From an uncultured Candidatus Peribacteria bacterium (lineage in GTDB: Bacteria; Patescibacteriota; Gracilibacteria; UBA4473): DNA of 46,590 bases. Where the stretch lies: NCBI GenBank assembly GCA_964344165.1, contig CAYFMH010000002.1, positions 1 through 46,590 on the forward strand, read 5' to 3'. This document shows, one piece after another, positions 1-46,590 of this stretch. Below the pieces are notes generated by a model. It saw nothing but the letters and a program-made list of their open reading frames with translations. It ran no database searches and was not told the origin of the DNA. The position numbers and the translations under genes are program-made. The number at the start of each line of letters is the position of its first letter. Positions within the stretch are counted from its first letter, which is position 1.

Positions 1-8479: not shown

Positions 8480-9745
8480 TTAATTGGCCAATTGTCCGCC
8501 TCTGGCAAAAGTGTCTCGAGGTCGGCCTTTGAGGATCTGAGCTCGCCAAGGTCTATAATCTGATTCGAGAAGATCTTCTGAAATAGTTCCGTCTTGATAA
8601 GTAATTTCTCGTTTCCATTCGGCGCGGAGCCCGTTGTGAGCATCTGAGATCCATTTGGTTTGGCCTGGAGCGAGCGAGTCGGTCATGGTGACACGAGGGC
8701 CGTCAGAGGGGGGAGTTATTTTTGAGATAAAAGGACCTTCCGTCACCACCTTCCTCTGATCATGGGTTCCATAAAAAGTGAAGAACAAATTGTCTCCCTC
8801 TACAAAAGCTTGGACCAAAATATCTCCTGGGGTGTTATTTTTTACAACTAGATCTTGCCCCCCTAGATAAATAGTAGCGTCCAATCCGATTGGTTTATAG
8901 TAGGGGACCGTGTAGGAGTGGCTTCTCCGATCCAAGATTGGTAACCCTCCAAAATAAGCCGCTCGAAAAAGCGTGGTGGATACCTGGCAGGTTCCTCCTC
9001 CGAGTTCTTTTTTGAGATCATTTCCGAGGATCACGAGCTCTCGGACAAATCCGTCTTTTTCGGACACGTTTTTGAGCGTGTGATTAAAAGAAAAGTTTTC
9101 GTTTTGTTTAATCACTTTTCCATTAAACTTTCGGGCGGCAGCTCGGATATTTTGTCGTCGTTGATCAGAAGATCCGGTGAAGTTTGATTTTCCGATGGCG
9201 ATGATTTCTTGTACACCTCGACCTTTTAGCTGCAGGTCAGCAACGATCACTTCAGAAAATATTTTTTGAGAAGGGACTCGGACATTCTTTTTGCCGGTTT
9301 TTCGGGATTTTTCGAGGAGTTGGATCAATTTTTCTTCATCGATTTGTGGACCTTCGAGCGGAGTTCCATCAAAAATAATTTCGTTGTATTCATTTCGATC
9401 GATCACGACGGCACTGTTTTTTACTCCGTCGATGGCGAGCGCATCATTGAGGAAGTTGTGAAGGCCTGTCGGGGAGATTTTTGTCTGGAAAACCGTTTCA
9501 ATTTCAAAAAGGTCGTTTTTTTCTTTTACCAGGGCTCCATTGAGATCCATGGGAATTCGAAGTGAGCCCATCTGTATAAAGTGTTGCGGTTCCCACCGGA
9601 GAAGTTCTGGTTGGGCCTTAAAGTTCAGCGTCATATTTCGGTCATCAAAAATAAGGTTTATTTCTTTGGATGCATCGTTTTCAACCGCGGCGAAGGTGGC
9701 CAACGGAAAAAGCAATAATCCAAACCATAAACATATTTTTTTCAT
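8480..9745 (-). CDS. VanW family protein (secreted)
   Basis: N-terminal signal peptide. VanW-type block GGGTCQVSTTLFRAAYFGGLPILDRRSHSYTVPYYKPIGLDATIY. Confidence 0.85.
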   Translation of the reverse strand: MKKICLWFGLLLFPLATFAAVENDASKEINLIFDDRNMTLNFKAQPELLRWEPQHFIQMGSLRIPMDLNGALVKEKNDLFEIETVFQTKISPTGLHNFLNDALAIDGVKNSAVVIDRNEYNEIIFDGTPLEGPQIDEEKLIQLLEKSRKTGKKNVRVPSQKIFSEVIVADLQLKGRGVQEIIAIGKSNFTGSSDQRRQNIRAAARKFNGKVIKQNENFSFNHTLKNVSEKDGFVRELVILGNDLKKELGGGTCQVSTTLFRAAYFGGLPILDRRSHSYTVPYYKPIGLDATIYLGGQDLVVKNNTPGDILVQAFVEGDNLFFTFYGTHDQRKVVTEGPFISKITPPSDGPRVTMTDSLAPGQTKWISDAHNGLRAEWKREITYQDGTISEDLLESDYRPWRAQILKGRPRDTFARGGQLAN

Positions 9746-9935
9746 CGGTTTATTTTACTCCAAAAAAAAGGAAAAGTAAATAATTTATACCCTTTTTTTG
9801 GTTATTTTAATCGATAAACGCAAATTTAAAAATCTATTTAACAAAAAAATCTCGCCCCAACAAAAAATTATAAAAAATGTTCCTTAATATTTTTTCTCGT
9901 TCTTTTTGAAATAAATATTTATAGTGGGAATGGAA

Positions 9936-10991
9936 ATGCTTCAAAAATTATCCCTTTTTGATTTTCGAAACTACGCAGAGCGACACTTTGAATTTGAGCG
10001 AAAAGTGGTTTTTTGGGGCGAAAATGGAAGAGGGAAAACGAATATCCTCGAAGCAATATCTCTCCTGAGCGTAGGGAAAAGCTGGCGTGAGAAATCGGCT
10101 ACGGATCTCATTATGGAAGGCAAAGGTTCAGCGATGATCCAGGGGACTGATTTTGAAAAAAATCTTTTGAAAGTTCAGATTCAGCCCCGGAGTCGAATGT
10201 TTCAGAAAAACGAAAAAAAGATTCCACTCAAAAAATATTTTGGGATTCTGCCGACTTTGCTTTTTGTTCCAGAACATCTGCATCTTTTTTCTGGAACCAA
10301 GACGGCGCGACAGCAATACTTCGATCGGTTTCTCGCTCAGATTTTGCCGACGTATCGAGATCATTTGTTGCGTGCCAATCGGGCTCGTAAACAAAAAAAC
10401 GCCATTTTGAAAGCTTACCGAGATGAGTTTCCTCATTTTCCCTACGAACAGATATTGCCCTGGAATGAGATCCTGGCCGAAGTGATTCCGGCGATTTGGA
10501 AAGAACGAAGTGAATTTTTAACCCAGATCAACCCGGTCCTGCAGGCAGAACTTGAAAAAATCTCTGCGGTCGCTGACCCGATAAAAATTGCATTGGAAAC
10601 CCCGGAAGAATTTGAACCGACTTCATCAGGAGTACTAGCATTTTTTGAAAAAAATAAAGAACGAGAAGCGGCGGCCGGGAAGTGCCTGCTTGGGCCACAT
10701 CGAGATGATTTTGCGTTCTTTTTTCGAGACAAGCCACTTTTGTCCTCGGCCAGTCGAGGGGAGGAGCGGTCGGTTTTGCTCGCCCTTTTGTCTGCCAAAA
10801 AAAAACTGCTTCAGGATACCCTGGGGCAATTACCCATTTTGCTTTTAGACGATGTTTTTTCCGAGCTTGATGCGAAGCGGCAGGGCTATTTGGAGCAGAT
10901 CTGTGGAGAAGCACAGGTGTTTTTTACGACCACTCATGAGGCGCACTTTGAGCAATTTGAGGACGGGGTGCAGAAGTTTGAGATTAAATAA
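9936..10991 (+). CDS. recF: DNA replication and repair protein RecF
   Basis: LSLFDFRNY, Walker A GENGRGKTN, signature-like SRGEERSVLLALL, Walker B ILLLDDVFSELD. Alternative starts at 9924 (GTG) and 9930. Confidence 0.9.
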   Translation: MLQKLSLFDFRNYAERHFEFERKVVFWGENGRGKTNILEAISLLSVGKSWREKSATDLIMEGKGSAMIQGTDFEKNLLKVQIQPRSRMFQKNEKKIPLKKYFGILPTLLFVPEHLHLFSGTKTARQQYFDRFLAQILPTYRDHLLRANRARKQKNAILKAYRDEFPHFPYEQILPWNEILAEVIPAIWKERSEFLTQINPVLQAELEKISAVADPIKIALETPEEFEPTSSGVLAFFEKNKEREAAAGKCLLGPHRDDFAFFFRDKPLLSSASRGEERSVLLALLSAKKKLLQDTLGQLPILLLDDVFSELDAKRQGYLEQICGEAQVFFTTTHEAHFEQFEDGVQKFEIK

Positions 10992-11012
10992 ATGGGGCGG
11001 CTTGTGTAAGTA

Positions 11013-11040
11013 TTGACAAAAAAACTTTCATCATTATTAT
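11013..11040 (+). promoter_or_regulatory. Sigma70-like promoter
   Basis: TTGACA (11013-11018), 16-nt spacer, TATTAT (11035-11040). Confidence 0.35.
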
Positions 11041-11132
11041 GACATAGGTAGTCAAGTTCTGTTTCTGGCTTTCGAGCATGGGGATAGACGATGATTGTAA
11101 TGATCTTTTTGGAAACGAGAAAGGAACGTGTC

Positions 11133-11720
11133 ATGGCTGAAAAAGGACTGAAGAGTTGGTGGGGGGAGCTCGGAAGTGAGGGGAAAGCAGTCGTTCTGTG
11201 TGTCTTCGTCGTTGTCTGTATCGTCATAGGAACCCCTACCTATGGCTATTACGATAATCAGCAGGCTTGGGAGGAATATGCGCCTGCATTCGCTCAATAC
11301 GAAAAGAACACAGGGTATCTCACGACCAACATAACTCCACTAGGGGAGGAGCTTTGGGAGTCCACAGAGTTGGAGAGTGCTCGAAACCTAATCGGGGAAC
11401 TTCTTCCGGTCATGGAAGGACGGGTAGAAAAGCAGTTGATTGCCAAACTTCGATGGAGTGATCGACTGCTTGCGAAGGCGGAGCAGAGCCAACTGGCCAT
11501 TGACGACAAGACAGCATTGAGTTTTGCTAAGGCAATGGGCTCCACTATAACTTCGTTCAAGTATGAAAAACCGCAGGAACCCGCTCCTCTTTGGTTGGCA
11601 CTGATCGGTTGGCTGGCGATTGGCGTCATAGCGGCAGTGGTATTTATTTGGGTGGGAATTTTCTTGTACGACAAAATCGAAAACCTTATATTTTCCTGGA
11701 GAGCTGCCCGCCAAAACTGA
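11133..11720 (+). CDS. Hypothetical membrane protein with two TM segments
   Basis: ATG at 11133 with AAAGGA about 8 nt upstream. Hydrophobic segments VVLCVFVVVCIVIG and LWLALIGWLAIGVIAAVVFIWVGIFL. Followed by a terminator. Confidence 0.6.
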   Translation: MAEKGLKSWWGELGSEGKAVVLCVFVVVCIVIGTPTYGYYDNQQAWEEYAPAFAQYEKNTGYLTTNITPLGEELWESTELESARNLIGELLPVMEGRVEKQLIAKLRWSDRLLAKAEQSQLAIDDKTALSFAKAMGSTITSFKYEKPQEPAPLWLALIGWLAIGVIAAVVFIWVGIFLYDKIENLIFSWRAARQN

Positions 11721-11760
11721 GCTCTGCTTCTCCTGATTTCAAAAAAAGATCATTCTCCTC

Positions 11761-11808
11761 GCGCCGGCCTACGGGTCGGCGCATTTTCTTTTTGCGTCTT
11801 TTTTTTGA
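11761..11808 (+). terminator. Rho-independent terminator
   Basis: gcgccg...cggcgc GC-rich hairpin followed by attttctttttgcgtctttttttt. Confidence 0.6.
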
Positions 11809-12005
11809 CTTTTTCGTGGAGGGTGGTTTTGTGATCAAAAGAAAGATCAATTTTGGCACGAAAAACGACAAAACTTCCCGAAATTTTGAAACTCTTGCCA
11901 CCGTTTTTATGACTTTTTGGAAAAAAACTCAAAAAAACTTTTTCTCTGAAATCGCTTATTTATGCACTTAAATCGGATAGGTGTGAAAAATTACTCAATT
12001 TTTTA

Positions 12006-12033
12006 TTGACAAAGTGTATTTTTTTTGTATAAA
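12006..12033 (+). promoter_or_regulatory. Sigma70-like promoter
   Basis: TTGACA (12006-12011), 16-nt spacer ending in TG, TATAAA (12028-12033). Confidence 0.4.
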
Positions 12034-12065
12034 ATATTTTGCTAATATTTAAATTCAAGAGATTT

Positions 12066-12971
12066 ATGGAAAAAATTAGAGATTCTTATACAGAAACAAT
12101 TGATTTCATACAAAGAGAGTTATATATGCCCCTGGAAGAAGCGGAACAGTTTTTGGAGTTAACAGAATTGAATATTGAAAGTGGAAAAACTATTCAATCA
12201 GAAAGGGCTAAAATAGTAGATCATATTTTGGGAGTTGAAAATGCTTATTCTGATTGGACTGATGAAGTAGCAGTGGCCAAAAGAAAAGTAACGCTAAATG
12301 ATGCTCGTTTTTCAGATTTCCCTCAGTATTTATTTGATGAAGAAATGCAGAACATCAGTGCAGTAGAGATTGCAGCATATACAAAATTAAGAGAAACCTG
12401 GCCTGATTTGGATGAAACAAGTGACAAAATAATTGAGATGTTTTGGCAGGGTTGGGATAGGTTAGCGGCAGAGGAAACTGAAAATGGAGGTATTGATATT
12501 AGAGATCTGTTTAATTTTTTAACAAATTTTATGTATTTTTCTTGTTATCGCGAAGGTTCTTTTAGGCTTTTAAATAGGTTGAGTATAAGTTTGCATGAAA
12601 ATGGAAGCAAGTTTGGATCATTAGCTTCAAAAATAAACCTTCAAGAATTTGCTTCAATGGAATTGAAGGATGGAGAATCTCAGTGGATTTCATTTACTCC
12701 TCCTGAAGAATTCAACGGTTATAGAGGAGTTGAAAATGTGGTTGAAGTGTATAGATATGTTCCTGTGCGTGGTCGTTTGAAGCTTCGAATAGTATTACAA
12801 AAAGGACAAAAATCTGGAGAATTAGATGGTGGTCAGATGAGAGTGTTGCTAATGGGAGATGAGAATGATATGGAAGACAAAGCTAAAGCCGAAGAAAATG
12901 GATGGTTGAGAACTCAGGAAGAATTAGTTAGATTAGATTTTAAAGATAGGGTGTTTCAAGCATGTGATTGA
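12066..12971 (+). CDS. Hypothetical protein (301 aa)
   Basis: Long ATG ORF, AT-rich. No recognisable motif. Confidence 0.6.
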   Translation: MEKIRDSYTETIDFIQRELYMPLEEAEQFLELTELNIESGKTIQSERAKIVDHILGVENAYSDWTDEVAVAKRKVTLNDARFSDFPQYLFDEEMQNISAVEIAAYTKLRETWPDLDETSDKIIEMFWQGWDRLAAEETENGGIDIRDLFNFLTNFMYFSCYREGSFRLLNRLSISLHENGSKFGSLASKINLQEFASMELKDGESQWISFTPPEEFNGYRGVENVVEVYRYVPVRGRLKLRIVLQKGQKSGELDGGQMRVLLMGDENDMEDKAKAEENGWLRTQEELVRLDFKDRVFQACD

Positions 12972-13010
12972 TAAAAATTTTGTTTAAACTGGCGCAGTTT
13001 ATACGTTTTT

Positions 13011-13039
13011 TTGACTTTTTTATTAAAGATAAATACATT
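13011..13039 (+). promoter_or_regulatory. Sigma70-like promoter of hicB-hicA-lgt, giving a near-leaderless transcript
   Basis: TTGACT (13011-13016), 17-nt spacer, TACATT (13034-13039). The hicB ATG lies only 10 nt downstream. Confidence 0.35.
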
Positions 13040-13048
13040 TTAATCACA

Positions 13049-13255
13049 ATGAATATCTCTTACGTCATTTGGGCAGAAGACAATGGGTTTGTGATCCGTT
13101 GTTTGGAATATCCAGTTGTCACCCAAGGCAATACCAAAGAAGATGCGATTGAAAGTTTGAAGGAGGCGGTTGAATTATATCTCGAAGAAGAGAGTGATTT
13201 TGAGTCGCGTTCGATTGAAAATTTTGAAACTGGTAAACTTCTTGTTAATGCCTAA
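13049..13255 (+). CDS. hicB: HicB-family antitoxin (UPF0150-like)
   Basis: 68 aa: YVIWAEDNGFVIRCLEYPVVTQGNTKEDAIESLKEAVELYLEE. Overlaps the hicA start by 8 nt. Confidence 0.75.
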   Translation: MNISYVIWAEDNGFVIRCLEYPVVTQGNTKEDAIESLKEAVELYLEEESDFESRSIENFETGKLLVNA

Positions 13256-13469
13256 AAGATATTCTTCAAAACAGATATTAAAAGTTCTTCGCATTGTGGG
13301 GTTTGAGATTGTTCATCAAAAAGGTTCGCACATAAAACTTCGAAATACAGAAGGGTTAACAACTATTGTAAAAGCAAATCAAAAAATTATTCGGCAGGGA
13401 ACTTTTTTGGAAATTTTAAAACAAACTAATTTGACAAAGGAGGTATTTGAAAAGCTTTTAAAACAATGA
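13248..13469 (+). CDS. hicA: HicA-family mRNA interferase toxin
   Basis: 73 aa: SSKQILKVLRIVGFEIVHQKGSHIKLRN (the G-S-H motif of HicA/YcfA). Confidence 0.8.
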   Translation: MPKRYSSKQILKVLRIVGFEIVHQKGSHIKLRNTEGLTTIVKANQKIIRQGTFLEILKQTNLTKEVFEKLLKQ

Positions 13470-14218
13470 ATTTTGCGCAGCTTTCTTTCGGAATTTTTAG
13501 TCTAAAAATCTACGGGATTCTTATTGCCCTTGCCTTCGTAGTGTCATCCTACCACTTCTATCACACGCTCAAAAAAAAGAGCGTGTTGGTGGATTTCTTT
13601 TTGCATCATTATTGGCGATGGGTCCTGGGAGGAATTGTGGTGGGGCGATTGGTGGCCGTAGCGCTGGAGCCAAGCATTATTTTAGAAAACGGAATTTATT
13701 TCTTTTTTGCCTTTTGGAAAGGCGGAATAAATTTTTTGGGAACACTTTTTGGTTTTCTTGGGATTGCTCGTTGGGATCTAAAGGTTCATGGATACACTTT
13801 TTCTCAATGGATTGATCTGGCGATTCCATCCATGCTGATCGGGATTATTATTACTGACTTGGCGGCATTTCTCACTGGAGCAACCTATGGAAAAGAAACG
13901 GCGTTGCCCTGGGGAGTGCAGTATGAAACCTTTGGAGTGGATATTCTTAATCCCGTTCATCCCGTGAGCTTGTACGCTTTGATCATCCATGTGTGGTTGC
14001 TCTATTGGACGAAGGCCAGGATGTCGGTTTTTGAAAAAATACCCGAAAAATTAGCTATTTGGACGGGACTATTATTTTTAAGCGCTGATTTTTTACTTCG
14101 CTTTCTCTACGGAGATGAAGCCTATCTCGTCTTTGGCTATTTGCGATGGGAACAGGTATTGGATTTGTTTTGTATTGTTTTTTTGATCTGGAGAGGGAGA
14201 AAAAAAGGAGTATTTTAG
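13466..14218 (+). CDS. lgt: Prolipoprotein diacylglyceryl transferase
   Basis: Polytopic membrane protein with GATYGKETALPWGV and VHPVSLYALI (HPxxLYE-like). ATGA overlap with the hicA stop. Confidence 0.8.
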   Translation: MNFAQLSFGIFSLKIYGILIALAFVVSSYHFYHTLKKKSVLVDFFLHHYWRWVLGGIVVGRLVAVALEPSIILENGIYFFFAFWKGGINFLGTLFGFLGIARWDLKVHGYTFSQWIDLAIPSMLIGIIITDLAAFLTGATYGKETALPWGVQYETFGVDILNPVHPVSLYALIIHVWLLYWTKARMSVFEKIPEKLAIWTGLLFLSADFLLRFLYGDEAYLVFGYLRWEQVLDLFCIVFLIWRGRKKGVF

Positions 14219-14291
14219 GTGAGTGAATTATGAATGCGGAATTAAGAATTATGAATTTTAAATTCAAGATTAAAAATTCAAGTTTCAAGTT

Positions 14292-15251
14292 TTAGAAGAG
14301 GTGAAAGAGTTTGCCGATAAAAAAAGCGTAAAAAATAATGAGTAGGCCGCCTTCCCAGCGGGTGATTTGTTTGTCTTGGGTAATGAAAAAATAAAGAAAA
14401 GTTGAAGCTAACATAATAGGAAGACTAAAAGCAATAATCTCTGCCGGGATGGTAATGGCTCCGATAAATGAAGGAATTCCCATTACCACAAAAGAATTAA
14501 AAATATTAGATCCTAAGACATTTCCGACGGCCATTTCGGCATTTCCTTTTTTTGCAGCACTGATACTGACCATCATTTCTGGGAGAGATGTTCCGAGGGC
14601 GACGGCACTGAGGGCTATGACTTCTTTTCCGATATTTAATATGTTTGAAAGATTGATGATGGAGTCGATGGTGAATTTCGCTCCTAAAAAGATAAAAATA
14701 GCACTTAATACCAAGATAACTGGAGTGTGCCATTCGAGCTTGTTCTTAGTTTTAAAAATACTTTTTAGTTTACTGCTGAGTCCTTTGTTTTCATCACTTG
14801 TGCTTTTGACCGTGTACATAAGGTAGAGAAAAATTCCAGCCATGCAGAGGATTCCTTCCTGCCAAGTAAAAACTCCATCCCAGATGGTGGCGGCCAAGAG
14901 AAAAGCCGATCCAATCAATAAGGGCAGATCTACGTGAATTAGTTCGTAGCTGATATCCAGTCTTTTTGCGAGGATGGCGACCACTCCTATGATGAGGAGA
15001 ATATTGGCGATATTGGAACCGATCACATTTCCGGGGACGATCTCAGAGGCTCCTGCTTGTACGGCAATGATAGAGGAGACCAGTTCTGGTAAGGAAGTTC
15101 CAAGAGCCACAATGGTTACTCCGACAATAAAAGCTGGGATTCCAAAATAGAGTCCAATCTTTTCAGCAGAAACAGTGAAATAGTCGGATGCTTTTATCAG
15201 TACCGTTAAGCTTACAATGAAGAGGGCCAGATGAGGGATTAATTCTAACAT
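14292..15251 (-). CDS. CaCA-family cation/Ca2+ antiporter (YrbG-like)
   Basis: Two alpha-repeats: GTSLPELVSSI with GNVIGSNIANI, and GTSLPEMMVSI with GNVLGSNIFN. Confidence 0.9.
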   Translation of the reverse strand: MLELIPHLALFIVSLTVLIKASDYFTVSAEKIGLYFGIPAFIVGVTIVALGTSLPELVSSIIAVQAGASEIVPGNVIGSNIANILLIIGVVAILAKRLDISYELIHVDLPLLIGSAFLLAATIWDGVFTWQEGILCMAGIFLYLMYTVKSTSDENKGLSSKLKSIFKTKNKLEWHTPVILVLSAIFIFLGAKFTIDSIINLSNILNIGKEVIALSAVALGTSLPEMMVSISAAKKGNAEMAVGNVLGSNIFNSFVVMGIPSFIGAITIPAEIIAFSLPIMLASTFLYFFITQDKQITRWEGGLLIIFYAFFIGKLFHLF

Positions 15252-15293
15252 TATATGGGGGTTAAATTTTAAGTAGATTTATCATACCCCTCA

Positions 15294-16193
15294 TTATGCG
15301 TTTTGGATAATTTTTTTAAAAGATTCGGGGAGAGGCGATTTAATTTTTGTCACATCTCCATTTTTGTCAGGATCTGGAAATTTTAATGAAGTCGCGTGAA
15401 GGAAGATGCGTTCCGCTTTTTTGCCTCCATATTTTTCATCCCCGAGGATGGGGTATCCAATAGCGCTCAGATGGACCCTGATTTGATGAGTTCGTCCGGT
15501 TGGGATTTTTACCTTTAATAAGGTGTGGTCTTTATTTGATTCTTCAACTTGGAAATAAGTGATGGCCTCTTTCGCTTTTTCTTCTTTTGAGACTGCCATC
15601 TTTTTTCGATCTTTTTGATCTCGGAGTATGCCCCCTTCTATTTTTCCTTTTTGAGGAGGATTCCCTTGGACGATGGCGTAGTATTCTTTTTCTACTTGGG
15701 GCCAGTTTTTTTGGAGATAGCGATGAGTCGGATCAGATTTGGCAACCAGGAGAATTCCGGAAGTAGTTTTGTCTAGTCTGTGAACAATTCCCGGGCGGGG
15801 ACATTTCTCATTTTCTATATTTGATAAGTTTTTTCCCAAATGAGCTATGAGAGCATTGGTAATGGTGTGGTTTGTTTTTTCTGAGGCAGATGGATGTACA
15901 GAGATATCTATTGGCTTTTCAATAGCCAGCCAGTTTTTTGATTCCTTTATTATATGGAGTGGGTGTTCCCAAGGGGACAGGTCAGAGATTGTAGTTGTTT
16001 TGGAAGGGAGGGTGATGGTCCATGTTTCTCCCTCTTTTACTTTTGTTTTCCCGGTTTTTTTGATCCCTTCGCAAAAAAATTTTCCAGATGTCTGCCATTT
16101 GGTTCGAGAGAATTGGGGGAATTTTTTGTGACACAAAACTTCGATTCGTTGTCCAACTTCTTTGAGAGATATTTTTATGTTTTCTTTGGTCAT
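15294..16193 (-). CDS. RluA-family 23S rRNA pseudouridine synthase (RluD-like)
   Basis: Catalytic motif HRLDKTTSGILLVAK, C-terminal TGRTHQIRVHL, S4-like N-terminus. Confidence 0.9.
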   Translation of the reverse strand: MTKENIKISLKEVGQRIEVLCHKKFPQFSRTKWQTSGKFFCEGIKKTGKTKVKEGETWTITLPSKTTTISDLSPWEHPLHIIKESKNWLAIEKPIDISVHPSASEKTNHTITNALIAHLGKNLSNIENEKCPRPGIVHRLDKTTSGILLVAKSDPTHRYLQKNWPQVEKEYYAIVQGNPPQKGKIEGGILRDQKDRKKMAVSKEEKAKEAITYFQVEESNKDHTLLKVKIPTGRTHQIRVHLSAIGYPILGDEKYGGKKAERIFLHATSLKFPDPDKNGDVTKIKSPLPESFKKIIQNA

Positions 16194-16409
16194 AGAAAGA
16201 ATGAGCAGAAGTAATATTTGATATTTTTTTTATATAATATCATTTTTTTTGTAAGACTTCCATAAAAAAAGAGTCAAAAAATTTCCCCCTCAAAAAAATT
16301 GTATATATAATCCATCCTGTAAATTCTTCAGATATCGGAGATTAGGCGGGATTCTTAGTGAATTTTTAAAAAAAACGCCCCCGAATTTAATTCCTAAAAC
16401 CAATTTACA

Positions 16410-18746
16410 ATGAAAAAAACATGGTTTCGGTCAACAGTTGCTACTGCTGCTCTGGTAGCAATGTCCTTCTCTCTGCTTTCTGGCGCGTCTTTTGCTGCCA
16501 CCAATATTGATGGCAACCAAAAGTATGCAGAAGATAACACCGATGGTGGTTGGGTAAACTTAGCTCCTCTGGACGGGGAAGCAACACCAAATGACGTAGG
16601 GGTGAATGTAACTTCTACTCAGATCACTGGGAAAATGTGGTCAGAGAACTTTGGTTGGATTGAAATGAATCCTACAGTAGTATTGGGGCTTGGTGACATA
16701 GCTTGTCCTGTGGACTATCAGCTGACGAATGATGCCGATAGTAGTGGAGGCCCAACAGATGGAGATACGTGTTCGGCGGGGGTCTTTGTGTCTGATAGTG
16801 GTGGAAAAGGAATATTAAGCGGGAAAGCCTGGTCTGAACATATTGGATGGATCCGCTTTGGAGAATGGGATAGTGATCCAGACAGTGGAGTTTATATTGA
16901 TTCAGAGGGGTATTTCCATGGAGTGGCTTGGGCAGAAAACTTTGGAGCTATTGCTTTCGGAGACTACATGCTTTTGAATGCTTACTCAAATATTTATACT
17001 GATCCAACTGATGGGACTGATGCTGCCGCTGACAAAGTGGCTAACTGGGCAAAAACAACCTGGACACCGACTCCGCTTGTAAATGCTGCGCCTACGGCGA
17101 GCAATGTGGCTATTTTTGGGATACCAGCAGTGGGACAGGTTTTATCTGGAGATTATGCTTATTATGATGCTGATGGGGACACAGAAGGGATCTCGACTTT
17201 TCGTTGGTTAAGGGCTGATACAGGAGGCGGAGTTTATTCTGTGATTTCTGGAGCGACTAGTCAGACTTATACAGCGCAGGCAGTTGCCGACAAAGGAAAA
17301 TATATTAAATTTGAAGTGACGCCGGTAGCTTCTACCGGGACTATTTCTAACGGTGCCGTGATGAGTTCGGCAGTTTATGTTCAGCCGAGCGCTTCGGTGG
17401 ATGACCATTCTACGGCAGGGGCAACAGATGATTATGATGTGGGAGGAACCGAAGGTGGTACAGCAGATGCTGTAAATGGGATAGCTTCTCTTCCAGTTGG
17501 TGTGACTAATCTTTTATTTTCAAAGACACAGAATTTCAATTTATCGGCTGGACTTAAAACTGGTGTTGATAACACCACTAATGTAGGAGCTCATGCAACC
17601 TCAGTTAAAGCAGCTATCGAAGCAATTAAAGGAGGCAGTTATACGGACACAACTGACAAAGTAACGATTAATTCTGGTACAGCGGGGCAAAATGTAGTGC
17701 TAAAAAATGTAGATGATGGTCTTCTGGTTGAAATTCCAGATGGTGTCGATGTATATGGTGAAGATCTGTGGGATGGGGCTATTGAACCACCAGAAGATGT
17801 AACAAGCACCACTGCTATCTCAAATTGGTCTATAGATGGAAAAGCTGTGTCTGTAGGTGATCCAGGAAGAGTGTTGATTTTTGACGAGCTTGTGAAAATT
17901 ACACTTCCTACCGCTGCTGGACAGCCTCTCTATAGCGTAGGTGGTAGCAATTGGGTAGAAGTAACGACTGTGTGTGATGATTTAGATGCGCCAACGAATA
18001 TTACTTTCCCTGGTGAATGTTACATCCAAGCAGGAGGGACAACGATCATCCACACTTACCATGCGGCGATTTGGGCAGATGCCAATCCAACCAATACTAC
18101 TAGTGCTAATCTAACGATGACTATTGGTGATGGGGTGCTGGATGTAGATATCGTAGATGCGGATGCTGGTACGGTAGCCTCTCCGACCACAGCGATGACG
18201 GCAGTGACGACTGCGTTTGTGGATGAGACTACTGATGGGGTACTCGGATTAGCTACTCAGCAGATCTACGCTTACAATCCAACCGTAGGAAGTGCGTGGT
18301 CGGTGACTATTGCCCCTACAGATGGCCATACCAATGCCCAATGGGTGGGAGCTACTGATGTGGGAGATTCTCCTTGTGCGGCTGGTCAGACAGAAATTTC
18401 ACCAACAGATTGTCGTTATGTCATGGACTTCAATGATCCAGCAGCAGGGGCTGGACAGATGTCTATCGATCCACAAACAAATGGAGAATTGGGACTTGTG
18501 ACTCTTGACTTCAATGATGGGACATTTGGTTCAGAGGATCTTTCTGCTGGAGCAGTGAGTGGGTTGAGTTTACCAAGCGCAGTTAGCTTCGATCAAGGAT
18601 CTCCAGCTGATATCACGCTTATTAATTCTACGGCTTCTGCAGCATACCGAATCTACCGGCTTCAAAATGTTGATCTGAGTCAAGTGGTACCGGCCGGACA
18701 ACCAGCTGATAATTATAGCATTAACTTTACGCTCACGATCTCATAG
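16410..18746 (+). CDS. Large secreted/surface protein with W-S-E-N-x-G-W-I repeats and an Ig-like segment
   Basis: Signal peptide (..LLSGASFA|A). Three repeats: KMWSENFGWIEM, KAWSEHIGWIRF, VAWAENFGAIAF. Also YAYYDADGDTEGISTFRWL. The rest is T/A/G/D-rich. Confidence 0.75.
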   Translation: MKKTWFRSTVATAALVAMSFSLLSGASFAATNIDGNQKYAEDNTDGGWVNLAPLDGEATPNDVGVNVTSTQITGKMWSENFGWIEMNPTVVLGLGDIACPVDYQLTNDADSSGGPTDGDTCSAGVFVSDSGGKGILSGKAWSEHIGWIRFGEWDSDPDSGVYIDSEGYFHGVAWAENFGAIAFGDYMLLNAYSNIYTDPTDGTDAAADKVANWAKTTWTPTPLVNAAPTASNVAIFGIPAVGQVLSGDYAYYDADGDTEGISTFRWLRADTGGGVYSVISGATSQTYTAQAVADKGKYIKFEVTPVASTGTISNGAVMSSAVYVQPSASVDDHSTAGATDDYDVGGTEGGTADAVNGIASLPVGVTNLLFSKTQNFNLSAGLKTGVDNTTNVGAHATSVKAAIEAIKGGSYTDTTDKVTINSGTAGQNVVLKNVDDGLLVEIPDGVDVYGEDLWDGAIEPPEDVTSTTAISNWSIDGKAVSVGDPGRVLIFDELVKITLPTAAGQPLYSVGGSNWVEVTTVCDDLDAPTNITFPGECYIQAGGTTIIHTYHAAIWADANPTNTTSANLTMTIGDGVLDVDIVDADAGTVASPTTAMTAVTTAFVDETTDGVLGLATQQIYAYNPTVGSAWSVTIAPTDGHTNAQWVGATDVGDSPCAAGQTEISPTDCRYVMDFNDPAAGAGQMSIDPQTNGELGLVTLDFNDGTFGSEDLSAGAVSGLSLPSAVSFDQGSPADITLINSTASAAYRIYRLQNVDLSQVVPAGQPADNYSINFTLTIS

Positions 18747-18772
18747 GACAACAAATTAAAACAACGAAAAAA

Positions 18773-18798
18773 GTCCCGACTTGTCGGGGCTTTTTTTT
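18773..18798 (+). terminator. Rho-independent terminator of the 778-aa gene
   Basis: Stem gtcccga/tcggggc (7 bp including one G-U), loop cttg, then T8. Confidence 0.8.
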
Positions 18799-18849
18799 AT
18801 TATTAATGTCCCCCAAAATCCTTCTTTATTTTTTGTACTCAAAAATAAT

Positions 18850-18911
18850 AATCTCGAGTACTCGGGATGTGATTTTGGTGTGTTTCAGGTGGATCCGTCA
18901 TTTCCGCCTTC
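18850..18911. repeat. Copy A of an intergenic palindromic repeat family
   Basis: atctcgagtactcgggatgtgattttgg...ggatccg...ccgccttc aligns with 27025-27066. Confidence 0.6.
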
Positions 18912-19146
18912 ATATTTTATAGCTAACAAAATATAAAATTGCATGATCTTTTTTTCGAAGTACAAAAATTACGGTGTTTTTTTTGGCACTTCACGGTGGC
19001 TCCCTACGGTCGTCATCGTAAAAAGTGTCCTTACGACGAATATCATCCTTTTTAGTACCTCAAAATATCTAGAGGAGTTTTATGCAATTTTAAAGTTGTC
19101 CTGCTATAAAAAAGCGATCACATATTTCGGTGGACAGACGGGATGA

Positions 19147-20115
19147 CTAATTTAGTGGAAAAGTTGTCTCCATCTTTTCCAAATAATCCAAATCTTTTTG
19201 TATCCGTGCCTGTAGATCTTCGAGGATTTTTTTGTTGTTTGGTTTGAGCAGGTGTTTTGTCCTCCCCTGCATTTCCAGGAATTCTGCTAGTTTTTCTTCT
19301 GGATTTCGTGGTCGATAGTTGATCTTCCATTTGCCATCATCTACTTCATAGAGCGGCCAAAAATTAGAATCTGTTGCCAGTTGTGAAAGTACCATGCCTT
19401 TCTGCGGATCAGATTTCCAATTGGTCGGACAGACCGAAAAACAATTGATAAAAGCCGGTCCTTTCACTTCAAAAGCTCGATGAGCTTTTTTCATCAGATC
19501 AGCAAAATTCGCTGGATTGGCCTGTGCGATATATGGCACGTCATGGGCGGCCAAAATTTTGGTTAAATTTTTTCGTTTTTGGGGTTTTCCAGTGATTTCT
19601 GATCCCACAGGAGTAGTATTAGTTTTAAATCCTGCAGGCGTCGCCCCTGATCTTTGATATCCGGTATTCATGTATCCTTCATTGTCGAAGCAAATATAAA
19701 CAAAATCATGCCCTCTCTCGAGCGCGCCAGAGAGCCACTGAAATCCGATATCATATGTTGCGCCGTCTCCCCCAACGGCAAGGAATTTTATTTTTTTTTG
19801 TGTTTCATTGAGCTTCCCTCGGCGTTTCCAGGACTTCCAGGTGGATTCTACTCCAGAGATGACGCTGGCGGCGTTCTCAAAAAGAGAATGAATCCAGGGG
19901 GTCCGAAAACTGGTGTAGGGATAAGCCCCAAAACAGATCTCAGAGCATCCTGTCGCATTAGCCGTCACGATGGGATTATCGATCGTGGTGAGGGCTTGTT
20001 TCAAAATCACGGAGATTCCACATCCTGGACAAAGTCGATGTCCAGAAGCGAGTCTCTGTGGAGATTGTGAAACCACTTTGAGATTTGGGATAAAAGGTTT
20101 ATTTTTATCAGCCAT
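19147..20115 (-). CDS. porB: 2-oxoacid (pyruvate):ferredoxin oxidoreductase beta subunit
   Basis: CPGCG, TPP-binding GGDGATYDIGFQ, CFDNEGYMNTGYQ, WPLYEV tail. Confidence 0.9.
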   Translation of the reverse strand: MADKNKPFIPNLKVVSQSPQRLASGHRLCPGCGISVILKQALTTIDNPIVTANATGCSEICFGAYPYTSFRTPWIHSLFENAASVISGVESTWKSWKRRGKLNETQKKIKFLAVGGDGATYDIGFQWLSGALERGHDFVYICFDNEGYMNTGYQRSGATPAGFKTNTTPVGSEITGKPQKRKNLTKILAAHDVPYIAQANPANFADLMKKAHRAFEVKGPAFINCFSVCPTNWKSDPQKGMVLSQLATDSNFWPLYEVDDGKWKINYRPRNPEEKLAEFLEMQGRTKHLLKPNNKKILEDLQARIQKDLDYLEKMETTFPLN

Positions 20116-20156
20116 TTCGGATTCAATATAATGTATTTGTGGATTTTTAAAATCTT

Positions 20157-21941
20157 TTATTTCCCAATCACCGCTTTTATCCGTCGTACCCCCCGACTAG
20201 AGCTTTCTTCTTTTTTGATTTTAAAAGATTTAAGATTTCCAGTTCGTGCGGTGTGAGGGCCGCCGCAGATTTCTTTTGAAAATTCGCCCATGGTGAAGAC
20301 CTTCACTTGGTCTCCGTATTTACTTTCAAAAAGGCCAATCGCACCGGCTGATTTTGCCTCATCAACACTCATTTCTGCACAAGTGATTTCTGCATTCGCG
20401 GTGATAGCTTCATTGACCAGTCGTTCTACTTCTTCTTTTTGTTCTGGCGTCATTTTGTCCTCATGAGAGAAATCAAATCGGAGTCGTTCTGGTGTGATGT
20501 TTGACCCTCGTTGTTCGACGTGGTCGCCAAGCACCTTCTTTAGTGCGGCATGGAGGAGGTGGGTAGCTGTATGGAGTTTGGCTTCTTCTTCTGATCCTCC
20601 GGCGAGTCCTCCCGCAAATTTCTTTTCTGATCCAGCTCGAGATTTGGCTTGATGGGCTTCGTATGACTTTTGGAATTCCGCACCGTCGACTTTGATCCCT
20701 TTTTCGGCGGCAAGTTCTTCTGTGATCTCGAGTGGAAATCCATACGTCTCGTAGAGGAAGAAAGCCTTGTCTCCGGCGATGTGGCCTTCACATTTTTCTG
20801 CAATTTTTTCGAACTCTCGTTCTCCCGCGACAAGCGTTTTTCGGAATTGATCTTCTTCTCTGGTGAGCTCTTCGAGGATGAATTTTTCGTTGGATTTGAT
20901 CTCTGGATAGTGGGATCCAAGTTTTTTGATCGCGGCTTCGGCTATCGGGACACAGAGGTTTTTGGCTACCCCGATTTTTCGTCCATGACGAATCGCTCGA
21001 CGAAGGAGACGTCGCAAAATATATCCCTGATCCATATTTGAGGGAGAAACGTTATCTGCCAAGATTACGGTAGCACTTCGGATGTGGTCGGCGATGATCC
21101 GGGCAGAGGCATGAATGTCTGATTCTCCAATCGGATCATCCGCTACTTCAGAATGCCCAGAAATTTCCGCAATCTTTGCCAAAATATCCGTAAACGCATC
21201 GGTTTGGTAGACAGATTTCATTCCGTTGAGGATAAATACCGTTCTCTCAAGTCCCATCCCGGTGTCGATGTTTCGAGAGGGGAGTTCTTCGAGCTGTCCG
21301 GTCTCAGTTTTATTAAACTGCATGAAGACGTCATTCCAAATCTCAACCCACCGGTCATCATCGGTGGTGTCTTGAAAGCTTTCTGGGGCTGGCCCGTCAC
21401 CGGTCCAGTAGAACATTTCCGTGTCTGGACCGCACGGTCCTATCTCTCCTTTTGCCCACCAGTTGTCTTCTTTTCCTAGATAGGCGATACGATTTTTTGG
21501 CATACCGAGATCTTCCCATATTTTGGCCGATTCTTCGTCTCGTGGGGCATCGGCATCTCCGGCGAAGACCGATACGGCGAGTTTTTCAAGCGGGAGTTCG
21601 AGTGTTTTGGTCAAAAATTCAAAAGACCACGGAATCTGTTCGGCTTTGAAGTAATCTCCGAGCGACCAGTTTCCGAGCATTTCAAAAAAGGTCAGATGCG
21701 TCGCATCTCCAACTTCTTCGATGTCTCCGGTTCGGATACATTTCTGAGCATTGGCCAGACGATTACTCGCCGGATGAGGTTCTCCCATAAGGAAAGGAAC
21801 CAATGGATGCATCCCTGAGTTAATAAAAAGCGCCGTCGGGTCATTATCCGGGATGACGGCAGCACTGGGGATCACGGTGTGTTCTTGAGCTTTCCAAAAT
21901 GCAAGCCATTTTTTTCGAAGAGAGTCGGTGGTGTAATTCAT
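20157..21941 (-). CDS. alaS: Alanine--tRNA ligase, short form lacking the C-Ala domain
   Basis: FINSGMHPLVPF, HLTFFEMLGNWSLGDYFK, editing-domain HTATHLLH and CGGPH. The protein ends at 594 aa just after the editing domain. Confidence 0.92.
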   Translation of the reverse strand: MNYTTDSLRKKWLAFWKAQEHTVIPSAAVIPDNDPTALFINSGMHPLVPFLMGEPHPASNRLANAQKCIRTGDIEEVGDATHLTFFEMLGNWSLGDYFKAEQIPWSFEFLTKTLELPLEKLAVSVFAGDADAPRDEESAKIWEDLGMPKNRIAYLGKEDNWWAKGEIGPCGPDTEMFYWTGDGPAPESFQDTTDDDRWVEIWNDVFMQFNKTETGQLEELPSRNIDTGMGLERTVFILNGMKSVYQTDAFTDILAKIAEISGHSEVADDPIGESDIHASARIIADHIRSATVILADNVSPSNMDQGYILRRLLRRAIRHGRKIGVAKNLCVPIAEAAIKKLGSHYPEIKSNEKFILEELTREEDQFRKTLVAGEREFEKIAEKCEGHIAGDKAFFLYETYGFPLEITEELAAEKGIKVDGAEFQKSYEAHQAKSRAGSEKKFAGGLAGGSEEEAKLHTATHLLHAALKKVLGDHVEQRGSNITPERLRFDFSHEDKMTPEQKEEVERLVNEAITANAEITCAEMSVDEAKSAGAIGLFESKYGDQVKVFTMGEFSKEICGGPHTARTGNLKSFKIKKEESSSRGVRRIKAVIGK

Positions 21942-22040
21942 TTTGTTTTTTTAAAAAAAATCCAAATAACAAATATCAAATTCCAAACAAATTTCAATAA
22001 AGAATTTTAAAACTAAGAACTAAGAACGAAAAACTAACAA

Positions 22041-22490
22041 CTATTTATAAAATACCCGAATCGCTCGATCTCGTCCTTCTCCCTCTGAGTCAGATGTGAG
22101 CTGTGGGTATTCGGTGGCGATCCAGGAGTGGATGATTCGTCGGTAGTAGGCGCTCATTGGCGGCAATTTGGTTTCAGACAAGTTTCGTTCTTCCATCATT
22201 TTGATGTAGTCTCGGACTTTGTTGATCATTTTGTCTTCTTGGGATTTTTTGTATCCATCGACATCGAGGCTTACAAAAACTCGTTCTTCGTTTTGTTCCC
22301 AGAGGATATTTTTAAGTATTGTTTGAAGCGCTTGAAGAGAAGCTCCGTTTCGCCCGATTAGGCGGCCTGGATCTTCTGTCTCGATATTAGCTCGATAGTG
22401 GCCGTTTTCTTCAGAAACCGTGACACAGTCGTAGCTCGCTCCAAATTTGTCGAGGAGGATTTTGAGGGCTTTTTGAATAATTGTTTCCAT
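22041..22490 (-). CDS. Jag/KhpB-like RNA-binding protein (KH + R3H)
   Basis: KH GxxG motif GRLIGRNGASLQALQ. R3H-type motif LPPMSAYYRRIIHSWI. Confidence 0.8.
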   Translation of the reverse strand: METIIQKALKILLDKFGASYDCVTVSEENGHYRANIETEDPGRLIGRNGASLQALQTILKNILWEQNEERVFVSLDVDGYKKSQEDKMINKVRDYIKMMEERNLSETKLPPMSAYYRRIIHSWIATEYPQLTSDSEGEGRDRAIRVFYK

Positions 22491-22681
22491 CGAGGGTGGA
22501 GTGTATGATTTTTTGGATAATGGTCAAGCAGGCTTTGGATTTTATAAAGTTTTAACAACAAACAGTTACTAACAACCAACCAACAACAAAGGAAAATTAT
22601 TATAGAAGATGTAGTGGTTGAGTTTGTTTCTTATGTGTTTTTAATTTGCGAAAAACGTGTTTTTGGGATAAAAGGGAGGTG

Positions 22682-22954
22682 ATGACAGAAGAAAAATTAA
22701 ATCAGCTTCGGGAAAAAATAAATGAATTGGATGCCCAGATTTTAGAAATTTTAACTGAACGGATGAAATGCTCTCTCGAGGTGGGGAAAACAAAAAAAGA
22801 AATGGAAATGCCGATTTTTGATCCTCAGCGAGAGGCGGATCATCTTTCTGAATTGGTTCAGGCAGGGGCAAGAGAAGGGATTTCTGAGGTTTTCATCCGG
22901 ATGCTCTGGGCGCAGATTATGGAAGAATCACGAAGGGTTCAGAATGAACACTAA
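22682..22954 (+). CDS. Chorismate mutase (AroQ class)
   Basis: LNQLREKINELDAQILEILTERMKCSLEVGKTKKE...PIFDPQREADHL. The ATG at 22682 is preferred over the TTG at 22646. Confidence 0.85.
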   Translation: MTEEKLNQLREKINELDAQILEILTERMKCSLEVGKTKKEMEMPIFDPQREADHLSELVQAGAREGISEVFIRMLWAQIMEESRRVQNEH

Positions 22955-23058
22955 ACTTTAATTTTCAATCTTCAATTATCAATTTTCAAACAATTTCTAA
23001 TATTTAATTTTCAATTTCCAAAAACGAAAAACGAAGTTCGAATAACAAAAAACGAAAT

Positions 23059-23817
23059 ATGTTAAAAGTTAAAGATCTCCATGCCACGCATCAAGATACC
23101 GAGATTCTTCGGGGGATTGATCTGGAGGTGAATCCCGGAGAGCTACATGTGATCCTGGGACCAAATGGATCAGGGAAATCGACCTTTGGGCGGATGCTTT
23201 TGGGAGACAAAAAATTTGAGTTAAAAAAAGGAGGTATTGAATTTGAGGGAAAAAATTTGGAAGAATTATCGACGGCGGAGCGAGCGAAGTTGGGGATTTT
23301 CCTTAGTTTTCAGTCGCCTCCAGAACTGGATGGAGTGAAGGTCAAAGAATTCCTTTTTGCAGCCAAAAAATCAACCGATAAATCGACCACTTCTCAGTTT
23401 CGGTTTAAGCGAGAACTATCAGAAAAATGCACCGAAAATCGACTCGAGTCGTCGGTGGTGGAGCGAGAAGTGAACAAGGGGTTTTCTGGAGGGGAGCGAA
23501 AAAAGTTGGAAATGACCACTTTGTTAACTTTACGACCAAAGCTCGCTTTTCTCGATGAGATTGACTCGGGGGTGGATGTAGATACGGTGCGGATTCTCGC
23601 TCGGGGGATTCGGGATTTCATGGTCGATAAGTCTCGCGCGATGATCATTGTTTCTCACTCGGAGAAGATTTTGAAAGAAATTGTTCCAACACGAGTTCAT
23701 ATTTTTTGTCAGGGGAAGATTATCCGGTCAGGAGGAGCTGAGATTATTGAGAAGGTACATGTAGATGGATTTGATTCGTTTTTGCCCCAGATGGAAGGTT
23801 TTAGAGTTTTGAAATGA
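23059..23817 (+). CDS. sufC: Fe-S cluster assembly ATPase SufC
   Basis: LKVKDLHA, GPNGSGKST, FSGGERKKLEM, LAFLDEIDSGVDVD, IVSH. 252 aa. Confidence 0.93.
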   Translation: MLKVKDLHATHQDTEILRGIDLEVNPGELHVILGPNGSGKSTFGRMLLGDKKFELKKGGIEFEGKNLEELSTAERAKLGIFLSFQSPPELDGVKVKEFLFAAKKSTDKSTTSQFRFKRELSEKCTENRLESSVVEREVNKGFSGGERKKLEMTTLLTLRPKLAFLDEIDSGVDVDTVRILARGIRDFMVDKSRAMIIVSHSEKILKEIVPTRVHIFCQGKIIRSGGAEIIEKVHVDGFDSFLPQMEGFRVLK

Positions 23818-24566
23818 GTAATCCAAAAATTGATTTCTAAAATCTCTCCAAACTCGACCTCGAGAAGGCCGACGACCAGTCCTATGTGGGGAAGTATGAA
23901 AAAGGTGTCTTAAAAAACTGGTCCCAGATTTTTGGCGGGTGAAGAAGAACCATTTTGGGTGTTTGGACATCGGTTGAAAGCCCTAAAAAAAATTTCACGA
24001 AATACCCATGCCTACCTGGGGACCAGATATTGCCAGACTGGATGTGAATCAAATCTATTTTTTTTGCTTCAGCTAGTGATCGCACTTTGTCTTGTCGAAC
24101 GAAGCTTTTTAATTACTTGAAAGTCTAGCTGAGCTAGTCCAAGAAGTTAGCATTTAGGGCAGACTGAAAAAACTTGGTTTATACAAAAAGTGAATGGTTG
24201 TTCTTGTGGATCTCTGATCCCCCGAACTCGACTTGTTGGGAGAGCAAGCGGGGGCGGGGATGACAAAGCAGGGGGGATTAACAATTTAGCCCAGCTTCTC
24301 TTAGTTTTTCTCGTCTTTTTCGAGCCTTGCCCTTGTTATCACGCTTAGCAAGGGTAGATTTTTTTCGTCGTTCGTTGATCTCGTGTCCTCCATGTCGCCG
24401 GCAAGTCGATCGATTTGTCATTTTTTTAGGATAAAATTCGGACCGGAGTGTAATAAGAGTGTTTTTTTTGTCAAATACTGAAAAATAAAAATTCCGCATT
24501 CTACATTCCGCGTTCCGAATTTTTTGAAATTGGTTGACATTTATCACTTTTTTAACAAAATCTCGG
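23814..24566 (+). pseudogene. sufB: Eroded, 3'-truncated sufB pseudogene
   Basis: The ATG overlaps the sufC TGA (ATGA) and a TAA follows after 8 codons. SufB motif remnants are then scattered over three frames with in-frame stops: EEPFWVFGHRLKAL; MPTWGPDIARLDVNQIYFF (24008-24064); LFNYLKV*LS*SKKLA (24105-); SPELDLLG (24218-); GDDKAGGINN (24256-24285); PLLSRLARVDFFRRSLIS (about 24330-24383); NWLTFITFLTKSR (24528-24566). Confidence 0.75.
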
Positions 24567-24585
24567 CAATTAATTTATCCTCAAG

Positions 24586-24915
24586 ATGACTCATTCTGAC
24601 GATTTTCTCATTCAGATCCAAAAAACCGAAAAAGAAGCCGCAGACACTATCGAAAAAGCCAAATCCAAGGCCAAACAAGCAATCGAAAAGGAAAAACGAA
24701 AGCAAGAGGTGGATTTGGCAGAAACAATGAAAAAGGAGCGAACTCATTCACGAGACAAGCTCAAAGAAGCTCAGATCAAGGCTCGAAAGTTGTATGAAGA
24801 TAAAACCACAGAGGGAAAACAAAACGCTCAAAAGCTAGAAAAAGAAGCCGAGGGAAAGATAGAAAAAGTGGTACCGACGGCCGAGGTTTTCTTTTTGAAT
24901 GAGATTCTTGGATAG
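24586..24915 (+). CDS. V/A-type ATPase peripheral-stalk subunit (NtpF/AtpH-like), coiled-coil
   Basis: 109 aa, K/E/A-rich helix (IQKTEKEAADTIEKAKSKAKQAIEKEK). Sits directly upstream of subunit I, as in ntpF-ntpI operons. Confidence 0.55.
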   Translation: MTHSDDFLIQIQKTEKEAADTIEKAKSKAKQAIEKEKRKQEVDLAETMKKERTHSRDKLKEAQIKARKLYEDKTTEGKQNAQKLEKEAEGKIEKVVPTAEVFFLNEILG

Positions 24916-24993
24916 AATCTTCAATTATCAATCTTCAATTAGGAATTATGGAATTTTACTAAGAACGAAAAACTAAAAACTAACAACTAATTT

Positions 24994-26991
24994 ATGGCAA
25001 AAGTTGCACTTCAAAAAATCAGAATCACGGGATACAAAAAACACTACAAGATCCTCATGCAGGAACTACATCGATCTGGGGTCGTAGAGATTATAGAAAA
25101 TTCAGAACTGGTTCAGCAGTCAGAAACCGAAGTAGATCAGCACTTTGGAGTTTTTGACCTGGCGAGAGTTGATTTTGCGATTCATTTTCTCTCAGAATAC
25201 GCTCCCAAGGGATCAAAAATTGATAATATTTTGTCTGGGGGTAAGCTCGTGCTCTCGGAAGAAGAGGCCAAAAATCGGCTCCAGGAATTTGCTCCAAAAT
25301 CAGAAAAGCTCATCACTGAATGTGAGCGATGCGAAGAAGAGCTTGTCAAATCAAAGAATGAATTGGCCAAAATCCCAGAAAAACGAGAATTACTGGGCAA
25401 GCTTGGTAAATTTAATCTTCCGGTGCAGGCTGATTATTCGACTCAGTTTACCAAAACCTGGGTGGGAGCGATCAAATTGGTCGATGAGCCCGCGTTTTTG
25501 TCGGAGGTTTCTCGAGAATCCAACTTGTTGGACCTGCAGATCCTCTCCCGGGGCAAAAAACAAACCTACATTCGGTTGACCGTGCTCAAAGAACTCGAAT
25601 CCCCAACGGCCAAATTACTCGAAAAATTTCAGTTTGAATCGCTTGATCTCTTGTCTCAGTTGGCTGATTTTATCGAAAAAACTCCGATGGAGATCGAGGC
25701 AGAACTAGAAAAAATAGAAGCTCGACTTCGGGCTCGGATCGTAACCCTTGAAAAAAAGGCTCGAGAACTCGCAGAGAACCTTGATGAATTCCGAATTCTT
25801 TATGACTATAACCATTGGCGAAAAGTAAAAAATGACCTGCAGTATCAAGTTTTCCGATCACCACATCTTTTTGCTTTTGAGGGATGGATTCCGGAGGCGG
25901 AGTATGCCAAGCTCGAAAAATGGCTGCAGAATGCTTTTGTCGGAGAAGCGATTATCGAAAAAATAGCCCTCAAAAAAGGGGAAGAGGCCCCGGTTTTACT
26001 CAAAAATATGAAAGGGGTTTCTTCTTTTGAACCAATCATTGGGATGTTTGGAGTGCCAAAGATCAAGGAGTTTGATCCGACGATTTTTATGGCGCCATTT
26101 TTTATGGTCTTTTTTGGACTTTGTCTGTCTGATGTGGGATACGGAGGAATTTTGACACTTTTTGCCGCGTGGTTACTTGTTTTTGGGAAATTTTCAAAAG
26201 CTGCGAAAAATGCTTTATTTTTACTTTTTATTTGTGGGATCGCAGCGATTTTGGGAGGCGTTGTTTTGGGTGGGTATTTTGGTCTTACGACTGAGCAAGC
26301 GCCTGTTTTTCTTCTCAACGAAGCCGGAGCCTTCCGCGGACAGTTACTTGATCCGATGGTGGGGACGGGGCCCGTTCTCTTCCTAGGAATCGCTCTGGGA
26401 CTCGGGTTGATCCAGCTTTTTTTGGGGCTTATTTTGGACTTCGTCAAAAGAGTGATGAATCGAGAATACATCGATGCGGTATGTGATCCAGGAGCGTGGT
26501 TTTTCTTTCTGGCTACGTTGGTGCTTTATGGAGGGGCTGATTACATCGGGATTTCTAAGGATTTGGCTGGGAAATTAGCGCTTGCTGGGGCTGGAATTTT
26601 AGTTCTCACCCAGGGACGAGATCAAAAAAACTGGCTACTCAAACCGGTCTTTGGAATTCTTGGGCTCTACAACATCACGTCATATCTCTCTGATCTGCTC
26701 AGTTATTCACGTATCATGGCGCTGGGGCTGGCCACGGGAGTGGTTGGATTTGCAATGAATATTACCGCAGGGATTTTGGCAGACATGATCACGATTCCAG
26801 TAGTGGGGACGTTGGTCGCTATTTTTGTGATCCTCTTTGGACACACGCTCAATTTTTGCCTCTCGATATTGGGGGCCTTCATCCACTCTGGTCGTCTACA
26901 ATTTATTGAGTTTTTTGGAAAGTTTTATGAAGGAGGAGGACGAGAATTTCGTCCATTTAAGCGGGCGATGAAGTATTTGCATTTTGAATAA
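24994..26991 (+). CDS. ntpI: V/A-type ATPase subunit I (a-subunit, membrane stator)
   Basis: 665 aa. N-terminal cytoplasmic coiled-coil domain. C-terminal polytopic domain with YSRIMALGLATGVV and RLQFIEFFGKFYEGGGREFRPF. Confidence 0.88.
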   Translation: MAKVALQKIRITGYKKHYKILMQELHRSGVVEIIENSELVQQSETEVDQHFGVFDLARVDFAIHFLSEYAPKGSKIDNILSGGKLVLSEEEAKNRLQEFAPKSEKLITECERCEEELVKSKNELAKIPEKRELLGKLGKFNLPVQADYSTQFTKTWVGAIKLVDEPAFLSEVSRESNLLDLQILSRGKKQTYIRLTVLKELESPTAKLLEKFQFESLDLLSQLADFIEKTPMEIEAELEKIEARLRARIVTLEKKARELAENLDEFRILYDYNHWRKVKNDLQYQVFRSPHLFAFEGWIPEAEYAKLEKWLQNAFVGEAIIEKIALKKGEEAPVLLKNMKGVSSFEPIIGMFGVPKIKEFDPTIFMAPFFMVFFGLCLSDVGYGGILTLFAAWLLVFGKFSKAAKNALFLLFICGIAAILGGVVLGGYFGLTTEQAPVFLLNEAGAFRGQLLDPMVGTGPVLFLGIALGLGLIQLFLGLILDFVKRVMNREYIDAVCDPGAWFFFLATLVLYGGADYIGISKDLAGKLALAGAGILVLTQGRDQKNWLLKPVFGILGLYNITSYLSDLLSYSRIMALGLATGVVGFAMNITAGILADMITIPVVGTLVAIFVILFGHTLNFCLSILGAFIHSGRLQFIEFFGKFYEGGGREFRPFKRAMKYLHFE

Positions 26992-27024
26992 GGGATTGGA
27001 AAAAACTTAAAAAAACAGAATTTT

Positions 27025-27066
27025 ATCCCGAGTCCTCGGGATGAAATTCTGGAAGGATCCGCCTTC
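27025..27066. repeat. Copy B of the intergenic palindromic repeat family
   Basis: atcccgagtcctcgggatgaaattctgg-aaggatccgccttc. The core atcccgag/ctcgggat is a perfect inverted repeat. Confidence 0.6.
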
Positions 27067-27119
27067 GTTAGTTTCTAAAACTAATTCCAAACTTCAGTCT
27101 ACGTTAGTTTCACAAACTA
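27066..27119. repeat. Pair of 18-nt direct repeats
   Basis: cgttagtttctaaaacta (27066-27083) and cgttagtttcacaaacta (27102-27119), 16/18 identical, starts 36 nt apart. Confidence 0.7.
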
Positions 27120-27164
27120 CGACAGACAGGATGGCGGACAAGGGAGCAGACAAAGCTTAGTGAA

Positions 27165-27186
27165 ATCCCGAAATCTCGGGATGAAA
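27165..27186. repeat. Copy C of the palindromic repeat core
   Basis: atcccgaaatctcgggatgaaa is 19/22 identical to copy B. It is followed by a perfect hairpin, cgtcgtc-tgc-gacgacg, abutting the tRNA 5' end. Confidence 0.6.
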
Positions 27187-27209
27187 CGTGCGTCGTCTGC
27201 GACGACGTC

Positions 27210-27299
27210 GGAGAGATGGCGGAGTGGTCGAACGCGCACGCTTGGAAAGCGTGTGTACGGGCAACCGTACCGAGGGTTCAAATCCCTCTCTCTCCGCCA
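27210..27299 (+). tRNA. tRNA-Ser (anticodon GGA), CCA encoded
   Basis: Acceptor stem GGAGAGA/TCTCTCC. Anticodon stem cacgc/gcgtg with loop TTGGAAA. Long variable arm gtacgg-gcaa-ccgtac. T arm gaggg-ttcaaat-ccctc. Discriminator G plus CCA. Confidence 0.95.
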
Positions 27300-27344
27300 A
27301 GTGGTGCACGAATGGCACCTGATTCTCACTCACTTAGGGGAGTT

Positions 27345-27380
27345 GAACAGGTGGATTTTTGGCCTGTTCGAATTTGTTTG
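27345..27380 (+). terminator. Hairpin plus T-rich tail downstream of tRNA-Ser
   Basis: gaacagg-tggatttttgg-cctgttc (perfect 7-bp stem) followed by gaatttgtttg. Confidence 0.45.
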
Positions 27381-27462
27381 AGGCTTTTGTTGATTGATAT
27401 TGGATTCTGAAGGGTTCGAATCCTACACACTTATGACAGTTGTGCACTAAGAGCAATCTTTG

Positions 27463-29817
27463 CTATTGGTATTTTCTCCTCAATTTTTCCATATCTTCTT
27501 CGTGTCTTTTCTCTTCTATTTCAACGTTTTGCTCTAAATATTTTCGATACTCGCTTACAAATTCTTTCTCTTTTTTATCTTTCAAGTTCCAACTATCTAC
27601 GTCTTCATCCAAGGTTTTTATCTTGGCTCGATATGCATTTGCCGTAATAGCTTCGCCAACACTTCCTGAAACCATTCCAGTATTCCCAAGGAAACACTTA
27701 CAATGCGTCCATATTTTTTTGTTTTTTGGGAGTTTTTTTACAGTTCGAATTACAAGTTTTTTTAGCATACCTCCCTGATACCATTGAAATATTGGAGCTA
27801 TATACTTATTCCATTTAGCTATACTTCCTTCGTCAATCACCTCATTCATTTTCTCTTCTAAATATCCTTCGGTGAGTCCAGGGTAAAGTGCATGAAGGAG
27901 TATGGCGGCTTTCCAGTTGCTTTTCTTGTTAAACCACAGCCAAATAGCATCAACTATTTCTTTTTCTTTTTCCTTTGCTATATCAAATAAATGTGATGGG
28001 CGGGTTGGAATTGCAGAGTACTTCCAGTTTTCTTTTCTTTTTCTCTCTTCTCTCTGGATTCTTTTACCAAAAAATTCAACTAACTTTTGTGGATAGTTAG
28101 AGGTTAAGATTTTTAGCACATATTCTTCGTGGTAATTAATGTCATCTATTTCGAGGAATCCCTTTAAAATAATATCCCATTCTTTTTCGTTCAGTGTATT
28201 AAAGATAGTCTTTGTATCTTTTTCTCCATAAAACCAGTTAGCCCACCCATAAAAATTTATCTTTGTTAGTTCTTTGATGAGCTCCAGAAAGAATTCTTTT
28301 TCTTCTAAGTTCTCAAATCCAATGGTTAGCAATAAATTGTATAGTACATCTTTTTTTTCTTTAGGATCTCTTCTTGTTTTTATCTTAGAAAACAGGGATT
28401 TGGCTGTTGATATTTCAATTAATGGGTTTCTTCGTAAGGCATAAGCGATTGATAACAAGTTTTTACCTTTTGAAATCCATTGGTTGATGATCTTTTCTGC
28501 CTCCTTTCTTTTGTTTGATTCGAATAATCCGGCAATTAAGACACCAATAAATTCCTTTAGCCTGTTTACTTCTAGAAGCTTTAGAGCAAGATCAGGTTTT
28601 TTCTTTCCAATTAGTTTCAATAGTTCATTAAAATAATAGAACTTTCCAATATCACTCAGCGTCTTCTGGGTTTCAGCAAATGCAATAATTCTATTTTTCC
28701 ACTTTGATTCAGTAGCTTCCTTTATGGATTTTAAATATTCATACACCTTTTCTTTTCTAAACTCTTCTGTTTCTCCAAATTCTAAATCTTTTCTAAATTT
28801 TCGATCATATCCTACTAGGACTCTATATATTTGATATTCCTTATTAGCTTTTAAAAGCTTCCAAAAAACCTTAAATTCTTCTATATTGTCCTCCTGAAAC
28901 TGGTTTTCTCCCCATGTGACTTTATCTTCTAACTCAGAAAGAATTTCGAACTGAGCATTTGGGATAACTTTTTCATTATAGAACTTTAAGATTGATTTAG
29001 TGTTTTCTTTTACTAGATCCCTCATATCACCTCCATGCTGAGAATCATAGGTTGCGGCATTTAGTGTTTGGATAACAACTATTTGGTCAGCTGGATTTGT
29101 TAACTGTAAGTAAAGTTTTTTGAGAAAGTTAATAGCTTCTTCTCGAATATTCTTTATTTCGTCATCAGCTTTTAAACCACCACTATGAAAAGTAACGGTT
29201 TGGAAGTCCCTCCATGTAGCTCCTTCAAAATCGGGACTTAAAATACTTTTCAATCCTGTACTTAGAAAAATAAGATATTTTTCATTTTTACTTTTTGACC
29301 AGGCTTTTATAGAGTTTAAAAATTTATTTTGAGGTAAAAATCTAATTTTATTTAGTGCCTGAAAGTCATATTTACAAAATTGCCCCACTATTTCTAGTGA
29401 CTTTTCTCTTACAACAGAGCTTTCATGATTTGAGTATCGAGCTAATAACTCGATAACTTCTTCTGATTCTAGATATTTAATTTGTCCTAATAATTCTACA
29501 CATTTAACAAGTACTTCTTCATGAGTTTTGCCGGGGATAGGGCCAAATTGAGTAATCTGGTCTTTAGTAGGGATAGAATCGCTTAAGTAAATTTTCTCAA
29601 TCATAACTAGAGCCTCTTTTGAAATGGGATAGATAAATAAGCTTAATTCCTCCAGTTTTTCTAATAATTCATCATTATCTTTGAACTTTTCATTTTTTAA
29701 TTTATCTAAATCCTCTTGTAACTCTTTTAGAAAAAATTTACGGATTTCTTCGTTACCTTCTATGTAGTAACTGTCTGAAAGTCTTTGTAAAAATATCTTT
29801 TTTTGTTCAGTTCCCAT
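27463..29817 (-). CDS. Hypothetical 784-aa all-alpha (HEAT/ARM-like repeat) protein
   Basis: The ATG overlaps the stop of the upstream gene by 11 nt. K/E/L-rich helical repeats, with one HEAT-like unit (ELLARYSNHESSVVREKSLEIVGQF). A weak HKD-like string, HCKCFLGNTGMVSGS, lies at nt 27661-27705. A 60-nt sample at 28501-28560 has 20/60 G+C. Confidence 0.75.
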   Translation of the reverse strand: MGTEQKKIFLQRLSDSYYIEGNEEIRKFFLKELQEDLDKLKNEKFKDNDELLEKLEELSLFIYPISKEALVMIEKIYLSDSIPTKDQITQFGPIPGKTHEEVLVKCVELLGQIKYLESEEVIELLARYSNHESSVVREKSLEIVGQFCKYDFQALNKIRFLPQNKFLNSIKAWSKSKNEKYLIFLSTGLKSILSPDFEGATWRDFQTVTFHSGGLKADDEIKNIREEAINFLKKLYLQLTNPADQIVVIQTLNAATYDSQHGGDMRDLVKENTKSILKFYNEKVIPNAQFEILSELEDKVTWGENQFQEDNIEEFKVFWKLLKANKEYQIYRVLVGYDRKFRKDLEFGETEEFRKEKVYEYLKSIKEATESKWKNRIIAFAETQKTLSDIGKFYYFNELLKLIGKKKPDLALKLLEVNRLKEFIGVLIAGLFESNKRKEAEKIINQWISKGKNLLSIAYALRRNPLIEISTAKSLFSKIKTRRDPKEKKDVLYNLLLTIGFENLEEKEFFLELIKELTKINFYGWANWFYGEKDTKTIFNTLNEKEWDIILKGFLEIDDINYHEEYVLKILTSNYPQKLVEFFGKRIQREERKRKENWKYSAIPTRPSHLFDIAKEKEKEIVDAIWLWFNKKSNWKAAILLHALYPGLTEGYLEEKMNEVIDEGSIAKWNKYIAPIFQWYQGGMLKKLVIRTVKKLPKNKKIWTHCKCFLGNTGMVSGSVGEAITANAYRAKIKTLDEDVDSWNLKDKKEKEFVSEYRKYLEQNVEIEEKRHEEDMEKLRRKYQ

Positions 29818-30679
29818 TTAAAATTTGGTTAGTAATTTCTTCAAGAGAAAGTTTTTTCTGTTTCACTAGGAAATTTATTTTCTCTCTTCCAAGCTTTTCA
29901 TCTTTGAAAAATATTAATTCTCCTTTCTGTATAAGTATTTTTTGTTTTATTAGTTCGTCTAATAATACTTTTTCTTTTTCTAGAGTGATGTTTAAAAAAT
30001 TCCTTATGCGACTTCTTAAAGATTCATTTTTTAAATCTAAAGGAGAAAGGAGAAATAGGATTACTTCAAACAACCATAAAGTTTCTTCTAAGTAAGAAGA
30101 AATTTTAGAAATAATTTTTTTATTTTGTTCCAATTTTTCTGAATTATTATTTTCTGAAGATTGGGGAAGTGATTCAATGCTTTCTCTAAATTTTTTTTCT
30201 TTGTCTAATCGAACTTTTCGAACAGCTCTAGGGATTTCCACTAAACACTTTGTAGTAAAGCTTTCGTTTTCATTTGATTCTTCATATTCAAAGAACTGTA
30301 GTACTTCTCCTAGCCTTTCTATCACCAAAGTTCTTCCTTCACAAGAACTATTTGGGACAAAGCCAATTACAGGTTTCCCTTGTGAAATTAATTCTTTTAT
30401 AAGGTCTAATTCGTGAGAAAACCCATTTCGTCCTCTCTCACTTTCAATAATTATTACAATTAATGAAGCCTCTCGAATTGCAGAGTCGAGAACTTCTTCT
30501 TGAAAGGCGAGATGAATACCATCAATTAAGGTGTCACAATCTCTCGGAAGCAAGTGGATCCCTAGATCAACAACAGACTTTTCTATCGACTCCCTTAATT
30601 CCTCCTTTATTTTTTTAGATTTCTTCCGTGCATCCTTTGGGCGTGCAATAAAGATTGAAAAAATATTATCTTCAGACAT
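29807..30679 (-). CDS. Hypothetical 290-aa protein with an N-terminal nucleoside 2-deoxyribosyltransferase/TIR-like Rossmannoid domain and a possible C-terminal wHTH
   Basis: IFSIFIARP...AIREASLIVIIIESERGRNGFSHELDLIKELISQGKPVIGFV matches the NDT-like pattern (YxAGP ... D.GTxxElGyA..xGKPVi). The C-terminal region LDELIKQKILIQKGELIFF resembles a winged helix. Confidence 0.6.
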   Translation of the reverse strand: MSEDNIFSIFIARPKDARKKSKKIKEELRESIEKSVVDLGIHLLPRDCDTLIDGIHLAFQEEVLDSAIREASLIVIIIESERGRNGFSHELDLIKELISQGKPVIGFVPNSSCEGRTLVIERLGEVLQFFEYEESNENESFTTKCLVEIPRAVRKVRLDKEKKFRESIESLPQSSENNNSEKLEQNKKIISKISSYLEETLWLFEVILFLLSPLDLKNESLRSRIRNFLNITLEKEKVLLDELIKQKILIQKGELIFFKDEKLGREKINFLVKQKKLSLEEITNQILNGN

Positions 30680-30786
30680 ATCTTAAAGTTGTTTGGCAGT
30701 TTAAACAATAGAGTGCTAATATCAATTGTCAAAAAAGATCATAAAATTAATAACAAACCAGTCTCTGTCACTTTAGAATTTTAGTC

Positions 30787-31050
30787 TCAAAGCATTCGGA
30801 TTATTTTCTTAATATGCTTCTTCCCAAAAAACTTCCTAAACTCTTCTGGATAAACTCGTTTAAATTCACACAACACCCCCTTCAAAAATACTTGTCTTCG
30901 TTTCAAATCCTCCCCAAACTCTTCTTCAAACTTCAGGAATTCCTCTCGTTCCTTCAGAAGCTCTCGAATCAACGCCTCTCTTGGAATCCGGTGGAGATTT
31001 ATCGGCCGATTCAAAATAGCCGACTGCCAATTCTCAACGTCTACATTCAT
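30787..31050 (-). CDS. Hypothetical 87-aa protein downstream of the recombinase
   Basis: The ATG at 31050 overlaps the recombinase 3' end by 17 nt. No motif recognised. Confidence 0.4.
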   Translation of the reverse strand: MNVDVENWQSAILNRPINLHRIPREALIRELLKEREEFLKFEEEFGEDLKRRQVFLKGVLCEFKRVYPEEFRKFFGKKHIKKIIRML

Positions 31051-32332
31051 TTGAAATAGGGTTATTATTACCAATATAAATTTCTCCCCCTTGTAAAAAA
31101 AGGGTTTCTTTGAGACAGGATAGAATTTCTCGTTTTTCTGGTTTCGATCCGTTTTTCAGAATATCTTCGATATATTCTTTTGAAGTGAACTCTCTAGCAT
31201 TTCCACCAGATAATTGTTTTTGGATTCGGTTCATTTTTTCTACTTCGTGCAGAATACTTTTTTGCAATCGAAAATGGTTATCCTTGAACTGATCTACGAT
31301 CTCAGAAATCGAAATAATCAACTTTTCTTCTCGGATATATTTCTCATTGCATCGTCTAGTCCCTCCGTACTTATTGCACTTGTAGTACACATACAATTTT
31401 CCATGTCGGTTGATATGTTCGGCTCCACTAACCCCTGATCCACAAGTTCCGCACTTGAATAATCGACTAAAATAAAACTCCTTCCTACCCCATTTTCCTT
31501 TCTCTGAAGTTTTGAGGTTTTCTTGAGCAAGATCAAAGATCTCTTTGCTAATAATTGGTTTGTGTGAACCTTGATAATATGCCCCTCCATAAAGAAACTC
31601 TCCATAATAGAAGGGCTCTTTGAGTAGCCGATAAACCATGCTGAGACTGAGTTGTTTTCCGCTTAGTGATCGGAAGCCTTCATCTGTGAGATACTCATGT
31701 ACTTGTCTGCCACTGAGATTTTCTTTAGCTACGTATTCAAACGCACGTTTAATAAACGGAGCTCGTTCTTCATCTATCTCAATTTGACTTGGCTCATTGA
31801 AGTTTTGGCTTCGGATAAGTTTATATCCTAAAGGAGTCCTTCCTGGACGAGCTCCTTTTTCGCATTTAGCTCTGAGTCCTCGTTTTACGTTCTTGGCTCG
31901 ATTATCATTCTCTAACTTTGCTTGAGAGCAGAGGATCATGAGGAGAAATTTCTCATCTGGTGTGTTCGTAAAAGTTTGTCCACTGGTTTGTATTTGCTGC
32001 AGAATTCCTTGATCCATGAGATCTACTAAACGTCCTAGATCTCCTGCATTTCTACTCAACCGATCTGGGGCCCAAGTAAGAATAGCATTGAATCGTCCTT
32101 CGTTTAGCCCTTGCAAGACCTGATTATAGCCAGTTCTCAAGCCTGATTCTTTAGCAGATTTACTTTCTTTGATTGTTTCAACAATCTTTATGCCTTCCTT
32201 TTCTGCTAACTTGGTCATCTCATTGAGCTGAGACTCAATGGACAATGCCTGCCGTTCATCCGCTTCGCTGGATTTACGAGCATATAAGCAGTAACGAAGA
32301 GGTTCTTCTGATGTTAGCAATGATTTTTCCAT
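31034..32332 (-). CDS. Large serine recombinase (resolvase domain + recombinase domain + zinc ribbon)
   Basis: Catalytic N-terminus YCLYARKSSEADERQALSIESQ, SRNAGDLGRL, a recombinase domain, and C-terminal CGTCGS...YYKC. An alternative GTG start lies at 32431. Confidence 0.9.
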   Translation of the reverse strand: MEKSLLTSEEPLRYCLYARKSSEADERQALSIESQLNEMTKLAEKEGIKIVETIKESKSAKESGLRTGYNQVLQGLNEGRFNAILTWAPDRLSRNAGDLGRLVDLMDQGILQQIQTSGQTFTNTPDEKFLLMILCSQAKLENDNRAKNVKRGLRAKCEKGARPGRTPLGYKLIRSQNFNEPSQIEIDEERAPFIKRAFEYVAKENLSGRQVHEYLTDEGFRSLSGKQLSLSMVYRLLKEPFYYGEFLYGGAYYQGSHKPIISKEIFDLAQENLKTSEKGKWGRKEFYFSRLFKCGTCGSGVSGAEHINRHGKLYVYYKCNKYGGTRRCNEKYIREEKLIISISEIVDQFKDNHFRLQKSILHEVEKMNRIQKQLSGGNAREFTSKEYIEDILKNGSKPEKREILSCLKETLFLQGGEIYIGNNNPISNECRR

Positions 32333-32585
32333 TACCCTAATAGATGCCGAAGAAAGTGGCTTAGTCCAGGCTTTTTTCACCAAAAAACTCTCAAAAAAGC
32401 TTTTCTTTTTAGGGAAGTTAGTTACATTCACCTTGCGACCTTTTTCCGGTATCGAAATATTATCCTCTGGGAAACTTTTTTGTTTTCAGAGATAGCCAAA
32501 AAAGACGGGGCAATTAACCGTCCTTTACGGCTATCCGAGAGGAAAACTGGAAAAGGGTCGCAACGGATTAGTTGCCCCATTTTTT

Positions 32586-33797
32586 ATGAAAAATAACTCA
32601 AACACTCTCGGCACAAAACTCAGTTGGATATTCGGAATAATATTTTCTCTAGGAAGCCTTGGTAGTTTTTCTGAGGATCCGCTCTTAGCTACTTTCTTAC
32701 TCCTTATCGGCCTTTTCCTCATTCCGCCTATCACTACATTGATAGAGATAGAAACAGGAAAGAATCTTTCGGGAAAGAGAAAGTTGGTTATTACGATTGT
32801 TGCACTTTTTGTTTTCGGAATGCTTGCTGGTCCACAGGAAGAAACAAAAACACAAATTCAATCGACTGATTCAAAACAGGAAGAGAGGAACCTTCATAAA
32901 AAATCAGTTCCTCTTCCTAAATCAGAACCTATTAAACCGAACTCCGCTAAAAAAGAGGTAATAGAAAGTACTGTCTCATCAACCAGTAGTTCCATTCCCG
33001 TTCAACCAAAGAAAAATGTCATAGAAGAAAAAGCAGAGCCAAAAGTTGTAGTACAACCAGAAACTCCATTGAAAATTTCAGAACCAACAGGAATCCCCGT
33101 CCTAAAAATCGTAGACGGAGACACCATAGATGTCCTATACCAAGGAAAAGAAGAACGACTCAGAATAAAGGGAATAAATACCCCAGAAACCAAAGATCCA
33201 CGATATCCCGTTCAGTGTTTTGGGAAAGAAGCCAGTGCAAAAGCAAAAGAAATACTGGAAGGGAAGAATATTATGTTAGAGACAGATGGAAGCCGAGGAA
33301 AATACGGTCGTTTGTTAGCTTATTTACGCCTCCTGAACGGTAAAGATTACGGAGAAAAAATGATCCGAGAGGGATACGCCTGGCATTATCGTTCGTATTC
33401 TCATGAACGAATGGATGCCTATGATGAAGCAGAAAAATATGCTCGAGAAAACAATGCTGGCCTCTGGGCTTCTTCTACCTGTAATGGAGAAAAGAAACCA
33501 GTAAAGGAAGTAGTTGAAGAAACAAAGAAATCTGTTTCTAAAGTCATTTTGCCTCCGCCCGCTCCTCAACAAAAAGTCGAGCCAGAACCTGTTCCAGTGC
33601 CAGCTCAACCATCTGTTCAGCAAGAGTTTCAGGAAAGTATACCTTCCTATGAATGTTCACGAGATGCTTACAACTGTGGAGATTTCAAAAGGCATAGTGA
33701 AGCTCAGCAAATTTTTGAATACTGCTTTTCTACAGCAGGAGACATCCATAAACTAGATCGAGATAATAATGGTGTAGCCTGTGAATCACTCCCTTAA
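32586..33797 (+). CDS. Membrane-anchored thermonuclease (SNase) with a C-terminal Excalibur Ca-binding domain
   Basis: Three N-terminal hydrophobic segments and a low-complexity linker. SNase motifs VLKIVDGDTIDV..RLRIKGINTPE..YGRLLAYL. Excalibur motif CGDFKRHSEAQQIFEY..DRDNNGVACESL. Confidence 0.88.
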   Translation: MKNNSNTLGTKLSWIFGIIFSLGSLGSFSEDPLLATFLLLIGLFLIPPITTLIEIETGKNLSGKRKLVITIVALFVFGMLAGPQEETKTQIQSTDSKQEERNLHKKSVPLPKSEPIKPNSAKKEVIESTVSSTSSSIPVQPKKNVIEEKAEPKVVVQPETPLKISEPTGIPVLKIVDGDTIDVLYQGKEERLRIKGINTPETKDPRYPVQCFGKEASAKAKEILEGKNIMLETDGSRGKYGRLLAYLRLLNGKDYGEKMIREGYAWHYRSYSHERMDAYDEAEKYARENNAGLWASSTCNGEKKPVKEVVEETKKSVSKVILPPPAPQQKVEPEPVPVPAQPSVQQEFQESIPSYECSRDAYNCGDFKRHSEAQQIFEYCFSTAGDIHKLDRDNNGVACESLP

Positions 33798-33805
33798 TTT
33801 TATTT

Positions 33806-35356
33806 CTAAAATTTAGGGTAACGATGCTCAAAACCTGAGATAAATTCTTCAAAAGAACAACTTTGTGGGTATGAAGGCCCATCATCTATTGGTATATATG
33901 CAAAATAGGGCTCCCTTTCAGACATAATTTGATTAATGGCAATCGTTAAAGCATCGACTAGGTCATCATGCTTCTCAACTCCAAATCCCATTATTTGTTC
34001 AATAAGTTTTTCACACCCTTTTTTAGGGAATAAAACCTGTCCACTTTTTATATAGTGGTGAGTGGTACACAAGCGAGATCTCTTATCTCCAACAATAGAA
34101 ACTGGTTTTGTTAGGTATCCGTCTCGAGACATCTCTTGTTCAAATGATAGTTGGTATCCTACATTTTCAGTATAGAGTCTTACTGATTTAGGGTGATCAT
34201 AAATGATTGAAGCCAGAGCTTTGAGTCGTTCTTTTGATCCAGAAAAATCAGGCTTCCCACAGAATAAGTGTGGCAGTACATAAATCTTTTTCTTTTTCCC
34301 AATTTTATAAACCTTGAGAGGTACAAAGGCTGTATAATCAGCAGAATCTTTCTGAGAAATCGCTAAATCAGTACCAATAGCCGCAAATTTAAAATAAACA
34401 CTATTTTCTGAGTTCTCATCATGATTCTCTTCGGGGAGATCTTCATAATAGTGAATATCTCCCGGGTGAACAATTTGTCCTTCGTCAGGAACAATTCTCA
34501 GCATGAATTCTCGTTGCCAGGCTATATGATTCCCAACTCTCTTTTCTTCATCCTTGAGAGCTTTTTTGTTGGGATATTTCCCCGGCCATAAAGCTTTGTT
34601 ATTTCTCGTAATTGGATACGCTTTGTATTTACCACTCATCTCTTTTTTTCTGATTTTTTCTTTTATCCGCATGATCACAGAATCTTCATGAAGTAAATTT
34701 CCAATCATTATTAATCGGGTATTTTGATCTCCTGCAGGGATTACTTCACTCGTGAGCCAATCGTAAGTTTTATTTCTTCCTTCTGCTGTCTTAATGGTAT
34801 TCAGATCCTCAATATCATCACAGATAATGAGATCGGGACGATGCTGATTGTGCCTAATCCCCCGAACACTCTGCTCCATGGACACGGCCATAATACGTGC
34901 ATCGTGTTTGGGAATAAGGAGAGAAGAAGTACTCCACTCATCATCTTCTTTAAACGGACCAAGATCCTTTCGCAAAAGCTCATTAGACTCTAGTTCTCGT
35001 TTCAGATTCTTGAGGTGTTGCCGGGCCTGATGCAGGGTTTGACCTACGAGGAGTACGAATTTTTTTTGAGGCTTTCCAAGAATCGCCCAAAGTGGATAAG
35101 ATAAATTCACAATCGTTGATTTCCCCGATCCTCGAAAAGCAATAACCACCAAATTCTTTATCCTTTCATCTTCCGTGAGCTGAAAAATTTCCCGCTGAAA
35201 AGCAGCTGTTTGATAAGTGATGTAATGATGAAAATACGTGTGAAAGAACCAATAATGACTCTGGCTGGTTATTTCTTGGCGGATTTGGTAGTCCGTTAAG
35301 ACTTTTTCAAGGGTTTCCGGATCTAATTCGGGAATGTTATGCATTCTTTTGTTCAT
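33806..35356 (-). CDS. Phage terminase large subunit
   Basis: Walker A AFRGSGKST, Walker B LIICDDIED, C-terminal nuclease-type region. Preceded by a small-terminase-like gene. Confidence 0.85.
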   Translation of the reverse strand: MNKRMHNIPELDPETLEKVLTDYQIRQEITSQSHYWFFHTYFHHYITYQTAAFQREIFQLTEDERIKNLVVIAFRGSGKSTIVNLSYPLWAILGKPQKKFVLLVGQTLHQARQHLKNLKRELESNELLRKDLGPFKEDDEWSTSSLLIPKHDARIMAVSMEQSVRGIRHNQHRPDLIICDDIEDLNTIKTAEGRNKTYDWLTSEVIPAGDQNTRLIMIGNLLHEDSVIMRIKEKIRKKEMSGKYKAYPITRNNKALWPGKYPNKKALKDEEKRVGNHIAWQREFMLRIVPDEGQIVHPGDIHYYEDLPEENHDENSENSVYFKFAAIGTDLAISQKDSADYTAFVPLKVYKIGKKKKIYVLPHLFCGKPDFSGSKERLKALASIIYDHPKSVRLYTENVGYQLSFEQEMSRDGYLTKPVSIVGDKRSRLCTTHHYIKSGQVLFPKKGCEKLIEQIMGFGVEKHDDLVDALTIAINQIMSEREPYFAYIPIDDGPSYPQSCSFEEFISGFEHRYPKF

Positions 35357-35376
35357 GGTAAATAAAGGGTTAAAAA

Positions 35377-35772
35377 TTATTTTTTAGGAGGTAGCAAGGA
35401 ACCAAGAGAAAGAGCTTTAGTGACCATTTCTCTTTGTTCATCCGTAAGTTCTCGATCTTCTATTTTAGTCGTGACTTCAAACTTCTGTGTGTAGGACTTG
35501 TGACGGTGTTTGAGCCAAAAGATAATAGCTGTCAGGTTTTGATCTTTAATGGCGGACAACAGTTGCGATTCTGCCATATCGTTCATGAGGGAAACGCCTT
35601 CTTGTAGGGCTTCATCAGCCTCTTTTGCAAATTTATTATCCTCTTTTCGCCACCGATAATAGGTTGCTCGTCCAAGACCTGTTTTTTCACAGGCGAGTTG
35701 TATGATGGGCGTTTTCTTGAGTTGATTACATAAGGCCTCTTTTTGCTGTTGTTGTTTTTCTTCTAAAGTCAT
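35377..35772 (-). CDS. Terminase small subunit-like HTH protein (phBC6A51-type)
   Basis: GLGRATYYRWRKEDNKFAKEADEA and AIIFWLKHRHKSY. Its position directly upstream of terL supports the call. Confidence 0.65.
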   Translation of the reverse strand: MTLEEKQQQQKEALCNQLKKTPIIQLACEKTGLGRATYYRWRKEDNKFAKEADEALQEGVSLMNDMAESQLLSAIKDQNLTAIIFWLKHRHKSYTQKFEVTTKIEDRELTDEQREMVTKALSLGSLLPPKK

Positions 35773-36539
35773 GATGTAGAGGGGTTAAGAAGTACAGATT
35801 TTTGTCCGGTCAGTTTTTCCCAACGATCAATAATAACCTGACAGTATTTGGGCTCGATTTCTATCATGCGACACTTCCTCTTGGTTTGTTCACACGCCAA
35901 TAAGCATGATCCAGATCCTCCAAAACAGTCGTAGACAATATCTCCTCGACGAGTGCTATTGAGAATGAGGCGACGTAAAATAGATACTGGTTTGGTGGTT
36001 GGATGATGGATATTTTTCTTAATCTTTGGACTGATCAAAACAGACTTGTCCTGAGACTTCAGAAATTCATGCCGTCCTCGCCAACCATAAGCGATAAGTT
36101 CGTGTTGTGGCAGGTAATCCAATCGTCCGATGACCGCTCCTGTTTTGATCCACACCAGGAGTTGCGAGAGTTTGAATCCTTCCTCCACAAAAGCCTCTCG
36201 CATGGCAAACATCATCCGATCAGAATTAAATACCGCGAAGGCGTTCTTATCGGTTAGGCGATATTTGATTGGTTTGAGCCAGCCTTGAGTGAACTTTTTA
36301 AATTCTTCATCAGATTGGAAGTGATCGTTTTGGATGTGATCATGCTGAAGGCTAGATTTAGAAAATCCTTTTTTCCCTTCGATCAAATCAACTCCGTAGG
36401 GAACATCGGTGCAGATAAATTTTATTTTCTCATCCTCAAGAAGCTGCTGAACATGCTCTTTATTGCAGGCATCACCGCAAATAAGTTTATGCTCTCCGAG
36501 TTGGAAAACATCACCGAGGTTAATCAATCTTTTTGACAT
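35769..36539 (-). CDS. DNA methyltransferase (N6-A/N4-C, beta class)
   Basis: Motif IV TDVPYG comes before motif I FGGSGS. GDVFQLGEHKLICGDA N-terminus. 4-nt overlap with the downstream gene. Confidence 0.88.
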   Translation of the reverse strand: MSKRLINLGDVFQLGEHKLICGDACNKEHVQQLLEDEKIKFICTDVPYGVDLIEGKKGFSKSSLQHDHIQNDHFQSDEEFKKFTQGWLKPIKYRLTDKNAFAVFNSDRMMFAMREAFVEEGFKLSQLLVWIKTGAVIGRLDYLPQHELIAYGWRGRHEFLKSQDKSVLISPKIKKNIHHPTTKPVSILRRLILNSTRRGDIVYDCFGGSGSCLLACEQTKRKCRMIEIEPKYCQVIIDRWEKLTGQKSVLLNPSTS

Positions 36540-37812
36540 CGTATTTTGGGTTAAGAGCTAAATAACGGGCGATGATAACATCACAAAAAGCAGGATCCTT
36601 TTCGATTAGGAAAGCTCTCCTGCCAAGTTGATCACAACTAATCAAAGTACTGCCTGATCCTCCGAAGAGATCAAGGATGGAATCTCCCGGCTTGGTGCAG
36701 CGTTTGAGTGGTCGTTCGTGCAATTTGCAGGGTTTTTGCGTGGGATGGGCGTACTCTGTGGTGGGCAATCTTTTTACAAGCCAGATATCGAGAAAATCTT
36801 CGATATCATCGAGCGTTCTATTGCCTGTGCCAACTTCTGTATTGAGGATTTCTGTAAAGTTGGACGATTTGTCATTCAAATACGGTTTTCCAATGGTTCC
36901 GTACACACAGGGTTCGTAACATTTGTTGAAGGCTATTTGAGGCGTAACATTTTGGTTGTTTTTGATCCACAAACATACTCTTTGATTTTTGATACCGTTT
37001 TTTTGGTAGAGCGACTGTAGAAGTCCAATGTAGTTTTGATCACAAAAGTAAAAAATATGGGCATCCTTTTTGCAGTGAGCCAGTACATTCTGGATTGTCT
37101 TTTCTAAAAACATCCGATACTCCAAGTCGGTTTTGTTATCGTCTACTTGTTGGGAGGCATAATTTTTCGTGCCACCTAGTCCCTTTTTGTAGTCCAGCGA
37201 AATGTTAAACGGCGGATCTGAATACACCATATCAATCTTTGTTTCTCCGAGCAGCGGTTTTATCATGGCTGGATCTGTCGAATCTCCACAAATCAGTCTG
37301 TGTTTTCCAAGCTGAAATATTTCTCCTGTTTTGGTTTGTGGGTTTTTCTGAGCTTTCTCGAGTTCTTTCTTGGTATTGAATTGATCATCCTCGATTTCTA
37401 GAGCATCATCCCAAATAGTTGAAAGATCAGAATCATCAAATCCGACATCGAGCAGTAACTCTGTGTCGAACTGTTTGAGAAGTTCAAAATTCCAGTCTCC
37501 GGTGTTACGGTTGAGACGAAGGTTGAGTTCTTTTTCTTTCTCAAGATCTGGAATGTTGAGATATACCACGGGAACTTCTTTGTGTCCCAGATCTTTTGCA
37601 ATTTTGAGCCGGAAGTGTCCGCCGATAACGATGTTTTTTCGTGCTTTCGCACCATTCACGAGAATGGGATCAACCAATCCAAAGCGTTGCATGCTTTCCG
37701 TGAGTTGATCAATAGCTTCTTGATTCCATTTTCTTGGGTTGTAGGGAGCGGAGTTCAGTTCATTAATCGGAACTGACACGATTTTTAACGATGCCGGTTG
37801 TTGAGTGTTCAT
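36520..37812 (-). CDS. ParB-like nuclease domain fused to a DNA methyltransferase
   Basis: N-terminal ParB/Srx motif (YNPRKW..GGHFRLKIAKDLG). GEIFQLGKHRLICGDS. Motif IV SDPPFN, motif I FGGSGST. Confidence 0.88.
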   Translation of the reverse strand: MNTQQPASLKIVSVPINELNSAPYNPRKWNQEAIDQLTESMQRFGLVDPILVNGAKARKNIVIGGHFRLKIAKDLGHKEVPVVYLNIPDLEKEKELNLRLNRNTGDWNFELLKQFDTELLLDVGFDDSDLSTIWDDALEIEDDQFNTKKELEKAQKNPQTKTGEIFQLGKHRLICGDSTDPAMIKPLLGETKIDMVYSDPPFNISLDYKKGLGGTKNYASQQVDDNKTDLEYRMFLEKTIQNVLAHCKKDAHIFYFCDQNYIGLLQSLYQKNGIKNQRVCLWIKNNQNVTPQIAFNKCYEPCVYGTIGKPYLNDKSSNFTEILNTEVGTGNRTLDDIEDFLDIWLVKRLPTTEYAHPTQKPCKLHERPLKRCTKPGDSILDLFGGSGSTLISCDQLGRRAFLIEKDPAFCDVIIARYLALNPKYDVKKID

Positions 37813-37879
37813 ACCCCCATTATCAAAAACCTCAGGGACACCAGAGGGACAAATGGGGGGATTTCAGGGACAAATAGTC

Positions 37880-38506
37880 CTAAATGAGAACCTCAATCCG
37901 TTCTTCTGCCCACTTAAAAACAGGTCGTCTTAAAAGTGGTTTAGCTTTCCAGTTGATTCTTTTTATCACTTGTTTGAGGCGTTCTGAATCAGACAAAAAT
38001 TGCCCATAAATAGCTATTTCTACTGTTTCTCGTGAGAAAACTTTTACTGTTGGGTCTTGAAATAAGTAAGCACAAATAGTTTTTTCCATTGGGCTAAGTT
38101 GTATTTCCCCTTCGGGAAAAACTAAACTCATTGTTTTCCAATTAAAGTAGTTTTCATTCTCCTCTTTGATTTCTTTTCTTCCCTTAAGAATCCTAGCAAA
38201 AAATACTTGATCCGTAGGATGCATTGGTTTTTGGTAATAAGTTTCTACAGGTCTGTGAAATAAAACTTCCTCACTATGACAGTCTTCAAGAGTGACCTTT
38301 GACGAAGTATTATCGAGAAAGGATTTTATATCAGGAAGCGTATTGTAAAAATTAGGGAGGGATAATTGCTGGTTTATGACCTTGCACACATTGGCCACAC
38401 CCTTTAAATCAGGCAAAGAAAGCGAAACAGGTCTTGCTACTGCTTGAAGAGCTTTGGCTTGTTTGGGAGAGATTTTTCGGAAGCGTCTTTTGGTGGAGGT
38501 GGTCAT
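37880..38506 (-). CDS. Hypothetical protein with a C-terminal OmpR/PhoB-type winged-helix-like segment
   Basis: LSPMEKTICAYLFQDPTVKVFSRETVEIAIYG resembles trans_reg_C (LTpkEfeLL..L....g.v.sRe.L....wg). An alternative GTG start lies at 38521. Confidence 0.5.
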   Translation of the reverse strand: MTTSTKRRFRKISPKQAKALQAVARPVSLSLPDLKGVANVCKVINQQLSLPNFYNTLPDIKSFLDNTSSKVTLEDCHSEEVLFHRPVETYYQKPMHPTDQVFFARILKGRKEIKEENENYFNWKTMSLVFPEGEIQLSPMEKTICAYLFQDPTVKVFSRETVEIAIYGQFLSDSERLKQVIKRINWKAKPLLRRPVFKWAEERIEVLI

Positions 38507-38629
38507 AATTTCTTGTGGCACAATATTTAGATGTTTACCCTTAATGAATATACTACATATTGATTCTAAAATTACAATACCTCAAAAAAATTGAGAAAGA
38601 TTTACTTATTTTAAGAATTGAAACTGCTT

Positions 38630-39166
38630 TTAAGAACTTTTTTTCTTCTTTTTTGGTGGTGGATCTTGTCGTAATACACATGCAAGCCTAATACTAGGTC
38701 CTCCAGTTGGTTCTTCTTTTGGAGGCTCTCCTCCTAAATTTTTTGCACATCTCAACATTGCATCTGCAACCGTTTTAAACATCTTTACTTGCCCTGGAAC
38801 TTCTGAGTCATTTCGGAAATAAGTACTTGTAAAGCTGGTGCAACGATTAAGAGCACGAGGATGGCAATTTTTCGCTCCGATACACAAACATCGATCTAAT
38901 CTTCGACGAGTTCGAAGCAACCCATCATTTGGATCTAATATCCCCTCTAATTCAGGGATTTCTCTGTCTATAATCCGTCCGAGAGTTCTTAATACACGAC
39001 AAGATACAGGGTTTTCCGGTTTAGGACCAAATGGCTCTTGGTCCAAATCAGGTTGGACCTTATCTGCTAGAGCATGGAAAGTATCTTCATCAACCTGTGT
39101 TATGGCCATAGCACGAATATGTCGCTCTATTGCAACAGTTTTTTCGATGTCTTTACTTGGACTCAT
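38630..39166 (-). CDS. Hypothetical Cys-rich protein (178 aa) with a poly-Lys tail
   Basis: ATG ORF with 8 Cys, including CLCIGAKNCHPRALNRC, and a C-terminal PPPKKKKKSS. Divergent from the 1095-aa gene. Confidence 0.55.
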   Translation of the reverse strand: MSPSKDIEKTVAIERHIRAMAITQVDEDTFHALADKVQPDLDQEPFGPKPENPVSCRVLRTLGRIIDREIPELEGILDPNDGLLRTRRRLDRCLCIGAKNCHPRALNRCTSFTSTYFRNDSEVPGQVKMFKTVADAMLRCAKNLGGEPPKEEPTGGPSIRLACVLRQDPPPKKKKKSS

Positions 39167-39235
39167 AATGTAGAGGGGGTGAAATGTATTTTTACCTATT
39201 GGTTAATTGTTTTTTGCAAAAAGTCAATGAAAAAC

Positions 39236-39264
39236 TTGACTTATCTATATTTTTTGTTTATAAG
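39236..39264 (+). promoter_or_regulatory. Sigma70-like promoter for the 39296-45290 operon
   Basis: TTGACT (39236-39241), 17-nt spacer, TATAAG (39259-39264), 32 nt upstream of the ATG. Confidence 0.4.
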
Positions 39265-39295
39265 TTGGTCGTAATTATTTAAAAATTTTTTTTAA

Positions 39296-42200
39296 ATGGG
39301 TGAAACACAATCAACATCTCCGAATTTTTCCGTAGATTTTCTTGATATAGAAAGGCTAGATTTCATTGATCAATTCCTGCTTGAATCAAGGAGAGCGGGG
39401 GCAACTCCGGCACTTATAGAAAGATATTTTCCTGGAATTTCCGACAAACAAGCTAGTGATATTTTAGAAGTTTTTGCTGATGGAATTGAAGCATCTGAAA
39501 GGACGAATAGAATCAGTGAAATTCTACTCGTGAGAGAAGAACCATCTCATAAAATCGCTTCTCAAGTAAGAGAGGCTTCAGAGCCGATCAAGGCACATCC
39601 TATAGTGAGGCAAATGAAGTCAATTCGAATTGCTGTAGCAACGGTTGTGGGAACCATCGGGGCGGGGCTTTCTTATTTTGCACTAAAAGACAATCTTACG
39701 AGTCTCTCCTGGGATAGGTTAGTTGATGCTGGATACTCTCCTGATAGTATTCAAGTAGGGACAATGACAATAAGTGCTATCCTTGCAGCTCTTTTTACTG
39801 GATATTTGGTAAGGACTCGAGATAAAATAGCTGATGAGTCAGCTCGACGCGGGCTTGATTTTTTGAAAGCACATAGAGAAACTTTTCGGCGAAAGCCTTT
39901 TGCAGCAGCTTTCTTTTTTTTGGCGGTTCTTTTTGGAGATGTGCCAAATGCGGTTTATGTGGCTCAATTTTATCTCGGGGATGAGGATGTAGCTCGACAA
40001 GTAGAACATTCTGGGGACGAAATTAAAAAAGCTCTTGTTTTCCTTGAAGACAATTATACTGAGGCTGCCGAAACTAGGGAAGAAGTAATGGGAAAAGGAA
40101 TTCAAAACGTAGCACAAGTTGAAATAGATGGAACTGGTCCAACAAAAACTCCGGGGGCAGGTCCTGTTTACAAAGCTCTTGTAAGTCTGGAAACAGGGGG
40201 AACAACTTGGCCTAATAATACTCCTTTTCAAGTGGCCTTGAAAAAAGTGCTTTCGCACTATGATGTTGAGGACACTGGACTTCCAAATCAGTTCAAAACA
40301 GAATTTGTTTTAAAAATGAAGGCACTTGTAGAAGGAGTAAATATTCAATTAAGTCAAAGTTTGGAAAAAATTGAGAAAATGGTGAAAAACGGAGAAAGAA
40401 GTTATGGTGTTATTTCTGCAGAATATACAAAAATTGATGAATTGCTTACTACACTACAAGGAGATATTCAACATGAGTTTGAAATAGCTGCGGAAAAAAG
40501 CGGTGAAAATGTAAAAGGGGCAGCAAAAGCAATTTATGATACGGCAAAAGAATTAGGCGGTTATCCAAACTTTGTTCCCGTCGTTGGTGGTTTAGAAATT
40601 CCTATGCCTCGGATAGAGCCGCTTTCTATAGAGGTTCCAGAAACATTTAGAGCGAAAAATACGGTTGAACTTCTCACTAATGCTTGGGCAAAAGATATTG
40701 TCGAAGGAAGTCTAGTAACGATAATCTCAATTCTTGCGTTGCTTACACTCCTTATTCAACCTACTTATGTGAGATTCATTTCAGTGGCTCTCAATGGGAC
40801 CAATAAAGACAAACAAAGAGAATATATAATGAATGCCATAAGAACTTATGAAAAACTTTTAGATAACTTTGTGGAAGCTTTAGCAAGAAATATAAATAAA
40901 AGTTCTTTTGTTCAATCTTCTTGTGGAGTTGATATCCCTTCATCTTATATAGCAGAAAAACTAAAATCCTATCTAAAAGAGGGGGTTTTTCAAAAATTAA
41001 GAACTGATGGTTTTGAATCTTTATCAATTGGAGATGTATTGAATACTTTTAAAAGATTAGAGGGATTTTTGAGTGATCCGGAAGAAATAGGTAGTTTTGT
41101 GATTTCTTTGTTTCCTCAGGGGGTGCATCCAAGCAAATGTGAACTAAACACAACGGCGATAATCAAACATATGGATGAAATGATGGGGATTAGCAGGCAC
41201 AAGGTAGCCATTTTGGCGTTAATGGATTTTTCTTCCGCTAGTTTTCAGAATGCTTCTGTTGCCTTAAGGAGAGTTGAAAAAATATTGGAAGATATTAGGA
41301 AACTCCCTTCTGCAGAAGGATGTTCTTCTGCTTTAGATAGTGAGACAAGTAGCAAATTAGTGGAAACAGTAACTTCTCTTGAACAATTTTTATTAAGGAT
41401 AAAAGAGATTTTAGAATTACAGATTTCAAAACAACAGCAAGTCAGTTCACGGAAAAAAGTAGATATTTTGGATAAGTTGGTCCTGCATAGGCGTATAAAC
41501 AAGGCTATGCAAAACACTCCTGAATATAATGAGTTGTCTCCTTCATACGGAGAACGTGATAATTGGACTATTAGTGTTTCTGGTCCGTTAAACAGATGGT
41601 ATGAAGAGATGTTTGGATCTTTGCGTCAAGTCGAGGATAGTTTGCGAGCAGAAGTTTTATCAGATGATCAAATCACGGAACAGCTCTGGAGATACACAAG
41701 AGAAGCAAAGAATCTGGAAGTTACAAAAGAGAGATTATCGACTTTTGAAGATTTAGATGTTTCAGGACAGGTGTGTTGGCTTGGGAATCAACAGAGACTT
41801 GTTTTCATGGGACGAAATATAGAGGGAGTAGAATCATCATTGGAAAAAAGAGTTCGAGACATTTTTCAAACTACTTCTGAGGATGGTGATATGAGTGAGA
41901 ATTTATTTGTAACTCTAAAAAGATTTAACACAGAGTTGTCTGGTATGGAACAATCTTGTGCACAACAAGAAGATCTTTCTAGAGAAATAACAGCCCAGCA
42001 AAGGAGGGTAGAGACATTAGTAACAAATTTAGAAAATCAACTCATGGAGGTTGGAGTAGAAGCGGTTAGGGATTTGGCAACAGCTCGAAGAAATGTGATT
42101 ATTTTTCAGGGCTTAAGAACAAATGAGAATGCCGGATTTTTAACAGAGGCATTAGGAGCCCTCGAAGAACGAGAAAAGTTGTTGGTGGCACGAGAAGAAA

Positions 42201-46590: not shown

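Follow-up and report, generated by a model that had tools for sequence, protein, structure and literature searches.

The plus-strand DNA at positions 23814–24085, directly behind an intact sufC gene, is very probably the non-functional 5′ end of the original sufB of this lineage, still lying in its native place. This stub covers codons 1 to approximately 103 of the 468 in sufB. It is an ordinary relic pseudogene that marks where the sufC–sufB junction was broken long ago, and it leaves a small snapshot of how a translationally coupled gene pair has come apart in a CPR lineage. Pseudogenes of this kind are already known; the present instance is new to the literature, a search of which found no paper on a sufB pseudogene. 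Here, we describe the stub and the DNA that follows it, the intact sufB found elsewhere in the same genome, and the order of events that may have separated the two. The window is the whole of a 46.6 kb contig (C2) from a metagenome-derived genome bin of 1.69 Mb in 125 contigs (G000), and the main comparison is with a sister species (G001), a metagenome-assembled genome (MAG) of an uncultured Candidatus Peribacteria bacterium. The first-pass annotation of this DNA had described a sufB pseudogene filling the 750 nt after sufC. That description holds for 23814–24085 and fails for the remainder, since alignment to sufB beyond 24085 is indistinguishable from that of shuffled controls; the real relic has about one third of the length first claimed.

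sufC and the truncated sufB behind it

The sufC gene (23059–23817, plus strand) encodes 252 amino acids in an intact frame with no stops, and scores 266.8 bits against TIGR01978 (cut-off 212.8). Its protein is 87% identical to that of the sister species, with a dN/dS of 0.07, and tblastn against the complete bin detects no other sufC. The sufC stop codon, TGA, overlaps an ATG at 23814 (ATGA), and, exactly as first described, the frame opened by this ATG closes after eight codons (MSNPKIDF*, with TAA at 23838–23840). From 23817 to the V-ATPase subunit H-like gene at 24586 there is no long open reading frame (ORF). The ATGA overlap of sufC and sufB is also found in a relative in which the two genes are contiguous (G012), and in several relatives with a sufC–sufB pair the sufB start abuts or overlaps the sufC stop. 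It is because of this arrangement in the relatives that the stub is taken to be the ancestral sufB, never moved from its site behind sufC.

The extent of the stub is defined by alignments of both DNA and protein. Using blastn, 23821–24080 matches the intact sufB on contig C5 of the same genome at 198 of 265 bases (75%, E = 3e-46), and using tblastn, 23820–24086 matches residues 16–104 of the genome's own SufB across the stops (E = 2e-14). Local alignment of the stub DNA to sufB gives a score of 119, compared with 11 ± 1.4 for shuffled sequences. A frameshift-tolerant protein-to-DNA alignment, which the first-pass annotation had itself proposed as a check, scores 287 against 34 ± 5 for 100 shuffles, a significant result though one confined to 23814–24085. 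The best-preserved block of the stub is NLSKLDLEKADDQSYVGKYEKG (23841–23906). The sufB homology breaks off abruptly at about 24080–24086, by which point about 22% of sufB has been kept; it had been estimated that the C-terminal third or so was missing, where the actual loss amounts to about 78%.

Canonical SufB is part of the SufBC2D scaffold (TIGR01980, PF01458), and it is to the N-terminal ~100 residues of this protein that the stub is homologous. Within the layout of the canonical sufCBD operon, the stub occupies the place of sufB and, as sufB does there, begins within the stop codon region of sufC, the two overlapping. The whole of the SUFBD_core β-helix domain is absent from it, as is the C-terminal region, so it cannot encode the scaffold protein; when all contigs were searched in six frames with the profile, no SUFBD_core (PF01458) match appeared on contig C2 at E ≤ 10.

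Alignment to intact sufB identifies four lesions on the plus strand of the stub. The first is the in-frame TAA at 23838–23840, in place of the CAA (Gln) of the intact copies. The second is a frame-shifting net deletion of 2 nt at 23907–23940 (49 nt by a hand count of the bases, compared with 51 nt in intact sufB). The third and fourth are +1 frameshifts in a run of eight A residues (23985–23992) and a run of eight T residues (24058–24065), with the homology ending shortly after the latter. An uninterrupted frame of about 470 codons is absent at this site, where there is a stop after eight codons, followed by three frameshifts and a cut at approximately codon 103.

Two of the three frameshifts sit in 8-base homopolymers and the genome is a fragmented MAG, both of which would suit an artefactual origin: the stops and frameshifts would be errors, or the contig a chimera, and the true genome would carry a contiguous sufC–sufB–sufD. 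Such an origin is extremely unlikely. Two MEGAHIT contigs (runs ERR2281802 and ERR2281803) and one Logan contig (ERR2281803) are 100% identical to the window across the stub, the identical stretches being 20059–24522, 22464–25321 and 22468–24091 in this contig-level comparison, and two runs and two assemblers therefore agree on sufC, on the stub and on the continuation into the small gene and V-ATPase genes described below. At the level of contigs, this agreement also speaks against the idea, raised earlier, that assembly errors might conceal one long ORF. Furthermore, the stub is only 75% identical to intact sufB and differs from it at all codon positions, so that a mis-join onto the C5 gene is excluded, and the TAA, the 2 nt deletion and the truncation are not errors of the homopolymer type. 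With both homopolymer frameshifts repaired, sufB would remain disabled by the TAA, the 2 nt deletion and the absence of about 365 codons.

The interval between the stub and the V-ATPase genes

The roughly 500 nt that had been read as the continuation of an eroded gene consist of a spacer with a small repeat, an unannotated conserved gene for a protein of 47 amino acids, and divergent promoter-like sites. Seven conserved SufB blocks had been listed in order across the interval, of which EEPFWVFGHRLKAL and MPTWGPDIARLDVNQIYFF are genuine; the similarity of the other five is at the level of shuffled sequence, and they are chance matches. Local alignment of the DNA at 24081–24585 to sufB has a z-score of −1.3, and the frameshift-tolerant alignment of the same stretch to SufB scores 43, compared with 35.8 ± 5 for shuffles (11 of 100 shuffles score as high).

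The spacer proper (24086–24277) is not derived from sufB and has no similarity to sufB, to sufD or to the flanking genes of either species. It contains a 65-nt element with a hairpin (24207–24271), a 75%-identical copy of which is found in an intergenic region of contig C38. A derivation of the spacer from sufD, from the inserted genes discussed below or from the flanks of either species was considered and rejected, the 65-nt repeat on C38 being its one match. Its RNA folding is not unusual (z = −1.26), and an Rfam scan of 23700–24700 (E ≤ 10) returns best scores of 9–22 bits, compared with gathering scores of 41–106.

The spacer is followed by a conserved 47-codon gene on the minus strand (24278–24424), encoding a basic protein, MTNRSTCRRHGGHEINERRKKS...GLNC. 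The amino-acid identity to its counterparts in four other genera or species is 62–85%, and the positions of the start and stop codons are kept in all five genomes; at the DNA level, 24278–24422 is 77% identical in the sister species and 69–71% identical in three other genera. The dN/dS of the gene relative to the sister species is 0.07. The family has no name: the protein falls in six database clusters, every one of which is named 'hypothetical protein', and no match to it is found in Pfam or NCBIfam. Two of the supposed SufB blocks, GDDKAGGINN and PLLSRLARVDFFRRSLIS, fall on this gene and had been read from the wrong strand.

Upstream of the 47-codon gene, and also on the minus strand, there is a promoter-like site (TTGACA-16-TACACT, 24447–24474) recognized by its match to the consensus only. 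It is followed by an interspersed repeat of about 38 nt (24487–24525), copies of which occur on at least seven other contigs at 82–94% identity (C74, C17, C108, C14, C75, C1 and C92), and by a second promoter-like site on the plus strand (TTGACA-16-CAAAAT, 24534–24561), which precedes the V-ATPase genes. The first gene of this neighbouring unit (24586–24915, plus strand) is V-type ATPase subunit H-like, as judged by a weak match to NF006256 (E = 3.8e-05) and an ortholog in the sister species. A further supposed SufB block, NWLTFITFLTKSR, overlaps the second promoter-like site and belongs to the V-ATPase promoter-like region. The stretch in which it lies, 24279–24576, is 77% identical to the region upstream of the V-ATPase genes in the sister species, where this DNA adjoins ABC-transporter genes and not suf genes.

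There is next to no chance, in our estimation, that the entire 23814–24566 is a single heavily eroded sufB, whose seven remnants would continue up to a QNW..NFVTKRA block and whose decay would accompany the disappearance of the SUF pathway. The first two blocks lend it something, as do the short motif likenesses that can be read by eye further downstream. However, beyond 24085 neither DNA nor frameshift-tolerant protein alignment rises above shuffles, the SUFBD_core signal is absent from contig C2, a conserved minus-strand gene under purifying selection occupies 24278–24424, the DNA at 24279–24576 has its orthologue beside ABC-transporter and not suf genes in the sister species, and an intact sufB and a sufD are present on contig C5.

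The intact sufB and sufD, and the arrangement of suf genes in relatives

The only intact sufB of the genome lies on contig C5 (C5:9310–10716) and scores 621 bits against TIGR01980 (cut-off 346), bearing out an earlier suggestion that a second copy might exist elsewhere. It is followed by a sufD-like gene of 176–179 amino acids, and in the six-frame genome search SUFBD_core (PF01458) matches are found on C5 alone. C2 and C5 are assigned to the same chromosome on three grounds: composition (tetranucleotide r = 0.985; GC contents of 40.4% and 41.8%), sample co-occurrence, with the sufC/stub locus and the C5 locus both recovered in assemblies of the same two samples, and synteny with the sister MAG, in which each locus has an orthologous counterpart.

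The genome also holds three class-V aminotransferase (cysteine-desulfurase-like) genes, and no scaffold of the NifU_N/SufU type is found in it. Genes for Fe–S cluster biosynthesis have been noted in a published account of Peribacteria genomes (PMC4736985). As judged from gene content, SUF is complete for SufB, SufC and SufD, and the loss of the pathway that had been proposed on the strength of the eroded gene is not supported; sufC would act in trans with the relocated sufB–sufD of C5. Because sufC in the window and sufB–sufD on C5 together make up a complete SufBCD set, the organism should not be scored as SUF-losing. Pathway calls that demand an operon would miss a set that is split in this way.

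Relatives differ in the linkage of these genes. A contiguous sufC–sufB–sufD is found in five of them (G002, G007, G012, G013 and G016), and G005, G006, G014 and G017 likewise have sufC next to sufB. In a further four genomes (G009, G010, G025 and G028), sufC and sufB are on separate contigs and there are no stubs. The unlinking of sufC from sufB is a recurrent event in this bacterial class. The present genome resembles these split operons in that its sufC is likewise unlinked, but it stands alone in still having a recognizable piece of sufB where the two genes once met: of the 31 genomes searched, no other has a second, partial match to sufB. A search of JGI metagenomes with SufC yields no relative above 48% identity.

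The closest comparison is with the sister species, where the gene order is chorismate mutase, sufC, an insert of 2.6 kb, sufB and sufD. The insert contains a gene for a hypothetical protein of 197 amino acids, repeats, a RidA fragment, HicB and HicA. Of these, the gene for the hypothetical protein and the repeats recur on C5 ahead of sufB, and since they occur in both species their arrival before sufB predates the species split. Foreign DNA lies directly upstream of the complete sufB in both species, and on C5 the homology of sufB to the stub begins about 6–9 nt past the start codon. There is no stub in the sister species, and none upstream of the C5 sufB.

The neighbours of these genes have also been exchanged. 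In the sister species, the ABC-transporter genes directly adjoin the 47-codon gene and the V-ATPase genes. In the present genome, the same ABC-transporter genes adjoin the hypothetical gene, sufB and sufD, while sufC and the stub adjoin the 47-codon gene and the V-ATPase genes. The outer flanks of the two loci are rearranged between the species as well. An ancestral order like that of the window, with sufCBD beside the small gene and the V-ATPase genes and a later internal deletion, was rejected, given that no outgroup has either of these beside sufD.

Age, decay and origin of the stub

A tree of the 267-nt 5′ segment puts the stub in its genus (UFboot 97), on a long branch and outside the two intact copies, which pair with each other (UFboot 73). 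The C5 and G001 sufB genes differ at 35 sites in this comparison; of these, the stub matches C5 at 12, G001 at 15 and neither gene at eight. Given 12 shared states against 15, it was not copied recently from the C5 gene. It also retains the outgroup-like residues YVGKYEKG and MPTWGPD, which have changed in both intact copies of the genus.

These results bear on whether the stub could be a secondary copy, derived from part of the C5 sufB and inserted behind sufC at a later date. Ectopic insertion could in principle give a partial paralogous fragment and the region is rich in repeats, but the stub begins exactly at the translationally coupled ATGA junction seen in relatives, is no closer to the C5 gene than to that of G001, and keeps residues that both intact copies have lost. 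An origin as a secondary copy is accordingly very improbable.

The mode of decay can be read from codon positions. At sites where the stub departs from a base shared by both intact copies, the differences fall 25 : 11 : 18 over codon positions 1, 2 and 3, compared with 4 : 2 : 29 for the differences between the intact C5 and G001 genes. From this sequence pattern, the separate history of the stub looks neutral throughout. An NG86 dN/dS of 0.17 between the stub and an intact copy might be taken to indicate a long functional coexistence, and this is ruled out by the codon-position counts, in which the changes of the stub itself are not coding-like. The dS between the two species is about 1.1–2.3, near saturation, and since the species are this far apart the stub must have persisted for a long time. 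It is an old, neutrally decaying relic, being equidistant from both intact copies and having changes spread across all codon positions. The order of events is poorly fixed, with the relevant node at 73% support on 267 nt and synonymous sites near saturation, and finer dating is unjustified.

A history that accommodates these observations can be proposed. The common ancestor of the two species would have had a contiguous sufC–sufB–sufD. Extra DNA, comprising the gene for the protein of ~190 amino acids together with the repeats, would then have been inserted before sufB in such a way that the first ~270–310 nt of sufB were duplicated, leaving upstream a stub that kept its native junction to sufC and, downstream, a full sufB whose start region was new. 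A partial direct duplication on either side of inserted DNA would fit a single-crossover (Campbell-type) integration, or else a tandem duplication that was trimmed by deletion. The sister species would later have lost the stub. In the present genome, an inversion-like exchange would have split the locus, with the inserted gene, sufB and sufD on one side and sufC and the stub on the other, and would have joined sufC and the stub to the small gene and the V-ATPase genes. The stub would have been drifting neutrally since about the time of the species split. A single inversion, with breakpoints after sufC (and the stub) and after the ABC-transporter genes, accounts for both new junctions, and this is to be read as a minimal model only because the outer flanks have been rearranged too.

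A history involving transfer has also been weighed. The native sufB–sufD would have worked until a cassette of the hypothetical gene, repeats, sufB and sufD arrived from sister Peribacteria, whereupon the native genes would have become redundant and been deleted to a stub. In its favour, the stub is equally distant from the C5 and G001 copies, the neighbours of the cassette differ on both sides between the two species, and the cassette is flanked by toxin–antitoxin genes (HicAB in the sister species and a ParE-containing pair in the present genome). On the other hand, the between-species dS of sufB (1.27) is not below that of sufC (1.19) or of the small gene (1.07), and thus gives no hint of transfer after speciation; the branch of the stub has no excess of third-position changes, and thus no detectable phase in which it was a second working gene; and this history calls for more rearrangements than an insertion followed by an inversion. 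We consider the transfer unlikely, though not far-fetched, and replacement by a cassette from a sister lineage is not favoured over insertion with duplication.

A bolder reading would treat the stub as the footprint of a datable integration in a CPR lineage, whether by single crossover or by a transfer from a sister lineage, that brought in sufBD anew and left the native sufC in place. We hold this to be quite unlikely. If it were true, the locus would be a rare concrete case of gene acquisition mediated by homologous recombination in episymbiont-like bacteria, and native SufC would work with a SufB/SufD scaffold that is relocated or foreign. Weaker still is the additional suggestion that the stub might have been kept in a streamlined genome because sufC now makes use of it, perhaps as its 3′ UTR, as a terminator or in the form of a coupled ORF of eight codons.

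Insertion with duplication, followed by neutral decay, would place the stub among relics of a familiar type. Compared with truncated relics left by single-crossover integration or gene replacement, the stub is without flanking mobile-element genes or terminal repeats. In common with truncated relics that follow partial duplication or relocation, it is a disabled partial copy at the ancestral site with an intact copy elsewhere, and it has neutral-looking substitutions and an abrupt boundary of homology.

A conserved small gene beside the sufB relic

Between the sufB relic and the V-ATPase genes lies an unannotated minus-strand gene (window 24278-24424) for a conserved basic protein of 47 aa (MTNRSTCRRHGGHEINERRKKS...RREKLR..GLNC), which is found in at least five Peribacteria-family genomes and evolves with a dN/dS of 0.07. 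The protein is assigned to no Pfam or NCBIfam family, and its database name is 'hypothetical protein' in every case. The spacer on the 3′ side of this gene holds a hairpin-containing element of 65 nt (window 24207-24271), which is 75% identical to an intergenic copy on contig C38 of the same genome (C38:10121-10184). On the other side of the gene is an interspersed repeat of approximately 38 nt (…attccgcattctacattccgcgttccgaatttt…; window 24487-24525), with copies at 82-94% identity on at least seven further contigs of the genome. A repeat element lies directly downstream of sufC in the sister species G001 (L023:4988-5126), and many copies of it occur in the genome of the window (C22, C23, C49, C63, C8, C44, C25 and others); repeats of this kind may act as substrates for rearrangements around suf.

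The relocated sufB-sufD cassette and scaffold genes

The sufD-like gene of the relocated cassette is located on contig C5 (C5:10747-11286; L001:2320-2859). The SufD-like protein has a length of only 176-179 aa and matches the C-terminal part of SufD, scoring 87 bits, under the TIGR01981 cut-off of 222; identity to its counterparts throughout the family is 50-81%. The cassette is flanked by a toxin-antitoxin pair in both species: a HicB/HicA pair directly upstream of sufB in G001 (L023:7130-7589), and a ParE-toxin pair directly downstream of sufD on C5 (L169:1373-1866). No NifU_N (SufU/IscU-type) scaffold gene was found in the whole genome, and three genes for class-V aminotransferases are present (C8, C15 and C38). 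At least one contig of this genome is a compositional outlier among contigs of 10 kb or longer, with a GC content of 57% and, relative to the other contigs, a tetranucleotide correlation of -0.04. This outlier, which has no relation to C5 or to the contig of the window, probably entered the bin as contamination.

suf genes of other relatives

In another family member, G008, sufB (C47:11827-13207) contains an internal TGA and is broken into two frames. The genome has a completeness of 73%, and the break marks a pseudogene with a frameshift or else a fault of the assembly. The same-class relative G028 carries seven in-frame TGA codons in sufC and seven in sufB (C4 and C24), as would fit a lineage that recodes TGA (code 25-like); in the genome of the window, TGA is a stop codon.

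Follow-up and report, generated by a model that had tools for sequence, protein, structure and literature searches.

How does a bacterial chromosome come to hold an intact phage DNA-packaging motor, a recombinase and two methylases beside a tRNA gene, and no gene for a particle into which DNA could be packaged? The question is posed by contig CAYFMH010000002.1 of an uncultured Candidatus Peribacteria bacterium (GCA_964344165.1), whose 46,590 nucleotides were analysed in full (the window). As the window is the complete contig, sequence beyond it corresponds to other contigs of the MAG (125 contigs, ~96% complete, genome GC 0.41). The original prediction, made from the letters alone, had seen here either a recently decayed prophage or a satellite-type element, in what it guessed, correctly, to be a CPR-like lineage. 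The satellite alternative fits the evidence, while recent decay does not stand against a capsid-less cassette that is conserved phylum-wide, and we put at about even the chances that positions 27453 to at least 39166 are an integrated, phage-derived, helper-dependent (satellite-like) mobile island of a family common in the ultra-small Patescibacteria. The region contains the following features.

27210-27299, plus strand: tRNA-Ser(GGA) (ARAGORN; Rfam tRNA, 61.8 bits)
27463-29817, minus strand: 784-aa ORF, GC ~0.30-0.31 versus 0.41 for the genome
29807-30679, minus strand: 290-aa ORF, GC low as in the 784-aa ORF
30787-31074, minus strand: small ORF (87-95 aa), overlapping the recombinase gene
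31034-32431, minus strand: large serine recombinase (LSR; Resolvase, Recombinase and Zn_ribbon_recom domains)
32586-33797, plus strand: SNase/Excalibur nuclease (Pfam)
33806-35356, minus strand: TerL (phrog_38, 1.8e-82; PF17289)
35377-35772, minus strand: TerS-like HTH protein (several PHROG TerS families; PF13022)
35769-36539, minus strand: N6/N4 methylase (PF01555)
36520-37812, minus strand: ParB_N-methylase (PF02195 and PF01555)
37880-38521, minus strand: 213-aa ORFan, no family match
38630-39166, minus strand: 178-aa ORFan, no family match
39296-45290, plus strand: two giant coiled-coil ORFans of 1095 aa and 893 aa, no family match
45525-46526: mltG-like host gene, present in 8/8 relatives tested

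ORF calls together with Pfam and PHROG searches recovered the genes and the minus-strand order that had been proposed, including the overlaps of 20 nt between the two methylase genes (36520-36539) and of 4 nt between the TerS and methylase genes (35769-35772), the tRNA-Ser at the end of the element and the AT-rich cargo pair (the 784-aa and 290-aa ORFs, which overlap by 11 nt). TerL is intact and strongly conserved: the Walker A (FRGSGKST) and Walker B (LIICDDIED) motifs, cited in the prediction as GSGKST and CDDIED, are both kept, as are the 76 alignment columns in which 28 homologues do not vary (mean column identity in the family, 55%), and the TerL matches in our census have frames that are open throughout, with a single TGA in one. 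The TerS-like protein matches the TerS families phrog_4044, 24579, 309, 1482 and 4102, and PF13022, and lies directly upstream of TerL, at 45-88% identity, in almost all family loci. The conserved cassette opens with the ParB_N/N6-N4 methyltransferase fusion (phrog_498, 2.6e-97), found upstream of TerS-TerL in 76/80 GTDB loci; the second methylase (PF01555, 3.1e-28; phrog_498, 2.7e-72) is optional and occurs in about half of the family loci. The LSR (PF00239, PF07508 and PF13408; phrog_95 integrase, 2.8e-65) is the integrase of the island, and its homologues (44-66% identical) lie on the same strand downstream of TerL in 42 of the 51 loci whose flank extends for 9 kb or more, with a median TerL-to-LSR gap of 121 bp in the census of 80 GTDB loci. 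The conserved core is one co-oriented operon: ParB_N-methylase, optional second methylase, TerS, TerL and then the LSR.

This cassette recurs in matching order in six genomes (G019, G016, which is closed, G021, G001, G039 and G035), in an IMG/VR contig and in JGI/ENA contigs. Its TerL is carried by 10/41 relatives, each at a different site, and by 45/401 evenly sampled Patescibacteria genomes (41/320 genera). The cassette proteins are 79-88% identical to those of G019, which belongs to a different genus and shares just 50% identity in V-ATPase subunit I, whereas relative to the same-genus genome G001 the cassette reaches 66-73% and housekeeping proteins 78-94%. The distribution is patchy and incongruent with the host phylogeny, and the block is not a piece of chromosome conserved in all relatives. 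A further explanation, to which we attach scarcely any probability at all, is an artefact, in which either the block is such ordinary conserved chromosome or the contig is chimeric near 27.0-27.4 kb. The adjacency of V-ATPase and tRNA-Ser(GGA) is indeed absent in relatives (in G001 the position is taken by tRNA-Ser(TGA), and within-genus synteny is poor), and that joint has no support among independent assemblies. However, the block is missing from 31/41 relatives, an island beside a tRNA is the norm in the family, and contigs of two other assemblies span the tRNA to the 784-aa ORF, the 784-aa ORF to the ParB-methylase, and TerL to the 1095-aa gene. The tRNA/784-aa-ORF junction (independent contig L197 runs from this ORF into the tRNA) and the 29.2-40 kb stretch are hence both reproduced independently, which speaks against the chimera that the original prediction had allowed for.

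The tRNA-Ser(GGA), orthologues of which are present in 40/41 relatives, points with its 3' end into the island and is the anchor of an integration hotspot; likewise, the nearest downstream tRNA is convergent, its 3' end toward the recombinase side, wherever such a tRNA is present (23/23 loci; mostly Ser, Gln and Glu). After the tRNA comes a ~155-bp block (27300..27452), ending ...GTTGTGCACTAA, that is common to two relatives, G024 and the same-genus G001, and in which a motif search located a second T-arm-like motif, GGGTTCGAATCC, at 27412-27423. Alignment of the tRNA-Ser(GGA) 3' flanks of these two genomes showed different cargo past the shared block. Since the block is shared and the cargo beyond it is unrelated, the left junction of the insert lies there, and the insert would begin at about 27453 and not at 27210 as previously placed, the post-tRNA block probably being either host DNA or an end segment of the element. 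The right boundary may lie at about 39170, where the original prediction had put it. The proposed definition of attL and attR by comparison with relatives did not succeed: a search for att sites at the island returned no direct repeat and no displaced tRNA fragment, and terminal repeats were found in 0/194 loci.

The predicted lack of portal, capsid, tail and lysis genes was confirmed for the island, whose unannotated ORFs matched no PHROG structural family and which has no recognisable replication genes. A sister TerL clade (36-42% identical) is found in temperate siphophage contigs from IMG/VR (L158-L194), within complete packaging-head-tail modules; these contigs encode replication genes, ParB-methylase, TerS, TerL, portal, protease, MCP, adaptor, tail and tape measure proteins. 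Should structural genes reside elsewhere in the genome, the cassette could supply packaging to a host-controlled particle system whose parts are dispersed (a split phage or gene-transfer-agent-like arrangement), and some sequence is missing from a MAG of 125 contigs. Yet HMMs built from the portal, protease, MCP, adaptor and tail proteins of the sister phages found no structural gene in the MAG, within the window or beyond it (their sole match at E<=1 was an unannotated family, 13.7 bits, E 0.027), and the phrog_12 portal and PF05065 capsid were absent from eight carrier genomes (the MAG and seven others, including one closed genome and one 5-contig genome), where positive controls were detected; this search comprised two general families and one lineage-specific set, so that very divergent capsid genes could escape it. 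We give this explanation very little credence. An HMM from the sister-phage TerS family likewise had no match at E<=1 in the MAG, the island TerS included.

A cryptic prophage, the eroding remnant of a full temperate phage that integrated at tRNA-Ser and from which the head, tail and lysis genes have recently been deleted, would account for the absence of structural genes and for a module that is phage-derived, with ParB-methylase, methylase, TerS and TerL ordered as in real phage contigs. We reject such recent decay as very improbable, because the co-oriented cassette recurs in related loci across the phylum. The truncated architecture, with the recombinase straight after TerL, is found in many classes, the ORFs are intact, the insert of closed G016 (~9 kb, between an AcrB-type efflux operon and tRNA-Gln) contains nothing else, and random independent deletions would not arrive repeatedly at a single gene set. 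Moreover, in the TerL phylogeny that had been suggested as a check, the island TerL falls in a recombinase-linked clade of its own, apart from the portal-linked phage clade, and one change on the tree separates portal-linked from LSR-linked TerLs (FastTree, with some long branches). Taken together, these data show the capsid-less layout to be conserved throughout a phylum-wide family and not to stem from a one-off deletion.

The island most likely travels in the capsids of another phage. In this scheme, packaging and excision of the island would proceed as follows: the LSR would insert the element beside the tRNA 3' end and also excise it; once a helper phage infects the cell or is induced, the island TerS would recognise island DNA, which the island TerL would cut and pump into helper procapsids; the methylases would, by modifying this DNA, protect it from restriction in the recipient cell, and the cargo would repay the host for carriage. 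The cargo is, across the family, mostly made up of defence genes (restriction-modification, Shedu-like, Druantia-like, TIR-SLATT and Fic genes in other loci), variably placed among TerL, the LSR and the tRNA whose 3' end faces the island. In our copy, the cargo between TerL and the recombinase is a staphylococcal-type nuclease, membrane-anchored, that combines an Excalibur Ca-binding domain with three hydrophobic N-terminal segments (PF00565, 2.4e-22; PF05901; PADLOC 'SNc+LTD' candidate, 1.8e-31), homologues of which adjoin the cassette in seven loci, G001 having its homologue after the recombinase instead. The 784-aa helical protein, with no match in Pfam, PHROG or PADLOC, is recurrent cargo of the element family: along its whole length it shares 43% identity with a 779-aa protein in the equivalent slot of G016, after the recombinase and before tRNA-Gln, and has a homologue in G021 as well. 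Its 290-aa neighbour, equally unmatched in Pfam, PHROG and PADLOC, is 32% identical in its C-terminal 80 residues to the 341-aa partner in G016 and differs in its N-terminal domain. The small ORF after the LSR matched no family, keeps its position in G001 (68% over 74 aa) and appears, at 87 aa, among the gene calls of an independent assembly; it may be a candidate accessory or directionality factor.

The same genes could also serve an exapted terminase, an explanation that we consider possible but rather unlikely. Here the methylase-TerS-TerL operon would be an anti-phage or competition device of the host or element that cuts or titrates the concatemers of related phages or blocks their procapsids, with the methylases marking self; island DNA would never be packaged, and mobility would depend on the recombinase and a capsid-independent route such as natural transformation, on which CPR bacteria are thought to rely. 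Defence systems do lie around and within the island in nearly every locus, the ParB-methylase/TerS/TerL module that is common to the sister phages makes interference plausible, and neither a replication module nor a helper was found. Islands (45/401 genomes) also far outnumber recognisable related prophages, as between 3 (strong) and 8 of the 401 Patescibacteria genomes contain the sister portal family, in apparent prophages; one genome with this portal family also carries the island, and two of these prophages have a different TerL and no related LSR. Against this, the ATPase and nuclease motifs are fully conserved phylum-wide along with a cognate TerS, as a working packaging motor needs, and the fixed TerS-TerL-LSR-cargo order puts recombinase and cargo just downstream of the likely packaging start. 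Nor are interference and self-packaging mutually exclusive, and in SaPI and PLE they occur together.

We found no earlier description of the island family in the literature searched, and compared it with known satellites. PICIs (including SaPIs) are likewise small, integrated and phage-derived, without tail or lysis genes, and share TerS packaging specificity, patchy distribution and site-specific integration. Their defence cargo lies as a rule between integrase and att site (PMC10085698), as it does in the island. Unlike the island, they have as a rule a tyrosine integrase, AlpA/Stl-type regulators and a primase-replicase and use the helper's TerL, whereas the island has an LSR, both terminase subunits and two methylases, and no recognisable replication or AlpA gene. 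Among described satellite families, cfPICI alone has terL plus terS in its core (PMC10085698), a pair that the island shares. In contrast to the island, cfPICI also encodes capsid, portal, protease, head-tail adaptor and connector; for the families tested, neither the island nor the carrier genomes contained any of them. Tycheposons of Prochlorococcus are tRNA-associated islands with modular cargo in a streamlined-genome bacterium, a minority of which have a large serine recombinase and a PICI-like subset of which carries terS or a capsid gene (10.1101/2020.12.28.424599). They differ from the island in that they have mostly tyrosine recombinases and replication genes, with terL not reported, and in that the PICI-like ones lack extra cargo, which is the rule in the island family. 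The sister siphophages have a homologous module of ParB-methylase, methylase, TerS position and TerL in identical order, but with replication genes before TerL and portal, protease, MCP, adaptors, tail and tape measure after it, where the island has its recombinase. PLE of Vibrio cholerae is a satellite that integrates by a large serine recombinase, as the island does, and interferes with helper packaging; it has its own replication module, no terminase genes and a single host species, in contrast to a phylum-wide family with TerS and TerL.

Divergent LexA/S24 repressors lie upstream in 18 loci; in this copy we recognised no such LexA-like repressor, replication gene or helper-sensing regulator. 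The 213-aa ORF, also called in independent assemblies, occupies the slot of a small upstream (regulatory?) gene in other copies, and its earlier label of wHTH regulator found no support: Pfam, PHROG and PADLOC gave no match, a search of 5.8 billion proteins returned no homologue, and profile comparison with the upstream gene family (c8) of other copies showed no similarity. Between the cassette and the mltG-like gene, the 1095-aa and 893-aa ORFans (GC 0.35-0.39), the former without homologue in 40 relatives, are possibly part of the same accessory region. The 178-aa ORFan, unmatched in Pfam, PHROG and PADLOC, is the outermost co-oriented gene; two independent contigs contain an exact copy of it, joined both to the cassette and to the beginning of the 1095-aa gene.

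Contig C2, which the window spans entirely, belongs to a 1.69-Mb metagenome-assembled genome (MAG) of 125 contigs with a mean GC of 0.41. Gene calls together with ARAGORN, Pfam and PHROG searches located on it all the genes named in the original prediction, laid out as follows.

27210-27299, plus strand: tRNA-Ser(GGA) (ARAGORN, Rfam)
27463-30679, minus strand: 784-aa and 290-aa ORFs overlapping by 11 nt, GC ~0.30
30787-31074, minus strand: small ORF without family match
31034-32431, minus strand: large serine recombinase (LSR), three Pfam domains, phrog_95 (2.8e-65)
32586-33797, plus strand: SNase/Excalibur nuclease with three N-terminal hydrophobic segments
33806-35356, minus strand: terminase large subunit (TerL), phrog_38 (1.8e-82)
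35377-35772, minus strand: TerS-like HTH protein (PHROG TerS families)
35769-36539, minus strand: methylase (PF01555)
36520-37812, minus strand: ParB_N-methylase (PF02195 and PF01555)
37880-38521 and 38630-39166, both minus strand: two ORFans without family match

The gene overlaps of 20 nt and 4 nt described for this block are exact. The label 'wHTH regulator' for the 213-aa ORF could not be confirmed; this protein has no family match, no homologue, no profile match to an ORF family found upstream of related TerL loci (c8) and no match to a 249-aa protein of the closed genome G016. None of the ORFs between 27 and 46.6 kb matched PHROG head, tail or lysis families; over the same interval Rfam, permissive mode included, returned the tRNA only, with no LOOT or other RNA in this copy of the island. 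A promoter and terminator scan gave sites no more numerous than in shuffled sequences.

In a terminase large subunit the N-terminal part is an ATPase bearing Walker A and B motifs, and the C-terminal part is an RNaseH-like nuclease whose acidic residues are conserved. Besides phrog_38, the island protein matches PF17289; it retains the two Walker motifs GSGKST and CDDIED that had been read from the sequence (in full FRGSGKST and LIICDDIED), and its residues D330, E397 and D464/D465/D468 all fall in invariant columns, so that we class it as an intact TerL. A PDB sequence search with this protein gave no match, and its relatives from cultured phages are at most 25% identical, which makes that comparison uninformative. 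Large serine recombinases, for their part, are proteins of 400-700 aa whose N-terminal resolvase catalytic domain is joined to a recombinase domain and a zinc beta-ribbon. The island recombinase carries all three (PF00239, 3.9e-21; PF07508, 5.1e-16; PF13408, 5.1e-08) and is classed with this phage or ICE integrase type; its nearest solved chain is only the catalytic domain of a conjugative-transposon recombinase.

TerL homologues were found in 10 of 41 related genomes. In every case examined their neighbours were ParB-methylase, (methylase), TerS, TerL and LSR, on a single strand and in constant order, be it in the same genus (G001), in G019, G016 and G021, in other families (G039 and G035), or on one IMG/VR contig and on JGI/ENA contigs. 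The closed genome G016 carries an insert of ~9 kb between an AcrB-type efflux operon and tRNA-Gln, which apart from the cassette comprises a single unknown gene and a 341/779-aa pair; since the larger protein of this pair (779 aa) shares 43% identity with the 784-aa protein of the window, the pair originally described as AT-rich cargo travels with the element. A profile built from 28 TerLs and searched in GTDB matched 548 species genomes. Among the named records Peribacteria/Peregrinibacteria were closest, and others were Gracilibacteria, Paceibacteria, Saccharibacteria and, among others, Berkel-, Moran-, Kuenen-, Dojka-, Doudna- and Kaiserbacteria; these are CPR lineages, which bears out the guess of a CPR-like host and identifies the source organism as a CPR bacterium. 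In the best 80 GTDB loci among these 548 genomes a ParB-methylase lay upstream of TerS-TerL in 76, the TerL-LSR gap had a median of 121 bp, and, of the 51 loci whose downstream flank reaches 9 kb or more, 42 had a same-strand LSR after TerL. When the phylum was sampled evenly, TerL turned up in 45 of 401 genomes and 41 of 320 genera, with frames open in all matches and one containing a single TGA. Many family members hold two tandem full-length TerL genes (TerL-TerL-LSR), each ~50% identical to the window TerL (L063, L065, L079, L097, L104 and L113 in GTDB; L118, L121-L123 and L126 in IMG/VR). Our full-text literature search retrieved no account of a ParB-methylase/TerS/TerL/LSR cassette in CPR bacteria.

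The distribution of the island is patchy (10/41 relatives; 45/401 phylum genomes). Its cassette proteins are 79-88% identical to those of G019 (TerL 81%, TerS 88%), a genome from another genus with just 50% identity in V-ATPase subunit I, whereas compared with the same-genus G001 the cassette is 66-73% and housekeeping proteins are 78-94% identical. By these sequence comparisons island similarity is incongruent with host relatedness, and the island is mobile. The neighbouring tRNA likewise differs by host, being tRNA-Ser in the window, tRNA-Gln in G016 and tRNA-Trp in G019. Of the 79 GTDB loci with callable TerL, 23 have a tRNA on the downstream side no more than 10 kb from TerL/LSR (Ser 10, Gln 7, Glu 4, Asp 2, Met 1), invariably (23/23) on the opposite strand, that is with its 3' end towards the recombinase side; upstream tRNAs numbered only 5 and were of mixed orientation. 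A candidate assignment is therefore the tRNA-targeting integrative island, a kind defined by one end lying against a tRNA 3' end, a tRNA that varies with the host and a known empty site.

In the window the tRNA and the following ~155 bp are common to G001 and G024, up to ...GTTGTGCACTAA (27,452), beyond which the cargo differs in all three genomes and is convergently oriented. A shared tRNA-flank block followed by different cargo in each genome marks 27,452 as the left junction and the site as a hotspot. The ~155-bp block itself (27300-27452) is not conserved in three other genera, folds no better than shuffled sequences (z = -1.0), and could be host DNA, an att remnant or an end segment of the element. 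It contains a second perfect T-loop (T-arm-like) motif, GGGTTCGAATCC, at 27412-27423, 108 nt past tRNA-Ser(GGA). We rejected a nearby pseudo-T-arm or pseudo-tRNA core as a family rule, as it was seen in the window and at L090 but is not general, and is not significant family-wide. Comparison of the tRNA flank with the rest of the contig gave only chance-level direct repeats, displaced tRNA 3' fragments were present at the far end in 0 of 24 loci, and no att core was found; the lack of core, repeat or displaced fragment is expected with a serine recombinase. Terminal repeats (DTR) or circular contigs were seen in 0 of 194 loci. Synteny with the same-genus G001 and with G024 yielded no empty site, because gene order is rearranged around the V-ATPase gene, tRNA-Ser and mltG. 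Indeed, gene order in the 28.8-kb contig G001:C12 differs strongly from window positions 1-27000 although both species belong to one genus; the shared genes are limited to the V-ATPase pair, mltG and a TPP enzyme (94% identical), and in G001 the V-ATPase gene is followed by a different tRNA-Ser. A palindromic intergenic element (cccgag..ctcggga...ggatccgcc) lies upstream of the tRNA at 27025-27066 and 27165-27186; as G001 has it too (L017 ~2850-2885), there behind the V-ATPase gene and tRNA-Ser(TGA), we take it to be a small repeat common to the genus. At another locus, L064, an 87-bp perfect inverted repeat (11486-11572, 12997-13083) lies on either side of the recombinase gene, its outer copy overlapping the 3' end of tRNA-Ser(GCT), which is possibly an invertible segment or an assembly artefact.

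The origin of the cassette is suggested by its relatives in IMG/VR. TerLs at least 43% identical to that of the window show the island layout, several with a tandem second TerL, while those 36-42% identical reside in real siphophage contigs. These sister phage contigs encode Sak4-like and O-like replication genes, ParB-methylase, methylase, a different TerS and TerL, as well as a portal-MuF fusion (phrog_2662, 2.6e-104), a protease, a major capsid protein (phrog_10), an adaptor, a tail protein and a tape measure. On a tree of 162 TerLs a single change separates portal-linked from LSR-linked proteins (FastTree; some branches are long), a split that identifies the island as a long-lived lineage derived from a phage packaging module in which the recombinase replaced everything after TerL. 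The sister-phage portal family occurs on large contigs in 3 (strong matches) to 8 of 401 Patescibacteria genomes, one of which also holds the island, which makes it probable that CPR bacteria are lysogenised by phages of this broad type. Two apparent Patescibacteria prophages (G392:C1 ~370-384 kb and G227:C3 ~101-112 kb) have the sister-phage portal, protease and tail genes, that of G227 also the capsid gene. The island TerL family and a related LSR were not found in them; since they carry another TerL family and no related recombinase, they do not account for the origin of the island or count as proven helpers, and they show shuffling between terminase and head modules.

Structural genes could have lain just outside the window. 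Sister-phage portal, protease, capsid, adaptor and tail HMMs run against the six-frame translated MAG revealed no structural gene, the lone match at E<=1 scoring 13.7 bits (E 0.027) with an unannotated family, and thus none of the tested families is present elsewhere in the MAG. Portal (phrog_12) and HK97 capsid (PF05065) were absent from 8 carrier genomes, including the closed G016 and the 5-contig G019, with control genomes positive in the same searches. Clustering of all 1,484 ORFs from the best 80 loci likewise produced no recurrent family fit to be a portal or capsid.

The original prediction had left a choice between recent decay of a prophage and a satellite-like element. A decaying prophage is an idiosyncratic remnant with pseudogenes and leftover sets that vary among relatives; because the same intact gene set was found at every locus examined, with frames open, this half of the choice fell away and recent decay is very improbable. 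In functional terms a phage satellite relies on its helper for excision, replication and packaging in particles that the helper encodes. The satellite-like half is the one we favour: an integrated island that is moved by its LSR and packaged by its own TerS and TerL into procapsids of a helper phage, a reading to which we give even weight for and against. Integration and excision would be the work of the LSR, the island's TerS would recognise island DNA and its TerL would package that DNA into helper procapsids, methylation would protect it upon arrival in the next cell, and the cargo would be payment to the host.

That cargo is rich in defence. Other than the constant genes, family loci contain restriction-modification, Shedu-like, Druantia-like, NurA/HerA, TIR-SLATT and Fic genes. 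Several extra genes recur across the best 80 loci: 24 loci encode a membrane OB-fold protein, 18 a LexA/S24 repressor in divergent orientation and 7 an SNase, and small upstream proteins and small XRE-type HTH proteins also recur. The main rival explanation, which we consider unlikely, holds that the terminase operon was exapted for interference or defence and that island DNA is never packaged. In the slot directly 3' of TerL membrane-anchored nucleic-acid proteins recur on either strand, namely the SNase/Excalibur nuclease (7 loci; 32586-33797 in the window) and cluster c4, found at 24 loci (e.g. L087:5712-6272), whose tRNA_anti-like OB-fold protein has a TM segment at its N-terminus; such proteins may help to exclude superinfecting phages or to scavenge nucleotides.

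Among described systems, PICIs, cfPICIs, PLE and tycheposons come nearest to the island (PMC10085698; 10.1101/2020.12.28.424599). PICIs/SaPIs are defined by an integrase, an AlpA- or Stl-type regulator, a primase-replicase and a hijacking or packaging gene (terS, ppi, cpm). The island shares TerS with them, but its integrase is a serine rather than a tyrosine recombinase, and as no island ORF or recurrent family cluster matched primase/replicase or AlpA we rejected this assignment. Akin to cfPICIs, which besides terS and terL encode a capsid, portal, protease, head-tail adaptor and connector of their own, the island has both terminase genes, but neither the window nor the rest of the MAG nor 7 further carriers contain capsid, portal, protease or adaptor genes of the tested families, so that it does not qualify as a cfPICI. 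With PLE, a Vibrio element having a core replication initiator, a nicking nuclease, and capsid-remodelling and packaging-interference genes, the recombinase class (large serine) is the sole shared trait, host phylum and gene content being different. Gene transfer agents have a head-tail structural cluster in the host genome and are inherited vertically; the carriers lack the tested structural families, and the island occurs patchily and out of step with host relatedness, so that a split or GTA-like system is hardly credible.

We tentatively propose, at somewhat less than even confidence, that the island represents an ancient, phylum-wide class of Patescibacteria satellites which would combine TerS, TerL and anti-restriction methylases in the absence of capsid and replication genes, insert beside tRNA 3' ends by their own LSR clade and serve as a major defence vehicle, the window holding an intact member whose helper would be a temperate siphophage with a TerL of the sister lineage. 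As part of this joint proposal, and held no more firmly, such a class would be unique in the gene set it keeps, in its LSR/tRNA insertion and as a defence vehicle. CPR/Patescibacteria account for a large share of bacterial diversity with genomes of ~1 Mb, and their gene exchange and phage resistance are poorly known; an island present in about one genome in nine, with most kinds of defence system and a packaging motor, would be a main route of gene flow in the phylum and would enlarge the list of phage satellites by a new design, terminase-only and moved by a serine recombinase. With their different tRNA neighbours, the island recombinases are a natural set of large serine integrases that could help to understand, and perhaps to exploit, how this enzyme family chooses its targets. 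For annotation, calls of 'TerL + integrase' in CPR MAGs are mostly not prophages.

To the right of the cassette, 39296-45290 encodes 1095-aa and 893-aa ORFans, giant coiled-coil proteins without family match, the former with TM segments and with a homologue in 0 of 40 relatives. As these are followed by a host gene (mltG-like, 45525-46526), the accessory region may extend to ~45.4 kb. Contig integrity was checked against two further assemblies made within the same project. Three stretches were reproduced by independent contigs, from the 784-aa ORF into the tRNA (L197), from the 784-aa ORF to the ParB-methylase (L033) and from TerL to the start of the 1095-aa gene (L034, L035). The suspicion of a chimera is thereby met except at the V-ATPase/tRNA joint (27.0-27.2 kb), which alone lacks such support and for which an exact-protein look-up of V-ATPase subunit I returned no record; that the island is an artefact is most implausible. 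The independent assemblies both end inside the first 0.8 kb of the 1095-aa gene. Elsewhere in the MAG, the 33.7-kb contig C10 has a GC of 0.573, compared with 0.39-0.43 in the other large contigs, and is likely mis-binned.

Follow-up and report, generated by a model that had tools for sequence, protein, structure and literature searches.

Two overlapping genes on the minus strand of the window, the 46,590-nucleotide stretch of DNA analysed here, probably form a single abortive-infection or defence module that a prophage-like element carries at its end as cargo. We favour an abortive-infection function because the relatives of the pair show a large helical protein that is always paired with, or fused to, an interchangeable toxic enzyme domain. 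The features of the locus are the following:

27210-27299, plus strand: tRNA-Ser(GGA), host-side flank
27463..29817, minus strand: gene 2 (ORF, 784 aa), large helical-repeat protein, presumed sensor/scaffold
27655..27690, minus strand: conserved glycine-rich loop of gene 2, L710-x-x-T-G-V-V-[ST]-G718-E-x-G721 (32-sequence alignment)
29290..29523, minus strand: putative ARM/HEAT-like repeat unit or units of gene 2, aa about 99-176 (Pfam HEAT/HEAT_2, family profile)
29807..29817, minus strand: 11-nt overlap of the gene 1 stop with the gene 2 start, ATGggaacTGA, suggesting translational coupling
29807..30679, minus strand: gene 1 (ORF, 290 aa), presumed effector and adaptor protein
29810..30154, minus strand: adaptor domain of gene 1, aa about 176-290, probable winged helix (seed HMM, alignment)
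30275..30679, minus strand: N-domain of gene 1, aa 1 to about 135, orphan alpha/beta domain and presumed effector (alignment with P0007)
30705..30732, minus strand: sigma-70-like promoter match TTGACA-16-TATTGT, 26 nt before the start of gene 1, a consensus match alone of a kind no commoner than in shuffled sequence
31034..32431, minus strand: large serine recombinase, flank and start of the prophage-like element (Resolvase, Recombinase and Zn_ribbon_recom)

Conservation indicates that both are real genes and not chance ORFs, since there are more than 50 relatives of gene 2 and, for gene 1, a single full-length relative next to many relatives of its adaptor domain. The start codons are backed by homologues, whose N-termini match and which at one locus (L016) share the identical 11-nt overlap. 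An initial annotation of this DNA had described two overlapping minus-strand ORFs of 290 and 784 aa; their coordinates and the 11-nt overlap at the junction aaATGggaacTGA are as it gave them, and each peptide string that it quoted is present in the translations. Its G+C counts (20/60 at 28501-28560, 29/60 at 4501-4560) are exact, and the AT-richness that it pointed out extends over the whole module, which has a GC of 0.316 (GC3 of its genes 0.22 and 0.27) and is the lowest-GC 3.2-kb stretch of the window, compared to 0.424 on the host side near the tRNA and 0.385 in the remainder of the element. Both flanking features of the proposed element edge, the tRNA-Ser and the serine recombinase, were found. 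The element beyond the recombinase is prophage-like, since a secreted SNase, a terminase large subunit, two N6/N4 DNA methylases and a ParB_N domain are encoded there.

Gene-2-like proteins of 750-815 aa occur at about 55 loci in bacteria, archaea and on plasmids. All gene-2 relatives whose 5' side is intact are either preceded by a partner gene encoding 220-400 aa or carry 150-264 aa fused to their N-terminus, and at two-gene loci elsewhere the partner overlaps the gene-2-like start or is separated from it by at most 5 nt. The window module belongs to this family, which we define by a helical protein of 750-815 aa and an effector-bearing partner that abuts it, overlaps it or is fused to its N-terminus. 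The coupling and co-occurrence predicted from the window thus recur as adjacency with overlap, or as fusion, wherever the 5' side is intact, and this conserved arrangement supports co-expression of gene 1 and gene 2 as a two-gene module.

The partner position is occupied by TIR_2, SIR2, PIN_12, PD-(D/E)xK (DUF4365), HNH, RelA/SpoT or NTase-like domains. Among 45 partners and extensions, Pfam assigned RelA_SpoT to 13, DUF4365 to 12 and PIN_12 to 7 at E<=1e-3 and found SIR2_2 in 2 of the 45; local clustering raises the PD-(D/E)xK group to 18. HNH partners and a TIR_2 partner (E 6e-10) were also seen, and the gene following the latter is a member of the gene-2 family (hhalign probability 100%, E 1.7e-67). 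A small XRE regulator gene lies ahead of the TIR-type loci. The relative P0003 shares 49% identity with gene 2, but the adaptor of its partner, the same as in gene 1, bears another N-domain. Full fusions of DUF4365, adaptor and helical protein exist as single proteins of 1065-1086 aa, and in records of Legionella, Asgard and Methanosarcinales RelA_SpoT is fused straight onto the helical protein without an adaptor; 12 of the 13 RelA_SpoT relatives are fused and one has a separate partner gene. In PADLOC, the SIR2 partner matched ThsA (E 1e-28) as well as LmuA and Dsr1, the REase partner an Argonaute-associated REase, and RelA_SpoT matched PDC-S33. At the level of predicted domains, these comparisons show a conserved unit in which known immune and toxin domains replace one another freely at the effector position, and whose halves are fused in some lineages.

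The mobile and defence setting that the initial annotation had proposed is also found among relatives. Neighbouring genes encode type I restriction-modification and Fic (L003), EcoRI methylase and GmrSD/HNH (L002), or integrases, DUF5677 and an Upx-like protein (L006, a locus also catalogued as the IMG/VR provirus L064), and plasmid-borne loci have toxin-antitoxin pairs, an integrase and a SIR2 family protein nearby; these are about eight annotated contexts and as such anecdotal, not a statistical enrichment. Gene-2 relatives occur in Saccharibacteria, Legionella, Alpha- and Gammaproteobacteria, cyanobacteria, Asgard archaea and Methanosarcinales. This patchy distribution over very distant phyla and on plasmids speaks against a housekeeping scaffold. 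Neither window protein matched any Pfam, NCBIfam, PHROG or PADLOC model, with PADLOC-DB v2.0.0 searched at E<=1, and the helical components of seven other loci gave nothing in PADLOC or weak, inconsistent matches to OloA and PDC-M61A. A literature search found no paper describing the module. The family thus is apparently widespread and unnamed, in line with the earlier view that no named system has this architecture.

The same genomic picture would also be expected from a pure toxin-antitoxin or addiction role, in which gene 1 is the toxin and gene 2, as a large protein, the antitoxin of a module that mainly stabilises the element and does not sense phage. PIN, RelA/SpoT and HNH at the partner position are classic toxins of such systems, the overlap couples gene 1 and gene 2 tightly, the module resides on mobile elements and plasmids beside other toxin-antitoxin pairs, and its fused forms are reminiscent of fused systems such as CapRel (PMC9712102). 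However, an antitoxin of 750-815 aa that is conserved end to end and encoded downstream of its toxin would be atypical. Covalent fusion is common (12 RelA_SpoT and several DUF4365 cases), and control therefore cannot rely on an unstable, separately degraded antitoxin. Fused systems of the CapRel sort are themselves phage sensors, so that the addiction model largely merges with the abortive-infection model. The SIR2 and TIR effectors and the restriction-modification and Upx neighbours suggest immunity. Overall, we regard a purely stabilising role as unlikely.

Which reaction gene 1 would catalyse is less clear than its place in the module. Among about 15 billion proteins, P0007 is the sole full-length homologue of gene 1 (34% identity). 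Residues of the N-domain shared by the two include D16, R46-D47, G86-F-x-H89-E90 and C113-E-G-R116, and the motif around E90 reads H-E-L-D in gene 1 and H-E-F-E in P0007; the glutamates of the IIIESE string are not kept in P0007. The initial annotation had assigned gene 1 to the NDT/TIR/SLOG class, an assignment that could not be established. Pfam returned nothing for gene 1 even at E<=10, the TIR profiles (Pfam TIR_2, ThsB_TIR) matched neither gene 1 nor P0007 at this cutoff, and the scores of gene 1 with TIR HMMs were no higher than the range of shuffled sequences. Comparison of the N-domain with genuine TIR_2 partners by hhalign gave a probability of 0.1%. The NDT and DUF4062 (NIR) profiles PF05014 and PF13271 did not match gene 1 either, and by eye it has no E-Y motif of the kind that, with Q/W/E, marks DUF4062. 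In a MAFFT alignment that is not significant, E90 lines up with the Glu of the TIR_2 partners. Two AF2 models of gene 1 (pLDDT 49 and 52) suggest a beta-alpha-beta pattern at low confidence, and in Foldseek neither of these low-confidence models had a match at E<=0.001. The first was led by NDT, DNPH1 and ThsB, with NDT, DNPH1 and YtoQ dominating the top of a non-significant ranking (best E 0.06); for the second, domain-only model caspase-6 ranked first, NDT, DNPH1 and YtoQ came up again (E 0.014-0.05), and ThsB and flavodoxin were also listed. ThsB and MyD88 TIR appeared with both models at E 0.01-1.4 and TM below 0.45. The models thus give a weak hint of an NDT/TIR-like N-domain, with a caspase-like fold as a rival. 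At the family level the TIR intuition of the initial annotation holds, as genuine TIR_2 and SIR2 domains sit at exactly the gene 1 position in sister loci. Our leading guess for the chemistry is a TIR/NDT-like N-glycosidase that would use E90, and the alternative is a caspase-like hydrolase using His89 and Cys113.

According to this alternative, the N-domain would be a caspase-like (clan CD) cysteine protease whose proteolysis would be lethal, for instance through activation of a second toxin. Caspase-6 chains are the best Foldseek matches of the domain-only model (E 4e-3, probability 0.99, TM 0.43), and both His89 and Cys113, the latter in C-E-G-R, are kept in P0007, with the His preceding the Cys as in clan CD. 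However, these matches stem from a model with a pLDDT of 52 and the other model was led by different folds, no Peptidase_C14 or CHAT profile matched, and catalytic residues cannot be singled out from two sequences at 27% identity. In caspases, the catalytic His lies directly at the strand end, whereas His89 is located about 10 residues past its strand. We therefore consider a protease quite improbable.

The C-terminal part of gene 1 connects it more clearly to the family. A seed HMM of the adaptor matches TIR_2, HNH, DUF4365 and NTase-like partners at E 1e-13 to 1e-27, and effectors encoded at two-gene loci are attached to this common adaptor of about 110 aa; PIN, SIR2 and canonical DUF4365 partners carry a second adaptor variant (variant B). 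The adaptor is probably a winged helix. Various members matched the wHTH families FNR, TrmB, HTH_Crp_2, MCM_C wHTH, POLR3C_WHD, ScpB, MarR and CRP at sub-threshold values (E 0.02-0.3), and since such matches recur in different members but none is significant, the winged-helix C-terminus of the initial annotation is plausible only. It is very unlikely that gene 1 is instead a DNA-binding regulator that combines a winged helix with a Rossmannoid domain for ligand sensing, and gene 2 a prophage structural or scaffold protein, with no toxic effector involved: the weak wHTH matches (an FNR-type regulator at E 0.03; MarR, CRP and TrmB at E 0.02-0.3), an N-domain of no assignable catalytic family and the XRE gene ahead of the TIR-type loci would agree with it, but the adaptor is also found on TIR_2, HNH, PD-(D/E)xK and, as variant B, SIR2 enzymes and fused in cis to the helical protein, and therefore fits a docking module and not a repressor, while RelA_SpoT fusions keep the helical protein without any adaptor and none of 50,697 phage records encodes a gene 2 relative, which speaks against a virion or structural role.

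The alignment of gene 2 with 31 relatives runs over the proteins from end to end. From weak repeat matches it may be an ARM/HEAT-like solenoid: Pfam HEAT and HEAT_2 hit aa 99-150 below cutoff (E 0.04-0.07), and the profile of the 32-sequence family matches the designed ARM-repeat protein 4rzp at aa 110-174, corresponding to one or two units (E 3.6e-4). These values lend some weight to the HEAT-like unit noted earlier. In the glycine-rich loop, all 32 sequences have G718 and G721, and conservation is at least 94% at L710, G714 and V716. The loop overlaps the string HCKCFLGNTGMVSGS (aa 705-719, nt 27661-27705), which had been likened to an HKD/HKN motif. The string is present but not conserved, with H705 in 10/32 relatives and K707 in 1/32, and an HxK(x)4D motif of the phospholipase D (HKD) type was rejected.

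DSR2, Vulcan and CapRel are the closest analogues of the module, and homology to them was not detected; Vulcan was compared through its description and the DUF4062 profile. DSR2 of Bacillus subtilis is a 1005-aa protein with the order SIR2-HTH-helix bundle-HEAT-CTD that is activated by a phage tail tube protein (PMC11263360). Its order of parts, an N-terminal NADase-type effector, an HTH of about 100 aa, a long helical/HEAT region and a phage-protein-binding CTD, resembles the one proposed for the module, and the sister locus L060 encodes SIR2 plus adaptor followed by a 788-aa gene-2 relative. By analogy, the logic is likely to be abortive infection set off by direct binding of a phage protein. 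In contrast to the two overlapping genes with exchanged effectors described here, DSR2 is a single protein with a fixed SIR2 domain; the window has no SIR2 domain and no PADLOC Dsr2 match, the SIR2 of L060 is nearer to ThsA than to DSR2, and the gene-2 family profile, compared with the PDB by sequence, found no DSR2 chain at E<=10. Vulcan, represented by WP_050009967.1, consists of a NIR/DUF4062 NADase with C-terminal HEAT repeats, is activated by a small lambda protein and causes NAD+ depletion and growth arrest, with a catalytic Glu near residue 100 (bioRxiv 10.64898/2026.09.04.749371). A TIR/NDT-like Rossmannoid effector at the N-terminus would be common to both, and gene 1 has the conserved E90 at a comparable position. 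However, Vulcan is one polypeptide, gene 1 lacks the DUF4062 match and motif, and the HEAT regions were compared by description only. We count the shared logic of DSR2 and Vulcan as support for the abortive-infection reading of the module. In CapRel, a RelA/SpoT toxin is fused to a C-terminal sensor that binds a phage capsid protein (PMC9712102). Although 13 relatives likewise bear RelA_SpoT before a large sensor region, CapRel senses with a small antitoxin-like domain where the family has a helical protein of about 780 aa, RelA_SpoT is absent from the window copy, and the PDC-S33 matched by these N-domains is not a named system.

The module also recalls two further systems. Lamassu combines an SMC-like core, LmuB, with the effector LmuA, in which SIR2, nuclease or other domains are swapped while the docking region stays constant. 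A large conserved core and a partner with a swapped N-terminal effector and a constant docking part are found here as well, and the L060 partner matches PADLOC LmuA (SIR2-type) at E 9e-16; the core, however, is a helical-repeat protein without an ATPase/SMC signature, and LmuB and LmuC were not matched. For Olokun, weak PADLOC OloA matches were seen with the relatives P0006 (E 1.6e-5) and P0004 (E 5.9e-5), but they fall in inconsistent regions of protein and model and were absent for gene 2 and five other relatives. They most likely reflect generic helical-repeat similarity.

Given these analogies, gene 2, as an ARM/HEAT-like protein of about 780 aa, would act as sensor and scaffold, and gene 1 would be the effector, with its N-terminal alpha/beta domain as the toxic enzyme and its adaptor tethering it to gene 2. 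Without infection, the helical protein would keep the effector inactive. A phage-encoded protein or another infection cue may then bind the solenoid and release or activate the effector, which would arrest the infected cell. A bolder version, which is possible but rather doubtful, holds that the gene-2 family is a pan-prokaryotic pattern-recognition scaffold that had gone unrecognised and extends from bacteria to Asgard archaea, that a dedicated adaptor allows at least eight effector types to be plugged into it, and that the effector of the window copy belongs to a new enzyme class, distinct from TIR, NDT and caspase, and acts by a new toxic chemistry.

The 784-aa gene 2 and the 290-aa gene 1 overlap at their junction (aaATGggaacTGA), where the start of gene 2 lies 11 nt ahead of the stop of gene 1. 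All peptide strings quoted in the initial annotation of this module were found in the two ORFs. The module and its surroundings comprise:

27210-27299, plus strand: tRNA-Ser(GGA)
27463..29817, minus strand: gene 2, 784-aa ORF
29807..30679, minus strand: gene 1, 290-aa ORF
30787-31074, upstream of gene 1: ORF of 95 aa without family match
upstream of gene 1: large serine recombinase, 465 aa, with Resolvase, Recombinase and Zn_ribbon_recom domains
32586-33797, plus strand: SNase/Excalibur nuclease, 403 aa, between recombinase and terminase
beyond the recombinase: terminase large subunit
36520-37812 and 35769-36539, both minus strand: two overlapping, adjacent N6/N4 DNA methylase genes, one of them a ParB_N-N6_N4_Mtase fusion
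39296-42583 and 42609-45290, both plus strand: two large adjacent ORFs of 1095 aa and 893 aa

The order of tRNA-Ser, module, recombinase and phage-type genes indicates that a prophage-like element carries the module as its last cargo, beside the tRNA. With a GC content of 0.316 and GC3 values of 0.22 and 0.27, it is the lowest-GC 3.2-kb stretch of the window, compared with 0.424 on the host side and 0.385 in the remaining element, and the G+C counts first cited for module and core gene (20/60 and 29/60) were exact on recount. No att-type direct repeats bounding the element were found between 26900 and 46590; the element probably extends past the contig end. Ahead of gene 1, in the right orientation and at a distance of 26 nt, is a TTGACA-16-TATTGT match; matches of this kind are not enriched over shuffled sequence. 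An intrinsic terminator was not found after gene 2 on the minus strand, and Rfam reported the tRNA alone on the window. Between the V-ATPase subunit I gene and tRNA-Ser, a 22-nt palindromic element is present in two copies 140 nt apart (ATCCCGAGTCCTCGGGATGAAA / ATCCCGAAATCTCGGGATGAAA, at 27025-27046 and 27165-27186), which may be a REP-like or terminator hairpin. Within the element, the 403-aa protein has an SNase (thermonuclease) domain, with a hydrophobic segment at its N-terminus and an Excalibur Ca-binding domain at its C-terminus, and looks like a secreted or membrane-anchored nuclease, and the paired arrangement of the methylases is typical of phage anti-restriction or self-protection methylases. 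The 1095-aa and 893-aa ORFs have no Pfam match at E<=1e-3 and a likewise unusually low GC3 of ~0.25; they may be additional cargo or unusual structural proteins.

Neither gene 1 nor gene 2 has a significant match in Pfam, NCBIfam, PHROGs or PADLOC, the last of which had been proposed as a check on the novelty of the module. The only direct signals are sub-threshold HEAT and HEAT_2 matches at gene 2 aa 99-150, PDB sequence searches with both proteins were empty, and no description of the family was found in PADLOC v2.0.0 or in the searchable open-access literature. Gene 2 nevertheless has a family. A word-indexed search returned four relatives of 26-49% identity, aligned end to end; pattern scans added six genomic loci (Saccharibacteria, Legionella parisiensis, a gammaproteobacterium, an alphaproteobacterium, a Promethearchaeota MAG and a Methanosarcinales MAG), 42 metagenomic loci and one IMG/VR provirus; and tblastn gave five plasmid matches (Legionella adelaidensis, where NZ_LR134418.1 carries a PIN pair, Pseudanabaena, Sphingobium, Rhizobium rhizogenes and Aulosira). 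No relatives occur among 50,697 phage records, and the sole IMG/VR contig with a relative is the provirus, from the same sample as locus L006.

The family is conserved along its full length in an alignment of 32 sequences, and the sole PDB match of its profile is a designed ARM-repeat protein (E 3.6e-4, aa 110-174). An HKD/HKN-like string had been proposed in HCKCFLGNTGMVSGS (gene 2 aa 705-719, nt 27661-27705). This motif is rejected on conservation, since H705 is found in 10/32 and K707 in 1/32 relatives. Conserved near the C-terminus is instead L710-x-x-T-G-V-V-[ST]-G718-E-x-G721 (window 27655-27690), with G718 and G721 invariant in the 32 sequences. This glycine-rich loop (aa 710-721), the most conserved element of the family, could be a ligand- or effector-contact loop. 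When the helical component of seven loci was compared with PADLOC, it gave no match or weak matches to OloA or PDC-M61A only, none of them consistent. Membership in Olokun was rejected because the OloA matches are weak and map to inconsistent regions.

The initial annotation had asked whether homologues of the two genes co-occur, and they do so at all loci whose 5' side is intact, being adjacent, overlapping or fused. On each contig of the four first relatives, a gene of 296-371 aa lies directly upstream, mostly overlapping the start. A scripted census of all loci with an intact 5' side found one of two arrangements throughout: a partner of 318-400 aa whose end overlaps the large ORF's start or falls within a few nt of it, or a large ORF that is itself lengthened by 150-264 aa at the N-terminus. 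By the called starts, the two genes overlap by 1-14 nt or lie at most 5 nt apart, except in L002 (46-nt gap). The same order is seen from the gene 1 side: behind the gene 1 homologue P0007 lies a gene 2 homologue (48% identity, E 3e-72), again overlapping by 11 nt, and behind P0011 an 815-aa ORF with a 14-nt overlap that matches the gene-2 family profile over 735 columns (hhalign probability 100%, E 1.7e-67). An ORF of at least 329 aa overlaps the end of P0014, and one of at least 755 aa abuts P0015; both are known in part and are candidate gene-2-like proteins.

What varies is the domain at the partner position. Among 45 partners or extensions scanned with Pfam at E<=1e-3, RelA_SpoT was found in 13, DUF4365 in 12, PIN_12 in seven and SIR2_2 in two; with local clustering, the PD-(D/E)xK group grows to 18, and the N-domain of gene 1 clusters with the partner in L016 alone. 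Fusions account for 12 of the 13 RelA_SpoT cases. An exhaustive HMMER search of gene 1 against 1.84 billion representatives yielded one full-length homologue, P0007 (34% identity), and further proteins sharing solely its C-terminal ~110 residues, hereafter the adaptor. By Pfam, the adaptor is combined with TIR_2 in P0011 (E 6e-10) and P0014, with HNH in P0012 and P0015, and with DUF4365 and a gene-2-like region in the fusions P0008-P0010 (1065-1086 aa). P0003, the closest relative of gene 2, has a partner with the same adaptor as gene 1 (32% identity overall) and a different N-domain, in which a Pol-beta-NTase-like motif is weakly matched. That P0003 is 49% identical to gene 2 and yet has a different partner N-domain shows effector exchange on a short evolutionary scale. 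In PADLOC, the effector domains match defence effectors: SIR2 matches ThsA (E 1e-28), LmuA and Dsr1, the REase matches an Argonaute-associated REase, and RelA_SpoT matches PDC-S33.

In L056 (3947-5008), the partner is a chimera in which a truncated FAD_binding_4 domain (Pfam E 1e-33) takes the place of PD-(D/E)xK ahead of an intact adaptor; either the system has decayed, or the chimera is an artefact of assembly or recombination. In L021 (5945-9877, Rhizobium rhizogenes pC6.5d), a 1310-aa fusion annotated as 'poly-gamma-glutamate hydrolase family protein' has a RelA_SpoT-like region (PADLOC PDC-S33, E 6e-11) and a gene-2-like region followed by extra C-terminal sequence, and it adjoins a 1108-aa SIR2 family protein.

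A seed HMM of the adaptor, built from the C-termini of gene 1, P0007 and the L001 partner, matches the TIR_2, HNH and fused DUF4365 proteins, and those with an unknown N-domain, at E 1e-13 to 1e-27; the 746-aa-class DUF4365 partners are matched at E 1e-4 to 3e-3. A second variant is common to PIN_12, SIR2 and canonical DUF4365 partners (internal hhalign probability 96-97%); its alignment to the first variant is collinear but weak (E 9e-4, probability 23%). The C-terminus of gene 1 had been read as winged-helix-like. Weak matches to wHTH families recur in differing members (FNR, TrmB, HTH_Crp_2, MCM_C, POLR3C_WHD, ScpB, MarR, CRP) but none is significant, even with a 14-sequence profile, which leaves the winged helix a plausible candidate. 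The RelA_SpoT fusions are without the adaptor, which fits a non-covalent tether that fusion of the effector makes unnecessary.

The N-domain of gene 1 has a single homologue among ~15 billion proteins. The word-indexed search retrieved gene 1 itself only, a two-sequence profile with P0007 gave no additional homologues, Pfam had no match even at E<=10, and the best PDB profile match was a chance one to T4 lysozyme. A TIR assignment was not demonstrable by this PDB profile, by hhalign against the TIR_2 partners or by an HMM controlled with shuffled sequences, the latter two detecting no similarity to the TIR_2 partners. AF2 models of full-length gene 1 from the single sequence (pLDDT 49) and of the N-domain with P0007 (pLDDT 52) both have a beta-alpha-beta layout at low confidence, and neither had a Foldseek match at E<=0.001. 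The top matches of the full-length model are NDT, DNPH1, YtoQ and ThsB (E 0.06-0.5); the N-domain model finds caspase-6 first (E 4e-3, TM 0.43), followed by formyltransferases, ThsB, NDTs, KaiC and flavodoxins. The two models thus differ in their top class, and because of the pLDDT of ~50 these results are hints only. Together, the two lists make a three-layer alpha/beta (Rossmannoid) domain a reasonable prediction and NDT/TIR one of at least two candidate readings. Of the NDT/TIR-like call in the initial annotation, the Rossmannoid layout is therefore retained, but no profile match supports the class, and the IIIESE glutamates to which it pointed are not conserved in P0007. Residues conserved between both proteins include G-F-x-H89-E90 and C113-E-G-R116. 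By eye, ASLIVIIIE...GFSHELDLI...GKPVIGFV resembles the core motifs of TIR and NDT alike, with E90 at the position of the catalytic Glu.

The relatives reside in defence-rich or mobile surroundings. Neighbours include Fic, a complete type I restriction-modification system and a HARE-HTH gene in L003, an EcoRI-type methylase and a GmrSD/HNH enzyme in L002, and two integrases, DUF5677 and an Upx-like protein in L006, a region that is also an IMG/VR provirus. The plasmid loci carry integrase and Toprim genes, RelE/ParE and VapBC pairs, IS elements and a large SIR2 family protein.

A 243-aa gene lies immediately upstream of the partner in L003 (8324-9055), L005 (1294-2025) and L010 (6321-7052), is annotated as HARE-HTH in L003 and L005, and belongs to the DUF4365-type subclade with a 746-aa helical protein, of which it may be a specific third component. 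A DUF5677 gene comes immediately after the gene-2-like ORF in L006 (12501-13145) and again in the unrelated L070 (3685-5291, accompanied by DUF6602), and may be accessory to the module or part of a system next to it. On all three contigs with the TIR_2-type pair, a 65-aa XRE-family HTH gene ahead of it (L066, 1533-1730; L067, 237-434; L068, 147-344) suggests transcriptional control of this subtype; no equivalent was seen in the window, where the 95-aa ORF without family match is located.

The two components are strictly paired or fused, toxic or immune domains swap freely at a single position, there is a dedicated adaptor, the spread over distant phyla and mobile elements is patchy, and the annotated contexts of relatives are rich in defence genes. 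Together, these five features are the usual hallmark of an abortive-infection immune module in which a sensor works with an exchangeable effector. We propose that gene 2 would sense an infection cue, probably a phage protein, and would control the gene 1 effector via the adaptor, with the first ~90 residues of gene 2 as the predicted docking site of the adaptor (gene 1 aa 176-290). A pure toxin-antitoxin addiction role is less likely and overlaps conceptually with the abortive-infection explanation. The proposed sensor-effector logic can be likened to that of DSR2, with the order SIR2-HTH-helix bundle-HEAT-CTD and a phage tail tube protein bound in its helical cavities (PMC11263360), and of Vulcan, in which a NIR NADase with HEAT repeats is activated by a small lambda protein and depletes NAD+ (bioRxiv 10.64898/2026.09.04.749371). 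Membership is supported for neither: sequence profiles detect no homology of DSR2 to the helical part of gene 2, with no DSR2 chain among the matches of the family profile, and Vulcan is compared by its published description. The design principle of a sensor with a replaceable effector is already known, whereas the gene-2 family, the adaptor and especially the orphan effector of the window appear to be new.

If confirmed, this would be a defence family of unusually clean modularity, in which a single large helical sensor and a single small adaptor serve eight or more interchangeable effectors (TIR, SIR2, PIN, PD-(D/E)xK, HNH, RelA/SpoT, NTase-like and the orphan domain of the window). Its members come from bacteria, candidate phyla radiation (CPR) bacteria and archaea, Asgard among them. 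Annotation would improve directly, as every member seen is a 'hypothetical protein' or named for its effector only. Split and fused forms provide a natural experiment on sensor control of effectors, the adaptor might be developed into a portable docking module, and the copy in the window, with an N-domain that has but one homologue, is the most informative one in which to seek a new effector chemistry.
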